From an uncultured Ruminococcus sp. (GTDB taxonomy: Bacteria > Bacillota > Clostridia > Oscillospirales > CAG-272), in contig CAZUPI010000010.1 of assembly GCA_964621755.1 (NCBI GenBank), forward strand, positions 4,714 to 68,713: 64,000 bases of DNA, read 5' to 3'. The notes under the pieces were generated by a model that was not told the DNA's origin, searched no databases, and worked only from the letters and a program-made list of their open reading frames with translations. The position numbers and the translations under genes are program-made. Every line of letters begins with the position of its first letter. Position 1 is the first letter of the stretch. Shown one piece after another: positions 1 to 64,000 of the stretch.

Positions 1-17
1 CTGTATAGGTCGTGGAA

Positions 18-200
18 TCATTTTGTGAAATCCCAGTCTAAGTTCGGATTCTTCTCGTATCTTTCCCAGACGCTGTTCCAGGGCTCATAGGTCTGATACT
101 TTCCTGCGACAAATCCCCAGTTATAACAGCCGATTTTCTCCAGAAAGAACAACGGAAACATTTCCTCGAGACAGAAATCCGTTTTGATTGTCAGTGCCAT
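18..200 (-). CDS. short ORF of unknown function, possibly the C-terminal remnant of a larger enzyme gene
   Basis: 60-codon ORF (ATG 200, stop 18-20). The sequence ...IGCYNWGFVAGKYQTYEPW... reads like the tail of a larger protein. No domain could be assigned. Confidence 0.2.
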   Translation of the reverse strand: MALTIKTDFCLEEMFPLFFLEKIGCYNWGFVAGKYQTYEPWNSVWERYEKNPNLDWDFTK

Positions 201-349
201 AATGAAAGCCGCTGCAAGTTATCCTGTAACAGCTTTTTTCTTACTCAAATATACGCAAATTCGATTACCGAAAGCCTTGATTTATTTCCGATTGTGTTGT
301 ATAATGATGATGTCGAATTCGATAACCCTTTCACATTTTATTTGGAGGT

Positions 350-1132
350 ATGGTTATGTTTATGGAAGAACGCCATCAGGAAATATCAGATACAATCAAA
401 GCAAACGGTAAGATTACCATTGCGGAAATCACAAACAAATATGGCATATCCGATGAGTCCGCACGCAGAGATCTCCGCTTGCTCGAACAGAAAGGAATTT
501 GTAAGAGGACGCACGGAGGCGCCATTTTGATTGGACAGGTCTGTGTAAGGCCGCCGGTCAACCGCGACTTTGACAATATGCCTGTCTTTGACAACTACAG
601 AGAAATCTCACGTGCTGCGGTTAAAATGATTCGTGAGAATGATACAGTGTATTTAACAGGAGGCTCCTTTGGGCATATCATGGTTTCATTTTTGCCCCGA
701 GACATTCACTATACCGTGATTGTGAACTCTGTAGACATCGGTAAAGAGCTCCGGGGCTTTGACAACATAGATGTATATGTTGCCGGAGGAAAGATGCGGC
801 AGAGTGGCTCTCTGGTCGATAGTCTGGCAAATGAATTTGTCAGCCGTCTGCATTTCGACCTTTGTTTTATAACCGGTGCCGGTCTGACAGCGGATTTCGG
901 ACTGTCCAACGGTACGGACGAGACGGCGACATTCCAGCGCACAGTCATCAAGAATAGCCGCAGGAGATGTCTTGTGATTCCGAGTTCCAAGATTGGTATC
1001 GATTCGTTTATCAAGGTATGTGATGTTGATGCCTTTGATTCTATTATCACAGACTGGGATTGCGCAGAGGAGCAGATTACTGCCATTGAGGAAAAGGGCG
1101 TTGGGATTACTGTTGTTGAGGAGCCAAAATGA
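350..1132 (+). CDS. DeoR/GlpR-family transcriptional regulator
   Basis: 260-aa ORF. The N-terminal HTH ITIAEITNKYGISDESARRDLRLLEQKGICKRTHGGA is the DeoR signature, and a sugar-phosphate-sensor-like C-terminal domain follows. GGAGG sits upstream. There are three in-frame ATGs (350/356/362), so the exact start is uncertain. Confidence 0.9.
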   Translation: MVMFMEERHQEISDTIKANGKITIAEITNKYGISDESARRDLRLLEQKGICKRTHGGAILIGQVCVRPPVNRDFDNMPVFDNYREISRAAVKMIRENDTVYLTGGSFGHIMVSFLPRDIHYTVIVNSVDIGKELRGFDNIDVYVAGGKMRQSGSLVDSLANEFVSRLHFDLCFITGAGLTADFGLSNGTDETATFQRTVIKNSRRRCLVIPSSKIGIDSFIKVCDVDAFDSIITDWDCAEEQITAIEEKGVGITVVEEPK

Positions 1133-1341
1133 ACCGCGAGCAGAAGCTGCGGAATTTGATTCTCGACAGATACACGAGCCTTCGCCAGTTTGCTATCGAG
1201 TCAGATATTCCGTACAGTACACTAATGACGATGCTATCCCGCAATATTGGCGGAGCATCCTTTGATGTCGTAATTAAAATCTGCAAAAAATTGGAGATTG
1301 ATCCGTTACAATTTTGTGTTGAAAATCATTCCGAAAAATGA
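1129..1341 (+). CDS. small XRE/Cro-type helix-turn-helix protein
   Basis: 70-aa ORF whose ATG overlaps the DeoR stop (ATGA). HTH segment: LRQFAIESDIPYSTLMTMLSRN. Confidence 0.75.
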   Translation: MNREQKLRNLILDRYTSLRQFAIESDIPYSTLMTMLSRNIGGASFDVVIKICKKLEIDPLQFCVENHSEK

Positions 1342-1513
1342 CCCCTCCGATACCGATCCCCGCCTATGTCATATGGCAATATTCATTGTGTAAACAGATT
1401 GTAAATAACTCCTTCGATTTCACTTTTTCTGATTTTTACTGGTGGAAATTTTGCGGTTGGTTTGCTATAATTAAGGAGAATAATCTATTTTACTGTACTA
1501 AAGAAAGGAGCAG

Positions 1514-2044
1514 ATGAACATGATAGACGCTTTACAGAATATTTTGACACGCCGCAGTATCCGGCAATTCACCGACCGTCCGATTTCCGAAGAGGACCTT
1601 CATGCAATTCTCACTGCCGGGATGTCCGGCCCGAGCTGCGTAAACGCTCGTGACTGGCATTTTCTTGTGGTGCAGGACCGGGATATCCTCGGTAAAATGG
1701 CGGATGCCAATGGACGTCCTGCGGAACCTCTTCGCCAGGCGGCTGCGGGCATTCTGATTCTCGGAGATTTGGATCGGGCCTTCGAACATGCTCCGGATTA
1801 TTGGATTATCGACGCTTCCATTGCCGGGCAGAACATGACGCTGGCCGCTCATGCACTGGGAATCGGTTCTGTCTGGCTCGGAACATACCCGCAGATGCGC
1901 CGGGTGGAAGCTCAGCGGACCCTCTTTGATTTGCCGGAGACCGTAGTTCCTCATTCGATTCTCGCACTTGGCTACCCTGCTGAAGAGAAAGAGCAATCGA
2001 GAGAGTTATACGAAAAAGATCGCGTTCACTTCGAACGTTGGTAA
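1514..2044 (+). CDS. nitroreductase-family protein
   Basis: 176-aa ORF with an AAAGGAG RBS. The N-terminal TRRSIRQF motif and overall layout are typical of NAD(P)H nitroreductases. Confidence 0.9.
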   Translation: MNMIDALQNILTRRSIRQFTDRPISEEDLHAILTAGMSGPSCVNARDWHFLVVQDRDILGKMADANGRPAEPLRQAAAGILILGDLDRAFEHAPDYWIIDASIAGQNMTLAAHALGIGSVWLGTYPQMRRVEAQRTLFDLPETVVPHSILALGYPAEEKEQSRELYEKDRVHFERW

Positions 2045-2083
2045 ACGGATGACATCATAATTTTGAGAGAAGGGAAATGAATC

Positions 2084-3085
2084 ATGAACATTGCAAGAAC
2101 ACTCTATAAGAAGGATGCCCTAGAATACAACGTCTGTTACGTCCATGACGTGGTGTTCGCTGAACGAAACGGCAAGGAGTTGAAATTACAGCTCGTTTGT
2201 CCAGTGTCGCCGGTATGGGACGGTCAGCCGGGTCCTATGACGCCGGTGCAGAAAAAGTTCGCCGAATGGCGCAAAAAGGACGCTGGCGATAAAAAGGCTG
2301 CCGTTCCGAAGCCGCCTATGAAACACGAAGAGCCCCGTTTCCCGCTGATTGTGGATGTACCCGGATCTGGCTGGGGCGGAGCGGAAGGGTACGGTCATGT
2401 CCCATATCTGGTGGACCTTGCCCGTCACGGTTTTGTCGCCGCTGCCATTTCTTATCGTGGAACCTACAAAGATAACGTGGTCTTCCCGGCTGCCGTGCAG
2501 GACACGAAAGAGGCAATCCGGTTCCTCCGGGCGAATGCTGTGAAATACCACATTGATCCGGACCGCGTGGGACTTCTCGGTGACTCCTCCGGCGGGAATA
2601 CCGTGTCCATGGCAGCCCTGACCGGAGATGACGAAGTGGAATTCAACATTGGCGAAAATTTTGATCAGAGCAGTGAAGTGAAGGCTTGCTGCAATTTCTA
2701 TGGTCCTGTTGATCTCCTTGGTTTGCTCTCTGACCGAATCGCCGAGGGAAAGCGGCTCCGCCCGGGTGAGGCGGAAGAAGGGCTGCCCTTTGAGGCAATG
2801 GAAATTTGGCAGGAGGAGTACAAAACCTCCCCTGAGGAGCATCTCCGTCTTGCCAGTCCGCACTACCGGATTGAGAGCGCAAAGCACCTTCCTCCCTTCC
2901 TTTTCATTCAGGGGGAGGAAGACGGCATTATTCCCGTGGCACAGGGGCTCCGCTTCTGCGACAAACTCCGGGAGCACGGAGGCCGGGCAGAGTTTGTGAA
3001 AGTCGTCGGCGCCGGACACGGCGCGGACTGCTGGTCTAAAGAAGCGCTGGAACTTGTCGTGCAGTTCTTCCGGACCTATCTGTGA
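2084..3085 (+). CDS. alpha/beta-hydrolase (esterase/lipase-like)
   Basis: 333-aa ORF. It has a GDSSGGN nucleophile elbow (GxSxG), a PGSGWGG oxyanion-like region and a C-terminal GAGHG. Confidence 0.85.
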   Translation: MNIARTLYKKDALEYNVCYVHDVVFAERNGKELKLQLVCPVSPVWDGQPGPMTPVQKKFAEWRKKDAGDKKAAVPKPPMKHEEPRFPLIVDVPGSGWGGAEGYGHVPYLVDLARHGFVAAAISYRGTYKDNVVFPAAVQDTKEAIRFLRANAVKYHIDPDRVGLLGDSSGGNTVSMAALTGDDEVEFNIGENFDQSSEVKACCNFYGPVDLLGLLSDRIAEGKRLRPGEAEEGLPFEAMEIWQEEYKTSPEEHLRLASPHYRIESAKHLPPFLFIQGEEDGIIPVAQGLRFCDKLREHGGRAEFVKVVGAGHGADCWSKEALELVVQFFRTYL

Positions 3086-3418
3086 AAAAGGTCCTGTCGT
3101 CCTTATCTGTCATTGGATAGAATGCGCTGTTCCAGATTGTGGGAATAGAGCGAAGAATATTGAATCATTTTAAACAACAAACTGGCATCGCATATCAAGT
3201 GGTGTCAGTTTTGAGCTGAATTCTTTCGAGATTGTTACAGCGAAATTTCTCCCAAAGTGAATATAGTTTGCAAACTGATGAATATAGTTGAAGATTTTTT
3301 GTTTTCTATATGTTATAATAATCATAAAGAAATGTATAAGATACTTTATGATTATTCTATATCATCTTACCGTTTCTGCCAATTATTTTTTGGAGGAATA
3401 TCATAATACCTGCGGGAT

Positions 3419-3577
3419 ATGGAAGTCGATTACGGGATTATTCCTATTCCTAAGTATGACGAAAACCAGACTCAGTATATCACCCAGATCGGCACCTCTA
3501 CTTTCGCACTGTTCGTGCCTCTGACTGCACCCAGTCTGGATCTAACCTCCAAGGTGATGGAATCGCTGGCAATATAA
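3419..3577 (+). pseudogene. C-terminal remnant of a sugar ABC-transporter substrate-binding protein
   Basis: A 52-codon frame reads MEVDYGIIPIPKYDENQTQYITQIGTSTFALFVPLTAPSLDLTSKVMESLAI*. This resembles the C-terminal end of family-1 solute-binding proteins. No upstream body of the gene is present. Confidence 0.45.
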
Positions 3578-3579
3578 AA

Positions 3580-3762
3580 TCAGAAGCCTTCGTCCCAACT
3601 TCCAACATTATGATCTGGTGTGGAATCCTGCTCTTTGTAGGCGTATCCATAATCACGGAAAGCTTTGATTTCCTTTGCATCTGTAATATGATTTTCTGCA
3701 AGCCATCGCACCATCTGTCCCCGTGCCATTTTGCAGAGCGTCCCCTTTTCCACAATTTTACA
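3580..3762 (-). pseudogene. C-terminal remnant of a YaaA/DUF328-like (peroxide-stress protein family) gene
   Basis: An alternative minus-strand frame reads KIVEKGTLCKMARGQMVRWLAENHITDAKEIKAFRDYGYAYKEQDS...*. This matches the conserved AKKARG-M-R-ii-E-i tail of the YaaA family. It is joined out of frame to the LysR fragment. Confidence 0.4.
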
Positions 3763-3893
3763 CCGATTTCTTCCTCCATCTGCGCAAGCTGACGGGAAAG
3801 TGTCGGCTGCGTGATATGCAAAACTTCTGAGGCTTTTGTGATGCTTTCTTCCCTGACTACAGTTAGGAAATAACGAAGAACCCTGATTTCCAT
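3741..3893 (-). pseudogene. LysR-family regulator, N-terminal HTH fragment only
   Basis: MEIRVLRYFLTVVREESITKASEVLHITQPTLSRQLAQMEEEIGVKL is a canonical LysR HTH. The frame then runs into unrelated sequence (ORF track 3498-3920), and the effector-binding domain is absent. Confidence 0.7.
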
Positions 3894-4084
3894 ATGCAAA
3901 CTCCTTTCGGTCCTATTCATGCCTTAATAATTTATATTGTATCACATTTATGCTTTTAGAGCAAGTGTAAGGTATCTATTTATGTATTTACTAAAACATA
4001 ATGATAAACAATATGGTTTACATAATATTGCGCATTTAACAGAAATCCCCATCCCTCAGTGATTGAGAGATGAGGATTTACTAA

Positions 4085-4470
4085 TTATGCGGTTATCTGC
4101 GGTATCTCACCGACAAAGTCATAAATAATCATGACCTGCTGGAACTTCTGGCCGTCTATCTCCTGAACCTCGCCCACCGGAATCTTGCTGATCAGCCGGT
4201 TCAGCACCGCTTCGTCCAGATCCTGAATGGCGGCGTACTTGCGGATTTCCCTGATAAATGTCCGCATATCGCTTTCCTGCTCGTCTGTGCGGGCATCACA
4301 TCAAGGCTAAGTCTTTCAGGCGCTTTTGGTTGGCTTCCCGCTCCTGTTCCAGTACCAATGTCAGTTTCATAAACCGCTGTTCCGTCGGAATGCCCTTTGC
4401 CTTATCGGTGTAAAGGCTCATAAACATGCCGCCGATTCCCTGATTTCCCGCCTCCAGCCGTTCACGTTCT
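4085..4470 (-). pseudogene. C-terminal fragments of a large serine recombinase (DUF4368-type tail), disrupted
   Basis: Two minus-strand frames are separated by a stop at ~4293. They read ...LYTDKAKGIPTEQRFMKLTLVLEQEREANQKRLKDL and ...LDEAVLNRLISKIPVGEVQEIDGQKFQQVMIIYDFVGEI, resembling the coiled-coil and C-terminal regions of clostridial large serine recombinases. The catalytic N-terminal domain is missing. Confidence 0.55.
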
Positions 4471-4659
4471 TTCTGATCTGGTTGTCGGTTTAACAGAAGA
4501 TGATTTCGGATCTCTATTGGATGGGGCTGATCGAAAAGTATATTGGGATTTTTGGATTGGAGAACTGTTATGGATTTAAACTGGGAATCAGGCTTATTCT
4601 TGCGGTTGTTGCAGAATGAGCGGATAGGGAACTGCTTTCGGGCGGTTCCCTTTTTTTCC

Positions 4660-5547
4660 GCTTCAATCCACACTCCCGCGAGGGGAGTGACCACAGATGT
4701 TTATACTGCTGCTATCGCTTCATGATTTCAATCCACACTCCCGCGAGGGGAGTGACGTTTTCCCAAAGGTTCATAATTACGGCATCATAATTTCAATCCA
4801 CACTCCCGCGAGGGGAGTGACTGAGCTGTGTATTCTGCAATAGTAGACTTTCTAAATTTCAATCCACACTCCCGCGAGGGGAGTGACTCCTTACTTTATA
4901 AAATTCCGGTTTGCCCGCTTTATTTCAATCCACACTCCCGCGAGGGGAGTGACTGAGCTGTGTATTCTGCAATAGTAGACTTTCTAAATTTCAATCCACA
5001 CTCCCGCGAGGGGAGTGACTCCTTACTTTATAAAATTCCGGTTTGCCCGCTTTATTTCAATCCACACTCCCGCGAGGGGAGTGACTCCATTACATTTACA
5101 AATCCCACCACACTTGTAATTTCAATCCACACTCCCGCGAGGGGAGTGACTGTTGACGAGTCACCGAGTACGGAGGTCATCGCAATTTCAATCCACACTC
5201 CCGCGAGGGGAGTGACCCTTCTTCCTGTTCCGGTAAAATGCAAGATAGCCATTTCAATCCACACTCCCGCGAGGGGAGTGACTCAACGAGCTCTTGTATA
5301 TTATTGCAAATAGGGAATTTCAATCCACACTCCCGCGAGGGGAGTGACCAGATGATATTATAGTGCTCATTGCTGATGATAGTATTTCAATCCACACTCC
5401 CGCGAGGGGAGTGACGGCGGCCAAAAATATAATTACTAATGTTGCTTGATTTCAATCCACACTCCCGCGAGGGGAGTGACAATCTCCTCAATTGCATCTT
5501 GCGTTAAACCATGCGATTTCAATCCACACTCCCGCGAGGGGAGTGAC
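4660..5547 (-). CRISPR. CRISPR array, 14 repeats of 32 nt and 13 spacers of 33-35 nt (11 unique)
   Basis: The plus-strand repeat ATTTCAATCCACACTCCCGCGAGGGGAGTGAC starts at 4660, 4725, 4790, 4856, 4922, 4988, 5054, 5119, 5185, 5251, 5317, 5384, 5449 and 5516. Its reverse complement, GTCACTCCCCTCGCGGGAGTGTGGATTGAAAT, has the type I-C form (7-bp stem, ...ATTGAAAT end). The repeat furthest from cas2 (4660) is degenerate in its last 2 nt, which fits a trailer end. Confidence 0.98.
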
Positions 5548-5710
5548 GGCGTAATCAACAAATTATGCTGATCCGCAATTTGCTGTATTTATGGAACTGC
5601 AACTATGCGTTAGCCCATTTTTATCGGTTCAGCTTCCGATTTTAGGTTTTGGGGCTTTTTTCTGCGTGCGAATCACCTGGGATTTCATGTTTACTTTTGA
5701 TTCGCACCGG
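5548..5710 (-). promoter_or_regulatory. CRISPR leader between the cas2 stop and the first repeat
   Basis: 163-nt non-coding stretch between cas2 (stop 5711) and the newest repeat (5547). It contains a 10-bp inverted repeat, GTGCGAATCA...TGATTCGCAC. No promoter elements were confidently located. Confidence 0.5.
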
Positions 5711-6001
5711 TTACATGATTATTGGAGCGGCGGGGTCGTACGTTTCTTTAACTCCGTAGTGTTCGATTCGGTTGGCATACGAATTTCCAAGGTTATAGAT
5801 TCTCAGGCTGTCGCACTCTTCATTGATAACTTTCAGCAGCTTGTTTCTGACAACAATGAGTTGTGCGTTATCAAGTGAGCATTCGAATACGGAATTTTGT
5901 ACCCGCTGGCCGTAGTTGACGCATATCTTGGCTGCTTTAGCCAGTCTTTTCTTCCCCGCTGCGTCCGTTGTATTCACGTCATATGTAATCAGAACCAACA
6001 T
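5711..6001 (-). CDS. cas2: CRISPR-associated endoribonuclease Cas2
   Basis: 96-aa ORF. MLVLITYDV...KRLAKAAKICVNYGQRVQNSVFEC is the Cas2 ferredoxin-fold signature. It is the last gene before the leader. Confidence 0.95.
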   Translation of the reverse strand: MLVLITYDVNTTDAAGKKRLAKAAKICVNYGQRVQNSVFECSLDNAQLIVVRNKLLKVINEECDSLRIYNLGNSYANRIEHYGVKETYDPAAPIIM

Positions 6002-6010
6002 ACGGATCCC

Positions 6011-7042
6011 TTATTTCCATACAAACGGCGGATAATCATCAATATCACCTCGCAGATACTTTGCCAGCAGCATCGCCTGTACAAATGGGATCATTCCCCA
6101 CTGTATCTTTTCTTTTAGATAGGGATGGATGATCTCTTCGAACTTTTTTTTCTGCCACTGTGTCAGAAATTCTGCCCGAGCCGCATCTGTAAGAAGCACT
6201 GCACCATTTTCCTTTTTGCAGAATGATGATTCGGATACCACTTTTTTGTTGATCATGGTCAGCACAAAGCGATCCACAAACGGCGCGCGAAACTCCTCAA
6301 GAAGATCAAATGCAAGTGAGCATCTCCCGGGACGTTCTGTGTGGAAAAATCCAACATATGGATCAAGTCCTGCACTTTCCAGAGCTGATGTGCACATTGA
6401 TGTCATGAGTGCGTAGCCAAACGAAAGCATTGCGTTGACAGGATCCAGGGGTGGTCGACGGTTCCGGTTATCATATCTGAAAGATTCTTTCTGAGTCAGA
6501 ATCATCTCGTCAAATACGGAAAAATATCGGTTGGCACATTCACCTTCCAAACCTCTGAGTGATTCCGCTGACTCCGTTGAATATGCCCTCACCGCACTGT
6601 ATTTGATATCCGCAGCGACATTTTCGATCTTTGCGGCGTCCACACGTTCGCGGTGGTCGCTCAATGCTCGACGGAGTACAGCCGCACTGTTTGTCATCTT
6701 CGCGGAAAGCATATTCGCTGCGATATGCAGGGAACGCTCCGGATCATCAGCTATTCTGTACTGGGTACGGCGGACAATCACGTTTCCGTAGGTTTTGCCG
6801 ACGCTTCTTGAAAGAAATTTCCCGGATGGTGTAAGAAATGTGATTATAATTCCGTATTCTGCACATTTTCCAAGAAGCGCAGGAGACGCCCCGAGGTATC
6901 CGAACACAACGATACTCTCGAACAGATGCAGAGGTTTACGTCCACGTTCTTCCTTGTTTACTGACAAAACAATATTCTCACCGTCCAGTGAAAGATATGC
7001 ATCCGGGGTGGTGATGTACAGCGTGTTCTGTAATTTTTTCAT
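6011..7042 (-). CDS. cas1: CRISPR-associated endonuclease Cas1 (type I-C)
   Basis: 343-aa ORF with Cas1-like N- and C-terminal blocks (NTLYITTPDAYLSLDGENIVL...; GFFHTERPGRCSLAFDLLEEFR). It sits in the conserved position between cas4 and cas2. Confidence 0.95.
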   Translation of the reverse strand: MKKLQNTLYITTPDAYLSLDGENIVLSVNKEERGRKPLHLFESIVVFGYLGASPALLGKCAEYGIIITFLTPSGKFLSRSVGKTYGNVIVRRTQYRIADDPERSLHIAANMLSAKMTNSAAVLRRALSDHRERVDAAKIENVAADIKYSAVRAYSTESAESLRGLEGECANRYFSVFDEMILTQKESFRYDNRNRRPPLDPVNAMLSFGYALMTSMCTSALESAGLDPYVGFFHTERPGRCSLAFDLLEEFRAPFVDRFVLTMINKKVVSESSFCKKENGAVLLTDAARAEFLTQWQKKKFEEIIHPYLKEKIQWGMIPFVQAMLLAKYLRGDIDDYPPFVWK

Positions 7043-7707
7043 GGTTCAACACTCCCTAGATTTTCATCATTGTACGCTTTAGCCGATTGGATTCTTTCCA
7101 ATTTCGGAATACATTCTTCTTTCAGAGAACAGGCGTTGCAAGCTTTGGTACGTTTAGGACGCGGCAGATACTGTCTGGCATAATACTTGTGCATTTCGGC
7201 GGCATACTTTCGGACAGTGTCACGCAGTTCATCCGTTATACCGACTTTGACACGATGTCTGGTCTCAAAGTAGTACAGTGCTCCTTCATGAATCGTACAG
7301 CACATCATTTCTTCCAGACACATTGCCTGTGCCGTCAGTTGAAGTATATCACATGGATTTTCCTTTGGTGAGCCGCGTTTATACTCCACAGGGTAGACGG
7401 TATACAATCCATCATGCTCCTTCAATGTGATACCCTGTTGTGCATTCCTGCGAAATTCCACCACATCGCATTCGCCGGACAGCCCCAGTGTATGTGAAAA
7501 AATCGGCATAGCCCGGGATATAATGATCTCTCCTCTCGATTCGGAGCGGTACACATCATGCGCATTATCATGCAGTATCTTTCCTTCTGTCGTACGTTCG
7601 TTTTCTGCCCAGATATCATCAATATGGATCAGAGCCCACTGCCTGCGGCAAAATGCAAAATGCTGGATTCCCGACAGCATCAGGTAGCTATCTTCGTTAT
7701 ATTCCAT
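7039..7707 (-). CDS. cas4: CRISPR-associated exonuclease Cas4
   Basis: It has the RecB-like block plus an N-terminal Cys (FAFCRRQW) and a C-terminal CNACSLKEEC cluster. I place the start at ATG 7707 (MEYNEDSYLML...) because the ORF-track start at 7785 would overlap cas7 by 89 nt. Confidence 0.9.
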   Translation of the reverse strand: MEYNEDSYLMLSGIQHFAFCRRQWALIHIDDIWAENERTTEGKILHDNAHDVYRSESRGEIIISRAMPIFSHTLGLSGECDVVEFRRNAQQGITLKEHDGLYTVYPVEYKRGSPKENPCDILQLTAQAMCLEEMMCCTIHEGALYYFETRHRVKVGITDELRDTVRKYAAEMHKYYARQYLPRPKRTKACNACSLKEECIPKLERIQSAKAYNDENLGSVEP

Positions 7708-8542
7708 CGATAACCTCAAGTGCAAGATCCGGGAGCGAATCAACAGTGATGGTATAATCCCTTGCAGAAGAGGGTTCTGAAACACCTTCGTTCAGCTTAA
7801 CATTCAGCAGTTTATGTACCTTAGCAGAGGAATACTGACCGTCCTTGCAGTTGTGTCTCCACCAGTACAGCTTTACAACTTCCATGGAACCATCGGGTCT
7901 TGCGGAGGAGGCATCATTTACGAACAGAGTACGAAGACACTCTTTGACGATTTCAGCATCTTCTTCGGTGAAACCGGTCTTTTCCGCAAGTTGTACATTG
8001 ATGGAGCCTTTGATTTTGTACAGACCGAAGCGCACAAAATGCTTCATGCCCATGGTATCCGACGCCTTCTTGTCGCCCTTGTCGCCGGGTTCACCGTTGA
8101 CACTTTTGGTGATTTGGATGGATTGGATTTCCACAGGAGACACACTGACGGCCTGATGAATGGACACAGGACCTCTAACACCGACGGATACGCTGTCGGA
8201 CTTGAATGCGAATACCTGACCGAAGGTGCGTACATCCAGCCATTCAGCACAGGCTTTCTGTGAATAGTCATCTTTTGTTTTCACTTTGCCGATTGTCTTG
8301 GAGGCACGTTCCCTGAGGCTGGTGAATTCGTCGTCCGTTCTATCATCGGACTGTACAAAGATTTTATTTCCCATATCCTGCATACGGTTGCGGATCTTTC
8401 TTTTGATGCACACATCGGACATCTCACCGAAGCCGTTGTAATCCGTTCTCGGACGGTTGCCGTTCAGCGGATCCCCGTTAACATTGGCCATATTTGCGGA
8501 AATCAGTACGATAAAATCGATCTTATTTGCAAGCTTACTCAT
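7697..8542 (-). CDS. cas7: Cas7 (Csd2), type I-C Cascade backbone subunit
   Basis: 281-aa ORF. The N-terminal ISANMANVNGDPLNGNRPRTD matches the Csd2/Cas7 signature (NPNGDP-like). It occupies the expected position in the I-C operon. Confidence 0.92.
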   Translation of the reverse strand: MSKLANKIDFIVLISANMANVNGDPLNGNRPRTDYNGFGEMSDVCIKRKIRNRMQDMGNKIFVQSDDRTDDEFTSLRERASKTIGKVKTKDDYSQKACAEWLDVRTFGQVFAFKSDSVSVGVRGPVSIHQAVSVSPVEIQSIQITKSVNGEPGDKGDKKASDTMGMKHFVRFGLYKIKGSINVQLAEKTGFTEEDAEIVKECLRTLFVNDASSARPDGSMEVVKLYWWRHNCKDGQYSSAKVHKLLNVKLNEGVSEPSSARDYTITVDSLPDLALEVIDGI

Positions 8543-8930
8543 TTTCAGATTCCTCCGTTTCAGTCATTTCTTTATTTTTTGTGTAAAGTGCGTTTTTCTG
8601 AAGATAGTAGCCGATGATGTATGTCTCTTTCAAAGGGGAATTCCATTCGCTTTCAGGATGATTGGAAATATTTTCGTATATTTCGCCAATCAAGCGGTCA
8701 TAGAACATCCGAATTCCCGGTTTCAGTTTATGATAATATCCGTTTTTTAGCTGCTCAATAATGATTTTTGCAGTCTGTGCCGGATGAGTAGAGTATGCGG
8801 ACTGCATACGGATAGCGTTGGTATCCCTATTTTCTGCGTTGTCATAGGTATCCTTCTCCGCTTTTTCCAGCACAGCCAGCAGTCTGCCGTACTGATAACT
8901 GATATCGTTTTTATCTTTTTCCAGAGCCAT
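8535..8930 (-). CDS. cas11: probable internally translated Cas11c small subunit (in frame within the cas8c 3' end)
   Basis: An in-frame ATG at 8930 (MALEKDKNDISYQYG..., 131 aa to the shared stop) is preceded by AACAGGAGGAATACGAT, a canonical AGGAGG RBS 7 nt upstream. Type I-C systems are known to make Cas11 from an internal start in cas8c. Confidence 0.6.
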   Translation of the reverse strand: MALEKDKNDISYQYGRLLAVLEKAEKDTYDNAENRDTNAIRMQSAYSTHPAQTAKIIIEQLKNGYYHKLKPGIRMFYDRLIGEIYENISNHPESEWNSPLKETYIIGYYLQKNALYTKNKEMTETEESENE

Positions 8931-10304
8931 ATCGTATTCCTCCTGTTTGTGATCGATATAATACTTTCTGATGACAGCACAGGCTGTAAATTGCAGATAA
9001 TCCCGTGTTTTCGGTTCGTATGACAACGGACGCATGGTCTTCTGCGCGATTGCGTGTACAATGTCATAAGGCATCTTTGTACCGTCAACACGGCAGGTCA
9101 GAAGCCGCTGCATCTGCTGTTTAACAATTTTTTCGTCTGCCTCAATTTTCCCGGCTCTCTCCGTACCGAATGCACAGTTGATAATCCGTTCAAGGGAAGG
9201 AGCTTTTATCCCATCCCAATTATTTCGGAAACAGCAGGTTGTATCCCATCTGTTCAGGCTTTCCAGAAAATCATATACGAACATTTCGTTGTAATATGTC
9301 ACTGCAAGCCGTCCTGTGGTTGCCGCATCGAAGACTGCTATCACCGCGTCATCCGTCGGCTTGAAATTATTTTTATAACTCTGCAATGTTTCATAGAGCT
9401 CTTTCTGGTAGTGTTCGACTTCAATCACTTGGTTTTCATTTTTTCGTTTCAGAGGACTGATTGCAGGCGGCAGTTTTTTCCCCTGCGGATTCCAACACAA
9501 AAACGTCCGTCCACTGATAATGACACCTTGATCCGCCGCAAGCCATTTCAGCGCGTTATGTGCTTTCTGGGATGCTTCATATCCCACTGTAGCAGCCTGA
9601 TCGTCGGTTTTGAAGCGTCCGCGATAGGTGAAATTCGTGGTATCATTGGCGGAAATCAGTTTCGCATTGCCGTTTATGGAGATGACTCCCTTGAGATGTT
9701 GATGAGCCTGTGCAGTCGTTTGCCCCGTTATCATGCAGAGAACCTGATTGTCTGCGTTTTTATGTGCTGTGTAATAGCTGATGAAGGAGTCAAACAGCTT
9801 ATGGTTTTTCCAGCAGTTTTCACTGTCATCGTCCTCAAGTCCTACCACAGTCCATCGCACGGTGTCTTTTTCGCCGACATTCTCGACGCCTGAACGTGCA
9901 AGGTCTGACAGAATGGTTTTGCCTTTTACATATGCAAGTATCGGTTCCAGCATGGGATGACTGTAATTGGACTGTGTCCAGTCGGTTAGCTGTTCCACAT
10001 AGGCATCATATTTTTTCGCGTTGACAGGAGAAATATAGCCTATCTGATCGCACAGAGGATGTGGGCATACATCGCTTGTTCTTCCCTGTGATTCTTCCGT
10101 AACCGGGATGATGATTTTCGGTTCATCTTTGCCGACAGCAAACGCACGCATAAACTTTCCATTCTGATCCAGCATGATCTCGATCTGAGCAGAAGTGATG
10201 ATATGCGCGATGGGTGCGAGAGGTTCTTTGAAAATACCAGCACACCCGGCAAGTTGGCTGTGATATTCATAAGTTTTATATGCTTTCTGAAACAGCCCCA
10301 TCAT
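8535..10304 (-). CDS. cas8c: Cas8c (Csd1), type I-C large subunit
   Basis: 589-aa ORF between cas5 and cas7. Size and order match Csd1, and it overlaps both neighbours (translational coupling). Confidence 0.9.
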   Translation of the reverse strand: MMGLFQKAYKTYEYHSQLAGCAGIFKEPLAPIAHIITSAQIEIMLDQNGKFMRAFAVGKDEPKIIIPVTEESQGRTSDVCPHPLCDQIGYISPVNAKKYDAYVEQLTDWTQSNYSHPMLEPILAYVKGKTILSDLARSGVENVGEKDTVRWTVVGLEDDDSENCWKNHKLFDSFISYYTAHKNADNQVLCMITGQTTAQAHQHLKGVISINGNAKLISANDTTNFTYRGRFKTDDQAATVGYEASQKAHNALKWLAADQGVIISGRTFLCWNPQGKKLPPAISPLKRKNENQVIEVEHYQKELYETLQSYKNNFKPTDDAVIAVFDAATTGRLAVTYYNEMFVYDFLESLNRWDTTCCFRNNWDGIKAPSLERIINCAFGTERAGKIEADEKIVKQQMQRLLTCRVDGTKMPYDIVHAIAQKTMRPLSYEPKTRDYLQFTACAVIRKYYIDHKQEEYDMALEKDKNDISYQYGRLLAVLEKAEKDTYDNAENRDTNAIRMQSAYSTHPAQTAKIIIEQLKNGYYHKLKPGIRMFYDRLIGEIYENISNHPESEWNSPLKETYIIGYYLQKNALYTKNKEMTETEESENE

Positions 10305-11029
10305 TCTACCTCCCCGAATTCTTTAAGTCCGCTGAAATTATCATATTTTTCGTCGAATTTCTTCATTTCCATCGACCCAAGCGGTTTATGGAGAGGGCAT
10401 TTCTGCGGTTTCGGAAATGTAATCACTCCTTTGCGCATTACAGGATACCAGAAATTCGCTGTCATTTTATTTTTTGTTTCAACGGAATATGTTTCGTCCG
10501 CGTATGTTATCCCATGATACATCAGTCCGAAAGCCAGCTCGTCCAGATCGTCATACGCACCTTCGCCCTCTCCGAAAACACACGGTTCCACATACCCCTG
10601 GCATTCCCGGGCTCCGAGAAAAACGTCGCGCCGACCGCCTTTTTTAATCATCTTGCGTGCAATGTTGTGATGCTTGTTTTCATCGCGGTCAGCCGCGAGC
10701 TCGGGACGGTTCAAATTCCACTCAAAATGTGCCCGTACCTGATAACGGCAGTCTCTGAGATAAGTATAATAGGAAAGATCGTTTCCGCCGTTGTTGTATT
10801 TGATGGGGCGGATGCCTTTCACTTCCGTCTGGATACGATTCATGATACGGACATCGTCGATAATCCAGATGATCGTAGGCTTCCAATAGACTGAAGCAAG
10901 AATTCCTTTGAGAGCTTCATAGGTTGGTATGTGATAGCTGCATTTTTCACCGCCGACTCTCATGATCGGATCCGAGAAAAGTCCGTAATCTCCGGATACT
11001 TCAAATTCTACCAGATTTGGATATCGCAT
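10301..11029 (-). CDS. cas5: Cas5 (Cas5d), type I-C pre-crRNA processing subunit
   Basis: 242-aa ORF. The Cas5-like N-terminus is VEFEVSGDYGLFSDP...PTYEALKGILASVYWKP. It sits directly after cas3, as in I-C operons. Confidence 0.92.
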   Translation of the reverse strand: MRYPNLVEFEVSGDYGLFSDPIMRVGGEKCSYHIPTYEALKGILASVYWKPTIIWIIDDVRIMNRIQTEVKGIRPIKYNNGGNDLSYYTYLRDCRYQVRAHFEWNLNRPELAADRDENKHHNIARKMIKKGGRRDVFLGARECQGYVEPCVFGEGEGAYDDLDELAFGLMYHGITYADETYSVETKNKMTANFWYPVMRKGVITFPKPQKCPLHKPLGSMEMKKFDEKYDNFSGLKEFGEVE

Positions 11030-13401
11030 TCGTTATGCACCTTCTTTGCGTTATTCAGTTTTACTCCTGTACGGTTGTCATAATATTGTGCGTCAAGACT
11101 CAGAACGGCTCCTCCAAGAAGAGGATGAATCACTCCATATTCTTCCAGCTTCTTTTTTTGATAAGAATACAGAGAGACTGTGTAGCTCTTAGCCCGATTC
11201 AGCAGATCCATTACATATCCCATATCATGCTTTGCTCTTTCGGATGATAAATCAGTAATGATGTTTTCGCCTTCTCCCCACGGTACGATTACATCAGTTG
11301 TGTCACTGTCGAACACCTCAAACAGCTTCCCGGCAGATGCAAATGCCTGATTGAACGCGAAGAACATGGGAGCATTTTTATCGTATCTCTGCCATTTACG
11401 GTTTTTCGAAAGCAGAGAAAACAAGGTATTATTTTTGTCGACAGGATAATCATGACAGAATTCACCATCATCACGCTGGATTCTGAAAAGTTGTTTGTAA
11501 TAATACTGAATCGCTTCGTCGGATGCGAGATCCGAACCATATCTTTCCGGCGACATTTTATATACAGCAAGTAATCGTTCGGTTGCCTGCTGTGCAAGCT
11601 GAATATCATGCAAATTGGTCATTTTTTCATCTACTGCCCTGACAATATACACCGATCCTGTGTCATCTGATTCTCCATGCCGGTTGCATCTGCCTGCGGA
11701 CTGGATGATACTGTCCATGCCCGCTGTCAGACGGATCACGGCGCCGAATGAGATATCGACACCAGCTTCGATCACCTGTGTTGCCACGCAGACGGTTTTT
11801 CTGTCACTGCATTCCAGAGACTTTTGAAGATTATCAAGAGTTTCTTTCCGGTGTTCCATGCACATTGCGGCGGAAAGATGGAATACATCATATTCACTGT
11901 TCCGCATGGCATCGAATAGGGATTCAGACTCTGATTTCTTATTGCAGACAATCAGCAGGCTTGAGGTATTTTCAAGAACTTCCGATGCGAACGCAGGAAT
12001 TTCATTTATCTGGTATCCCCCGGCAAAACTGATTTCTGTACGTTTGAAAACTTCCCAAAGTTCAGGATTATGCGGTACAATATCACCAATTTCTTTAAGT
12101 ACAGGGTGTTTGACGGATTCCAGACAGGGTTGTGTCGCGGAGCACAACAGAATCGTTGTATTACATAATTCGGCAAGGAACGAAATTGTCAGATTGAATA
12201 GTGTCAGCAGTTTTCCTGGAACCGTCTGGATTTCATCAATAACAATGACAGCATCGGTGAGTGCATGAAATCTGCGTACTGACGAGGTTTTTCCGTCAAA
12301 CATCGTATTCAGAAGCTGTACCAGAGTTGTTATGATGATCGGAGAGGACCAGCTTTCCGCAAGCAGTTCATATCGTTCCAGTTCCTCCGGTGAATTTTTC
12401 TCCTGTACCGCATTGGAATGGTGCTCGAGAACATAGTCATCTCCGACATATTCCCGGATAACACTGCTGTTCTGTTCAAGTATTGATAACAGTGGAGAAG
12501 TAAAAATAATACGTTTTTTATCATGCGTTGCCGCATGAGCGAGCGCATACCTGAGTGCGGACAGCGTTTTGCCGCCGCCTGTCGGAACATTAAGACGATA
12601 GATCCCTGATGGTTTATCCGCAGCATTCCGGCAGATATCGGAAATTCTGCGTCTTGCGGCATTGATCGGCGTATCGGCAGGCAATGTATTCAGTTTCACT
12701 TCGGTCTTCTCAAGTAGATCGTGCCACACTTCCTGATTCGCTTCTGAAGGAAATACGACGCCGTTCATGAATTCAGCGGTGTCACGGCGATCTCCTTCCA
12801 TGACAGCGGATGTAATCAGCCGGACAACCAGTCCCAGCAAAAAAGCTGATTCATCATCATCTTTGGCAGTATCATTGCATTTTTCTAAAATCGGTTTCAG
12901 TTCCTTCACGGAGTTCTCAAACAGTCTATCTACTTTTTTTTCATTCGCACACTGTTCATGAAAATTGTGTATTGCTTCCCGGTCGCCTTCCGGATTTGTT
13001 TCTATTCTGTGCAGGAATCCGTTTTCGTGGCTTTCGTTCACACAGTCGAACAATCCGTGATGCGCTCCAACAGCATAAGCAAGGATTTCGCTGACGAGAT
13101 CCTCAAACCGTTCTGGATTCTTCATATGAAACTTCAGAAGATATCTTACACCCGCGAAAGTATGTATCACGGAACCACGACGAACATTTTCTCCGTTTGC
13201 TGAAGTTTCCAGGTACTTTTTATATTCCATTTTATATTTACCACAATCGTGGAGCAAACCTGCAAGATAACCGGTTGCATACAAATTTACCGACTCCAGT
13301 GTGTGCCCTGCATACTGTGCAGTATTGCGTGAATGGTCGAGGCAGGATTGGACGATACTTTTGTCATCAGGATGGATATGAGCAGGAAACAGCGGCTTCA
13401 A
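11008..13401 (-). CDS. cas3: Cas3 HD-nuclease/helicase
   Basis: 797-aa ORF with an HD motif (LAGLLHDCGKY), Walker A (PTGGGKT), a DExx box (VIDEIQ) and helicase C-terminal motifs. It uses a TTG start at 13401 preceded by GGAGGTGA. Confidence 0.95.
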   Translation of the reverse strand: MKPLFPAHIHPDDKSIVQSCLDHSRNTAQYAGHTLESVNLYATGYLAGLLHDCGKYKMEYKKYLETSANGENVRRGSVIHTFAGVRYLLKFHMKNPERFEDLVSEILAYAVGAHHGLFDCVNESHENGFLHRIETNPEGDREAIHNFHEQCANEKKVDRLFENSVKELKPILEKCNDTAKDDDESAFLLGLVVRLITSAVMEGDRRDTAEFMNGVVFPSEANQEVWHDLLEKTEVKLNTLPADTPINAARRRISDICRNAADKPSGIYRLNVPTGGGKTLSALRYALAHAATHDKKRIIFTSPLLSILEQNSSVIREYVGDDYVLEHHSNAVQEKNSPEELERYELLAESWSSPIIITTLVQLLNTMFDGKTSSVRRFHALTDAVIVIDEIQTVPGKLLTLFNLTISFLAELCNTTILLCSATQPCLESVKHPVLKEIGDIVPHNPELWEVFKRTEISFAGGYQINEIPAFASEVLENTSSLLIVCNKKSESESLFDAMRNSEYDVFHLSAAMCMEHRKETLDNLQKSLECSDRKTVCVATQVIEAGVDISFGAVIRLTAGMDSIIQSAGRCNRHGESDDTGSVYIVRAVDEKMTNLHDIQLAQQATERLLAVYKMSPERYGSDLASDEAIQYYYKQLFRIQRDDGEFCHDYPVDKNNTLFSLLSKNRKWQRYDKNAPMFFAFNQAFASAGKLFEVFDSDTTDVIVPWGEGENIITDLSSERAKHDMGYVMDLLNRAKSYTVSLYSYQKKKLEEYGVIHPLLGGAVLSLDAQYYDNRTGVKLNNAKKVHNECDIQIW

Positions 13402-13434
13402 AATAGATCACCTCCGAGATGTTGGATTTCAGGG

Positions 13435-13464
13435 TTGCAAATATCAGCGGAAATGTGGTATAAT
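13435..13464 (+). promoter_or_regulatory. candidate plus-strand promoter divergent from cas3 (TTGCAA-N18-TGgTATAAT)
   Basis: The -35 TTGCAA is at 13435-13440 and the extended -10 TGGTATAAT at 13456-13464. It would transcribe through the cas3 promoter region into the repeat-like motifs at 13553-13677. Confidence 0.4.
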
Positions 13465-13507
13465 AATAAAAAGGGAATATGCTCACTGAACATGAATTTG
13501 TGCTTTC

Positions 13508-13536
13508 ATTATATCATGAGATAGTGTCATTGTCAA
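13508..13536 (-). promoter_or_regulatory. cas operon promoter, exact TTGACA-N17-TATAAT with TGn extension
   Basis: The minus strand reads TTGACAatgacactatctcatgaTATAAT (-35 at 13536-13531, -10 at 13513-13508). It lies about 100 nt upstream of the cas3 TTG. Confidence 0.8.
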
Positions 13537-13552
13537 GTTCGTGGAATTTTTT

Positions 13553-13677
13553 GTCATATTTTTTAATATATGGATTGAAAGAAAGAATATGTGGATTGAA
13601 ATAGTTGCTAAAACATATTCCCATCGGCAAATGTACTTATTATTAGTACGTCTGCCGTTATTTTATTGGAATCAAAC
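13553..13677 (+). repeat. cluster of degenerate CRISPR-repeat-like fragments (crRNA 5'-handle motif) in inverted orientation relative to the array
   Basis: TGTGGATTGAAAT at 13590-13602 matches the last 13 nt of the crRNA-sense repeat exactly. A second copy, TaTGGATTGAAAg, lies 21 nt upstream at 13569-13581 and is preceded by GTCAT at 13553. A weaker copy, TTGGAATCAAAC, is at 13666-13677 and is preceded by GTCTG at 13650. Confidence 0.55.
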
Positions 13678-13735
13678 ACCTGTCAACCGCGTGAGAGCAT
13701 CTCAACCGACCCTATTGGCATAGCAATTTTTGCAC

Positions 13736-13793
13736 GCTTTTGCCCCGAAAAGCACAAAAAATCCCTCAGAACAACACAATTCCAAGGGATTTT
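13736..13793 (-). terminator. terminator hairpins downstream of the tRNA pair
   Basis: Minus-strand AAAATCCCT-N18-AGGGATTTT followed by TTGTGCTTTT, then GCTTTT-cggggc-AAAAGC. These lie immediately 3' of tRNA-fMet. Confidence 0.6.
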
Positions 13794-13796
13794 CAA

Positions 13797-13871
<75 letters not shown>

Positions 13872-13894
13872 ATATTCAGTTAATCAACAGAGAA

Positions 13895-13980
13895 TGCCGG
13901 ACACCGGGTTCGAACCGGTACGTAACTTTCGTTACACGGGATTTTAAGTCCCGGGCGTCTGCCAATTCCGCCACTCCGGC
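13895..13980 (-). tRNA. tRNA-Leu (anticodon TAA), class II with long variable arm
   Basis: The minus strand reads GCCGGAGTGGCGGAATTGGCAGACGCCCGGGACTTAAAATCCCGTGTAACGAAAGTTACGTACCGGTTCGAACCCGGTGTCCGGCA. The anticodon loop is CTTAAAA and the variable stem is GTAAC/GTTAC. There is one apparent G-G mismatch at position 7-66. Confidence 0.85.
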
Positions 13981-14035
13981 ACATACTCCCGTCCGAGTCA
14001 CAAAGCAACTCAAACCATCCCTCTGTTGCTTAACT

Positions 14036-14064
14036 ATTATATCACATTGAAATTCCTTTGTCAA
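14036..14064 (-). promoter_or_regulatory. tRNA operon promoter, exact TTGACA-N17-TATAAT with TGn extension and A/T-rich UP region
   Basis: The minus strand reads TTGACAaaggaatttcaatgtgaTATAAT, about 50 nt upstream of tRNA-Leu. It is preceded by a T/A-rich tract. Confidence 0.8.
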
Positions 14065-14108
14065 TAGTTTTTTAAAAAAAATAAAAAATTCTCTTACGTC
14101 TATATCGG

Positions 14109-14137
14109 TTGACAATCCGTTTTGCGATATGTATAAT
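14109..14137 (+). promoter_or_regulatory. exact TTGACA-N17-TATAAT promoter
   Basis: TTGACAatccgttttgcgatatgTATAAT. It sits back to back with the tRNA promoter and 230 nt upstream of the CotH gene. Confidence 0.7.
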
Positions 14138-14282
14138 GAAGATAAAAGCTTCACTTTATAAAAAAGCATAGACCCATGACAGTAAAAGTACGCTTTGCGA
14201 GAATGTATGCCCATCAGGAAGCAGACCGTGTGCCGCTTATCGATGAAGTGAAATGTGTGGGAAAATATTAAACTGTATATTA

Positions 14283-14311
14283 TTGACAAATTCATAAAAA
14301 TCTGATAAAAT
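14283..14311 (+). promoter_or_regulatory. proximal promoter of the CotH gene (TTGACA-N17-TGaTAAAAT)
   Basis: TTGACAaattcataaaaatctgaTAAAAT, 57 nt upstream of ATG 14369. Confidence 0.6.
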
Positions 14312-14368
14312 ATAACATTATCTATATGTGCAATATTTTTTTCATAATCAAATCGGAGTAAAGCCTAT

Positions 14369-15901
14369 ATGTATAAAATACTTGTCGCGCTTTTTCTTGC
14401 CTTCTTATGTGTATCCTGCACTGTCTCCGATGAAATGCAGATGTCGGATGAATCTATGGTCATCACAGAGGAAGAGAGCGAATCGGAATATCTTTTCGAC
14501 AGCTTGTTTGATGCCAAAAAAGCAATGTATGCAGCAGAAGAGCTTCCCTGCGCTATAAGCATGTATGAAGAAGAAAGCCTTGCCGCTTTCAAGGAAATCA
14601 AAACCGAACTGAACAACTTTCTTACAGGCGGAGAACTGACACAGGAGGTGGCAGAAGAATTTTACCTTCGTTTGACGGAAGCAAAGGAAAACTTGCGCGT
14701 CAAACAAGGGGATATTCCGCGCATCTATATCCAAACGGGGAGTGGAAATGGGAAAGTCGGTGGGAACTATTCTCCGTGCAGTATCGTTGTCGTGTCAGCA
14801 GCGGATGAAAAGTATGAAACCATCATTTCCGACGAATGTGAGATATCCCTGCGCGGCAACTCCACCGCATCCTCTCCCAAACAGCCGTATAATATCCGAT
14901 TCCCGGAAAAGGTGTCCCTTCTTGGAATGGATAAAGGTAAAAAATGGTGTCTCCTCGCCAATATGTTCGATAAAACCCTGATGCGCAATTACCTTGCTTA
15001 TTATCTCGGCGCCAGAATGGGATTGCCCTATACCTCAACATGCCGCTATGCAGACGTCTACGTTGACGGAAAATATGTTGGCAACTATACTGTGCTGGAG
15101 CCTATCACCGACGGAAAGGGAAGAGTTGACATTGATGTAACAAATTACGAATACATATTTGAGATCGACATGAACCGCAGCGGTTTGGTCTACTACGTAG
15201 ACCCTGTCATTGGGCAACGGCTCGGCGTATCGAAGCCGGACACCGTCACGGAAGATGATAAAATGATGATCAAAGCATTTTTCAATGAGATGGAAGACGC
15301 GATTGCCAGCCATGATATGTCAAGATATTCGCTGTATATCGACGTTGACTCGTTCGTGAATTTTTACATTCATTCGGAAGTTACAAAATCAATTGACGTG
15401 TATGATTTCTCGACAAGATATTTCTTGAAGGACGGCAAGCTGTACGCCGGCCCGATTTGGGACTATGACCTGTCCATGGGTAACGTCTCGAACACCTGCC
15501 ATGAGGAGAAATATTTCATCTACTGCAACAATCCGGGCTATGGTACAGGGAGTGAAGACTCCGCAGACGGTATTTGGATGGATAATTACTGGTTCCACGA
15601 GCTCTTGCAGGATCCGGAATTTAAGGCGCTGCTAATCAGGCGATTTGAGGAAGTCTATCCGCTGCTCGAAAACCTGTATAAAGACAACGAGCTCGGGCAG
15701 AACGTAATTGACTGGCTTCTTGACAACTACGGCAGTTCGTTCTTAGCAAACTACGCCGAGGATGGCGCGGGATGGGACATCAACCGTCAGTACAGCGTAC
15801 TTGCAAAAAACGAGAATCTCGACTATCTGGAAGAGGTAGAGTGGCTGCGCGACTGGCTTGAAAGACGCATCGAGTATGTGGCGTTCTATCTGATGGGATA
15901 A
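14369..15901 (+). CDS. CotH-family protein (CotH kinase fold), probable lipoprotein
   Basis: 510-aa ORF with a signal/lipobox-like N-terminus (LVALFLAFLCVSC). CotH blocks: LRGNSTASSPKQPYNIRF, KKWCLLANMFDKTLMRNYLAY, GPIWDYDLSMGN. Confidence 0.85.
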   Translation: MYKILVALFLAFLCVSCTVSDEMQMSDESMVITEEESESEYLFDSLFDAKKAMYAAEELPCAISMYEEESLAAFKEIKTELNNFLTGGELTQEVAEEFYLRLTEAKENLRVKQGDIPRIYIQTGSGNGKVGGNYSPCSIVVVSAADEKYETIISDECEISLRGNSTASSPKQPYNIRFPEKVSLLGMDKGKKWCLLANMFDKTLMRNYLAYYLGARMGLPYTSTCRYADVYVDGKYVGNYTVLEPITDGKGRVDIDVTNYEYIFEIDMNRSGLVYYVDPVIGQRLGVSKPDTVTEDDKMMIKAFFNEMEDAIASHDMSRYSLYIDVDSFVNFYIHSEVTKSIDVYDFSTRYFLKDGKLYAGPIWDYDLSMGNVSNTCHEEKYFIYCNNPGYGTGSEDSADGIWMDNYWFHELLQDPEFKALLIRRFEEVYPLLENLYKDNELGQNVIDWLLDNYGSSFLANYAEDGAGWDINRQYSVLAKNENLDYLEEVEWLRDWLERRIEYVAFYLMG

Positions 15902-15913
15902 ACGATAAAAATT

Positions 15914-15952
15914 GAAAAGGGAGAAACTTTTTTAAAAAGTTTCTCCCTTTTC
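15914..15952. repeat. GGGA-ACTTTTTT-AAAAAGT-TCCC palindromic element (19-bp arms) between convergent genes
   Basis: GAAAAGGGAGAAACTTTTT-T-AAAAAGTTTCTCCCTTTTC. It lies 13 nt after the CotH stop and 8 nt before the esterase stop. Confidence 0.85.
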
Positions 15953-15959
15953 AGCTAAC

Positions 15960-17927
15960 TTACATCTTTTTGTGAAGTCTAACTTTTTCGAGATTCACAA
16001 AATGATACCGGCAACTCGATTGGATAAAACGAAAACGCATTTTTTGAATTTCTGCCCCGTCCGGAATTCCGTCGAGGGAGGCTTCATATGCGCTCCATCC
16101 GCCGTACAAGTCGCAGGACTTCACAAACGGTATTTCTTTTGCACCGTCTGCCCATTCCAGTATCAGCTTTGCAGACAGATTGTTCGTGTTATACAGATTG
16201 ACTGAGATTTTCCCGAATTTCTGCAAATCCAGACGGTTGTACGGATATGACTTTACATAGCAGCCGAAGATTGGCTTATCCGAACACACGCGCACGCTTT
16301 GTCCTTCCAGCGTGAACGCTCTGTCAGGACACACTTCCGAGCCCGCTTCCGGATTCCAAATCGGATGGTAGAACAGGTCAACTACATCATCGTGTATCTG
16401 CGACGCCCATACCGATGTGCGGAATGTGTCATACCACGGCCGCGCTTCGATTTTGATGCGGTTTTCTTTGTCTGTGTGGAACGGATATACCGGATAGCAG
16501 CCGCCCCAGATGTTGCAGCACGGCTCAAGTGACTGTATCGCATACGCTGCATGTTTCGGCTCCGAAATCGCGTCACACCATACTTCCATGGTATCGGAAT
16601 CATGCTCGATGCAGCACTCCGCGGGAAGATATACATTGTCTTCTCCGGCAACGTATAACCCTACCGGACGCTCTCCGTCGAGGTATAAGCCAAATCCGAC
16701 TGGGTCAAAGTGCAGCTTGATGCGGTTTTGGCAGATTTCCCATGATTTGAGGTGAGCAGGGGACCTTTGCTCCCATCCTCTGCCATATACGTTATCGAGC
16801 GCAAGACTTGCCATCCGTTCGCCGAGCGGGTATTTGTTGGTCGGGTGAATCGGGTGGTTGTTCTGATGGTACGCCCACGAAGGCAGAAGGTCGCAAATCG
16901 GCGCCGCTGCAAACTTGTCAGGCGATTCCACAGCTGTTTCGATAAATGCGTCGTTGAGATAGCCGACATTGCATTCTCCGGATCCGCCGTAGGTCCACGG
17001 ATAAATGAGGGACGAAATCATCATAAAGTTGTCCGGGTCCGCGCCAAAGCGTTCGGCGTAGGTCTTGTGGTAGAATCGGAGATAATCGGCATATACCTTG
17101 TTCTGGAATTCGCCGCCGGCCTCATTTTCTCCCTGATACCAGATAACGCCGCGCACCGTCACACCCTCGAGCGGTGCGATTTTTACGTTGTACTGCGCCG
17201 TGGTCTGCTGGAAGTTGACGTCACCTCTGGTGTTCCAGTTTTCCGGAGTCGGATAATTGCCCAGCTTTTGCAGCTTCTCCTTGATGGATGCGTCCGCGTC
17301 AATCGCGTCAAGCGGGAACCAAGACGGCATTGACGTGCCACCCCATGTTGCATTGAGAAATGCAGCGGGAACATTGGCGTCATGGTTGAGAAAATCATAA
17401 ATATCAGATACAAACTTCAGCCCAACCGCAGAAACCTTGTCGAGAGACGTGCAGTTCACGGAGGACATCCATTCTCCACTCATCATCTGGTTGGGAGTCC
17501 ACGGAAACGCCCCGTTTCCACCGTATTCAGGATAGTCTACATGATATACGCGAATTTTTTTATCCGCAATCTCCTCATAGAGCTTATGTACTTCCGGAAT
17601 TGCGGAATTGGGAAGCTCCATGTTCGACTGTCCGGAAGCGAGCCAAAGCTCTCCAAACAAAACGTCGTGTATGGTGTAATCGCTGCCGCACTTCGAGCAG
17701 TGGAGCGTGATTTCATATGTTTCAAAGGACGCGGACGGTGTTTTCGGGAATACAATGGTAAATTTGCCGTTTTCATCAGCTTCTGCCGATACTACTGAAA
17801 AATCTCCCGATTTGCCTGTAATCTTCGCTGTAATGTCCGCATTTTCTCCTGCTTCGCCGCATATGGTAAGGCGGGCATCCGCCTGAAACAGCGCACCGTC
17901 AGAAAAAATTTTCTGTAATTTAAACAC
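15960..17927 (-). CDS. sialate O-acetylesterase-like (SASA/DUF303) carbohydrate esterase
   Basis: 655-aa ORF. GELWLASGQSNMELP is the SGNH-like SASA catalytic motif. It neighbours a glycosidase. Confidence 0.75.
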   Translation of the reverse strand: MFKLQKIFSDGALFQADARLTICGEAGENADITAKITGKSGDFSVVSAEADENGKFTIVFPKTPSASFETYEITLHCSKCGSDYTIHDVLFGELWLASGQSNMELPNSAIPEVHKLYEEIADKKIRVYHVDYPEYGGNGAFPWTPNQMMSGEWMSSVNCTSLDKVSAVGLKFVSDIYDFLNHDANVPAAFLNATWGGTSMPSWFPLDAIDADASIKEKLQKLGNYPTPENWNTRGDVNFQQTTAQYNVKIAPLEGVTVRGVIWYQGENEAGGEFQNKVYADYLRFYHKTYAERFGADPDNFMMISSLIYPWTYGGSGECNVGYLNDAFIETAVESPDKFAAAPICDLLPSWAYHQNNHPIHPTNKYPLGERMASLALDNVYGRGWEQRSPAHLKSWEICQNRIKLHFDPVGFGLYLDGERPVGLYVAGEDNVYLPAECCIEHDSDTMEVWCDAISEPKHAAYAIQSLEPCCNIWGGCYPVYPFHTDKENRIKIEARPWYDTFRTSVWASQIHDDVVDLFYHPIWNPEAGSEVCPDRAFTLEGQSVRVCSDKPIFGCYVKSYPYNRLDLQKFGKISVNLYNTNNLSAKLILEWADGAKEIPFVKSCDLYGGWSAYEASLDGIPDGAEIQKMRFRFIQSSCRYHFVNLEKVRLHKKM

Positions 17928-17938
17928 TGCAGGTCTCC

Positions 17939-20116
17939 TTATGCTTCTATAAAATGGAGCGTATAGCTTTCGCCTGTGCCGTTCGGCTTTCTGGAAACGT
18001 TCAGACCCGCGTTCATCAAGAAGGCGCCGGAGTATACCTCGCCGTTGTCCTCAAGTTTGTAATACTTGTCGGGGTCAAGTCCATGGAAACGGATGAATCT
18101 CGTATGGCAGTGGTAGTATCTCATATTTACAAGCGTGAACAGCATTTCGCTCTTATCAGGGGATACGAATTCCCATGCGGCATAATAGCTGTTGTCCCAC
18201 GGATTGACGATTCTGTACAGGTCGCCGTAATGGATGAGGTTGTAGTACTTGTGATAGTCTGCAACCTGACGCTTCACTATTTCGATATCCTTTTCATTCA
18301 GGTGATTCGGGTCAAACTCATAGCCGAAGGTACCCCACATTGCCACGTTGCCTTTCGTTTCAAAACCGGTGCGGTGGTTCATCGATACATGCGCGCCCAT
18401 CGTGGATGCCGGATAGCACATCGATGTGCCGAATTGAATGGCAATTCTCTCAAGCGCATCCGTGTTGTCGGAAGCCCATATCTGAGGAGAGTAGTACAGC
18501 ATAGCGGGGTCGAAGCGTCCGCCGCCGCCCGAGCAGTTTTCGAGGAGCAGATCGGGAAATTCTCGAGTGAGTCTGTCCATCACATCGTATGTACCGAGTA
18601 CGAAGCGGTGGAAAATTTCCTCTCCATGTTCCGCGCCCAGAAGTGCGTTTCCAGCTTCTGTGATGTTCCGGTTGAAGTCCCACTTTACATAGTCAATCTT
18701 ATATTTCGACAGTACATCCTTCATCTGCCCAAAGATGTTTTCGCGCACATCCTCGCGGCACATGTCGATAACGTACTGGTGGCGGGCAATGGAGCAGTCG
18801 CGTCCGGGTACGTGCAGGCACCAATCGGGATGCGCACGATAGAGGTCGGAGTCGGGGGAAATCATTTCCGGCTCGTACCAGATACCAAATTTCAGACCAA
18901 GTGCGTTTACACGGTCAATCAGCACTCCGAGTCCGCCCGGAAGCTTATCTTCGTTGACATACCAGTCGCCGAGGGAGCAGTTGTCGGAATTTCTCACACC
19001 GAACCAACCGTCATCCATGACAAGCATTTCGATTCCGACTTCTTTCGCGCGTTCCGCAAACGAAACGAGTTTATCGGTGTTGAAGTTGAAGTATGCGGCT
19101 TCCCAGCTGTTGATGAGGAGCGGGCGCCTTTCGGTCTTCCACTTGCCGCGAACCAGATTGTTCAGGTACAGGCGGTGGAAGATGCGGGACATTTCGCCAA
19201 TTCCTTCGTTTGTAAAGACGAGAACCGCTTCGGGAGTCTGGAATTCCTCACCCGGGTCGAGGTGCCATGTGAAGCCGTCGGGGTTGATGCCGATGTTGAC
19301 ACGGGTGCATTCGTAGTAGTCGACGTCGGCGGTGATGTCAAAGTTACCACTGTACACGAGGTTGAAGCCGTATACTTCGCCCTGATTTTCGTCGGCGCCA
19401 TGGCGAACGAGTGCAGCGAAGGGGTTGTGAAAGTGCGAGGAGGAGCCGCGCGTCGACGAGAGGGAAGTATGACCGTGCTCCAGTGGAGATTTTGCCATAT
19501 TTCTCTCCGCATTGTGCCGTCCATATAGGTGAAGCATGTCGAAGTCCATAGAATTCAGAGACACGCTCGCGCTGTAGACCTTTTCGATATCCATCGGACG
19601 GTCAGACTCATTGACAATGCGGACTGCCTTGGTCATAGCGCCATACTTTTCAAAGACGGTGTACATCAGAACTGCGGCAGCGTCGGTGACTTTGTCGCGC
19701 ACATAAAGCTCAAGTGTCTCGCATTCGTCTTCCGTATTCGCATAGGTTGCGGGAAGTCCCCTCAGTGCAGGTTTGCCTTTGTGAATTTTGTGACTTACAT
19801 AGCGGAAGTCGGTGCAGTCGTTGCCATCGGCATTGCGGATGGCAACAGCCGTTTTACGGAAATCGCCCACACCAAAGCCGGAGTATTCGAGAGGGCAAAC
19901 GTCAGCCGAGAAAGCGCTGTCTTTCACGGACGCATTACTCGGAGAGAAGGAAGCAAAATACTCCCGGAACGCATGTCCCTTGAAGTTTACATCCGGAATT
20001 GTCGCGCCATAGTACTGACAGAGCAGGTATCCCTCCTCAAAAACCTCGATAACATAAGATGAGGTCGCTGTATCCAGCTTAAAAATATTCTGTTCGGGAT
20101 AAAAATGAATTCCCAT
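17939..20116 (-). CDS. alpha-galactosidase, glycoside hydrolase family 36
   Basis: GH36 motifs YVKWDFNRN and LENCSGGGGRFD are present. I place the start at ATG 20116 (MGIHFYPEQNIF...), preceded by AAAGGAG. The ORF-track start at 20239 adds 41 implausible residues. Confidence 0.9.
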   Translation of the reverse strand: MGIHFYPEQNIFKLDTATSSYVIEVFEEGYLLCQYYGATIPDVNFKGHAFREYFASFSPSNASVKDSAFSADVCPLEYSGFGVGDFRKTAVAIRNADGNDCTDFRYVSHKIHKGKPALRGLPATYANTEDECETLELYVRDKVTDAAAVLMYTVFEKYGAMTKAVRIVNESDRPMDIEKVYSASVSLNSMDFDMLHLYGRHNAERNMAKSPLEHGHTSLSSTRGSSSHFHNPFAALVRHGADENQGEVYGFNLVYSGNFDITADVDYYECTRVNIGINPDGFTWHLDPGEEFQTPEAVLVFTNEGIGEMSRIFHRLYLNNLVRGKWKTERRPLLINSWEAAYFNFNTDKLVSFAERAKEVGIEMLVMDDGWFGVRNSDNCSLGDWYVNEDKLPGGLGVLIDRVNALGLKFGIWYEPEMISPDSDLYRAHPDWCLHVPGRDCSIARHQYVIDMCREDVRENIFGQMKDVLSKYKIDYVKWDFNRNITEAGNALLGAEHGEEIFHRFVLGTYDVMDRLTREFPDLLLENCSGGGGRFDPAMLYYSPQIWASDNTDALERIAIQFGTSMCYPASTMGAHVSMNHRTGFETKGNVAMWGTFGYEFDPNHLNEKDIEIVKRQVADYHKYYNLIHYGDLYRIVNPWDNSYYAAWEFVSPDKSEMLFTLVNMRYYHCHTRFIRFHGLDPDKYYKLEDNGEVYSGAFLMNAGLNVSRKPNGTGESYTLHFIEA

Positions 20117-20254
20117 AGGTAGGTATCTCCTTTGCAGTATAAATATATTTGCGTATATTATGCCACAAACAAAGGCAAATTGCAACGATTTAATGATAAA
20201 ATCCATGACAGTAGCATTTACTTTTATGAGGGAGAACAATGGAAAATCTTGACT

Positions 20255-21724
20255 TTAAAAAGTCTTCTCCACTCCAATTCCCGCGTTGGCTGGATTGGAT
20301 ACGCATTCGCCGGTATAGGAAAAGCGGGAGCCGTGACAGGGGCAGTCCCATGTCAGCTCTTCGGCATTCCATTCGAGAGAGCAGCCGAGATGGGGACAGC
20401 GCAGGGCGACAACGTGGAGGTTCCCGGAAAAGTCGCGATACGCTCCTGCACGTTTGCCGCGGTAGTTGATGATTTCAGCGTGACCGCGTTTTACGTCGTT
20501 TGCGTATGCGTCCGGCGGGGCTGAGAACGTTCTTGCGGCGCCGCCAACCGCAACCGTTACATGTTCCGCGAACTCTGCTGCACCGCCGCGCAGGAAGTTT
20601 CGGTAAGGAGAGAATATATCGTCATACCAAATACCGTCGCCGCAGACTTGCTCCGCTAAAATCAACGCTGCGGAAGCTGAATTTGTCATGCCCCACGCAC
20701 CATATCCGCAGGCAACGTAAATTCCGCAGTGGAGACGTCCCGCATAGGGGATGCTGTCGTGCGTGTACGTGTCGTTATTCGACCACCGCTGTACCACTTC
20801 AACGCCGCCTGACGAAATTTCACATGCTGCGCGAAGCAGACGCTCGCTTGCATTGGGAGAGGGCGCACCGCGATGTGTCTCACCGCTGACAATCAAAGCC
20901 TTTCCTCCGCACGCGTACCGATACCCGTATCCGCCGTCGGCGCCGAACGCCATCACATCCGGAAACTTGAATCCCTCGGCAGACCGCACTGCAACCGCAT
21001 ACGATGTCTTGCGGCTCAGCTTCAATGGCGTGCCCGACACTTCGTGAAAGGCCGGATAATTTGTCGCCAAGATGACATGTTCTGCTGTTACCGTATGACC
21101 GTTGCAGGTCAGAGAGCTGCTGCCTGCCGACGTTACCTCTGAATGTTCGAACACTTTGAAGTGCCCCATCGCACAGACGTCCTGCATCAGCTTCACCGGG
21201 TCCAGCATCATCTGCTCGGGCAGGCGTATTGCTGCGACCGCAGGGAAGGGCAGAATCTTATCATTGTGGTTCGAAGGCTTGTCGGAGGCGAAATTCAAGT
21301 ATTCACACTTAATGCCGTTTTCCTGCATGTACATAAATTCACGCCGCAATCTGCGTTCTCCATGCAGCGCGTAAAGATACATGTCCCGGGACCCGCGGCA
21401 TTCGAGAAGACTTCGCAGAAACCGCAGTCCTGCCAGATTTGCCGACGCATATTTACGGGAAACCTCCGGTGAAATGTTTTCGGCAAGTTCCGAATAAATC
21501 AATTCATGTGCTACGGTTGCTTTTGCGGTGCTCCGCGCGCTTTTGCATCCCTCATGACCAATTGTTTTTTCCTCAAATAGGGCGACTGACAGCCCGCGAG
21601 TCGCGAGAAGATGTGCACAAAGCACGCCAGTCAGGCCGCCTCCAATGATTGCAGCATCACACTTCAGGTCTTCGGTAAGCTCCGGATAGGAGGTGTTTGT
21701 TTTATATGTCCAAATTTTTTCCAT
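20255..21724 (-). CDS. FAD-dependent oxidoreductase with C-terminal Rieske [2Fe-2S] domain
   Basis: 489-aa ORF. It has an N-terminal dinucleotide fold (DAAIIGGGLTGV) and a C-terminal CPHLGC...CPCHGSRF Rieske motif. Confidence 0.85.
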   Translation of the reverse strand: MEKIWTYKTNTSYPELTEDLKCDAAIIGGGLTGVLCAHLLATRGLSVALFEEKTIGHEGCKSARSTAKATVAHELIYSELAENISPEVSRKYASANLAGLRFLRSLLECRGSRDMYLYALHGERRLRREFMYMQENGIKCEYLNFASDKPSNHNDKILPFPAVAAIRLPEQMMLDPVKLMQDVCAMGHFKVFEHSEVTSAGSSSLTCNGHTVTAEHVILATNYPAFHEVSGTPLKLSRKTSYAVAVRSAEGFKFPDVMAFGADGGYGYRYACGGKALIVSGETHRGAPSPNASERLLRAACEISSGGVEVVQRWSNNDTYTHDSIPYAGRLHCGIYVACGYGAWGMTNSASAALILAEQVCGDGIWYDDIFSPYRNFLRGGAAEFAEHVTVAVGGAARTFSAPPDAYANDVKRGHAEIINYRGKRAGAYRDFSGNLHVVALRCPHLGCSLEWNAEELTWDCPCHGSRFSYTGECVSNPANAGIGVEKTF

Positions 21725-21848
21725 TTTATAAGCTCTCCCAATTATAATCTGACCTTATTATTCCCGCCAAAATGAAAAAAATAAGCCAAAAAGAAACTTC
21801 ATTTGATAAAAGGGAGCGCTTCACTCTTCAATTTTTAAAAAATACTCC

Positions 21849-21877
21849 TTGACTTTATAGGAATATGCGATTATAAT
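21849..21877 (+). promoter_or_regulatory. rny promoter (TTGACT-N17-TATAAT)
   Basis: TTGACTttataggaatatgcgatTATAAT, about 140 nt upstream of the rny ATG. Confidence 0.6.
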
Positions 21878-22015
21878 ATTAATCAGTATGTTTTTAATAT
21901 CCCGCGGAATGCGGTTGGGTTACAGACATATCATAAGCTTAAATAAAAGGTGCAAAAAGCGAAAGGTGAAGAACCAATGCAAGACAAGGCTCAAACAAAC
22001 AAAAGGAGGTGCGGA

Positions 22016-23560
22016 ATGACACCAATTATTGCAGCAATCATAGCCGGAATAGTCGGTATCGGCGCAGGATTTCTGTGTGGCGTAGTCTACCGGAAAAAAG
22101 TCGGCGAAGCGGAAATCGGTTCTGCTGAAGAACAGGCGCGCAAGATACTGGAAGACGGCATAAAGTCCGCCGAGACTAAAAAGAAGGAAGCGCTTCTGGA
22201 AGCCAAAGAAGAAATTCTGCAAACAAAAAACGAATTTGAAAAAGAACTGAAGGACCGCAGAAACGAGCTGACACGTCAGGAACGGCGCGTTACAGCGAAA
22301 GAAGAAACGCTCGACCGTAAAATCGAGGCTGCTGAGAAGAAAGATGAAAACCTCTCTAAAAAGCTCAAGGAAACCACGGAGCTGAACGAATCCATTGAAA
22401 AAATCAAGGAAGAACAGTGCGAAACACTGCAGAAAATCGCCGGCATGACCACTGAGGAAGCAACGGCAAAACTCATCTCACAGCTGGAAGACGAAATCAA
22501 GCACGAGCAGGCGATGAAAATAACCGAACTGGAAGAGCAGTTCAAGGAGGAAGCAGACGAAAAAGCGCGCAACATTATCGCACTTGCGGTACAGAGATGC
22601 GCTGCCGACCATGTGTCCGAAATAACCGTTTCCGTTGTTCCGCTTCCGGGCGAGGAAATGAAGGGACGTATCATCGGTCGTGAGGGACGAAATATACGTA
22701 CCATTGAAACCCTCACCGGTGTTGACCTCATTATTGACGATACACCGGAAGCAATTACCGTCTCCAGTTTCGACCCGGTTCGCCGTGAAATAGCAAGACT
22801 TGCTCTTGAAAAGCTTATCTCTGACGGTCGAATCCACCCGACGCGTATCGAAGAAATGGTTGAAAAAGCACGCCGCGAAGTAGAAGCAACCATCAAGCAG
22901 GCGGGCGAGCGCGCAACCTTCGATACCGGAATCCACGGTATCAACGCGGAACTGGTAAAACTGCTTGGACGCTTGAAATTCAGAACCAGCTACGGACAGA
23001 ACGTGTTGGCACATTCGGTTGAAGTGGCGCTGCTTTCGGGCATCATAGCGGATGAGCTTGGCGTTGACAGTATGCTGGCAAAGAGAGCGGGACTTCTCCA
23101 CGATATCGGTAAAGCTCTCACACAGGAAGTGGAAGGCTCACACGTACAGCTCGGCGTAGAAGTTGCAAGAAAGTATAAGGAATCGAAGGAAGTCATTCAT
23201 GCGATTGAGGCGCACCACGGAGACGTAGAAGCGCAGACAATCACCGCACTTATCGTGCAGGCGGCGGACGCAATCTCCGCGGCGCGACCTGGCGCAAGAC
23301 GAGAGAATCTCGAAAACTACATCAAGAGACTCACAAAACTTGAGGAAATCGCAAACGAATTCGAAGGTGTTGAGAAATCCTTTGCCATTCAGGCGGGTCG
23401 TGAAATCCGCATCATGGTGAAGCCTGAGGTAGTGAACGACGACCAAATGGTAATCGTGGCACGTGATATAGTACACAAGATTGAAAACGAACTTGAATAC
23501 CCTGGACAGATAAAAGTCCATATCATTCGCGAAAGCCGCGCGATCGAATACGCAAAATAA
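22016..23560 (+). CDS. rny: ribonuclease Y
   Basis: N-terminal TM helix ([17 protein letters not shown]), coiled-coil region, KH domain ([12 protein letters not shown]) and HD domain (LLHDIGKA). The start is placed at ATG 22016 after AAGGAGG. The ORF-track start at 21950 lacks an RBS. Confidence 0.95.
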
Positions 23561-23627
23561 TAAACACGAAAACTACGCCATCAGGCTCTATATAAAAATA
23601 TTATAAAAATATATGGATTTTCGTAAC

Positions 23628-23660
23628 AAAAATCCCCGCTCATATGAGCGGGGATTTTTT
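23628..23660 (+). terminator. rho-independent terminator of rny
   Basis: AAAAATCCCCGCTC-atat-GAGCGGGGATTTTTT: a 14-bp stem followed by a T-tract. Confidence 0.85.
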
Positions 23661-23746
23661 GCATGATAAAATGTCAACACACAGACCCAAGAAACCCTCT
23701 TTAAAAAGGTTTGGGGCTTAAGCAGAGCGGAGCCCTGCAAAAAAAC

Positions 23747-24496
23747 TCACACCAACGCAGAAATCAGTTTCCATGTGTTTACCGCGACAATCAGAATACC
23801 GACCGCGGCGACGAGAGGCTTTATCGGGAGTTTTTTGCAGAGGTACGCCGCAAACGGGGATACCAGCACACCGCCGAGAATAAGTCCGAGAACGGACGGC
23901 AGATAGTCGCCGATTGAACCGAGCGTCAAAATGAACGTTGCCGATTCCGCAACGGTTACGAAAAATTCTGCCGCGTTGACGGAGCCGATAGTCTGACGGA
24001 TATCGCAGTCCGCTGCGACTAACGTCGATGTGACGACCGGCCCCCAGCCTCCGCCGCCCAAAGAGTCGCTGAATCCGCCTACAAATGCGATAGGATACAC
24101 CGCTTTGCCGATTTTTCGCGCTTCTTTGTTATTTTTTCGGAACGCCTTCAAAAATATCACGATTCCCATGATTATCAGATACGCGCTCACAAGCGGGGAA
24201 ATGATACTGTCGTCGAAACTCGTCAGAATGTACGCGCCCAGTATACCGCCGATAACCCCCGGGATAATCAGACGCAGAAACAGGTGACGGTCAATGTTCT
24301 TCATTTTAAAATGCGAAATGCCTGACGCGAGAGTTGTGAACATTTCCGCCGCGTGTACGCAGAACGACGACATCGCCGATGGAATTCCCATTGCCCGCAA
24401 AAGAGTGTTGCACGTCACCCCGTATGCCATGCCCAGTGTACCGTCGATGAGCTGCGCCGCAATTCCTGTGATAAAGCAGATGATAAAGATTTTCAT
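23747..24496 (-). CDS. TauE/SafE (TSUP) family membrane transporter
   Basis: 249-aa polytopic membrane ORF with the two-fold repeat and Gly-rich helices typical of sulfite-exporter TauE/SafE proteins. Confidence 0.75.
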   Translation of the reverse strand: MKIFIICFITGIAAQLIDGTLGMAYGVTCNTLLRAMGIPSAMSSFCVHAAEMFTTLASGISHFKMKNIDRHLFLRLIIPGVIGGILGAYILTSFDDSIISPLVSAYLIIMGIVIFLKAFRKNNKEARKIGKAVYPIAFVGGFSDSLGGGGWGPVVTSTLVAADCDIRQTIGSVNAAEFFVTVAESATFILTLGSIGDYLPSVLGLILGGVLVSPFAAYLCKKLPIKPLVAAVGILIVAVNTWKLISALV

Positions 24497-24645
24497 TATA
24501 TAAATTTCCTTATGAATATAATAAGCGATAACGTATTATATCATGTGGAAATTCCAATAGCAAGCATTTTTCAAAACTCATGCAGCCTATGACGGGAATC
24601 GTAAAAATATTTCTTTTTCGCGAAACTGCCAAAATAACAAAATAA

Positions 24646-26913
24646 CTACAAAGAATCTTTCTCCCTCTTCGGCTCGAACGTGATTTTTCCCGTGCTAACG
24701 TCGACGTCGCGCAGCACCGCTTCCAGCTGCGTTCCGAGGGTATATACCGCACCACCTGCGGCAAGGGTCATGAACTCCTCGTTCACTACCGCGCCCGGAT
24801 AGCATGCCGCCGGAATAAATCCCTCAATCAGATTTTCGCACTGTACAAACATCCCGCTGCGGATGACTGAGCAGACTGTCACGCTGAATGTCTCTCCTAC
24901 CTTGTCCGACATGTATATCGCCATGTAGAGGTCTTCAATGTCTCGCTCGGCCGTTTGCGCACGAAGCTCACAGTCGCTCGAGGATACCCCGCGCTCGTAA
25001 GCCGCGGAGGCAAGTTCACCGGCGCACGAACTGTCGAGGTCGCCGCACATGTCGTCTCCTGCGTCAAGATACGGCAGACCGGTCTTTTCGAGAACCGTGG
25101 TGATGACCGTGTGTACAAATAGGTCTGGATATCTCCTGATAGGTGAGGTGAAATGGCAGTATACCGCCGCTCCCAAACCAAAGTGGGGGGCGCAGACCGA
25201 CTGGTACTTCGCCTTCATCATGCTCCGAAGAAGAACCGACGATACAATTCCACCGATGCCGCGCCCGTCTGCTTCGTCGAGGATTTCCATCAGTCGCTCT
25301 GACAGCTTTGTGATCTCTTCCATGGTAGCCGCGTCGGTTTTGTATACTGCGTCTGCATCCGATTTGGGCCGTTTCCGTCCCTTGGATTCCGAAAATACCG
25401 GCTTTTTTTCGTCAGAATACGCATTTTTTACGTCTGTTGTGATGCCGCGTGTGTCAAGTCCAAGATTGTGCGCGAAAATGGCAAAGTTCTGCATTTTTTC
25501 GCGGTCCGGCTTCTCGTGAATACGGTACAGACAGGGGAGACCGAGCGACTTGAGCGTCTCCGCTACTCCATAGTTCGCTTGAAGCATGAATTGCTCAATC
25601 AGCTTTTCCGCATCCCCTCGTTCCCGCCGTACAACATCGATGGGGTTTCCCGCGGTATCAAGAAGAATGGAGACCTCACTGTCCTCCAGTTCCATCACAC
25701 CGCGTTCGCGGCTGTTTCCGGCGAGGATTTCGTAAAGTTCCCGCATATTGCAAAGCATCGGATAAACCGCACGGTATTTTTCGTAAAATTCGCTTTTTTC
25801 TCTCTCCGCAAATAAGGCGTTGACTTCATCGTACACGCCGCGGACACTGCTTCTGATGATGGATTTATACAGTTTCGTGCCGGTTCTCCTGCCATTCGCG
25901 TCGAGAGTAATTTCGGCGGTCATGGTATATTTGTCAGTCCCGGCATTCAGCGAACACGCACCGTTAGACAAGGATTCCGGCAGCATCGGTACGACCTTGT
26001 CGGTGAAATATACGCTTGTGCCGCGCTCTCTGGCCTCAAGCTCGGTGGGCGTGTTTTGCCTTACGTAGTGCGATACGTCTGCGATATGCACGCCGAGCTT
26101 CCAGCCGTCCCCGTCGCGTTCAAGTGATACAGCGTCGTCGAGGTCTTTTGCTCCAGCTCCGTCGATGGTAAGTATCGCGCGACCGCGCAGGTCATACCGC
26201 TTCGGAAATGCCGCGTTTTCGTCGAACACGACGGGCTCACGTGACACTTCGTCAGCATGAAGCAGGGCGGACTCGGGAAATTCAGTCCGGATTCCGGAGG
26301 AATAGAGTATCGCGGAATAGTTGGCGTCCTTCGACAGTGCGCTTCCGAAAACGGTAGCGATTTCGCCCATCGTATCAAAATAAGGCATATCATACGGTCC
26401 GCGCACGGTGAGAGAGCGTGTTCGGGTGAAAAAATCCTCCCCGCTCGGCTTGACCTCAACCTTGACCATATCGGAATTCCCGGCTTTGTCCGCTTCCGAT
26501 TCAGGAATATAGATAATCACACCATACCTTTTGCTGTCCGGTGTCACAAACGAGTACCCGCGTCGACGGCTGAGTGTCCCGATAATGGAGCTGCAAGCGT
26601 ACTCCACGTCCGTGACCCCTCCCTCCATTCGGTCCCCCTCGGACCTGCTGTTTATTTTCACCTTGATTCGGTCGCCCGTCATCGCCCCCATCGTCATCCG
26701 TGGCGGGAGGAAAATGTCGGGGAGACCGTATTCTTCATCGGGAATACAAAAACCGAACCCGCGTCCGCTGTAGGAAAACGTTCCTTCAATTGTAGTGTCA
26801 ACTGAAGAATGACGTCCACGCCTAACAGACTTCGCTGCCCGCTCTTTTTTCGCAACCCTGCGATAATCCTGTTTTGCTCTATTTTTTTGATGTTTTTTTG
26901 CTTTTGTAGACAA
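24646..26913 (-). CDS. rnr: ribonuclease R
   Basis: 755-aa ORF with a basic N-terminus, cold-shock-like domains, an RNB catalytic domain (DGAGAKDLDDAVS) and a C-terminal S1 domain. It sits downstream of secG, as in many Firmicutes. Confidence 0.93.
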   Translation of the reverse strand: MSTKAKKHQKNRAKQDYRRVAKKERAAKSVRRGRHSSVDTTIEGTFSYSGRGFGFCIPDEEYGLPDIFLPPRMTMGAMTGDRIKVKINSRSEGDRMEGGVTDVEYACSSIIGTLSRRRGYSFVTPDSKRYGVIIYIPESEADKAGNSDMVKVEVKPSGEDFFTRTRSLTVRGPYDMPYFDTMGEIATVFGSALSKDANYSAILYSSGIRTEFPESALLHADEVSREPVVFDENAAFPKRYDLRGRAILTIDGAGAKDLDDAVSLERDGDGWKLGVHIADVSHYVRQNTPTELEARERGTSVYFTDKVVPMLPESLSNGACSLNAGTDKYTMTAEITLDANGRRTGTKLYKSIIRSSVRGVYDEVNALFAEREKSEFYEKYRAVYPMLCNMRELYEILAGNSRERGVMELEDSEVSILLDTAGNPIDVVRRERGDAEKLIEQFMLQANYGVAETLKSLGLPCLYRIHEKPDREKMQNFAIFAHNLGLDTRGITTDVKNAYSDEKKPVFSESKGRKRPKSDADAVYKTDAATMEEITKLSERLMEILDEADGRGIGGIVSSVLLRSMMKAKYQSVCAPHFGLGAAVYCHFTSPIRRYPDLFVHTVITTVLEKTGLPYLDAGDDMCGDLDSSCAGELASAAYERGVSSSDCELRAQTAERDIEDLYMAIYMSDKVGETFSVTVCSVIRSGMFVQCENLIEGFIPAACYPGAVVNEEFMTLAAGGAVYTLGTQLEAVLRDVDVSTGKITFEPKREKDSL

Positions 26914-27161
26914 TTTTATCTCCTTTGTATTGTGCTTTACGGGGCGCTGCCCCTTCCTGCTCGAGTTCCTTTTCGCATACCTCGGATTTTCTTATAGTTT
27001 TAACGAAATCCCGCCATCTCATCCGGCAAGCTCGTGAACGATTTCCTGAGGATTGGAGGCAGCTGAATTTGTGCAAAAACCATCCTTTTGTGTCTCTACT
27101 TGCAAAACAAAAAAGCGGAACAAAAGCCCCGCCTGTTTTGTCGTTTCTGTTCTTTGCACAC

Positions 27162-27545
27162 TTACGGTTCGGTTACTTCTGCTTCGCCGTCCTCTGTGCT
27201 GACTGTATCTTCTGCTTCACCTGCATCCTCTATTTCATCCGTATCCGTATCATCGACGATTACGTCACCGGTTTCGTCGCTGGAGGAGGTAGAGGATGTA
27301 TAGTTACTTACAGTATCCTGCATAAAATAGGAGACGAGAACGAGGAGAGCGAACACGATAGCCACGATTGTGGTCAGCTTGGACAGCTTCTTGTCAACTG
27401 TAGAGCCTTTTTCTTTGCCGAAGAAAGTTTCAGCGCCGCCGGCGATAGCACCGGACAGATTGTGACTCTTGCCATGCTGCATAAGAACCGCTACGATAAG
27501 GAACAGTGCGGCAATTATAAGAACTATACCTATAGCTATTTGCAT
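27162..27545 (-). CDS. secG: preprotein translocase subunit SecG with an acidic C-terminal extension
   Basis: The first ~76 aa (…LMQHGKSHNLSGAIAGGAETFFGKEKG…) align with the SecG consensus. A tail of ~50 aa rich in D/E/S/T follows. Confidence 0.85.
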   Translation of the reverse strand: MQIAIGIVLIIAALFLIVAVLMQHGKSHNLSGAIAGGAETFFGKEKGSTVDKKLSKLTTIVAIVFALLVLVSYFMQDTVSNYTSSTSSSDETGDVIVDDTDTDEIEDAGEAEDTVSTEDGEAEVTEP

Positions 27546-27950
27546 ATTTGCCTCCGTTTAAACGTTAAACTATAGCCGCCTTAACGGCTACATGAACTCA
27601 GCCTTACTATTGTATCATACAGCCGTAAAAATTGCAATACCTATTTTAAATTTTTCTGAATTTTTCTGAATTTTTGACTGTCATTCTTTCTTTTATAATG
27701 TGAGCCGACAGAAAGAGGCTTTTCGGAAAATCGGAACCTGCAGCAAGTCTCAGTTTCCGAAAAATCATCGAACTCACGTTCCTTTAACATCTATTATAAC
27801 AAAATATTCCACCGTTTTTTCAGAATAATAATGTAAATTTTATAAAAAACTATTGAAATTAAAGCGAAAATATATTAAAATAAATTTCATCATTTCTTAT
27901 TTTTATATATGAAGTCCAGAAATCATAAAATACCGGAGGTTTTTCCATTG

Positions 27951-30900
27951 ATGAATAAGGTGAATTTTCCCTTTAGAAAATCCGTCGCTGCACTGGCGCT
28001 GTCGGTAGCGCTGATGTGCGGGTCCATCATGGGGTGCGAAAAAACGCAGCCGATTTCCCCCACTTCGAGCGATAGTGCGGTAACCGATTTATCTTCATCG
28101 GATACTGTCGTTGAAAACGAGCCTGCTGCAGTCGAAATAAAGCCGGATGGTTCGGTCGACAGCGATGCGGACAGTATTGATGGCATTACCATCCGTTCCG
28201 CTGCCGAACTTGTCAAAATCGGGCAGAGCGCAAAGTATCCGCTCGACGGCGACTATGTTCTCGTTGCGGATATCGATTTGACCGGCACCGCTTTTAGCCC
28301 AATCGGGGGTGCTGCGAGTGAAAGCGGCATCGTTGAGGGAAACAACGTTTTCACCGGAACCTTTGACGGCCGTGGACATACTATTATGGGGTTGAATATC
28401 AACGTAAGCGCTACGAACCGCGTTCATGTTGGTATGTTCGCCTCGGTTGGCTCGAAGAATAAAGATGACCCGGCAATCATCAAAAACCTCATTCTCAAAG
28501 ATGTTTCCATAAAAGGAGACGCAAAGGGAGTCGCTACCTATGCCGTACTTTGCGGACAGGTTTCCGGAAACGTAGTTATCGATAACATTTCCATTATCTC
28601 CGGAGAAGTAAACGTAGAAAACACCTCCGGTGATATTCTCGGTATCGCGTCGCTCATCGGTCAGTGCCGCACCGAGACCAGCACGGGCTGCTCCAACGAA
28701 ACCATTCATATATCGAATATTTTTACCAATGTTGAAATAAACGGCGACAATAACGGCAACGCAAATTATACCAGCGGCCTAATCGGGCGGATACGCGCCT
28801 CCAATCTCGGTACTTTGTCGAATGTTCTCCAGCTTGGCACAGTGACCCATGAGGGCGGCGCAGGCAACGCAATAACGTCAGGCGACTCTGGTGTGAACAA
28901 GCTTGAAAACGTGTACTACCTTGCCGGATGCGGAAGTGAATACCGCGGCATTGGTCAGGCGAAATCATACGAATCCCTGTGCGGCGGCAACCTCCGGCTT
29001 GATGAAGCCTACTGGCACATTGAGGAAGGCTTGTACCCCCTGCCGATTGATACATATGAAAGTCCCTTGTTCTCCGTTCTCGATTTTGTGACCGTGACCC
29101 TCGCCGATGGCGAAACAGCGGATAAGGTAGAATCCAACTTTACTTTAGTAGATGAAGTCATGGGTAAGACCATCACATGGAAGTCCAGTGACGAGAACAT
29201 TGTGAAAATCAGCGGCAAAAACGCGATTGTCACAAAGCCGGACTTCGGCTATGCAGATGTGAAAATCACCGCGCGTGCCGACGGCATTATGAAGTCTTAC
29301 GACCTCCGCGTATTTTCAGGCGTGGTGGGTTCGATTGAGCGGGACGGCGATACCTTGCGGGCAGTGAACTATCCCGACGGCGTGACGTTCAAATGGATTG
29401 TCAAGAATGCGGCAACCGGTGCAACTGTCGGAACAGCATCCGGCAAAGAGGGTACCTATGCGCTGACTTCGAAAGATGAGAACGGCATGGTTACGCTTCA
29501 TGTGGAAGGATATGACGATGCGGTATACTACAACAGCAACATTCCGACGATTTATGTGACCAGCAATACAGAATTTTACGAAGTATCAAAAGGCAGCTAT
29601 TCCAGCGCAAATATGCAGATTGTGACAACCTCGGATTATGCGGACACCTCGTATAATGGAGCAATTGAGATAAAACTCCGCGGTAATTCCACAGCTTATC
29701 AGGCAAAGCGTCCGTTCAAGATTAAGCTTGGCACAAAGACCGACCTGTTTGGCATGGGAGAAAACAAGCACTGGTGTCTCCTTGCCAATACCTTTGACCG
29801 TTCAAACCTCAGAAACAAGCTGTCCTACGATTTTAGCATGAACCTTGGACTGTCCGGCTGTGAGTCAATGTTTGTAAACCTCATTTTCAACGGCGAGTAT
29901 TACGGTTTATATGAATTCACAGAAGCGATCCGCATTTCGGATGGACGGGTCGGGATATTCAACTGGGAAGACGAAGCAGAGGATGTAGCGAAAGCAATAT
30001 ACAAGAAGGAAGGGCTCACCACAACGGAGCGTGACGAACTGGAAGAGCGTTTGACACGTGACCTGTCGTGGATCACGAGCGGCGAATTCGAGGGCTATGT
30101 CATTTCTGATTATGTAGACACTTCCGGATATGACATTACGGGCGGTTATCTCATTGAAGACGACTTCTACTACGATGAGGTGACAAAGTTTACCACAACG
30201 AACGATATGAAGCTGATGCTTAAGAATCCCGAATATTTGGTGACTAACACAGAGATGATGGCATACTTGAAGGATTACATTCAGGATATGGAGGATGCAA
30301 TCTACTCTCCGAACCGACTGAACGCGGATGGGAAGCACTATTCAGAATATATGGATGTTTCTTCGTTCATCGATTTCTGGATGGTCAACTCGGTCTTCAA
30401 GAATGTTGAGCTTTTGTATAAGAGCTGCTATATGTATAAGGATATTGGCGGCGGACTTATCACATGGGGACCGGTTTGGGATATGGACTGGGCTGCCGGA
30501 AACCATGTGAATCTCGACAGCACGAGCAGCAACTACAAGACATGGAAGCAGGGACAGAGCCAGGACCGCGAATATTGGTACAAGGCATTGTACAACGACC
30601 CATGGTTTGTTCTTCAGATCTATGAGCGTTGGGGCGAGATTCAGGATAAGCTCGACAACATCATCACAGAGCTGGATGTATGGAATGAGCAGATAAGCGC
30701 ATCCGCTGCGGTAGACAACAAACGCTGGGGATATGACTGGACATATGACAAAGAAGCAAGCACGCTTAGAGAATGGCTTGTCAACAGGATTGGTTGGATG
30801 GACGAGCAGATGGAATCGCCGACGACTCTTATCGAATCGCTGGAATACTACCAGAAGTCGAAGAACATCGGCATTACAGGCCTGTATGAGGGTACTGATT

Positions 30901-31166
30901 ATTACGATTTATACATCACCATCATCGGCGACAAAATCAAATCCGCAGATATTCTGATAAATGGTGAGGTAGTCCGTACCGAGGAACTCCAGAACGGCGA
31001 CAAAATCCGCATCACTGCATCAGAACTCCGCGGCGCCGGCCTTTACAATTCTATTGAGCTTCTCACAAAGGACGAAAACGGCAATTACATCACGGTCCGT
31101 AAGCGTTCGGGACAGAATGGCGCCTCCATCATGGAGTCTACGTATATCTATTTGATGGGAAAGTAA
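27951..31166 (+). CDS. large secreted lipoprotein with N-terminal GLUG/beta-helix-like repeats and a C-terminal CotH domain
   Basis: Lipobox LMCGSIMGC. FTGTFDGRGHTIMGLNI is GLUG-like. CotH blocks: LRGNSTAYQAKRPFKIKL, NKHWCLLANTFDRSNLRNKLSY, GPVWDMDWAAGN. The start is taken at ATG 27951, but 27909 is also possible. Confidence 0.8.
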   Translation: MNKVNFPFRKSVAALALSVALMCGSIMGCEKTQPISPTSSDSAVTDLSSSDTVVENEPAAVEIKPDGSVDSDADSIDGITIRSAAELVKIGQSAKYPLDGDYVLVADIDLTGTAFSPIGGAASESGIVEGNNVFTGTFDGRGHTIMGLNINVSATNRVHVGMFASVGSKNKDDPAIIKNLILKDVSIKGDAKGVATYAVLCGQVSGNVVIDNISIISGEVNVENTSGDILGIASLIGQCRTETSTGCSNETIHISNIFTNVEINGDNNGNANYTSGLIGRIRASNLGTLSNVLQLGTVTHEGGAGNAITSGDSGVNKLENVYYLAGCGSEYRGIGQAKSYESLCGGNLRLDEAYWHIEEGLYPLPIDTYESPLFSVLDFVTVTLADGETADKVESNFTLVDEVMGKTITWKSSDENIVKISGKNAIVTKPDFGYADVKITARADGIMKSYDLRVFSGVVGSIERDGDTLRAVNYPDGVTFKWIVKNAATGATVGTASGKEGTYALTSKDENGMVTLHVEGYDDAVYYNSNIPTIYVTSNTEFYEVSKGSYSSANMQIVTTSDYADTSYNGAIEIKLRGNSTAYQAKRPFKIKLGTKTDLFGMGENKHWCLLANTFDRSNLRNKLSYDFSMNLGLSGCESMFVNLIFNGEYYGLYEFTEAIRISDGRVGIFNWEDEAEDVAKAIYKKEGLTTTERDELEERLTRDLSWITSGEFEGYVISDYVDTSGYDITGGYLIEDDFYYDEVTKFTTTNDMKLMLKNPEYLVTNTEMMAYLKDYIQDMEDAIYSPNRLNADGKHYSEYMDVSSFIDFWMVNSVFKNVELLYKSCYMYKDIGGGLITWGPVWDMDWAAGNHVNLDSTSSNYKTWKQGQSQDREYWYKALYNDPWFVLQIYERWGEIQDKLDNIITELDVWNEQISASAAVDNKRWGYDWTYDKEASTLREWLVNRIGWMDEQMESPTTLIESLEYYQKSKNIGITGLYEGTDYYDLYITIIGDKIKSADILINGEVVRTEELQNGDKIRITASELRGAGLYNSIELLTKDENGNYITVRKRSGQNGASIMESTYIYLMGK

Positions 31167-31221
31167 TGGAAGACGCAAAGGGGCTGTCCCAAAACCTTGC
31201 CGGAGAACCTTTTTCAGAAAA

Positions 31222-31251
31222 TAGGGGGAATTTTCGAACAAATTCCCCCTA
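31222..31251. repeat. GGGGG-AATTT...AAATT-CCCCC palindromic element between convergent genes
   Basis: TAGGGGGAATTT-tcgaac-AAATTCCCCCTA. It lies 56 nt after the CotH stop and 12 nt before the mazF stop. Confidence 0.75.
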
Positions 31252-31262
31252 AAATATTTCCG

Positions 31263-31625
31263 TTATACTTCCACATTCTCTGTTCGCAGACCAAGGCTGA
31301 TGGTGATAGCATCATCTACAGCGGTCATGGTTTTGTGGTCGAGGTGACCCATTTTTTCCCCGAGCCGTTGTTTGTCTATAGTACGTACTTGTTCGAGCAG
31401 GATTACCGAATCTTTTTGCAGTCCGACCTGGTCTGCATATATGTCTATATGTGTCGGCAGCTTCGCTTTGCCCATCCTGCTGGTTATGGCTGCCGCTATG
31501 ACTGTCGGACTGTATTTGTTGCCAACGTCATTTTGTACGATTAGCACCGGTCTGACTCCGCCCTGTTCACTTCCGACTACCGGACTGAGGTCAGCATAGT
31601 AAATATCGCCCCGCCTGATTGTCAA
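31263..31625 (-). CDS. mazF: MazF/PemK (EndoA-type) toxin endoribonuclease
   Basis: 120 aa. [55 protein letters not shown] is nearly the B. subtilis NdoA consensus. The start is TTG at 31625. Confidence 0.9.
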
Positions 31626-31920
31626 TTTGATTCATTCCTTTCAATATACGAGAGGTTTCTCTCTCACTTCCGGTTATAGTATTGGCTGCGGCCGCTCACT
31701 TTAAACACACCCTCCGCGAAAATTTTACCGCATGCCCTTCTGGTTTCAGTATATTCCGCATCCGCGCGACTTGTGAACTCAGCAGAAGAGAGGACAGCGG
31801 CTCCGCAAAATTCCAGGCTTACATATAAAACAAATCTCATAGCTCAAAAGGGCTTTGAAACTTACGTAGTAACTCTCGAAAAAGTGAACCTTGCTGCCGT
31901 GTGAATCCCCGGAAAATGTA

Positions 31921-31949
31921 TTGCCAAACGGAATAAGTTAGTATATAAT
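31921..31949 (+). promoter_or_regulatory. murD promoter (TTGCCA-N17-TATAAT)
   Basis: TTGCCAaacggaataagttagtaTATAAT, 40 nt upstream of ATG 31990. Confidence 0.55.
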
Positions 31950-31989
31950 ATGTATAAGATAACCATATCACCATTATACGGAGATTTCA

Positions 31990-33414
31990 ATGAAAATATC
32001 GCTTCATGAACTTTTCCGCGGCAAATCCGTTTCGCTCCTTGGTGCGGGCGTTTCGAATATGCCGCTCGCCGGTCTCGTCGCCTCCTCCGCAGCGCGCCTG
32101 ACCGTGCGCGATAAAAAATCCCCCGCCGAATTAGGCGAAAACGCCGTGCAGATTGAAAAACTCGGCGCGTCACTTATCACCGGTGAAAACTACCTCAAAA
32201 ATATCGATGAGGATATCGTCTTCCGCTCTCCCGGCATCCGCCCTGACCTGCCTGAGCTTGCCGCAGCGACCGCGCGTGGGACAAATCTTACTTCGGAAAT
32301 GGAGCTTTTCCTTTCGCTGCACCCCTGCTCGGTTTACGCAATAACCGGAAGCGACGGAAAAACCACTACCACTACACTGACCTCCCTTATGCTGGAAGCT
32401 GGAATCGGTGACGGACATGTGTTTCTCGGCGGTAATATCGGAGAACCGCTCCTGTATCGCTATCCGCTTATGAATGAAGCCGATGCGGTTGCAGTCGAGC
32501 TGTCGAGCTTCCAGCTTATGACTGTGGACGCGCCGATTGACGTCGCCGCAATCACGAATATTTCTCCGAACCATCTCAATTGGCACACATCCATGGACGA
32601 GTATATCATGGCGAAAAAACGGATTCTGAAGCATTGCGGGCGTGCGGTGCTGAATTATGATAACCAACTGACTCGTCAGGCGGCGCTCGAGATGCAAAAA
32701 AACGATACACCGGTGACGTATTTCTCTCTTTCTCCTATACCGGATGGCGCCCTCCGCGCCATCGACAGCGCAGTATGGCTCGATACGGATGATGTGATTT
32801 ACTCCTATTTTCCCAATGAGGGCAAGCGCACGGTGATGCCGCGGCGCGATATCAGACTGCCAGGAATGCACAATACCGCAAACTATATGACCGCGATTGC
32901 AGTGACACACGGAAGAGTCTCATATGACGCGGTACGGAAAATTGCGCAAACGTTCGGCGGCGTTGAGCACCGTTTGGAATTTGTTCGCGAGGTCGGCGGG
33001 GTCACATACATCAACGGTTCGATTGACTCTTCTCCTACCCGTACCGCGGCGGCTCTGTCCGCTATAAACGACCGTCCCGTGGTGCTGATTGCAGGCGGGT
33101 ACGACAAGCACATCCCATATGAACCCCTTGCGGACGCGATATTCCACTCCTCTGTACACACACTTGTCCTGACCGGCGCAACCGCTGGAACGATTGAAAA
33201 AGCGGTCACAGAATCTCCGCTGTACGAGGAAGCGGTATCACGCGGGTTCCGGATAATAAAAAATCCGTCCTTTGACGGAGCGGCAGAGGATGCCAAAAAC
33301 GCCGCAAGACCGGGCGATACGGTGATTTTGTCCCCCGCATCCGCATCCTTTGACGCCTTCCCAGACTTTATGGCGCGCGGACGGCATTTCAAGGAACTCG
33401 TAAACCGCTTCTGA
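31990..33414 (+). CDS. murD: UDP-N-acetylmuramoyl-L-alanine--D-glutamate ligase
   Basis: 474-aa Mur ligase. It has an N-terminal Rossmann fold (GAGVSN), the ATP-binding loop ITGSDGKTTTTT and a C-terminal Mur-ligase domain. Its size and motifs fit MurD best. Confidence 0.8.
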   Translation: MKISLHELFRGKSVSLLGAGVSNMPLAGLVASSAARLTVRDKKSPAELGENAVQIEKLGASLITGENYLKNIDEDIVFRSPGIRPDLPELAAATARGTNLTSEMELFLSLHPCSVYAITGSDGKTTTTTLTSLMLEAGIGDGHVFLGGNIGEPLLYRYPLMNEADAVAVELSSFQLMTVDAPIDVAAITNISPNHLNWHTSMDEYIMAKKRILKHCGRAVLNYDNQLTRQAALEMQKNDTPVTYFSLSPIPDGALRAIDSAVWLDTDDVIYSYFPNEGKRTVMPRRDIRLPGMHNTANYMTAIAVTHGRVSYDAVRKIAQTFGGVEHRLEFVREVGGVTYINGSIDSSPTRTAAALSAINDRPVVLIAGGYDKHIPYEPLADAIFHSSVHTLVLTGATAGTIEKAVTESPLYEEAVSRGFRIIKNPSFDGAAEDAKNAARPGDTVILSPASASFDAFPDFMARGRHFKELVNRF

Positions 33415-33468
33415 GCACTGTAAGATAATAGATTCCCCGCAAATCCCATTCACATCAGGAGGAAAATC

Positions 33469-34512
33469 ATGCTTGAATACAAAACCTTGCTCCGGCAGCT
33501 GTGCGGGATTATGTCCATCTCCGGCTGCGAGCGCAGCGCCTTCGGTGAGGTAAAATCCCTCATCGGGGAGCACTTTGACGATATATACTGCGACGCTGCA
33601 CGGAATATCGTTCTTGTGAAAAAATCCACCAATCCGGGGGCCCCGCGTATCATGCTCGACGCGCATTTTGATGAGGTAGGCATGATAGTAAACGGCATCA
33701 CAGACGAAGGCTTTCTCCGTGTTGCACCGGTCGGCGGCATCGACAGACAGCTTCTTCCCGCGTCAGACGTCTGGGTCTACGCGGATACCAAGCTTTATGG
33801 CGTATTTGCCGCAATCCCGCCGCACCTTGTGAAGCCCGAGGAGAAAAACAAAACCCCCTCATGGGATGACCTTCTCATCGATATCGGATGCCGCACAAAA
33901 TCCGAAGCCGAAGAGCTTGTCAGAATCGGCACCCCTGTCGGCTACTATTATTCCGGTGATGACCTCCTCAACAACCGCATCACTGGCCGCGGCTTCGACG
34001 ACAAGGCTTGCGCTGCAGGACTCATTTGTGCTGTTGACCGCATTCCCACAAACGAGTTGGCTTTCGATGTGTACATCACACTCTCCTCTGGGGAAGAAGT
34101 CGGAGGAGAAGGGGCAAAATGCGCGGCTTATACGATTCAGCCGGAGCTTGCGGTCATCACCGACGTGAATTTCGCCCTCACTCCCGGCGTGTCCGCTGAG
34201 GAAGGCGGCAAGTTGGGCGGCGGACCAATGATTTCTCTCTCTGCCGTGACCGACCGCACACTTACCAAAGCGATTCTCTCCCTTGCGGACAAGGCTGAAA
34301 TCAAGACCACAAAAGTGGTGGAGTCCACTTCCACAGGAACGAATGCATCGTGCGTGTACTGTGTAAACGAGGGAATTCCGGTTGCCGTTGTGAGCCTTCC
34401 CTTGGCGGGCATGCACTCCTATAACGAATCACTCTCCCTCGACGACGCCGAAGCATTTCTTAAGCTCATCGGCGAAATTGTGAAGAATAAGGAAATTGGG
34501 GGAATAAAATAA
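33469..34512 (+). CDS. M42-family aminopeptidase (FrvX/TET-like), paralogue 1
   Basis: 347 aa with DAHFDEVGMIV and GRGFDDKA metal-ligand blocks. Confidence 0.85.
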   Translation: MLEYKTLLRQLCGIMSISGCERSAFGEVKSLIGEHFDDIYCDAARNIVLVKKSTNPGAPRIMLDAHFDEVGMIVNGITDEGFLRVAPVGGIDRQLLPASDVWVYADTKLYGVFAAIPPHLVKPEEKNKTPSWDDLLIDIGCRTKSEAEELVRIGTPVGYYYSGDDLLNNRITGRGFDDKACAAGLICAVDRIPTNELAFDVYITLSSGEEVGGEGAKCAAYTIQPELAVITDVNFALTPGVSAEEGGKLGGGPMISLSAVTDRTLTKAILSLADKAEIKTTKVVESTSTGTNASCVYCVNEGIPVAVVSLPLAGMHSYNESLSLDDAEAFLKLIGEIVKNKEIGGIK

Positions 34513-35612
34513 TGTCAAAATACGATAACTACACGCCTATAGACTTGCTTCACGAGCTTTCTCTTGCGTTTGGTCCGTCCGGATATGAGGGGGAAGTCGC
34601 AGGAATCATCAAAGAATTTGTGGCACCATACGCGGATGAAGTAACCTGTGACCGTCTCGGTTCCGTCATCGCGGTATACCGCCACGCCCACGAGTGCGCG
34701 CGGAATACCAACCTCGACGAAGAACCCATGACCGCAGAAGGAAAGCCGGAAATCGACCGCTTGCTGTTTGCCGCACATATGGACGAAGTGGGATTTATGA
34801 TAAAGTCAATTGACGGAGACGGATATCTCAAAATTGCGCCGCTTTCCGGAAAGGACCCGAAAACCCTCGCTGGACGAAACGTCTCCATAGGGGATGAAAC
34901 GAAGCGCGTGAATGGCTATTTTGGCGTAAAACCGGCGCACCTTGGCGGCTCCGGCAGCTTCGATTCGCTCTATATCGACATCGGCGCGGCAAATAAGGAA
35001 GAGGCGGAAAAGTACGTATCCCCAGGAGACTTTGGCACCTATCGCTCCGATTTTGTCCAGTTCGGAAAGGGCATGATAAAGGGCAAAGCGCTCGACGACC
35101 GTCTTGGATGCACCGTACTGTGTATGCTGCTCAAGCGCCTGCGTGAGAATCAGGTGAAGCTGCCATATGACGTATATTTTGCGTTCACCGTCCGGGAGGA
35201 AATCGGCGCGTCCGGCGCGATGACCGCGGCGAACAAGATTGCCCCCGACATGGCGATTGTAATAGAAGCAACCGCAGTCGACGGAACAAAAGGAGAGGAC
35301 AAATACGGAAGCGTGGCCAAGCAGGGCTGCGGCGGATGTGTATCGTTTATGGACCGGAAAACGATTTACGACCGTGAGGTGTACGACTTTATTTTAGCGA
35401 CTGCGGAGAAGACCGGCATTCCCGTACAGCCAAAATGCTATGTGTCCGGCGGTAACGACGCGGGATACATCCATCATTCCGGCGTCGGCGTAAAGTGCGC
35501 GGCTATATCGGCTCCCGCGCGCTATATTCACACCGCGTCAAACGTAATCGCAGAAGCGGACATGCTGTCGGTCATCGACTTGGCATATGCGGTCATGATG
35601 GAAATGAAATAA
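34512..35612 (+). CDS. M42-family aminopeptidase, paralogue 2
   Basis: 366 aa with AAHMDEVGFMIK and GKALDDRLG blocks. The start overlaps the upstream stop. Confidence 0.85.
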   Translation: MSKYDNYTPIDLLHELSLAFGPSGYEGEVAGIIKEFVAPYADEVTCDRLGSVIAVYRHAHECARNTNLDEEPMTAEGKPEIDRLLFAAHMDEVGFMIKSIDGDGYLKIAPLSGKDPKTLAGRNVSIGDETKRVNGYFGVKPAHLGGSGSFDSLYIDIGAANKEEAEKYVSPGDFGTYRSDFVQFGKGMIKGKALDDRLGCTVLCMLLKRLRENQVKLPYDVYFAFTVREEIGASGAMTAANKIAPDMAIVIEATAVDGTKGEDKYGSVAKQGCGGCVSFMDRKTIYDREVYDFILATAEKTGIPVQPKCYVSGGNDAGYIHHSGVGVKCAAISAPARYIHTASNVIAEADMLSVIDLAYAVMMEMK

Positions 35613-35665
35613 GCAACCGGCGGGCCAATTTACAGGGCTGAATTCACAAAGAATGGGAGATAATT

Positions 35666-36661
35666 ATGTTTAATTTAACCAAAAAAATGATGAAACCCGT
35701 ATCGGTATCGGGACGTGAGAATGCCGTAGTCGGGGTGATAGCGGAAGAAATCGCACCGTTTGTCGATTCGCTGCGCACGGACGCGCTCGGGAATCTCATC
35801 GCATATAAAGCAGGGCACGGAGAAAATAAGAAGAAGGTCATGTTCGCTGCGCACATCGACGAAATTGGCTTTATCGTTACTTATATTGAGGAAAACGGTT
35901 TTCTACGGTTCAACACAATCGGGGGCATCAACTTCATGTCGGCGGCATTCACGCATGTGGTATTTGAGAACGGGATGCGGGGCGTCCTCGTTCCCGAAAG
36001 CGGCTCGAATGAAATGCGTCAGGATAAATTTGTCGTCGATATTGGCGCAAAAAATAAAAAGGACGCGGAACGCCGCGTAAAAATCGGTGATACCTTTGCG
36101 GTGGTATCGGACTTTGTAAAGCTGGCCGGAACGAGAGCAGCAGGACGCCCGCTTGACGACAGAATTGGGGCGGTGATTCTCATCGAAGCGGCAAAGTCGC
36201 TGAAAAATATCGAAATTGAGAATGATGTATATTTCTGTTTCACGGTCCAAGAGGAAGTCGGCTGCCGCGGCTCAAAGACAGCGGCATACGGCATCATGCC
36301 TGACATTGGCATTGCGCTTGACGTTACAGGAACGGGAGATACACAAGGCGCGTCCCCCATGGAAGTCAAACTCGGCGGCGGCGCCGCAATAAAAATCAAG
36401 GACTCAAGCGTCATCTGCGACCGTACATTAGTCGAAAAAATGGTCAGCGTAGCCAAGACGGAACGCATCAGATACCAGCTTGAAATTCTCGCTGCAGGCG
36501 GTACCGATACCTCTTCTATGCAGCAAACAGGCGCAGGCTGCCTAGCAGGCTGCATCTCCATTCCCACACGTTATATCCATTCCACAGTTGAAACCGTCGA
36601 TATGTCCGATGTTGCAGAATGCGTTAAGCTGACAGCAGCGCTGGCCAATACACAGTTCTAA
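35666..36661 (+). CDS. M42-family aminopeptidase, paralogue 3
   Basis: 331 aa with AAHIDEIGFIV and GRPLDDRIG blocks. Confidence 0.85.
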   Translation: MFNLTKKMMKPVSVSGRENAVVGVIAEEIAPFVDSLRTDALGNLIAYKAGHGENKKKVMFAAHIDEIGFIVTYIEENGFLRFNTIGGINFMSAAFTHVVFENGMRGVLVPESGSNEMRQDKFVVDIGAKNKKDAERRVKIGDTFAVVSDFVKLAGTRAAGRPLDDRIGAVILIEAAKSLKNIEIENDVYFCFTVQEEVGCRGSKTAAYGIMPDIGIALDVTGTGDTQGASPMEVKLGGGAAIKIKDSSVICDRTLVEKMVSVAKTERIRYQLEILAAGGTDTSSMQQTGAGCLAGCISIPTRYIHSTVETVDMSDVAECVKLTAALANTQF

Positions 36662-36683
36662 GTTTTTGAGGGAATACGATACT

Positions 36684-36715
36684 TTAGGGGGTACTTTTGA
36701 AAAAGTACCCCCTAA
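36684..36715. repeat. GGGGG-TACTTTT-GA-AAAAGTA-CCCCC palindromic element between convergent genes
   Basis: TTAGGGGGTACTTTT-ga-AAAAGTACCCCCTAA: perfect 15-bp arms. Confidence 0.85.
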
Positions 36716-36749
36716 GAACCTTGTAAAACTTTTTAGGGTCGCATGCCGA

Positions 36750-37358
36750 TTATTTCTTTTGTACCCAGCCAATAATCTGACCGGATAGAATTACAGTCGG
36801 CAGGGAGTATATGATGCGTTTGAAGGGAATGTAGAGGAGGGATAGACTGAGTACGATGAGGTCGCTTGCAAGGTAAATCCATTGGATGCGCAGACCTGTC
36901 AGTTTGGATAGGCTCATCGCGAGAGCGTCGTCGCCTCCCGGAGCGCCGCCTTCTCTGACGCACAACCCGACGCCTACTCCTACGAATACTGCGCCGATGA
37001 GCGCGGCAGCAAGCGGCATTTCGGCAATCTGCGGATATATCGGCTCAAACTGTTCGAACACAGCGTAAAAGGAGGAAAAACCGACACACGCGACCGCAGA
37101 GTACAGCACAAATTCACGCCCGAGCGTGCGCCATCCGAGCGCGTAACATGCGACGTTCATGATAAATCCCGATATCGACGGAGAAATTCCGAATAGCTTG
37201 TCAAGCAGCAGCGTCAGCCCGAGGACTCCGCCTTCCGTCACGCCGGACAGCGAATGAATGTTGTATAACCCAAATGTCAATATCGCGCATCCGACCAATA
37301 TCACGATGCATGACTTAAGCTTCAAAATCGATATCGTTTTCCAAAATTTCTTTAGCAT
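36750..37358 (-). CDS. YitT-family membrane protein
   Basis: 202-aa polytopic ORF. The N-terminal block ILVGCAILTFGLYNIHSLSGVTEGGVLGLTLLL resembles the YitT/YczE family. Confidence 0.7.
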   Translation of the reverse strand: MLKKFWKTISILKLKSCIVILVGCAILTFGLYNIHSLSGVTEGGVLGLTLLLDKLFGISPSISGFIMNVACYALGWRTLGREFVLYSAVACVGFSSFYAVFEQFEPIYPQIAEMPLAAALIGAVFVGVGVGLCVREGGAPGGDDALAMSLSKLTGLRIQWIYLASDLIVLSLSLLYIPFKRIIYSLPTVILSGQIIGWVQKK

Positions 37359-37434
37359 AACAAAAATAAGGATATCATAAGCTTAGACAGCCTACCATAT
37401 CCATTCGCCCAACATAAAGTTTTTGAAAGGAGCG

Positions 37435-37466
37435 CGGGGAAAACTTTTTTCAAAAAGTTTTCCCCG
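37435..37466. repeat. GGGG-AAAACTTTTT-TC-AAAAAGTTTT-CCCC palindromic element 16 nt after the aminotransferase stop
   Basis: CGGGGAAAACTTTTT-tc-AAAAAGTTTTCCCCG: perfect 15-bp arms. Confidence 0.85.
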
Positions 37467-37481
37467 TGAAACTTTACTCTA

Positions 37482-38771
37482 TCAGCCCTTCAGCAGCTTT
37501 TCTGCAGCCGCCAGTTTGATACAGGAACATAGAATCTCAATTGCCTGCTTGAGCTCGTTGTCCTCTGGAAACGTCGGCGCAATTCTGAGGTTGCTGTTGT
37601 GCGGGTCGCGACCATAGGGATAGGTTGAACCGGCAGTCGTCAGTGTGACGCCGACCGAACGTGCAAGCTGGTAGACGCGGCGTGCGCATCCGTCCGGTAC
37701 GTACAGGCTGATGAAGTATCCGCCGCGGGGCTCAGACCAGTGCGCAATATCAAGTCCACCCAGCTCATTTTGGAACATGTGCTCCACAAGCTCGAATTTC
37801 GGACGCAGGATGGCGGCGTGATTTCTCATGTGTGCGCGAATTCCGTCCGCGTTTTTGAAGAATTTTACGTGGCGCATCTGGTTAATTTTGTCGTAACCGA
37901 TGGTCTGGGTTGCAATGATGGGCTTAATCTGCTCAAGATTTTTCTCGGATGCCGCCATAATGGCAAGTCCGGAACCCGGGAAAGTAATTTTTGAAGTGGA
38001 CGCGAAGTAGAAGATATTGTCTTCAGTGCCGTATTCCTTCGCACGCTCGAAAATGTTGGCGAGCGGAACCATCTCGTCGTACAACTCGTGTACCGCATAC
38101 GCATTATCCCAGAAGATACGGAAGTCGGGTGCGGCGGGTTTCATTGCAGCGAACAGGTCTACAACCTCGTCGGAATATGTAATTCCTTCGGGATTTGAGA
38201 ACTTCGGCACGCACCAGATACCTTTCACTGACGGGTCGGAGCAGGCGATGTCGTATACCTCGTCCATGTCGGGACCGTCCTTTGTCATCTTAACGGGAAT
38301 CATCTCAATGCCGAGGGTGCGGCAGATGGTAAAGTGGCGATCATATCCCGGGGAAGGGCAGATGAATTTGATTCGACCCTGTCTGCACCACGGTTCGTGT
38401 CCGCCCGCAACGCCGAACAGCATCGCGCGTACCATGGTGTCGTACATTACGTTGAGGGAAGAGTTGCCGAGAACAAGAATCTGTTCGGTTGGAATATCAA
38501 GCAGGTCACTGAAAAGCTTTTTCGTCTCCGGCAGACCATCGAGAATCCCGTAGTTGCGGCAGTCGAGCCCGCTCGCACTGAAGCAATCGCCGCGGTTGTT
38601 GATGATATTCAGCATACCGGAGGACAGGTCGAGCTGAGCCTGATTGGGCTTGCCGCGGGTAAGGTCGAGGGTGAGGTCCATTTCGGACCATTTGTCGAGT
38701 TTTGACTGCTCTTTGGCAAAGACTTCGCGGAGTTCGTCCGCTGTCATCTGAGAAAAAGCTTTTTTATTCAT
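37482..38771 (-). CDS. PLP-dependent aminotransferase, class I/II fold
   Basis: 429-aa ORF. The LTRGKPNQAQLDLS N-terminal block and the SKITFPGSG (Lys-PLP region) are typical of an aspartate-aminotransferase-like subfamily. Confidence 0.75.
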   Translation of the reverse strand: MNKKAFSQMTADELREVFAKEQSKLDKWSEMDLTLDLTRGKPNQAQLDLSSGMLNIINNRGDCFSASGLDCRNYGILDGLPETKKLFSDLLDIPTEQILVLGNSSLNVMYDTMVRAMLFGVAGGHEPWCRQGRIKFICPSPGYDRHFTICRTLGIEMIPVKMTKDGPDMDEVYDIACSDPSVKGIWCVPKFSNPEGITYSDEVVDLFAAMKPAAPDFRIFWDNAYAVHELYDEMVPLANIFERAKEYGTEDNIFYFASTSKITFPGSGLAIMAASEKNLEQIKPIIATQTIGYDKINQMRHVKFFKNADGIRAHMRNHAAILRPKFELVEHMFQNELGGLDIAHWSEPRGGYFISLYVPDGCARRVYQLARSVGVTLTTAGSTYPYGRDPHNSNLRIAPTFPEDNELKQAIEILCSCIKLAAAEKLLKG

Positions 38772-39179
38772 TATCGTGTACCTCTATATATAAAATTTTG
38801 CTTTTGACAAAAGAAAGGATTTTAAGACTTCGTTGTGCACCATTTAGGTGACATTTGTAGCCGGAGCATAAATTTTTTCTCTTTTTTAAGGCTGCGTTAT
38901 TTATTTGCAATAAATTTTGCATAATGGAACATTTGCTTATTCATAAATTGCCGATTTACGTGACAAAAGTCTGCAATAAATGAAAGCGTGCTGTTTTTAA
39001 CTTGCATAAAGGATTATGATACTCTTATATTATATGATATTTTATTCCAAAAAACAATACCTATCATGAAAATTTCAAAATAGTTATCATATTATTTTCA
39101 TATTATTTTTATCACGATGTATAATAAAAGAAAAGTGCAGGCGCGCACGATTCTGACAGGAAAAACGGAGGTTTATTTT

Positions 39180-40163
39180 ATGGCGCAGCGTGACACAAAT
39201 CCGTACAAATATTCGGATTCCAACAAACGATACATGACTTACGATTGGTATATGAAATCCCGCTTCGGCGGCAAGACGGCGAAGGTATCTCTGGACATTG
39301 GCTGTACTTGTCCGAATCTCGATGGTTTCCGCGGACGAGGCGGCTGCATATACTGCAAATCGGGAAGCCGCAGCGCGATCGGGGAGACGATGGAGGAACA
39401 GTACGTCCGCGGGGTGGAGATCGCCTGTCGGAAGTGGACCCCAATCGGATTTATCCCGTATCTCCAGTCCAATACAAATACATACGGTGATCCGTCAATC
39501 CTGCGGGGCTTCTACGACCGTGCGGCGGCGCTGGACGGTGCGGTTATGCTCGACATCGCGACCCGCGCAGACTGCCTGTCTGACGAGATTCTCAGCGTAC
39601 TGTCAGACACGGCGCGAAAAATCCCGCTGATGGTGGAGCTCGGCTTACAGACTACGAAGAACGAGACCGCGGAGCGAATCAACCGCTGCCATACCTATTC
39701 AGAATTTGCGGAGGGATATGGCAGACTGCGCCGCACGGCGGATGCCATAAACGAGGAGTTCGGAGGGCAGTTCAAACGATTCACAATCGGCGTACACCTC
39801 ATAAACGGTCTCCCGGGAGAGGACGCGGACGACATGCGCCAGTCCGCGGTTGACTTAGCGAAACTTGCTCCGGATATGGTGAAAATACACCTCGCGCATG
39901 TGCTGTCGGGGACAAAGCTGGCGGAGCAGTATCAGGCGGGTGCATACGAACCAATGAGCAGAGAAGCATATGTGGCGGTCACATGCGACCAGCTTGAGCT
40001 GCTTCCGGAGGAGACCATCATCGGCAGAGTAACCGGTGACGGCATGGCTGACGACCTTCTTGCTCCCTTGTGGAGCCGCCGGAAAACGGAGGTAGCAAAC
40101 GAAATCGACAAAGAGCTTTATCGCCGTGGAACTTGGCAAGGGTGCAAAAACGGCATATGTTGA
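39180..40163 (+). CDS. radical SAM protein, TIGR01212 (YhcC-like) family
   Basis: It has a CTCPNLDGFRGRGGCIYC cluster region and overall TIGR01212-like blocks. The start is placed at ATG 39180 after GGAGG. Confidence 0.8.
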   Translation: MAQRDTNPYKYSDSNKRYMTYDWYMKSRFGGKTAKVSLDIGCTCPNLDGFRGRGGCIYCKSGSRSAIGETMEEQYVRGVEIACRKWTPIGFIPYLQSNTNTYGDPSILRGFYDRAAALDGAVMLDIATRADCLSDEILSVLSDTARKIPLMVELGLQTTKNETAERINRCHTYSEFAEGYGRLRRTADAINEEFGGQFKRFTIGVHLINGLPGEDADDMRQSAVDLAKLAPDMVKIHLAHVLSGTKLAEQYQAGAYEPMSREAYVAVTCDQLELLPEETIIGRVTGDGMADDLLAPLWSRRKTEVANEIDKELYRRGTWQGCKNGIC

Positions 40164-40216
40164 TAATTTTGTGAATATTGCACAAAATATTTCGCAAATA
40201 TTGAACAAAATTCTTC

Positions 40217-40245
40217 TTGCAAATACAACATATATCTGATATAAT
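40217..40245 (+). promoter_or_regulatory. rubredoxin promoter (TTGCAA-N17-TATAAT, TGn extended)
   Basis: TTGCAAatacaacatatatctgaTATAAT, 75 nt upstream of ATG 40320. Confidence 0.6.
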
Positions 40246-40319
40246 TATAGCCGATCTGATATATTATGTAACATAAGTTATGCATTACTAGAATCAATCT
40301 ACGAAAAGGAGGTGTGACA

Positions 40320-40496
40320 ATGAGATATATATGCTTAATCTGCGGCTACGTTTATGACGAAAAAGAGGGTGACCCCGACAACGGTATTGAACCCGGCACT
40401 CTTTGGGAAGACCTCCCAGATGATTTCGAGTGCCCTGACTGCGGCGTTTCAAAGGAGAACTTTGAAAAGGACCCGGACTGCGAGGAAGATGAATAA
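40320..40496 (+). CDS. rubredoxin
   Basis: [14 protein letters not shown]...[14 protein letters not shown] carries the two CxxCG knuckles. An AAGGAGG RBS lies 7 nt upstream. Confidence 0.93.
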
Positions 40497-40550
40497 ATCC
40501 TGCGTCAAGCAAAAAACCGTACGGCTTTTCAATCGAAAGCATGTCCGGTT

Positions 40551-40646
40551 TTATTTTTTAGACCCTGCTGCCAAAGCCAACATTCCTGTCATGACAATCA
40601 GTACCACAATGAGTATTGCGATATCGAAAGTAGGTGGTGATACCAT
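40551..40646 (-). CDS. candidate 31-aa hydrophobic micropeptide
   Basis: MVSPPTFDIAILIVVLIVMTGMLALAAGSKK* is preceded by GGGAGGAACT (a strong RBS 4 nt from the ATG). It has a single predicted TM helix and a KK terminus. It is below the ORF-track cutoff. Confidence 0.4.
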   Translation of the reverse strand: MVSPPTFDIAILIVVLIVMTGMLALAAGSKK

Positions 40647-40880
40647 AGTTCCTCCCTGTGAGTGGGGTTGGATATCGTTTTAAGCGACTCCTTCCGCTTC
40701 TTGTTGGCCCCATTGTAACATAATTCTTGCATTCTGTCAATACTTTTGTGATTTTTAATTCATAAAATTTCATTATATAATTCACGAATTATTTATTATA
40801 GTTATTTTTGTCGATTTTTGTCTCTTAAATAAAAACGATGGGGGAGCTTTTACTAAGGTTCCCCCATCGTTTTTTCTCAC

Positions 40881-42560
40881 TTACCTTTCAAATCGCACAA
40901 CAGATACCACGCCATCTGTTTCTCCGGTATAATAGACTGAGATAACATCGCCCTCGTCCACAAAGAGGATGTCTTCCGTGAACGCCATGCGGTATACTTT
41001 ACCTCCTGATTTGATGTAGACCGTTGTTTCCCCGCCTTGTGTGATATAGATAACCTCGTCTACGGTGATTTTTTCTTCTGTCAGAAGGTCGTTTGATATT
41101 GCGCCGCTTGATTGTGACAACGCTGACTTGTACTTTTGGAATACCTCTTCCTGCGTGTCACTTGTCACAACAATGTTGTAGTTGCGCACGTTGACCATGG
41201 AGTACATCTTCACAATGCCGGACGCATCCTTCAGCACCATGATGTATGTCGCTTCGCCGGCAACGTTAACAAGCGACGGGAACGACGCCTTGTATCCGTA
41301 TTGCTGTACCGAACCTTCGGCCGCAGACATCGCACTGTATTCCTCTGCGCCGGGCACGCTGTAGTACTGATACGTACCTGTACGGGAGTTGGCGAGGATA
41401 AAACCAATGTTCGCTTCATCGTTTGAAGTCGAAGTCACGCCTGTGAAAATATATACGTCATTGCCAATGATTTTATAGCCGAAATCATCAGTCGTGACAA
41501 CACAGTCCGTTTGAGAGAACGCAGAGTTGATATAACCGCCGCGCAGCATCCCGTACCAGTCGTACTTCTGGCAAATAAGGTTGCCGGCATACACAATGTC
41601 GATCCACTCCGGAGAATCGGCAGGCGCGTACCTTGCCGTTTCGCCCGTACATGCGTCAAGCGTCACAACGGATTCTACATCAAACGCACCGAACAGTCCC
41701 GCGTTAGGCTTCATCACTGCCGCAATCCAGTAGGGATGTCCATCGTCATCCACTTCGAAGTAAACTGAGCCGAAAATTGCACCCGGATACGCAAAGCGGA
41801 GCGCACGCATGAGGTCCTTGGAAAAATAAGCGGACGGCGAATACTTAATGTAATCGCCAGACAAACGCACAAACTCTGCGTCAAACCGCACCGGGTCAAC
41901 CTTTACATATCCCGGAATACCGGACCTGCTGTTTGTTATCCATTTGAAGAAGGACGCATATTCCAGCGGCGCCACCTTGTACGGCGCGGTACTGCCATCA
42001 CCCTCCCTCATCGCTATCTGCGTGTAAGTATTTGCCACATTGTATTGTGACACGAGGTCGGACAGCGTGCCGAGCGTGCGCGCACCGATGATTCTCGCGG
42101 AAGCGGAATCCATGAGCGCGATGTCGGAAACGTATTCCGTTTCAGCAATATCTGTGGAAAAGTCACCCGATTCAACTGTAATCAGCGAGCTGTAGGTTTT
42201 CGCCCGAAATATTTCAGAAGAGACAATTGAGCCGATGACCAAAAACACCACAACCAGCAGCGTAATAACAACTTGTACCTTAATAAACTTTCGCGACTTT
42301 CCCGCACTCATGCCTGACTTAAAATCAATCGCACCGGAAGGGAAGCGCATCATGTTGGAGAACATGGTCCCTGCCAGAAGATTCACAATAAAGTACGACA
42401 CAAACACGACGGCATCCACAAAAAGGAAGAACGTCCAAAACGCACCGGAGTAAATGGAAAGAGGCGGGAGTGTAACATAATAAACGATACCTAGAAAAAT
42501 GAGTACGGCGAGGAGGTACACAACAATCCCACCGATATGAGACTTTTTCTTCATTTGCAT
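40881..42560 (-). CDS. membrane protein of unknown function (N-terminal TM helices plus a large extracytoplasmic domain)
   Basis: 559-aa ORF with 3-4 hydrophobic helices in the first 120 aa. No recognisable catalytic motif was found. Confidence 0.6.
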   Translation of the reverse strand: MQMKKKSHIGGIVVYLLAVLIFLGIVYYVTLPPLSIYSGAFWTFFLFVDAVVFVSYFIVNLLAGTMFSNMMRFPSGAIDFKSGMSAGKSRKFIKVQVVITLLVVVFLVIGSIVSSEIFRAKTYSSLITVESGDFSTDIAETEYVSDIALMDSASARIIGARTLGTLSDLVSQYNVANTYTQIAMREGDGSTAPYKVAPLEYASFFKWITNSRSGIPGYVKVDPVRFDAEFVRLSGDYIKYSPSAYFSKDLMRALRFAYPGAIFGSVYFEVDDDGHPYWIAAVMKPNAGLFGAFDVESVVTLDACTGETARYAPADSPEWIDIVYAGNLICQKYDWYGMLRGGYINSAFSQTDCVVTTDDFGYKIIGNDVYIFTGVTSTSNDEANIGFILANSRTGTYQYYSVPGAEEYSAMSAAEGSVQQYGYKASFPSLVNVAGEATYIMVLKDASGIVKMYSMVNVRNYNIVVTSDTQEEVFQKYKSALSQSSGAISNDLLTEEKITVDEVIYITQGGETTVYIKSGGKVYRMAFTEDILFVDEGDVISVYYTGETDGVVSVVRFER

Positions 42561-42703
42561 TTACCTGCCTTTCAAAAAAACATCCATGTTAATGTACATC
42601 CTCATTTTACCACAGTACAAGGAAATTATCAACAAATCTATAAAATTTTAATCAGTATTTAATGAAGCTTAATCCTTTTGCGGCATACCACAGATGAAAA
42701 GTT

Positions 42704-42733
42704 TTAGGGGGATTTTTTCAAAAATCCCCCTAA
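42704..42733. repeat. GGGGG-ATTTTT-TC-AAAAAT-CCCCC palindromic element 16 nt after the uvrA stop
   Basis: TTAGGGGGATTTTT-tc-AAAAATCCCCCTAA. Confidence 0.85.
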
Positions 42734-42748
42734 CTGTTTTCCAAAGAC

Positions 42749-45589
42749 TCAGCCAATTCCCAGCTTGTCCTTCAAATATTTTCCCGTGTAAGACCTTTCG
42801 CACATCGCAACTTCCTCAGGAGTACCGGTTGCGATGACGGCGCCGCCGCCGTCGCCGCCCTCGGGCCCCATGTCGATGATGTAGTCGGCAGATTTGATTA
42901 CATCGAGGTTGTGTTCGATTACAACGACCGTGTTGCCTGCATCGACAAGCTGCTGGAGTATCGCGATGAGCTTCTCCGCATCCGCGCTGTGCAGTCCTGT
43001 TGTCGGCTCGTCGAGAACGTATATCGTTCGCCCTGTCGCTTTTCGAGATAACTCAGTCGCCAGCTTGACGCGCTGTGCTTCACCACCCGACAGAGTCGTC
43101 GAAGATTGCCCGATTTTCACGTACCCCAGTCCAACATCACACAGACACTGGAGCCGGCTTGCGATTTTGGGGATGTCTTTGAAAAATTCGACCCCTTCGT
43201 CTGCTGTCATGTCCAGCACGTCTGCGATACTTTTTTCCTTATACTTTACTTCAAGCGTCTCGCGGTTGTATCGCTTGCCGTGGCATACGTCGCAGGTCAC
43301 GTATACATCCGAGAGAAAGTGCATCTCAATTTTCTTTACACCGTCTCCTTCACAGGCCTCGCATCGTCCACCCTTGATGTTGAACGAGAACCGCCCGCTT
43401 GTGTATCCGCGCATTTTTGCCCCCTGCGTCTTTGCATACAGTGTACGGATGTCATTGAATAATCCCGTGTACGTTGCCGGATTCGAGCGCGGCGTGCGTC
43501 CTATCGGGGATTGGTCAATCGCAATGATTTTGTCAAGGTTTTCGATTCCGCGGATTTCGTCATGTGCGCCCGGATATGTCACTGCGCGCATCAGCTTCCG
43601 TGCCAGCGTTCGGTATAAAATCGCATTTACAAGGGATGACTTGCCCGAGCCCGATACCCCCGTCACACATACGAAGCACCCGAGCGGGATGTCTACCGTC
43701 ACATTTTTGAGGTTGTTTTCCCGCGCTCCGACAATTGTCAGTTTGTTTCCGTTTCCTGCGCGGCGCACCTCCGGTACTTTTATTTTCCGACGACCGGATA
43801 AAAAGTCTCCCGTTATCGATTGGGTACATGCCGCAACTTCCGCTGGGGTGCCGCACGCAACGACTTCTCCACCGTGAATACCCGCCGCCGGTCCAATGTC
43901 GACGATGTAGTCCGCCTCCTGCATGGTCTCCTCGTCGTGCTCTACGACAATGACGGAGTTTCCAAGGTCACGCAGATTCTTCAGCGTGGCAATCAGTTTT
44001 CCATTGTCCCTTTGATGCAGGCCGATTGACGGCTCGTCCAGAATGTACAAAACCCCTGCGAGAGAAGAGCCAATCTGCGTTGCAAGACGGATTCTTTGCG
44101 CCTCGCCGCCCGATAAAGTCGCGGATTTGCGGGAAAGCGTGAGGTAATCAAGCCCTACGCTTACCAGAAATCCCAGTCTGCTTTTGAGCTCCTTGATGAT
44201 TTCTTTGGCAATCTGCATTTCCGTATCCGTAAACTGGAGAGATTTCGTAAATTCGAGGGAATCCGCAACTGACATGACGCAGAATTCGTGAATGTTTTTT
44301 CCACCGACTGTCACCGCGAGCGCGTCTTTTTTGAGCTTTGCACCACCGCAGTCGGGGCAGACAGTGTCCGTCAGAAACTGTTCGTAGTATTCGGGGTCCC
44401 ATGCGTTCGGGTCACTGCGTGTCCCTATCATGCGCAGAATACCGTCAAAGTGGGTCGTCTGCGTCTGTCCGCGGTCTCCGAAGTAGCGGGTGACTGTCAG
44501 CTGTTCGGGCAGACCGTACAGCAGGACGTCATATGCGGCCTTTGGAAAATCTTGAATCGGCATGTCGAGGTTCGCGCCGTACTTCTCAATAGCCGCGGCA
44601 ACCAACGGACCGTTCCAGCTGTCCTCCGTGAGCGACTTGAAGCCGTTGACGACGATTGCGCCGTTTCGCAGGGTCAGCGATTTGTCAAGAATAATTTTCT
44701 CCGGGTCCACCGCGCGGAGCACTCCCAGACCGGTGCAGGTCGGACACGCGCCAAACGGGTTGTTGAATGAAAACATACGAGGCTCAAGCTCGCCAAAGCT
44801 AACGCCGTGCTCGGGACACGCGTAGTTGGTGGAAAATTCGGTTTCAACAGGCTTCGCGCTCGACTCGCGCCCGGGAACTATCGCACAAATCAGACTCCCA
44901 TCGGATTCGCGCAGCGCACATTCGACGGAATCGGACAGGCGGCCGCGGATGCCGTCCTTCATAACCAGGCGGTCGATGACGAGTTCGATGGTGTGGCGGA
45001 GATTCTTGTCGAGCGTGATTTCCTCAGACAGGTCGTAAATGATTCCATCTACACGCGCGCGGACATAACCATTTTTCTTCGCGTCGGCGAATACTTTTTC
45101 GTGCCGCCCCTTCTTGCCTCGTACAACAGGGGAGAGAATCATGAAGCGCTCTCCTTCTGGAAGCTCCATGATTTTGTCGATAATCACGTCAGTGGAGGTC
45201 TGGCGGATTTCGCGGCCGCATACCGGACAGTGTGGGATACCGACACGCGCGTACAGGAGACGAAGATAGTCGTAAATTTCGGTCACGGTTCCGACCGTGG
45301 AGCGCGGGTTTTTCGAGGTGGTTTTCTGGTCGATGGAAATCGCGGGGGAAAGCCCCTCGATGGAGTCGACGTCGGGCTTGTCAAGCTGCCCGATAAACAT
45401 GCGCGCATACGAGGAGAGAGACTCGACAAAACGGCGGTGCCCCTCCGCATAGATGGTGTCAAACGCAAGGGAGGATTTGCCCGAGCCGGACAGTCCGGTG
45501 AAAACGACCAGCTTATCACGCGGCACGTCGACATTGATATTTTTGAGATTGTTCATCCGCGCCCCGCGGACGGATATATAGTTTGGCAT
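42749..45589 (-). CDS. uvrA: excinuclease ABC subunit A
   Basis: Canonical UvrA: [18 protein letters not shown]..., two ABC modules ([22 protein letters not shown]) and zinc-finger Cys pairs. The start is placed at ATG 45589. The ORF-track extension to 45772 would overlap the upstream helicase gene. Confidence 0.97.
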
Positions 45590-45653
45590 AAAGAAAGTAC
45601 CTCGTTGTTCTTTCCAGATTAAAGTTTTTTGAGAGGGAAAACGCCCCGCAGCG

Positions 45654-47885
45654 TCAGCCCGTGACAGCGCGGTCAACGATTTCGTCAGCGCGGAGCTTGT
45701 CTTCGCGGTAAGCTTTTCGAAGTAGCTCTGACGGGATGTATTCGTCGTATTTCTCGAAAACGGGAGCCTCACTGGGACTTATCAGAGAATCAAGGTCGAT
45801 GCCGTCTCGCGCGATTTTCTCCATAATTTCCCGCATCATGTCGTCGCCGCGTCCGCCTTCGAGCTTAAATGTCATGTAATAGCATCCTTCAAACTCCATT
45901 CCCGTCAGCTTGTACTTGCCGGCGTTGCGGACGAGATACCGCCTGAGTGTGCGGAAGCTGCGCGTACCGAGCCACGGAAACAGGACCCACGTGTATCCGC
46001 CAAGAGGCAGGATGCAGTTTGTCGTGACGCCGGTATTTCGCGCGACCGCACGCGCGACCCGCAGCCTATTCAATGCGCCTTGGCGCAGGTATGGATATTC
46101 CGTATCCTCGCGCAGCACCTGCAGCATCCTCTCAAGAATGCGCGTGTGTATCTCACCGACGTCGCCCGGCCAGCTGATTTCCATTTTGCCTTCCACATGC
46201 TTCACATAAATGAGGTGTCTGGGAATGTCAAGCTCCTCCACTTCCCACACACGTCCGGCGAGTGCAAACCGGTCTCCCACCGGAGGCGGCGTCGTGATGA
46301 CCCCGATTTCGTCCGATTCGCACCGGACTGTGTAGTCCTCGGAGTCTTTGAATACCGCATAGAATTTGAAGGAATTCGTCAGCTTTTCGCCGCGCAGACC
46401 TACAATAAGCTCCCGCTCGTCGGTCATTTCAAGCCAGTCGTTGTTTATCATCGAAAGCAGCAGCGTTTTGTAGTCCTGCTCCTCAATGTGTGCAAATGGC
46501 GGAAGGGATAAGATCCGTCCGGCAAGCTCCTTCGCGGTTATCGCACCGTTCGACGCTACAACAGACAGGGTTTGCTGGAACAGCAGGCTGTACGGACAAT
46601 TCCGTATTGCCGGCGGCTCAATGAAGCGCTCCTCTATATAAAGCTGCACAATGGCAATCGCCTGCAGAAGATTCCACGGAATGAGCTGAGGCAGCGGCGT
46701 GTTCGGCAGCGCGTTGTCTTCCCGGAAGACCATCATCATCTCAGGTGGGTCTCCCCGTCTGCCGCTTCTCCCAAGCCGCTGTAAAAAGGACGATACCGTG
46801 TTCGGCGACCCTTGCTGAATGACACGTTCCAGCCTGCCGATGTCAATTCCAAGCTCCAGCGTCACTGTAGCGCACGCAACTGCTTTTGTCTCGTCGTTTT
46901 TCATCTTCATCTCCGCTTCTTCGCGGATGCTTGCCGATAAAAATCCGTGATGTATCAGGAAAACATCCGGCTCGTGCCGGTATGCTGCGATTTCACGCAT
47001 GGTCGCACAGATATATTCCGTTTCCTCACGGGAGTTTGAGAAAATGATTGCCTTTTTATTTTTTGTGGATTCATAAATATATTCATATCCCGGATCCATG
47101 GAAATCTCTTCTTTTCGCTGATTCCCCTCAGGAGTAGGCAGGTCCGCAACATCCGGACCATTGATGTAGAAATGTTCCATGCCGAGCCGCCAGAGGATTT
47201 TCACGGGGGGGATATCGGGTATAACTGTATCGCGGCCGCTCCCCGCACCAAGCCACGCCGCTGCTTTTTCCATATCGCCGAGCGTGGCGGATAGTCCGAT
47301 ACGCCTTGGAGATGCTCCGATCTTTCCCCTTAGTCGTGCGAGCTGACAGATGATCTGATTTCCCCGATCGCATCCGGTCAGCGTGTGGATTTCATCAATG
47401 ACCACATACCGCAAATCGCCGAACAGCCGTATTAAATCGGACGAACGGGTCATCAGCATACATTCAAGAGATTCCGGCGTGATTTGCAGAATCCCGCGCG
47501 GATTTTTGAGAGCTTTCGTTTTGTGTGACTGCGCCACGTCGCCATGCCAATGATAGACGGGAATTCCGGTTTCGTCACACAATTCGGAAATACGTTCGAA
47601 CTGGTCGTTGATAAGAGACTTCAGCGGCGCAATGTAGATGGCTCCAATCGACTGCGGCATATCTTCATAGAATTCTGAAAGAATCGGGAAGAACGCTGCC
47701 TCTGTCTTTCCGGACGCCGTTTGAGAGGGAAGCAGGATATTGTTTTCACTGTCGAAAATAATTTCCGCTGCCGAGACTTGTATCGGAGAAAGTGCGTCCC
47801 ACCCATGACTATATATAAATTCCCGTATAAACGGTGAATAACGGTCAAATACGTTCATTTTTTTCTCTTTCTTATTCTCTATCAT
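45654..47885 (-). CDS. Lhr-like DEAD/DEAH-box (SF2) helicase
   Basis: 743 aa with motif I (SQTASGKTEAAF), DEIH, SATLG, helicase-C motifs (HHGFLS, QRLGRSGRR) and a long C-terminal Lhr-type extension. It lies 65 nt upstream of uvrA on the same strand. Confidence 0.85.
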   Translation of the reverse strand: MIENKKEKKMNVFDRYSPFIREFIYSHGWDALSPIQVSAAEIIFDSENNILLPSQTASGKTEAAFFPILSEFYEDMPQSIGAIYIAPLKSLINDQFERISELCDETGIPVYHWHGDVAQSHKTKALKNPRGILQITPESLECMLMTRSSDLIRLFGDLRYVVIDEIHTLTGCDRGNQIICQLARLRGKIGASPRRIGLSATLGDMEKAAAWLGAGSGRDTVIPDIPPVKILWRLGMEHFYINGPDVADLPTPEGNQRKEEISMDPGYEYIYESTKNKKAIIFSNSREETEYICATMREIAAYRHEPDVFLIHHGFLSASIREEAEMKMKNDETKAVACATVTLELGIDIGRLERVIQQGSPNTVSSFLQRLGRSGRRGDPPEMMMVFREDNALPNTPLPQLIPWNLLQAIAIVQLYIEERFIEPPAIRNCPYSLLFQQTLSVVASNGAITAKELAGRILSLPPFAHIEEQDYKTLLLSMINNDWLEMTDERELIVGLRGEKLTNSFKFYAVFKDSEDYTVRCESDEIGVITTPPPVGDRFALAGRVWEVEELDIPRHLIYVKHVEGKMEISWPGDVGEIHTRILERMLQVLREDTEYPYLRQGALNRLRVARAVARNTGVTTNCILPLGGYTWVLFPWLGTRSFRTLRRYLVRNAGKYKLTGMEFEGCYYMTFKLEGGRGDDMMREIMEKIARDGIDLDSLISPSEAPVFEKYDEYIPSELLRKAYREDKLRADEIVDRAVTG

Positions 47886-47961
47886 ACTTCTTTATTTTAC
47901 ACCCAAACATTCGCCTAATGTTTAATAAATTGTAAATAACACACGTTTTTTGGAGAAAAAG

Positions 47962-47994
47962 CGGGGGGACACTTTTTTGGAAAAAAGTGCCCCG
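47962..47994. repeat. GGGG-CACTTTTTT-GG-AAAAAAGTG-CCCC palindromic element 45 nt after the glycosidase stop (one bulge)
   Basis: GGGGaCACTTTTTT-gg-AAAAAAGTGCCCCG. Confidence 0.75.
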
Positions 47995-48038
47995 AGTCCT
48001 CTTTTGTTGAAAGGTTTTTGCGGAGGGGTGCGTCGAAC

Positions 48039-50285
48039 TTACGTCAATGAAGAATACAGTCTTACAGCGCAGCCGGCAAATCCGACGGGGATAGGTTTGC
48101 CGTATTTGTTTGCCATGCTTCCGGTGATGGTCACGGTGACGGTGTTTTCGCCTAGAACAGTGAGGTCGGTTATGTCAAGCGCATATGGCATAAAGAGGAT
48201 TCGGCCTGCCGGTTTGCCGTTGACTGATACATCCGCGATGTCGTGAAGTTCGGTGAAGGTGAGATTCACCTTGGTGACGGCCTCACGGCGGATAAATGTC
48301 ATGTGACCTTCGTCAAGGGAGACTACTTCCGCTAAGTGCGGTTCATCTGGAACTTTGTCGGCCAAAGTCACGAGAGCATCGGGATTGATACCGATGATTT
48401 TTGCACTGTGCGGTGGAATTACGATATTGTATGCGAATCCGTTGTCGCACATTTGGGCGGAGAGAGGCGTGGTTTTTCCAGTGAATGGGTCGAAATTTGC
48501 TGCCGCGCCGTTTTCGCTTGTGACAAGTCTGCCCGTGATTTCGTTCCTGCCTTCATTTATCATCAGAAAGAACGGGCAGCCGCTCTTTGTGAGATGGACA
48601 AAACGCAGTGCATCCGCTGTTTTTCCTTCAAAGTAGGACTTGCGATGCACGTGTTTCTGGACAAATCCGATAAAATCAGAGCCCCGGAACATCTTTCCGC
48701 CTTCGATGACGAAACGTCCGATTTTTTCAACGATAGCGGCATCAAGCGGAAGCCTTCCGTCGACAAGGAGAATATCGTAGCTGTACCGGTCTATGCGGAT
48801 TTTCCCGTCGTGAATGTGGGCGCGGTCCATAAAATCGTCTATTGTGAGGTAGTTGAAAGTATATCCCTTTTGATACAGCGGCGCGACCGGCTTCACAGGC
48901 ATGTATTCCGCGCTGCAAAGCACAGCGGCGTGGGGATTGTTATAGCACGTGGCGTTCAGCCACGACATGCGCTTGATGTACATTGCGATTTTACGGTAAT
49001 CCTGCCACCAAATGTTATTGGGACCCACATCCGGCGGCCGCTCATTCGACTGCAACGGTGTGCGAAGGGAGTAGTAAAACGCGTGTGGGATTATCATATT
49101 GCACCCTCTCGCGAACAGGAAATTGAGATACCACATCATTTCGTCCGCGGTGAAATTCCACGGATTTCCTTTCTCCCCACAGACGCCGAAACACTCGTTC
49201 GAGTTGCGCTGCGCACCCATGTGCCTTGCTGCGTCCGACGCACATTTTCCCATTACAGAATCAGGGGAGGTCAGTTCCGTCCCTTCTTCTACCATGCGCC
49301 ACACCAAATCTTGTCCCGGCACGTCAAACCGTCTGACCGTTTCGCAGTCACCGCTTTCTGCCGGATGTCCCATCAGGGCGATACCGTGCTTTGCACACCA
49401 GCTGGATAATGTCTTGTAGTAAGCGTTGTCCAACCGATGGCGAAGCGCTTTTTGATATATGCGGGTGGCGTTTCGGACAAGTTTTTTGTCTTTCGCAGGA
49501 AACAGCAGACTGGCAAGGTGGGAAAAATCCCCGCCGTACTCGAAAAAGTCCTCGAGCATCCCGTAGCTCCAGCTGATTTTACCGGACATGTTCGCGCACC
49601 TGCCCGTTACGGATGGCTCGTCTGTGAAAAAGCCAATAACAGTCTTGCCAAAGAAGCGGGATAACCGATTGTAATACAAATCGTGAGTATGTCTGGTAAA
49701 CGCCTCCACTGCGGATGGATTCAAGATATCGGCCGCTGCAGGTGCATTGGGCTGGCCGTCATCCTCATCGGGCAGGATGCCGCGGATGGTTCCGCCAGTA
49801 TACCCGAGAACAAAATCATAGGAAACATAGGTGTTATCATTCTTCGGCGCGTCAAGACGTACGTCGGTCAGCAAACCGTCTTCCAACTTCAGCCATGCGC
49901 GATATAAAATTTCATCCTCCGGTGCGGTCTCACCGGTTTTGACTGCGGTCAACGCCCGTGCAGCATAGCGCGCATCTTCGGCAGCTACTTTTCCATGGGC
50001 GGAACCGGACGGATACATTGCCTCATCATACAGAACGACCATCATTCGTCGCCGCTCCGCAACCTCAAGACACGCCTCCACCATTTCAAAATATTCATCG
50101 GACAAATATTCCGTTTCCATCCCCATGCGCGGATGAATCACAAAGCCGTCGACGCCTTTTTTATGAAAGTCGTCAATCTGCCGTACAAGTTCCTCACGGT
50201 CAAGCTTATCGTTCCAGAACCAAAACGGAATCGGCGAAAACGTGTTTCCGGGATTTTTCCACATCTCGCATAAAATATCGTACAT
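48039..50285 (-). CDS. putative glycoside hydrolase (family not assigned by eye; rhamnosidase/GH106-like N-terminal motif)
   Basis: 748-aa ORF. The N-terminal PIPFWFWNDKLDREELVRQIDDFHKKGVDGFVIHPRMG block and a C-terminal jelly-roll-like VNGKPAGRILFMPYALDIT block recur in uncharacterised glycosyl hydrolases. Confidence 0.6.
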   Translation of the reverse strand: MYDILCEMWKNPGNTFSPIPFWFWNDKLDREELVRQIDDFHKKGVDGFVIHPRMGMETEYLSDEYFEMVEACLEVAERRRMMVVLYDEAMYPSGSAHGKVAAEDARYAARALTAVKTGETAPEDEILYRAWLKLEDGLLTDVRLDAPKNDNTYVSYDFVLGYTGGTIRGILPDEDDGQPNAPAAADILNPSAVEAFTRHTHDLYYNRLSRFFGKTVIGFFTDEPSVTGRCANMSGKISWSYGMLEDFFEYGGDFSHLASLLFPAKDKKLVRNATRIYQKALRHRLDNAYYKTLSSWCAKHGIALMGHPAESGDCETVRRFDVPGQDLVWRMVEEGTELTSPDSVMGKCASDAARHMGAQRNSNECFGVCGEKGNPWNFTADEMMWYLNFLFARGCNMIIPHAFYYSLRTPLQSNERPPDVGPNNIWWQDYRKIAMYIKRMSWLNATCYNNPHAAVLCSAEYMPVKPVAPLYQKGYTFNYLTIDDFMDRAHIHDGKIRIDRYSYDILLVDGRLPLDAAIVEKIGRFVIEGGKMFRGSDFIGFVQKHVHRKSYFEGKTADALRFVHLTKSGCPFFLMINEGRNEITGRLVTSENGAAANFDPFTGKTTPLSAQMCDNGFAYNIVIPPHSAKIIGINPDALVTLADKVPDEPHLAEVVSLDEGHMTFIRREAVTKVNLTFTELHDIADVSVNGKPAGRILFMPYALDITDLTVLGENTVTVTITGSMANKYGKPIPVGFAGCAVRLYSSLT

Positions 50286-50438
50286 GAGTATATCCTCTCG
50301 TTCTTTTAGTCGTAAATAAATGGGAAACGCTTCTTGAAAAAGGTTCCTTCAAATCTTTTATCATAATTATATATAATTATATATCACACGGCACGGTATT
50401 GCAAGCATCGGTATAAAATTTCAAAAAAACAAAATAAA

Positions 50439-50510
50439 CAGGTACCTTATGGGTTGACAATCCTTACTTTATATGATATAATATCCCCAGAAAAAAAGTC
50501 AGGTACCTGA
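50439..50510 (+). promoter_or_regulatory. marR promoter (exact TTGACA-N17-TATAAT, 50454-50482) flanked by two AGGTACCT palindromes (candidate operators)
   Basis: CAGGTACCTT at 50439-50448 and the perfect 12-bp palindrome TCAGGTACCTGA at 50499-50510. Their centres are ~61 bp apart and they bracket the promoter. Confidence 0.7.
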
Positions 50511-50532
50511 TTAATTTAATGGAGAAACTATA

Positions 50533-51006
50533 ATGAAAACACTTGATGAAGAAATTCTCCGGATGTTAGGAATGCTCAACGCCTTGTCACGGCGCGGACC
50601 CAATCCACCGCCACCGCCGCCACCGCCGCATGAAGACGGAGACCATCCGCCGTTCGGAGATAGACCACAGCCAAGAGGTCAAGGACGCGGCAGATTGATG
50701 GGTTTTTTAAACGACCACGGGGAAATGAGCCAATCCCAGATTGCCGCACACCTCAACATTCGTCCGCAGTCCTTATCGGAGCTTCTTACAAAAATGGAAA
50801 ACGATGGCCTAATTGTGCGCCGTCAGTCAGATGAGGACCGCCGTCAAACTCTCGTTTTCCTCACCGATATGGGTCGGTCCCGAGTGGAAGAATTCCGTGA
50901 GGAGCACCGCCGCCGCGCAGCAGAATTTCTGGAACCGCTGACGGAGGAAGAAAAAAACAGCCTTGCCCAAATCCTGCGCAAATTGATCGAGGCAAAAAAG
51001 ACATAG
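50533..51006 (+). CDS. MarR-family transcriptional regulator with a proline-rich N-terminal insert
   Basis: 157 aa. The winged-helix block is SQSQIAAHLNIRPQSLSELLTKMENDGLIVRRQSDEDRRQ. It is preceded by PNPPPPPPPPHEDGDHPPFGDRPQPRGQGRG. Confidence 0.85.
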   Translation: MKTLDEEILRMLGMLNALSRRGPNPPPPPPPPHEDGDHPPFGDRPQPRGQGRGRLMGFLNDHGEMSQSQIAAHLNIRPQSLSELLTKMENDGLIVRRQSDEDRRQTLVFLTDMGRSRVEEFREEHRRRAAEFLEPLTEEEKNSLAQILRKLIEAKKT

Positions 51007-51117
51007 AGGAATCATGATTTGCCCTAATTTATTATTTCATCCAGTATAAATTTAAAAAAGGGATTGGGGAAAGCTTTTTTCCAAAACCTCATTCCCGTCA
51101 ATTAGGAGGTATATGTT

Positions 51118-53361
51118 ATGGGACCTGGGGGACCTGGCGGTCAGTTTATGGGCCGTCGTGAAAAGATGATAGAGCAGCTCAAGGAGCCAAAGCCGAAATC
51201 CATAAAGGAAGTGCCTGACTATCTCTATCGCCTTGTCACAAAATTTTTCTATCGACTATTTTACATTTTCCGCCTTGTGTGGGAGACCAGACCGTGGATT
51301 CTCTTTTTCATGATTTTCATGGCCATTTTCAATGGTGTTACTCCCGTTATCAGCGCAAAAATCTCCGCAGAGCTTCTTAACGCGCTCGCATCCGCTTTCG
51401 TCGCCGCGACTACAGGCGCGGAGAGTGGATTCGACCGTGTTATGAGCCTACTTATCCTGCGGTTTGCCTATAACTTCATTACCGGATTGGTGGACCGCGT
51501 CAGCAATATCCTTAACAACATCGCAAGCGAGCTTGTGGTCAACCACGTCAACTTGAAAATTATGAGCAAAGCGCGCGAAATCGACCTCGCCAGCTTCGAC
51601 CTTCCCGAATTTTATGAGAAATTCGAGAATGCCAAGCGGGAAGCCGGCAACCGCCCGATTAATATCCTGAACGCAAACTTCACCATTATCAGTACTTTGA
51701 TCAGCATGTTCTCGTTCATCATAGTACTCATCGGCGTCAGCCCGTTCGCACCGCTTATCATCATCGCAATGAGTATCCCGACGGCTGTCATCAACTTCAG
51801 CTACCGCAAAAAGAATTTCCGGTACATACGCTTCCATTCCAAGGAACGCCGTCAAATGAGCTACTACTCTGACCTTATGACCAACAAGGATATGGTCAAA
51901 GAAATCCGTCTGTTCAACCTCTCCGAACTCTTTATCGGACGGTATCGGGAAACTTTCGCAAAGTACTTCAAGGGCTTGAAAAAGCTGTTCGTCGATGAAG
52001 GTATCCTTCACATCTGTACGACCGTTATCACAACGGCAATCAACTGTGCGCTGTTCTTGTTTATCGCCAAAGGTGTATGCGAAGGACGGTATGAAGTTGG
52101 TGATTACTCGTTCTATACCGGTGCGCTCAGTTCCATTTCAAACGGTATCGGCACACTGATATCGACTACCGCGTCAATTTACGAAGGAACTTTGTTCATT
52201 GATAACCTCATTTCCTTCATGAACGAAAAAACGACCATCGTCCCTCTCCTCGCAGAGCCCCGCAAAATCACACACCATACAGGGCATACCATCGTTTTCG
52301 ATGACGTGTCGTTCATCTATCCCGGAACCGAGCGCCGCGTCATCAATCATGTAAGCTTCACCCTTGAACCTGGCGATACATGCGTGCTTGTCGGTCTGAA
52401 CGGCGCGGGCAAAACCACACTTATCAAGCTTCTCACGCGTCTCTACGACCCAACAGAAGGACGAATCCTGCTCGATGGCCACGACATCAAGGAATATGCG
52501 GTTGAGGACCTGTACTCTATGTTCGGCATCATCTTCCAGGACTTCGGCAAATATGCGGTAAGCGTCAAAGAAAACATCAAGTTCGGGCAGCTTGAACGGG
52601 AGGCGACCGATGAGGATATCGTCGTCGCCGCCGAACAGTCGTCTGCGGATAAGTTTATCAACGACTTACCAGATAAGTATGATACGCCGCTGATGCGTTA
52701 CTTCGAGGAAAACGGTATTGAGCTGTCCATCGGTCAGTGGCAGAAGCTGTCGATTGCACGCGCATTCTACAGCGACTCCGACGTTATTATCCTTGACGAG
52801 CCGACAGCCAGCCTTGACGCCATCGCAGAGCAGGAAATTTACAATCAATTTGACCGCCTGCGCAAGGATAAGACCTGTATTTTCGTATCTCACAGACTCT
52901 CCAGCGCGACAGTAGCGAACAAAATCATCGTGCTCGAACACGGCGAAGTCGTTGAAATCGGCAATCACTCTGAACTGATGAAGAAGCACGGCGTATACTA
53001 TGAACTGTTCTCCACGCAGGCAAAGAGATACATCACCCCGATTGACGGCATGTCCGCGGAAGATTTCATGAATACAGGCGAGCCAGCCATGAAACTCGCG
53101 GATTCGGCCGCAAGAGAATCTACAGGGGAACATTTCAACGGTTCACACACATTTGACGGTAGGCCACCGTTTGAAGGTAGACCATCGTTCGACGGTAAGC
53201 CGCCATTTGATAAACAGCCTCCTTTCAACGGACGTCCTCCCTTCAACGGCAAATCTCCGCGGAATGGGGAAAGACCGCCGGAAGGACCGCAGCAAGAGGA
53301 ACGTCCTCGTGAAAAGGGGCCGGAATACGCAGGTCCGGAGCATGCGGAAGATAAAAGATGA
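51118..53361 (+). CDS. ABC exporter, fused permease/ATPase, with a hexapeptide-repeat C-terminal tail
   Basis: 747 aa with six TM helices, Walker A (GLNGAGKTT), the signature LSIGQWQK, Walker B (IILDEPT) and a ~110-aa tail containing G[RK]PPF[DEN] repeats. Confidence 0.9.
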   Translation: MGPGGPGGQFMGRREKMIEQLKEPKPKSIKEVPDYLYRLVTKFFYRLFYIFRLVWETRPWILFFMIFMAIFNGVTPVISAKISAELLNALASAFVAATTGAESGFDRVMSLLILRFAYNFITGLVDRVSNILNNIASELVVNHVNLKIMSKAREIDLASFDLPEFYEKFENAKREAGNRPINILNANFTIISTLISMFSFIIVLIGVSPFAPLIIIAMSIPTAVINFSYRKKNFRYIRFHSKERRQMSYYSDLMTNKDMVKEIRLFNLSELFIGRYRETFAKYFKGLKKLFVDEGILHICTTVITTAINCALFLFIAKGVCEGRYEVGDYSFYTGALSSISNGIGTLISTTASIYEGTLFIDNLISFMNEKTTIVPLLAEPRKITHHTGHTIVFDDVSFIYPGTERRVINHVSFTLEPGDTCVLVGLNGAGKTTLIKLLTRLYDPTEGRILLDGHDIKEYAVEDLYSMFGIIFQDFGKYAVSVKENIKFGQLEREATDEDIVVAAEQSSADKFINDLPDKYDTPLMRYFEENGIELSIGQWQKLSIARAFYSDSDVIILDEPTASLDAIAEQEIYNQFDRLRKDKTCIFVSHRLSSATVANKIIVLEHGEVVEIGNHSELMKKHGVYYELFSTQAKRYITPIDGMSAEDFMNTGEPAMKLADSAARESTGEHFNGSHTFDGRPPFEGRPSFDGKPPFDKQPPFNGRPPFNGKSPRNGERPPEGPQQEERPREKGPEYAGPEHAEDKR

Positions 53362-53516
53362 TAATAAAAAGGTGTATATATCCTTTTTCCATGTTTATTC
53401 CTGTACTGCGTTTCGTGAAAGACTTAATTATGGTGGGTGAACAAACGAACGCCTTTGGGTGAGGTACGTAAAACGTATGGCATAAATTATTTACAACTCA
53501 CCGAAAATATGGTATA

Positions 53517-54317
53517 ATGCCGTCAGATAAGAAAACGGGGGAGTTGGTGCATGGGTGCATGAAAATATGTAGATACAAAATCGGCTGCAGCGGAGGCAAA
53601 GCTCCGGTCGGACTGAAAATCGTAGTTGCGGCAGACCTGCATTCCCGCAACGGAAAGAAAGCGCTATGCCAGATTGCAGAGTTGGAACCAGACATGATTT
53701 GCGCTCCAGGCGATATCATGCTCAAAACCGATCTTTATTCCGTACGCGAGCCCTTTAATGAGAAGGGTATGACCTTTCTCAAAGAATGCCGCAAAATCGC
53801 GCCGGTATACTATTCGCCCGGCAACCACGAGCGCGGCATGACGGAGGAAAACCGCAAGATTCTCGCCGACTGCGGCATCACCTTCCTCGATGACGAATAC
53901 GTCAGATACCATTCCATTAAAATCGGCGGCCTGTCGTCAGGATACAAAGAAAATGTCCCAAAGCAAAAGCATACGCCGGCCCCCGACGTTTCGTTTATCC
54001 ATCGTTTTGCCTCTCTTGATGGATTTAAGCTGCTGCTGTGCCATCATCCGGAGTATTGGCGAAAATACCTCAGCGAAACCACAATTGACCTGACCCTCTC
54101 CGGTCACGCGCATGGTGGACAGTGGCAGATACCGTTTGTTCATCAGGGGATTTTCGCACCTGGACAGGGGCTTTTTCCAAAGTATACCGGCGGCGTACAT
54201 GAAAACGAGTCTAACTCGTGCACGCTTGTAATAAGCCGCGGTATGGCAAACACGTTGTGTATACCGAGATTTTTCAATCCGCGCGAGATTGTGTTTCTTG
54301 AGCTGGCACTGAAATGA
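53517..54317 (+). CDS. metallophosphoesterase (calcineurin-like)
   Basis: Motifs VVAADLH, PGDI, GNHE and SGHAHGGQ. The start is uncertain (53517, 53547 or 53559). Confidence 0.8.
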   Translation: MPSDKKTGELVHGCMKICRYKIGCSGGKAPVGLKIVVAADLHSRNGKKALCQIAELEPDMICAPGDIMLKTDLYSVREPFNEKGMTFLKECRKIAPVYYSPGNHERGMTEENRKILADCGITFLDDEYVRYHSIKIGGLSSGYKENVPKQKHTPAPDVSFIHRFASLDGFKLLLCHHPEYWRKYLSETTIDLTLSGHAHGGQWQIPFVHQGIFAPGQGLFPKYTGGVHENESNSCTLVISRGMANTLCIPRFFNPREIVFLELALK

Positions 54318-54868
54318 CAAGTATTGCTATATATTATACCCATATCGAATCCATATCCCGTGAGCTGTCCCATCAGCTTCGAATTCGTGTCGCGTCAGAC
54401 TACACCGGCGAATCCCCCGACGTATTTACGGATGGATTCGGTCTCCACGGCAAACCGTACTTCAAATCACATCCCGACGTGCATTTTTCGGTATCCCACA
54501 GCGACGGCGTCTGGATATGTGCGTTTGCGGACAGTGAAATCGGCTGTGATGTGCAGGAATACCGCACAGACGACACCCCGTCTCGCCTTGACAAAATAGC
54601 AAGACGTTGGTTTTCCGCTGCGGAGTACCGCTATTTTACGGGTCAGGGCAGCGGGGCAGATGAATTTTGCCGGATATGGTCGCGCAAAGAGGCATACGTA
54701 AAATACACCGGAAATGGAATCGGCGATGGTTTTCGACAATTCTCCTCTCTTGAGACCATTGGCAAATGCAGAATTTACGATTTTGTCCTGCCGTCAGCGG
54801 AAAGCTACGCGGCTGCCTTGGCGGGAGAATTTGATGCAGAACCTCAAAAAAATTTGATTAAATTTTAA
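54314..54868 (+). CDS. 4'-phosphopantetheinyl transferase (Sfp-type)
   Basis: 184 aa with GKPYF, FSVSHSDG, IGCDVQ and WSRKEAYVKYTG motifs. The ATG overlaps the upstream stop (ATGA). Confidence 0.8.
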   Translation: MTSIAIYYTHIESISRELSHQLRIRVASDYTGESPDVFTDGFGLHGKPYFKSHPDVHFSVSHSDGVWICAFADSEIGCDVQEYRTDDTPSRLDKIARRWFSAAEYRYFTGQGSGADEFCRIWSRKEAYVKYTGNGIGDGFRQFSSLETIGKCRIYDFVLPSAESYAAALAGEFDAEPQKNLIKF

Positions 54869-54894
54869 TACAAATACCACCCAGGAGGAAACAC

Positions 54895-56745
54895 ATGATT
54901 ACCGACTATCGAAATGTAAAGCTGCGGGGCGGCTTCTGGAAAGCGAAGGAGGACCTTAACCGCAACGTCACCATTCATGCAGTGTACGACCGTTTTAAGG
55001 AATCGGGGCGTATCGACGCGTTCAAATGTGAATGGAAGCCCGGCGACCCGAACCAGCCGCATATTTTCTGGGATTCCGATGTAGCAAAATGGATAGAGGG
55101 CGCCGCGTATATCCTGAAACAGGAAGAAAATGCCGACCTTCAGGAAAAAATCGAAGCCATCATCGATGAAATCGAGAAAAATCAAGGGGAAGATGGATAT
55201 TTCAACATCTTCTATACCGTTGTCCAGCCGGATAAGCGCTTCACCAGCCGCGATTGTCACGAGCTGTACTGCGCCGGTCACCTCATGGAAGCCGCGTGCG
55301 CGTACTACGAGGCGACAGGCCGCGACCGCTTCCTCAAGCTGATGGAAAAATACGCGGATTACATCGCGAAGGTATTCATGGTTGAGGACTCCGCAAGCTT
55401 TGTCACGCCGGGGCACGAGGAAATCGAGCTGGCGCTGTACCGCATGTACCGCACGACAGGGGAGGAGCGCTTCTTGAAACTATGCGCGTTTTTCCTCAAC
55501 AGCCGCGGTGAGCGGAATGAAAAAGATGGGCCCATTTTCGGCAACGTAAAATATGCGCAGAACCACCTTCCGGTGCGCAAGCAGTTTGAGGCGTTTGGTC
55601 ATTCGGTGCGCGCGACGTACCTTTACTCCGGTATGGCCGACCTTGCAAAGGAGACGAACGATGAGGAACTGGCGAAGGCGTGCTATGCCTTGTTCGATGA
55701 CATCACGACCAAGAAAATGTACGTCACAGGAGGCATTGGCTCGACGCACCTTGGCGAGGCCTTCACCATCCCGTACGACCTGCCCAACGACCACGCATAC
55801 ACGGAAACCTGCGCGTCGATTGGTATGATATTCTTCGCGAACCGCATGTTCAAGCTGGACGCGGCGCGTACCGGAAGACCGTCGTCGAAATACGCGGACA
55901 TTGTCGAGCTTGAGCTGTACAACGGTGCGCTGTCCGGGCTTTCTCTCGACGGTGAGTCATTCTTCTACGAAAATCCGCTTGAGATAAACCTTTCCGACCG
56001 CAAAAAGATAACCGCTACAAACGACCGAGAGCATTTCCCAATAACACAGCGCGTCCGGATTTTCGGCTGCTCCTGCTGCCCTCCGAACCTGAGCCGTCTG
56101 TTGTCGTCTCTCGGCACCTATTTCTACGGCTATGACGAAAAGACCGGCGCGGTTTACATCAACCAGTTCGGCGACAGCGAATTTGAGTATGCCGGCGCGC
56201 ACGTTTCGCAAAAAACGGGCTACCCGAATGACGGTCATATTGCGATTGTTACGGATGTTCCGGTATACGTGCGTGTCCCGGGATGGTGCCGCAGATTCAT
56301 GGCGACAAAGAAATACGAAATGGTAAACGGTTACGCGAAATTCGAAGCGGGCGAAATCGACGTCGAGTTCAACATGACGCAGGTGATGCTCACTTCCTCT
56401 GTAAACGTACATAAAAATCTCGGCAAAGCCGCAGTCAGACGAGGTCCCGTGATATACTGTGCGGAAGCGGTCGATAACGACGGCGACGTCCACACCCTGT
56501 ACCTCGACCGCCGTACTCTGAACGACGGCGTAGCAGTCCTGAACGAAAAATATGGATGCCCGACCATCACCCTCTCCGGCTTCCGCCGCATCGACCCACC
56601 GGACCGCGACGTTACCCCATTGTACGCTCCCCTCGACAACATCATCGGCGAAACCTTCCGTCCTGCCCAAATCAGCATGATACCCTACTATGCCTTTGCC
56701 AACCGCGGAGAGACAAACATGCTGGTGTTCTTAAATTATAGATGA
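54895..56745 (+). CDS. glycoside hydrolase family 127 (beta-L-arabinofuranosidase/DUF1680-like)
   Basis: 616 aa with FWDSDVAKWIEGAAY, GHEEIELAL and CSCCPPN blocks characteristic of GH127. There is an AGGAGG RBS. Confidence 0.85.
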   Translation: MITDYRNVKLRGGFWKAKEDLNRNVTIHAVYDRFKESGRIDAFKCEWKPGDPNQPHIFWDSDVAKWIEGAAYILKQEENADLQEKIEAIIDEIEKNQGEDGYFNIFYTVVQPDKRFTSRDCHELYCAGHLMEAACAYYEATGRDRFLKLMEKYADYIAKVFMVEDSASFVTPGHEEIELALYRMYRTTGEERFLKLCAFFLNSRGERNEKDGPIFGNVKYAQNHLPVRKQFEAFGHSVRATYLYSGMADLAKETNDEELAKACYALFDDITTKKMYVTGGIGSTHLGEAFTIPYDLPNDHAYTETCASIGMIFFANRMFKLDAARTGRPSSKYADIVELELYNGALSGLSLDGESFFYENPLEINLSDRKKITATNDREHFPITQRVRIFGCSCCPPNLSRLLSSLGTYFYGYDEKTGAVYINQFGDSEFEYAGAHVSQKTGYPNDGHIAIVTDVPVYVRVPGWCRRFMATKKYEMVNGYAKFEAGEIDVEFNMTQVMLTSSVNVHKNLGKAAVRRGPVIYCAEAVDNDGDVHTLYLDRRTLNDGVAVLNEKYGCPTITLSGFRRIDPPDRDVTPLYAPLDNIIGETFRPAQISMIPYYAFANRGETNMLVFLNYR

Positions 56746-56780
56746 TAACCCCCTCAAAACTTTTTAAACGATAAAATTAG

Positions 56781-56840
56781 ATATGGTGCGGCTGAAAGGC
56801 AGTGTTTGCGAATACTGTTCTGTCAGCCGCACCATATTTT
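56781..56840 (+). terminator. long-stem terminator after the GH127 gene
   Basis: ATATGGTGCGGCTGA-N27-TCAGCCGCACCATAT followed by TTTT: a 15-bp perfect stem. Confidence 0.6.
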
Positions 56841-56870
56841 ATCCCCAGTCTAAAAGTTTTTAAAGGGGTT

Positions 56871-56904
56871 TTATGGGGGACTTTTTTCAAAAAGTTCCCC
56901 ATAA
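56871..56904. repeat. GGGG-GACTTTTTT-C-AAAAAGTTC-CCC palindromic element 17 nt from the CNNM gene stop
   Basis: TTATGGGGGACTTTTT-tc-AAAAAGTTCCCCATAA, with one G-T position. Confidence 0.8.
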
Positions 56905-56920
56905 CGTTATCCCAACTAAA

Positions 56921-58273
56921 TTATTGCTGCACTTCCTCTTCTTCCTCTTCGGGAGATTCTATTTTTTCGCGTTTTACGGTCATCTTGGCAATTCGATGTT
57001 CCTTGATTTCTGTAACGTGGATGTGCAGGTTTTCTATTTCGATGTCGAATTCTGTGCCGTCCTCTGGGACGACGCCGTAGTTTGCAAAGACGTAGCCGCC
57101 CATTGTGTCGTATTTTTCAGTCGGCAGTTCTATGTCAAGCTCCTCCGCAACATCGTTGAGCGGCGCCACACCGCGGATTGTCCATGTGTCTTCTTCGCCA
57201 TTGAGCTTTACGATATCCGGTTCTTCCAGCTCACTTTCGTCGTTGTCGGTCAGGTCGCCGACAAGCTGTTCGAGCAGGTCATTAATTGTCACGATACCGC
57301 GCAATCCGCCGTATTCGTCGAGTACTACTGCGAAGTGGTTCTTGCTGTTCTTCATCTGCTTGAATAAGACGTCTGCGTGAATTCCTTCGGGTACGAAGTA
57401 CGCCGGGCGGACCGCTTCCTTCAGTATCTGTTCGCGTGACGCGTCGCGCAGTCGGAAGTAATCCTTAATAACGAGTACGCCAACTACGTTGTCGATGGAG
57501 TCATCACAAACGGGGTACATGGAGTGCCGTGTTTCGTGGATGGTATTTTCCCACGTTTTATCGTCATCCTCAAGCCACAGAACGGATACGTCTGTACGGT
57601 GTGTTGCAAATTCTCCGACGGTCAGGTCGTCGAACTCAAACACGTTTTGGATAAGCTCCTGTTCCTGCTCGTCGATAACGCCCTTCTGACTGCCTTCGTC
57701 AACCATCAGACGGATTTCTTCCTCGCTGACCTCCTCATCGTTTTCATTGGGGTCGATACCGAAAAGTCTGAGAACAAGGTTGGTCGACACGGACAGAAGC
57801 CATACAATAGGAGTGAATATTTTGGATACACCGTAAAGCATGGGTGCCATGCCAAGCGCCATCTGCTCGCTTTTTCTCATCGCGATACGCTTCGGTACAA
57901 GCTCACCGAGAACGAGCGTAAAATACGAGAGAATCAAGGTAACGACAATGATTGCGATAGATTGAAGCGTCTCGCGCTTCACCGTTACGCCAAGGGAAAT
58001 CACAACGTCCACAAGGCGGGTGGCGAAATTATCGGACGCGAACGCACTTCCGAGAAAACCGGAGAGTGTAATGGCAATCTGAATTGTGGAGAGGAATTTT
58101 GCCGGCTGTTCGATTAGCTTGCGCAGCTTTTTCGCGTTGCGGTTGCCGGATTCCTCTAATTTTGTAATCTTTGCTTCATTGACAGATATCACCGCGATTT
58201 CCGCACACGCGAACACGGCGTTCAGAAAAATAAGTATAAACTGGAGAAGAAGCTGTCCCCAAATTGAGCCCAT
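56921..58273 (-). CDS. CNNM/CorC-family transporter (DUF21 + CBS pair + CorC_HlyC; annotated in databases as hemolysin-family protein)
   Basis: 450 aa with four N-terminal TM helices, a CBS-pair region, a C-terminal CorC_HlyC-like domain and an acidic tail. The RBS is CGGAGGA. Confidence 0.88.
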   Translation of the reverse strand: MGSIWGQLLLQFILIFLNAVFACAEIAVISVNEAKITKLEESGNRNAKKLRKLIEQPAKFLSTIQIAITLSGFLGSAFASDNFATRLVDVVISLGVTVKRETLQSIAIIVVTLILSYFTLVLGELVPKRIAMRKSEQMALGMAPMLYGVSKIFTPIVWLLSVSTNLVLRLFGIDPNENDEEVSEEEIRLMVDEGSQKGVIDEQEQELIQNVFEFDDLTVGEFATHRTDVSVLWLEDDDKTWENTIHETRHSMYPVCDDSIDNVVGVLVIKDYFRLRDASREQILKEAVRPAYFVPEGIHADVLFKQMKNSKNHFAVVLDEYGGLRGIVTINDLLEQLVGDLTDNDESELEEPDIVKLNGEEDTWTIRGVAPLNDVAEELDIELPTEKYDTMGGYVFANYGVVPEDGTEFDIEIENLHIHVTEIKEHRIAKMTVKREKIESPEEEEEEVQQ

Positions 58274-58576
58274 TCTATTTAATCCTCCGAATTATGTTTG
58301 GCAAAAAGTGACTGGCATGTAGAAAAACTTATTAACAAAGCTCTTCTGCGCCTGTCTCACATTTACGTAAATTACAATCTGACGATGGATTAAATATCAG
58401 GTCAGAAATCGGCGAAAATGCAAAAAGGCATACCTGTACCCTACAAAAGAGCGCAGCAATGCCTTGGAATAGCATGAATCGCAGATATCATATTTCGTTG
58501 TAGTGCAGTAGCATCGGTTATCGTCCGTACTGTCGCCGCTGTCCATGATGGCATGTTCCTCCATTTTCAATCTAAT
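58274..58576 (-). promoter_or_regulatory. ~300-nt 5' leader of the CNNM gene containing a terminator-like hairpin and a small ORF
   Basis: The leader runs from the exact consensus promoter at 58583-58611 to the start codon at 58273. The hairpin GGCATTGCTG/CAGGTATGCC plus TTTTTGCATTTT lies at 58415-58463. A 49/55-codon Cys-containing ORF (58397-58564) reads through it. Confidence 0.5.
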
Positions 58577-58582
58577 TGCGGT

Positions 58583-58611
58583 CATTATATCACATGTTCG
58601 GACTTTTGTCA
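58583..58611 (-). promoter_or_regulatory. exact TTGACA-N17-TATAAT promoter (TGn extended)
   Basis: The minus strand reads TTGACAaaagtccgaacatgtgaTATAAT. Confidence 0.8.
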
Positions 58612-58711
58612 AGAGAAAAAAAGACTTTCGCCGCAAGAGAGCCGCTTTACGCAAAAAATCTCTGTATCTCAAAAAAATCTCTGTATCTCATAGAGATGCA
58701 GCGGACAAACT

Positions 58712-59509
58712 TCAGTGCAACCGGGACCTGTCGCTCTCCGTCAATCCCATTGCATTTTGCCGGTAGATCAGGGGGCTCACACCAACGAATTTGCGGAAAT
58801 TCCGATAAAAATAGCTGGTATTGTGAAAGCCTGCCGCAACTGCGATTTCTGATATCGGCATGTCCGTTTTTTCCAAATACATTCGCGCTATGCTGACGCG
58901 TTTTCGCAGGATATATTCTATTGGACGTATCCCAGTGCTCTGCTTGAACAGGCGGCATAAGTACTGCTCCGACAAGCCCCCCGCTGCTTCGCAAAGTTGG
59001 TTGAGCATAATGTCGTGGGTGTAGTTTTGGTCAATATATGCGAGGATGCTCTCCATTATGCGGTTTCCGGAAACCGTATATTCCGGCATCTGCTTCAGAT
59101 GACCGTTCAAACGGATGAGCATATTGTACAGCATTGCGGAAGCGCGGTAACTGCCGTATTTTCCGCCGCAGGATACGCATTCGTACAATTCATGCAGAGT
59201 CTCCTTATATCCATTGGCGCCGCCGCTTTTGATGACACAGTGGTCTCGGTTGAGAAATAAGGTATTGGCACAGGCAGGCACGCCGAAGTCGAATGTCAGC
59301 CAACTGATGACCCAGTTGCTGCGCGGTTGATAATGGCACTCGACTCCCTCGCGCAGGTACAACACATACTCCGAAGTGAGGTCATATGTCTTATCGCCTA
59401 TCGTGACCGTTCCACTCCCGCCAGAGGTAAATATCAACTGAAAGTTCTTTGCGTCTTGGTGAGCTATGGACTCTTGCGGATAGTCGATGCCGATTCCGCA
59501 GACATACAT
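58712..59509 (-). CDS. AraC-family transcriptional regulator (cupin sensor + HTH)
   Basis: 265 aa. The C-terminal AraC HTH pair is ...LNQLCEAAGGLSEQYLCRLFKQSTG... and ...ISEIAVAAGFHNTSYFYRNFRKFVGVSP. Confidence 0.9.
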   Translation of the reverse strand: MYVCGIGIDYPQESIAHQDAKNFQLIFTSGGSGTVTIGDKTYDLTSEYVLYLREGVECHYQPRSNWVISWLTFDFGVPACANTLFLNRDHCVIKSGGANGYKETLHELYECVSCGGKYGSYRASAMLYNMLIRLNGHLKQMPEYTVSGNRIMESILAYIDQNYTHDIMLNQLCEAAGGLSEQYLCRLFKQSTGIRPIEYILRKRVSIARMYLEKTDMPISEIAVAAGFHNTSYFYRNFRKFVGVSPLIYRQNAMGLTESDRSRLH

Positions 59510-59902
59510 CGGAAGCTGTTCTTCCTTTTTTATGTCCGGATAGGAAACAAGAAGCGTCCGCCGTCCCTCCCTTTGATAACATTGTGATATGATGCAAATA
59601 TAAATTCATTTATATTTTCAAAATTATTTTAAATAAAGAATGAGAATACATATATGGATATATGTTAAATTTCTGTTAAAACCACCTTTTTTATTCCGAA
59701 AATGACACATTTCGGGCAGAATATTGCAGTATGTGCGAAATTCTGTATCTTTTTTATCTTTAAGCCAATTTTGCGAAATTTAGTTATAGATACTAACTAT
59801 ATGCAATATTTTCCAAAAAAAAGAATGATATATTCTTTATTACATGTTTCCAACCCTGTACAAAAAGAAATCCTGCTGCTGTGAAATAATATACAGAACT
59901 TA

Positions 59903-59931
59903 TTGACATAGTATTGAAAACATGCTATAAT
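59903..59931 (+). promoter_or_regulatory. exact TTGACA-N17-TATAAT promoter (TGn extended) of the TerB/ATPase cassette
   Basis: TTGACAtagtattgaaaacatgcTATAAT, 80 nt upstream of ATG 60012. Confidence 0.8.
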
Positions 59932-60011
59932 TATTTATTACGAACTAATGTTTGCCCGATGGGAAAATCGTATTTGCATCTGTCAGCAAGACATGATTAC
60001 GAGGTATTGCA

Positions 60012-62246
60012 ATGGAAAAAAATAAGAAAAAAGGCGAGCAGCTTGCGAATCTCAAGGATACAATCAGGCAAAGCGTAGAGCAATCCATAAGAAACAAATT
60101 TCGAGGTGAACCTCAAATAAAACCACATGAGAAGCAGGACGGCCTTACAGTGTCGTTCGAAGTCAACGCGCCGTCCCCACGCAGACAAGTGGCGCATGAG
60201 ACAAACCGTCCGACGCCAGACAATGGTGACAGCTTCTGGAATCTTGGAAAGCCAAAGCCTCGCGTATACAAAAAGCCGGACTTTGCCGGGGCACCGGTGG
60301 AGATGACCGATGTTGCAGATACGGTTGAGGTGGAGTACGACGTTCCCGCACCAGAGAAAATCGCCGGACGCGCACAGCCGTCAGGAGAAATCGTGAAAAA
60401 AGATATTTATGCCAAGCTAAAATACCGACCAGCAGACAATACCGACCCTTTCGACGATATTTTTGGGGACATATCGGCTGAGACAGAAAGAAAAGCGCCT
60501 TCAGAGAAGAAAATGTCGACGGCAACCAGCGACGGCAGGCAGACAGTCGTCCACGACGTGCCGCGGTATCAGACCGGATCGTACAAACGGCAAGGAGGCT
60601 TTCATCCACAGAAGAAGGACAAGCAAAAGGCAGAAGCCTCTGGTAATCCACAAAAGCGGCGCGTGGTGGATGAAGTCCTCGCAACGTATAAGCCGGAAGG
60701 TTTGCTGATTCGCGAGATTGAGGTGAAAAGCTGGTCGTCAGATATAGATTTTTACGAACGCTTCATGGAAAACGCGGTAAGCAGTCACAGAGCGCAATCG
60801 TCTGTACCGTATATGTCGGACTATCCGAAGGTCAAGTATTTCTCTTATGTGCCGCAATACTCGCACATGAGCCGGACACAGCTTGATTTTTATCGCTGGG
60901 TACGCGAAAACATTCGTCACGAACGATATCCGGACTGCGATTCGTCGTACATTCAACTGTATATATATGAAATTTTGAATCTGTCGGATTTGATTCCACC
61001 GGAATACGGCGCCGCGCAGCTTGCCGGAATGTGGCTGGCGTATCGTAAAGCAGAGCCGCGGTTAGACGGGTATCTCTGTGAATGGCTTCCGGACTATTGC
61101 ATGATTCACGCGTGTCCGATGCCGGAGATGGTCAAGACCATCCTTCCGGAAATCGTACCGAAGGCGCAATTCAAGGAATTCTTCCTTGACGTCAATCCGG
61201 CGTCGGCTGCGGATGCAGACTACCTGATGCTGGCGAAAACGTTGCTTGAAACTTCATCTGATTACGACTACCGCCGCAGCCGTTACTACCATGATAACCG
61301 TGACGCGTATGAAAAACACATACACCACGCGATAGCGGACGTCGTAAAGGGGCTGCTTGCGGCGAAGCTCGGTATCTTTTCGCTGGAGAAAACCTATAAA
61401 ATGGCGCGCGACAGCTATTGCGGCGCGATTGTATCAGTTGATGCAAAAAGGCGGATGAACATCGAGTTTTGCTCTTTCACACGTTCTGCTGACACCAGGG
61501 CGACCGTGACTGCCCTCGTGAAATATGCGGAAAATAAGCTGCGTGCGTCGCTTGGAATCAAGGCAAAGCTGGGCGTCGACAAACTGACTGAGGACGAAAC
61601 CGCGATAATTGACGCGTACTTTGCGCCGATGCTGCCGGTCAAGCAGGTGAAGTCAAAGGAAGACCAGTATATGCCAGACGATTATTTGAAGAACTACGAA
61701 TCGGAGGATTCCGGCTTTGACTTTGGCACAGCAGCGGAAATCGAGCGGCAGTCGTGGCGGAACACGACCTTGCTTACGGGGGGAGAATTCGACTCCGAGC
61801 AAGGGGAACCCTACAGACAGTATGAAAACTCTACACCTGTTGAATCCACCGCAGTGTCGGCTGAACAAGAGCAACATTTGGATGCCGCACTGCAGATGGA
61901 GAAAGCCGAGCCCATGTCCGATAGCGAACCGATGGAAGAAATTGAAGGCGAAATATCATCGGACCTTCTGGGTGAGATGTTAGAGGTTGCAGTGGATGAA
62001 CCTGCTGTGCAGGCCAAAAGCGACGAAGAGGATGAATTCATCCGCAACGCGCTCTTACAGGCCCTGTCCGGAAGATTTCATGAGTATTGCAGGGAGAACG
62101 GAATTTACGACGGCGTACTTGCCGACCGAATCAATACCATGTTTCTCGATATCATCGGGGACGTGGTACTGGAGGAATCGGGCAGCAGCTACACGATAAT
62201 TGAAGATTACAGGGAGGATATTGAACAATGGACGGACAGCAGGTAA
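60012..62246 (+). CDS. TerB_N / TerB_C domain protein with a long disordered N-terminus (SngA-like)
   Basis: 744 aa. About 230 low-complexity charged residues come first. Next is KVKYFSYVPQYSHMSRTQLDFYRWVRENIRHERYPDCDSSYIQLYIYEILN (TerB N-terminal domain signature). An acidic linker follows, then a C-terminal ADRINTMFLDIIGDVVLEE...YTIIEDYRED block (TerB-C-like). Confidence 0.7.
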   Translation: MEKNKKKGEQLANLKDTIRQSVEQSIRNKFRGEPQIKPHEKQDGLTVSFEVNAPSPRRQVAHETNRPTPDNGDSFWNLGKPKPRVYKKPDFAGAPVEMTDVADTVEVEYDVPAPEKIAGRAQPSGEIVKKDIYAKLKYRPADNTDPFDDIFGDISAETERKAPSEKKMSTATSDGRQTVVHDVPRYQTGSYKRQGGFHPQKKDKQKAEASGNPQKRRVVDEVLATYKPEGLLIREIEVKSWSSDIDFYERFMENAVSSHRAQSSVPYMSDYPKVKYFSYVPQYSHMSRTQLDFYRWVRENIRHERYPDCDSSYIQLYIYEILNLSDLIPPEYGAAQLAGMWLAYRKAEPRLDGYLCEWLPDYCMIHACPMPEMVKTILPEIVPKAQFKEFFLDVNPASAADADYLMLAKTLLETSSDYDYRRSRYYHDNRDAYEKHIHHAIADVVKGLLAAKLGIFSLEKTYKMARDSYCGAIVSVDAKRRMNIEFCSFTRSADTRATVTALVKYAENKLRASLGIKAKLGVDKLTEDETAIIDAYFAPMLPVKQVKSKEDQYMPDDYLKNYESEDSGFDFGTAAEIERQSWRNTTLLTGGEFDSEQGEPYRQYENSTPVESTAVSAEQEQHLDAALQMEKAEPMSDSEPMEEIEGEISSDLLGEMLEVAVDEPAVQAKSDEEDEFIRNALLQALSGRFHEYCRENGIYDGVLADRINTMFLDIIGDVVLEESGSSYTIIEDYREDIEQWTDSR

Positions 62247-63607
62247 GCAAAACAGGCGCAACCGCAAAGGTGCCCAGACGAATCCTTGGCACGCTGCTCT
62301 CGTCGCTGTCGGCGGGTGTTGTGCCGCGTGCGGGCGCACCGTACATTGCGATTGGCAGAAATGATGAAATTGAGTCGCTTGTGACCTCGCTCGACCGGGT
62401 TTCAGATGGGGAAGGCGCGACGAAATTCATCATCGGCAGATACGGGTCGGGCAAGAGCTTTTTAATACAGCTTTCCCGCGGGTATGCGCTCGACCGGGGA
62501 TTCATCACCGCGGACGCTGACCTGTCCCCTGAGCGGAAGCTGTCTGGTTCCGGCGGCTGCGGACTTGCGACGTACCGTGAACTGATGAAGAACATTGCAT
62601 GCAAGTCGTCACCGGACGGCGGGGCACTTCCTGTGATTCTTGGAAAATGGTTTACGAATATTGGAGAGGGACTTGTAGATGAGGGCATGTCCGCCGGAAG
62701 TGAGGAGTACAACGCGGAGTTTGGGCGGCGAATCATGAAGAACCTGCGGGAGCTTGAATCAGATGTAGGCGGATTTGATTTCGCAACGGTACTGCGGGAA
62801 TACTATAACGCATGGCAGAACGACGACGATATGAAGCAGTCGGCGTGTCTGAAGTGGCTGCGCGGGGAGTATACCACGCGTACGGAAGCGAGACAGGCGG
62901 TTGGAATAAAATCGCTTTCGATAATCAACGACGATAACTGGTATGATTATTTGAAGCTGCTGACGGCGTTTGCGCGCCTGGCAGGATACAGCGGGCTTTG
63001 CATTTTTATTGACGAGTGCGTGAACTTATATAAGATACCGAACAGGATTTCACGTGAGAACAACTATGAGAAGATTCTCGCCATGTTCAACGATACTATG
63101 CAAGGTCGTGCGCCGGGCCTGATGATAGTGTTCGGCGGAACGCCGCAGTTCTTGGAGGACAGCCGACGCGGGCTGTTCAGCTACGAGGCGCTTCGCAGCC
63201 GTTTAGCGGACGGACGGTTTGGGGGCGGCGAACTGAAGAGCCTCATGCAGCCGGTCATCCGTCTTCGCAGGCTGTCAGACAGCGAACTGTACGCCTTGGT
63301 TATCCGTCTTGCGGCGCTGCACGGAGAATATCACAAGTGGAATGTACGCATTACTGAAGAAGACATGCGCACTTTTCTGATGTCGTCGCTTGAACGCACA
63401 GGGGCGGACACTATGATAACCCCGCGTGAAATTATTCGCGACTTTGTCACTCTCCTCGACCTTCTCTACACCAACTCAGATAAGTCATTCGCGGACGTTG
63501 TCGGTACCGTCCAGCGCTCCACTGTCTCTTCGACTATCGACGAGGCATCCCCAACCACAGAGGACAGTACCCGCGCGAAGGTCACTCTTGATGATATTGA
63601 GTTTTGA
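62228..63607 (+). CDS. P-loop ATPase of the DUF2791 / BrxD-like family (SngB-like)
   Basis: 459 aa. The N-terminal block is SLSAGVVPRAGAPYIAIGRNDEIESL. Walker A is GRYGSGKS and Walker B is LCIFIDEC. It overlaps the upstream gene by 19 nt. Confidence 0.7.
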   Translation: MDGQQVSKTGATAKVPRRILGTLLSSLSAGVVPRAGAPYIAIGRNDEIESLVTSLDRVSDGEGATKFIIGRYGSGKSFLIQLSRGYALDRGFITADADLSPERKLSGSGGCGLATYRELMKNIACKSSPDGGALPVILGKWFTNIGEGLVDEGMSAGSEEYNAEFGRRIMKNLRELESDVGGFDFATVLREYYNAWQNDDDMKQSACLKWLRGEYTTRTEARQAVGIKSLSIINDDNWYDYLKLLTAFARLAGYSGLCIFIDECVNLYKIPNRISRENNYEKILAMFNDTMQGRAPGLMIVFGGTPQFLEDSRRGLFSYEALRSRLADGRFGGGELKSLMQPVIRLRRLSDSELYALVIRLAALHGEYHKWNVRITEEDMRTFLMSSLERTGADTMITPREIIRDFVTLLDLLYTNSDKSFADVVGTVQRSTVSSTIDEASPTTEDSTRAKVTLDDIEF

Positions 63608-63675
63608 GAAGGTCTGCCCCTCTAAACCTAAAAAAATTATTGGGTACGACAAAGTTCAGAAATCCTCGAATTGAG

Positions 63676-63727
63676 AAACTCCTCCGCGAATTCACGTATA
63701 TTTTTGCGTGAACTCGCGAAGGAGTTT
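63676..63727. terminator. 21-bp hairpin between the convergent ATPase and HAD genes
   Basis: AAACTCCTCCGCGAATTCACG-N10-CGTGAACTCGCGAAGGAGTTT, with 2 mismatches. Confidence 0.65.
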
Positions 63728-63733
63728 TACGTT

Positions 63734-64000
63734 TTATTCACATATCACCTTTATCATCTCACCCATGCTGTGTGCGATGTACGTTGCACCGGCAGACGCA
63801 AGCTCGGACTGGCTGCCAAAGCCCCAGAGAATGCCGAGAGAGGAAAGGTGGTTTTCAGCGGCCCCTTCGATGTCGTGATGGCGGTCGCCGACCATGATAA
63901 CGGAGGTGGAACGGGTGCTTTGGGGGATAGACAAGGTGTTGAGGGCGTATCGGATTACGTCTCCTTTTTGGGTGCGGGTATTGTCGAGAGATGCACCGCA
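63734..64000 (-). CDS. HAD-superfamily phosphatase (phosphoglycolate-phosphatase-like), 5' end outside the window
   Basis: The C-terminal motif is IMVGDRHHDIEGAAENHLSSLGILWGFG (HAD motif IV region). The reading frame stays open to the window edge. Confidence 0.75.
   Translation of the reverse strand, partial: CGASLDNTRTQKGDVIRYALNTLSIPQSTRSTSVIMVGDRHHDIEGAAENHLSSLGILWGFGSQSELASAGATYIAHSMGEMIKVICE

What the first reader, a model, noticed from the sequence alone, without database searches (positions are those of the whole stretch)
59903..63727. Self-contained TerB_N/TerB_C + DUF2791 (BrxD-like) ATPase cassette: Shango-like module without an adjacent helicase
This is a tight two-gene unit. It has its own exact consensus promoter (59903-59931), a 19-nt gene overlap (62228-62246) and a closing 21-bp hairpin (63676-63727).
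- **Gene 1 (744 aa):** It has a ~230-aa disordered charged N-terminus, the TerB N-terminal signature (FSYVPQYSHMSRTQLDFYRWVRENI...YIQLYIYEILN), an acidic linker and a TerB-C-like end.
- **Gene 2 (459 aa):** It has the N-terminal AGVVPR...IAIGRNDEI block, Walker A GRYGSGKS and Walker B IFIDEC, which I associate with the DUF2791/BrxD ATPase family.
- **Prior knowledge:** Comparative genomics of Ter systems predicted TerB-N/C + this ATPase + an SF2 helicase as a DNA-sensing or DNA-processing module. A three-gene TerB/ATPase/helicase system has been reported as the anti-phage system Shango (SngABC).
- **What differs here:** The flanks are an AraC regulator and a HAD phosphatase, with no helicase. 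Rule-based defence finders requiring all three genes would not call it.
- **Open question:** It may be a minimal two-component variant, or it may borrow the Lhr-like helicase at 45654-47885. Either way its mechanism is unknown.
Basis: partly seen in the sequence, partly recalled or inferred. Interest (0 to 1): 0.7.

Follow-up and report, generated by a model that had tools for sequence, protein, structure and literature searches.

The report
Shango defence operon split by inversion
The two-gene TerB/ATPase cassette is real, but it is two-thirds of an ordinary three-gene Shango anti-phage system whose helicase gene now sits 12 kb away because a 15.7-kb stretch of chromosome was flipped in this lineage.

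Summary
PADLOC models name the pair SngA (147 bits) and SngB (532 bits).

The "missing" helicase is not missing. The "Lhr-like" ORF at 45654-47885(-) is a full-length SngC (797 bits, E 4e-240).

In 9 of the 13 closest related genomes the order is sngA-sngB-sngC-uvrA on one strand, and a tenth contig ends inside sngC. In the other three the contig ends at or just after sngB. In those relatives the 748-aa glycosidase-like gene abuts the HAD gene.

One in-place inversion of about 47.95-63.65 kb, from that glycosidase-like gene to sngB, converts that layout exactly into the window's. One breakpoint lies within a few nucleotides of the sngB stop codon.

All three ORFs are intact, and sngC kept a conserved ~55-nt upstream element.

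This is therefore a canonical Shango gene set with a rearranged locus, which rule-based finders would probably miss. It is not a minimal two-gene variant.

A side observation is more interesting. A sister clade of at least 13 species carries intact sngAB under purifying selection with no helicase within 10 kb.

Shango's mechanism remains unknown. The SngA core model matches no solved fold.

The parts
59903..59931 (+). PsngA promoter: TTGACA, 17-nt spacer with TG, TATAAT
   Evidence: 12/12 consensus match. Hexamers and TG are invariant in L001-L005, L008 and L013 while the spacer varies.
60012..62246 (+). sngA, 744 aa. Disordered charged N-terminus (1-230), TerB_N (272-368), helical core, acidic disordered linker (about 561-680), TerB_C (679-738).
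   Evidence: Pfam. PADLOC SngA 147.5 bits over residues 172-741. AlphaFold model of residues 231-744 has mean pLDDT 83.5, with the linker below 50.
62228..63607 (+). sngB, 459 aa, BrxC/BrxD-family (DUF2791) P-loop ATPase. Walker A GRYGSGKS at 70-77, Walker B IFIDEC at 259-264. Overlaps sngA by 19 nt.
   Evidence: Pfam PF10923 496 bits. PADLOC SngB 532 bits against BrxD 168. NCBIfam BrxD below cut-off. Motif positions.
63676..63727 (.). 21-bp-stem hairpin that could terminate both sngB(+) and the HAD gene(-). It lies 7 nt from the HAD stop and 69 nt from the sngB stop, inside the right breakpoint interval.
   Evidence: -33 kcal/mol, z = -7.1. A T-run follows on the + strand.
45654..47885 (-). 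sngC, SF2 DEAD/DEAH (Lhr/MrfA-like) helicase. The ORF starts at 47885, but the likely true start is the ATG at 47858. Motifs: I GKT, II DEIH, III SAT, VI QRLGRSGRR.
   Evidence: PADLOC SngC 797.5 bits, E 3.8e-240, full length. Pfam DEAD and Helicase_C. 80-93% identical to the helicase directly downstream of sngB in L002-L013. Homology and profile match begin at M10. Nearest solved structures are YprA/MrfA 6znp and Lhr 5v9x.
47894..47949 (-). Conserved element upstream of sngC (AAAACG..TTTACAATTTnnTAAACA..CGAA..GTGTAAAAT). In relatives it begins right after the sngB stop codon. Here it moved with sngC.
   Evidence: Alignments A1 and A2. Shared by the window, L127, L002-L004 and L129. No consensus sigma-70 match.
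47950..47964 (.). Left inversion junction, between the glycosidase-like gene's own terminator and the sngC upstream element.
   Evidence: Sequence, terminator at 47993-47966(-), end of homology to relatives.
63608..63733 (.). Right inversion junction interval, from the sngB stop to the HAD stop. It has no homology to relatives' sngB-sngC spacer.
   Evidence: Alignment A1, blastn.
47955..63650 (.). Inverted segment of about 15.7 kb: GH-like 748 aa(-), MarR, ABC transporter, metallophosphoesterase, PPTase, GH127, CNNM/CorC(-), AraC(-), sngA, sngB.
   Evidence: Synteny with L004/L083 (one contig), L082, L096 and L081. Pfam annotation.
42749..45583 (-). uvrA (944 aa from the ATG at 45583), 70 nt downstream of sngC. 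This is the conserved downstream neighbour of the Shango operon in this clade.
   Evidence: Pfam UvrA_inter, UvrA_DNA-bind and ABC_tran. Synteny.

Best explanation
The cassette is the sngA-sngB part of a canonical three-gene Shango (SngABC) system. Its third gene, sngC, is intact at 45654-47885 on the opposite strand.

Shown:
- The ancestral layout, kept in the closest related species, is HAD(+) / GH-like748(-) MarR ABC MPE PPTase GH127 CorC(-) AraC(-) sngA sngB sngC uvrA.
- In this lineage the segment from GH-like748 to sngB (about 15.7 kb) was inverted in place.
- That cut the operon within a few nucleotides of the sngB stop codon.
- sngC was left next to uvrA with its conserved upstream element.

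Inferred:
- sngAB is transcribed from the strong conserved promoter at 59903 and is translationally coupled through the 19-nt overlap.
- sngC must now be transcribed separately. Candidates are the conserved element, which is not a consensus promoter, or read-through of the GH-like gene's terminator.
- Because the proteins are diffusible, the system probably still works in trans.

Mechanism (inferred from domain content and the published Shango phenotype):
- SngA is a TerB_N/TerB_C scaffold or sensor with long disordered charged regions.
- SngA and the SngB P-loop ATPase form a sensing and loading complex.
- That complex recruits or licenses the Lhr/MrfA-like SngC helicase-translocase onto invading phage DNA, blocking its replication.
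- No nuclease or other effector domain is detectable.
For: Family assignment:
- PADLOC SngA 147.5 bits, SngB 532 bits and SngC 797.5 bits.
- Pfam TerB_N, TerB_C, BrxC_BrxD, DEAD and Helicase_C.

Ancestral contiguity:
- L002-L009, L012 and L013 (SngB 74-87% identical) have sngA-sngB-sngC on one strand, followed by uvrA in all but L009, whose contig ends inside sngC. SngC there is 80-93% identical to the window's helicase.
- 52 of 68 informative SngB loci have SngC in the same locus.
- 52 of 59 SngC loci with at least 2 kb of upstream sequence have SngB upstream.

Inversion:
- blastn shows collinearity on both flanks with the orientation flipped exactly at sngB|sngC.
- The predicted second junction, GH-like748 converging on HAD, is present in L081, L082, L083 and L096. 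L083 is the same contig as L004, so the whole ancestral order is seen on one 86.8-kb contig.
- The conserved element that follows the sngB stop in relatives lies upstream of sngC in the window.

Possible substrate: in the closest relative MAG, a 144-nt dispersed repeat (89% identical copies) occupies both sites. The copies would be in opposite orientation if that MAG keeps the ancestral gene order.

Integrity: all three ORFs are full length against profiles and relatives, and the catalytic motifs are present.

Function of the family: three-gene TerB/ATPase/DEAD-helicase Shango reduces plating 10-100-fold in P. aeruginosa and about 10-fold in E. coli (PMC10250203; bioRxiv 10.1101/2022.05.11.491447).
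Against: - No read-level evidence is available, so the inversion rests on a single assembly.
- The window keeps no inverted repeats at the junctions. It has no full copy of the 144-nt repeat. The recombination route is therefore inferred from a relative.
- No consensus sigma-70 promoter lies within about 100 nt upstream of sngC, and a 12-bp-stem terminator sits just upstream. sngC expression after the split is therefore unproven.
- In this clade the locus is not in a recognisable mobile defence island. It occupies a conserved site beside uvrA among sugar-utilisation genes.
- Anti-phage activity has only been shown for proteobacterial Shango. Its mechanism is unknown (10.1101/2025.09.30.679545).
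- The SngA core model matches no solved fold.
Confidence: 0.82

Rival explanations
1. Minimal two-component variant. SngAB acts on its own as a self-contained defence or stress module. The helicase at 45654-47885 is functionally unrelated and acts, for example, as a repair helicase working with uvrA.
For: sngAB has its own conserved promoter and a terminator-like hairpin. A sister clade of at least 13 species has intact sngAB with no helicase within about 10 kb. SngB there is under purifying selection, dN/dS about 0.05-0.15 with dS near saturation. SngC's nearest solved relatives are repair helicases, MrfA/YprA and Lhr. It is always next to uvrA in this clade.
Against: The helicase matches the SngC profile at 797 bits over its full length, against 104 bits to YprA. 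Its orthologues at 80-93% identity sit immediately downstream of sngB in the closest relatives. The split is explained by one recent inversion. Outside this clade SngC stays linked to sngAB but not to uvrA: 63 of 64 sampled uvrA loci lack it.
Confidence: 0.08
2. Decaying system. The inversion uncoupled sngC from the operon promoter and inactivated Shango. The intact ORFs only reflect how recent the event is.
For: In L002-L004 no terminator separates sngB from the element upstream of sngC, so sngC was probably co-transcribed from PsngA. In the window sngC lies behind a terminator with no consensus promoter. No other genome with this arrangement was found: the SngA cluster holds one member and the next relative is 69% identical.
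Against: There are no frameshifts, truncations or motif losses in any of the three genes. In many relatives sngC is already separated from sngB by hairpin or repeat-rich spacers of up to about 1.6 kb, which suggests sngC can be expressed on its own. The conserved upstream element was retained.
Confidence: 0.07
3. Assembly artefact. The 15.7-kb segment is mis-oriented in the assembly and the real genome has a contiguous sngABC.
For: The sngB-sngC spacer is a recurrent assembly break in related MAGs: contigs end there in L001, L010, L127, L136, L137, L139, L142, L154, L157 and L186. In the closest relative both breakpoint sites carry copies of a repeat.
Against: The window has no repeat, N-run or long inverted repeat at either junction that could mislead an assembler. 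Both junctions are unique sequence. The left junction joins a complete terminator to the sngC upstream element cleanly.
Confidence: 0.05

Closest known systems
Shango (SngABC) anti-phage system (Millman et al. 2022; Johnson et al. 2023, P. aeruginosa PA14 cDHS1)
   Same: The same three protein families, each matching the PADLOC profile over nearly its full length: TerB_N/C protein, DUF2791 ATPase and DEAD/DEAH helicase. The closest relatives have the same A-B-C gene order.
   Different: The genes are split into sngAB(+) and sngC(-), 12.1 kb apart, by an inversion. The host is a gut Clostridia/Oscillospiraceae-type organism rather than a proteobacterium. The locus is a clade-conserved chromosomal site next to uvrA, not a mobile defence hotspot. 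SngA carries a clade-specific ~230-aa disordered N-terminal extension.
BREX BrxD ATPase and BrxHI Lhr-like helicase
   Same: SngB belongs to the same Pfam family as BrxC/BrxD (PF10923). SngC resembles BrxHI (406 bits).
   Different: SngB scores 167 bits against the 350-bit cut-off of the NCBIfam BrxD equivalog. SngB and SngC match the Shango profiles much better. No other BREX component was seen among the large ORFs scanned.
Lhr / MrfA (YprA) DNA-repair helicases
   Same: These are the nearest solved structures to the SngC helicase core (6znp 104 bits, 5v9x 101 bits). SngC is adjacent to a repair gene, uvrA.
   Different: Similarity is limited to the SF2 core (residues ~5-377). No MrfB-like exonuclease partner is present. 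The gene is linked to sngAB across dozens of species.
TerB-N/TerB-C + DUF2791 ATPase + SF2 helicase module predicted by Anantharaman, Iyer and Aravind 2012 (cited in the Shango papers)
   Same: The same three-component architecture. It was predicted to be a DNA-processing or sensing complex.
   Different: That prediction was computational. Here the classic TerB domain itself is not detected; only TerB_N and TerB_C hit at E <= 0.1.

Membership tests
Shango (SngABC) | SngA: protein with TerB_N and TerB_C domains that matches the SngA profile | tested here: met
   Pfam TerB_N 39.5 bits and TerB_C 31.1 bits, both above cut-offs. PADLOC SngA 147.5 bits, profile positions 52-527 of 528.
Shango (SngABC) | SngB: DUF2791/BrxC_BrxD-family P-loop ATPase that matches the SngB profile, with intact Walker motifs | tested here: met
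   PF10923 496 bits. PADLOC SngB 532 bits, profile positions 4-423 of 439. GRYGSGKS and IFIDEC present.
Shango (SngABC) | SngC: SF2 DEAD/DEAH helicase that matches the SngC profile | tested here: met
   ORF 45654-47885(-): PADLOC SngC 797.5 bits, profile positions 4-713 of 720. DEAD and Helicase_C. Motifs I, II, III and VI present.
Shango (SngABC) | The three genes are contiguous in one operon, as rule-based finders require | tested here: not met
   sngB ends at 63607(+) and sngC starts at 47885/47858(-), with eight protein-coding genes between sngC and sngA. The feature is met in the closest relatives L002-L009, L012 and L013, so the failure is a secondary rearrangement. The finder rules themselves (maximum separation) are recalled from memory and were not run.
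Shango (SngABC) | Location in a defence island or mobile hotspot | tested here: not met
   Neighbours are AraC, CNNM/CorC, GH127, an ABC transporter, uvrA and HAD. The same site is conserved across the species with UvrA >= 75% identity. A type I-C CRISPR-Cas system lies about 32 kb from sngC.
Shango (SngABC) | Confers protection against phage | not testable with these tools
   Shown only for the P. aeruginosa PA14 and E. coli systems (PMC10250203; 10.1101/2022.05.11.491447).
BREX (BrxD) | Score above the NCBIfam BREX_BrxD equivalog cut-off | tested here: not met
   166.6 bits against a cut-off of 350. PADLOC BrxD 168 bits against SngB 532 bits.
BREX (BrxD) | Co-occurrence with BrxA/B/C, PglX and PglZ | tested here: inconclusive
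   No BREX core hits among the 12 large window ORFs scanned with PADLOC. Smaller ORFs were not all scanned.
Ter (tellurite-resistance) TerB proteins | Classic TerB domain | tested here: not met
   Only TerB_N and TerB_C were reported at E <= 0.1. No TerB-domain hit.
Lhr / MrfA repair helicases | Full-length similarity, including the C-terminal domains | tested here: not met
   phmmer against PDB sequences matches only the SF2 core, residues ~5-377. Pfam at E <= 1e-5 reports only DEAD and Helicase_C.

The most novel reading that the evidence does not exclude
Shango is not an obligate cis-operon. sngAB and sngC would be separable units. The window would then be a natural trans configuration, and a sister clade of at least 13 Clostridia species keeps sngAB under purifying selection with no helicase within 10 kb. 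SngAB may therefore be an autonomous sensor/ATPase module that works with an unlinked helicase or with none.
Probability: 0.2. Interest if true: 0.55.

Novelty: new member of a known kind. Interest (0 to 1): 0.3.

Why it matters
Practical point: defence-system finders that require co-localised genes would probably miss this complete Shango set, or report an orphan pair. The split is a simple rearrangement, not a new architecture. The finder rules were recalled from memory and not run.

Biological point: the locus is a natural experiment on whether Shango tolerates uncoupling of its helicase. Together with the sister clade of sngAB-only loci, it gives a concrete way to ask which Shango components act together, for a system whose mechanism is still unknown.

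The locus also shows Shango inherited vertically at a fixed chromosomal site beside uvrA in a gut Clostridia clade. That differs from the mobile hotspots where Shango was discovered.

Tried and rejected
- Inverted repeats at the two junctions in the window: none beyond chance. The relative's 144-nt repeat is absent from the window; only its hairpin head recurs, at 47965-47993 and 37437-37465.
- GC and AT skew across 30-64 kb to date or confirm the inversion: dominated by coding-strand effects, uninformative.
- Rfam scan for a riboswitch or leader upstream of sngC or sngA: only two tRNAs elsewhere. The RNA fold of the GH748-sngC spacer is not exceptional apart from the terminator (z = -1.1).
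- LexA/Cheo-box reading of the conserved element upstream of sngC-uvrA: rejected by eye. The half-sites are 3 nt apart rather than 4, and the CGAAC is not kept in the window.
- Sigma-70 promoter for sngC: no match of at least 9/12 in the ~100 nt upstream.
Only one in-clade locus was informative.
- Exact-sequence look-up of SngB in public assemblies: not on record.
- Sequence search of SngA and SngB against PDB: no hits.
- Foldseek of the confident SngA model: no match at E <= 0.001. There were only weak local LysR-type winged-helix DNA-binding-domain matches of 65-81 aligned columns, probability at most 0.44.
- PADLOC 'mad3/mad8' hits to UvrA and the ABC transporter were judged to be generic ABC-ATPase similarity.

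Full report
OBSERVATION.
- ORFs 60012-62246(+) (744 aa) and 62228-63607(+) (459 aa) overlap by 19 nt.
- A perfect TTGACA-17-TATAAT promoter with a TG extension lies at 59903-59931.
- The region 63675-63728 folds into a long hairpin: -33 kcal/mol, z = -7.1, and 0 of 200 shuffles fold as well.
- The promoter is not a chance match. The same 12/12 hexamers plus TG are present upstream of sngA in seven related species while the spacer sequence differs.
- Pfam gives TerB_N (residues 272-368) and TerB_C (679-738) for gene 1, and BrxC_BrxD/PF10923 (496 bits) for gene 2.
- The quoted motifs are at the stated places. The N-terminal 230 residues and the 561-680 linker have the stated biased composition.
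- The flanks are an AraC-family regulator and a HAD-like hydrolase.

WHAT THE TWO GENES ARE. PADLOC profiles identify gene 1 as SngA (147.5 bits, E 2.5e-43). They identify gene 2 as SngB (532 bits), well above BrxD (168 bits). NCBIfam's BrxD equivalog scores 167 bits against a cut-off of 350. The ATPase is therefore Shango-type and not a BREX BrxD.

THE HELICASE IS PRESENT. I scanned the ten largest other ORFs of the window.
- It has DEAD and Helicase_C domains and intact motifs I, II, III and VI.
- Its nearest solved relatives are B. subtilis YprA/MrfA and mycobacterial Lhr, at only about 100 bits and over the SF2 core alone.
- All three Shango genes are therefore in the window, 12.1 kb apart on opposite strands.

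HOW THEY CAME APART. Eighty SngB-encoding loci from species-representative genomes were retrieved. All are gut or rumen Clostridia/Oscillospiraceae-type MAGs.
- In ten of the 13 closest (L002-L009, L012, L013; SngB 74-87% identical) the order is sngA-sngB-sngC on one strand. uvrA follows in nine of them; in L009 the contig ends inside sngC. AraC(-) is detected upstream of sngA in five of the ten (L002-L004, L008, L013). The helicase is 80-93% identical to the window's. In the other three (L001, L010, L011) the contig ends at or just after sngB.
- L004 also has GH127 and CorC(-) upstream, as in the window.
- blastn shows the window is collinear with these loci on both sides. The orientation flips exactly between sngB and sngC. 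Collinearity continues through uvrA, the 559-aa membrane protein and the radical-SAM gene.
- A single in-place inversion of the block from the 748-aa glycosidase-like gene to sngB predicts a second ancestral junction in relatives: that gene converging on the HAD gene.
- A scan for relatives of the 748-aa protein confirmed this in L081, L082, L083 and L096. Their order is CorC-GH127-PPTase-metallophosphoesterase-ABC-MarR | GH-like748 -> (an aminotransferase in three of them) <- HAD.
- L083 and L004 are the same 86.8-kb contig, so the complete ancestral order is seen on one molecule.
- Contiguous sngABC is found in many clades, including outgroups. The window's arrangement is therefore the derived state.

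BREAKPOINTS.
- In L002-L004 a conserved stretch (AAACGAACAATGTTTACAATTTCGTAAACAC..GCGAAC..GAGTGTAAAAT) begins directly after the sngB stop codon.
- In the window the same element lies at 47894-47949(-), immediately upstream of sngC.
- The cut therefore fell within a few nucleotides of the sngB stop.
- Upstream of the element sits the glycosidase-like gene's own terminator, 47993-47966(-), with a 12-bp stem.
- The right junction lies somewhere in 63608-63733.
- The 'closing hairpin' lies in that interval, 7 nt from the HAD stop, so its origin cannot be assigned.
- No inverted repeats remain at the junctions.

A POSSIBLE ROUTE. In the closest relative (MAG PUUB45_bin.047; SngB 87%, SngC 93%) the sngB-sngC spacer and the GH748-HAD spacer each carry a copy of a 144-nt dispersed repeat.
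- The two copies are 89% identical.
- They would be in opposite orientation if that MAG keeps the ancestral gene order; its contigs are not joined, so this is inferred from L083/L004.
- The repeat has at least five copies across the three contigs of that MAG.
- These are exactly the two sites that recombined in the window's lineage.
- The window has no full copy, so this route is a lead and not a demonstration.
- The same spacer is a recurrent contig break in related MAGs.

IS THE SPLIT SYSTEM LIKELY TO WORK? All three ORFs are full length with catalytic motifs intact.
- sngAB keeps its strong conserved promoter and its translational coupling.
- sngC lost the operon promoter. It now sits behind a terminator with no consensus sigma-70 promoter within about 100 nt.
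- sngC does retain the conserved upstream element.
- In many relatives sngC is already separated from sngB by hairpin-rich spacers of up to about 1.6 kb.
- I judge function in trans to be likely but unproven.

MECHANISM. Shango is a validated three-gene system. It gives a 10-100-fold EOP reduction in P. aeruginosa and about 10-fold in E. coli (PMC10250203; 10.1101/2022.05.11.491447). Its mechanism is unknown, and a 2025 preprint still calls the role of TerB proteins unclear (10.1101/2025.09.30.679545).
- I modelled SngA residues 231-744 from a 43-sequence alignment. Mean pLDDT is 83.5, with a mostly helical core above 90 and a disordered acidic linker.
- Foldseek against the PDB found nothing at E <= 0.001. 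It found only weak local LysR-type winged-helix DNA-binding-domain matches of 65-81 aligned columns.
- SngA and SngB have no sequence relatives in the PDB.
- No effector domain is recognisable.
- The most defensible model, which is inference, has SngA-SngB acting as a sensor/ATPase pair that engages the SngC Lhr-like translocase on foreign DNA.

CONTEXT. Within the window's clade (UvrA at least about 75% identical), Shango sits at a fixed site between AraC and uvrA.
- SngC identity tracks UvrA identity: 93/91, 86/83, 80/80 and 77/76. This indicates vertical inheritance.
- Outside that clade uvrA is not linked to Shango. Of 64 sampled uvrA loci, 63 lack it. Some of those same MAGs carry Shango elsewhere.
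- This is a housekeeping-type neighbourhood, not a mobile defence island. A type I-C CRISPR-Cas locus lies about 32 kb from sngC.

Of the 80 SngB loci:
- 52 have SngC in the same locus, mostly directly downstream;
- 16 have at least 3 kb of downstream sequence and no SngC;
- 12 are too short to tell.
Thirteen of the 16 form one clade, sister to the window's clade. In that clade sngB is followed by GH2 beta-galactosidases, a DUF2079 membrane protein, an LRR protein or unknowns. SngB there is under purifying selection, dN/dS about 0.05-0.15, with dS near saturation. I could not test whether those genomes carry sngC elsewhere.

VERDICT. This is a canonical Shango gene set whose operon was cut by a lineage-specific 15.7-kb inversion, not a helicase-less variant. 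It is a new member of a known kind with modest interest. Its main value is as a finder false negative and as a natural test of cis-linkage. The sngAB-only sister clade is the better lead.

Noticed in passing
L063, L071, L072, L075-L080, L048, L068, L070 (and L042, L051, L069, L074): Sixteen SngAB loci have no SngC within about 10 kb. Thirteen form one clade sister to the window's clade. sngA and sngB are intact there, and SngB has dN/dS of about 0.05-0.15 (dS near saturation). sngB is followed by GH2 beta-galactosidase, DUF2079 or LRR genes. This could be a stable helicase-unlinked form of Shango.
   Followed up: partly
L001:11424-11467, L127:1-124 and 2555-2695, L081:2516-2660, 5582-5698 and 42-122: A ~144-nt dispersed intergenic repeat occurs in the closest relative MAG (PUUB45_bin.047). 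It has a hairpin head (GCGGGGGAAACTT..AAGTTTCCCCCGC) and a conserved tail. Copies sit in the sngB-sngC, GH748-HAD and sngC-uvrA spacers. The first two sites are the window's inversion breakpoints.
   Followed up: partly
L127, L134, L136, L137, L139, L142, L154, L157, L186 (starts); L001, L010 (ends): Contigs of many related MAGs end inside the sngB-sngC spacer, 118-311 nt upstream of sngC or just after sngB. The spacers there are rich in hairpins and repeats. This could cause Shango to be under-called in fragmented assemblies.
   Followed up: partly
window 47894-47949(-); L002:6800-6860, L003:7075-7135, L004:11420-11480: A conserved ~55-nt element upstream of sngC contains the palindrome TGTTTAC-N6-GTAAACA and GTGTAAAAT. 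In L002-L004 it is followed by a hairpin plus T-run (AAGGCTAAT...ATTAGCCTTTT) just before the sngC ribosome-binding site, which looks like a leader or attenuator. The window lacks that hairpin. Function unknown.
   Followed up: partly
L076:5804-11341: In one sngAB-only genome a 774-aa GH2-like gene is inserted between sngA and sngB, so even the tight A-B coupling is broken there.
   Followed up: no
window 4790-5415 and 6011-13401(-): A type I-C CRISPR-Cas locus. The array has a 32-nt repeat, ATTTCAATCCACACTCCCGCGAGGGGAGTGAC, with about 10 repeats. PADLOC confirms Cas8c (8535-10304) and Cas3 (11008-13401). The other ORFs in 6011-11029 are probably the remaining cas genes but were not scanned.
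   Followed up: partly
window 58612-58584(-) and 50454-50482(+): Two further perfect 12/12 TTGACA-17-TATAAT promoters with TG lie upstream of the CNNM/CorC gene and the MarR gene. This genome seems to use near-consensus promoters widely.
   Followed up: no
window 42749-45583(-) and 51118-53361(+): Housekeeping UvrA and an ABC exporter score 347 and 100 bits against PADLOC 'mad3'. This is generic ABC-ATPase similarity and a likely source of false defence hits.
   Followed up: partly
window 60012-60701 (SngA residues 1-230): The disordered charged N-terminal extension of SngA is clade-specific. Close relatives cover 99-100% of the protein, while distant SngA homologues cover only about 69%. SngA evolves much faster than its partners: 60% identity where SngB is 86% and SngC 93%.
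   Followed up: partly
L082:12357-13505, L083, L096: A 382-aa gene, read by eye as a PatB/MalY-type aminotransferase and not scanned against domain models, lies between the GH-like748 gene and HAD in three relatives. It is absent at the corresponding position in L081 and in the window's junctions.
   Followed up: no
window 27909-31166(+); 13797-13980(-): A 1085-aa CotH-kinase-domain protein with an atrophied Ig domain, and two adjacent tRNA genes next to cas3.
   Followed up: no
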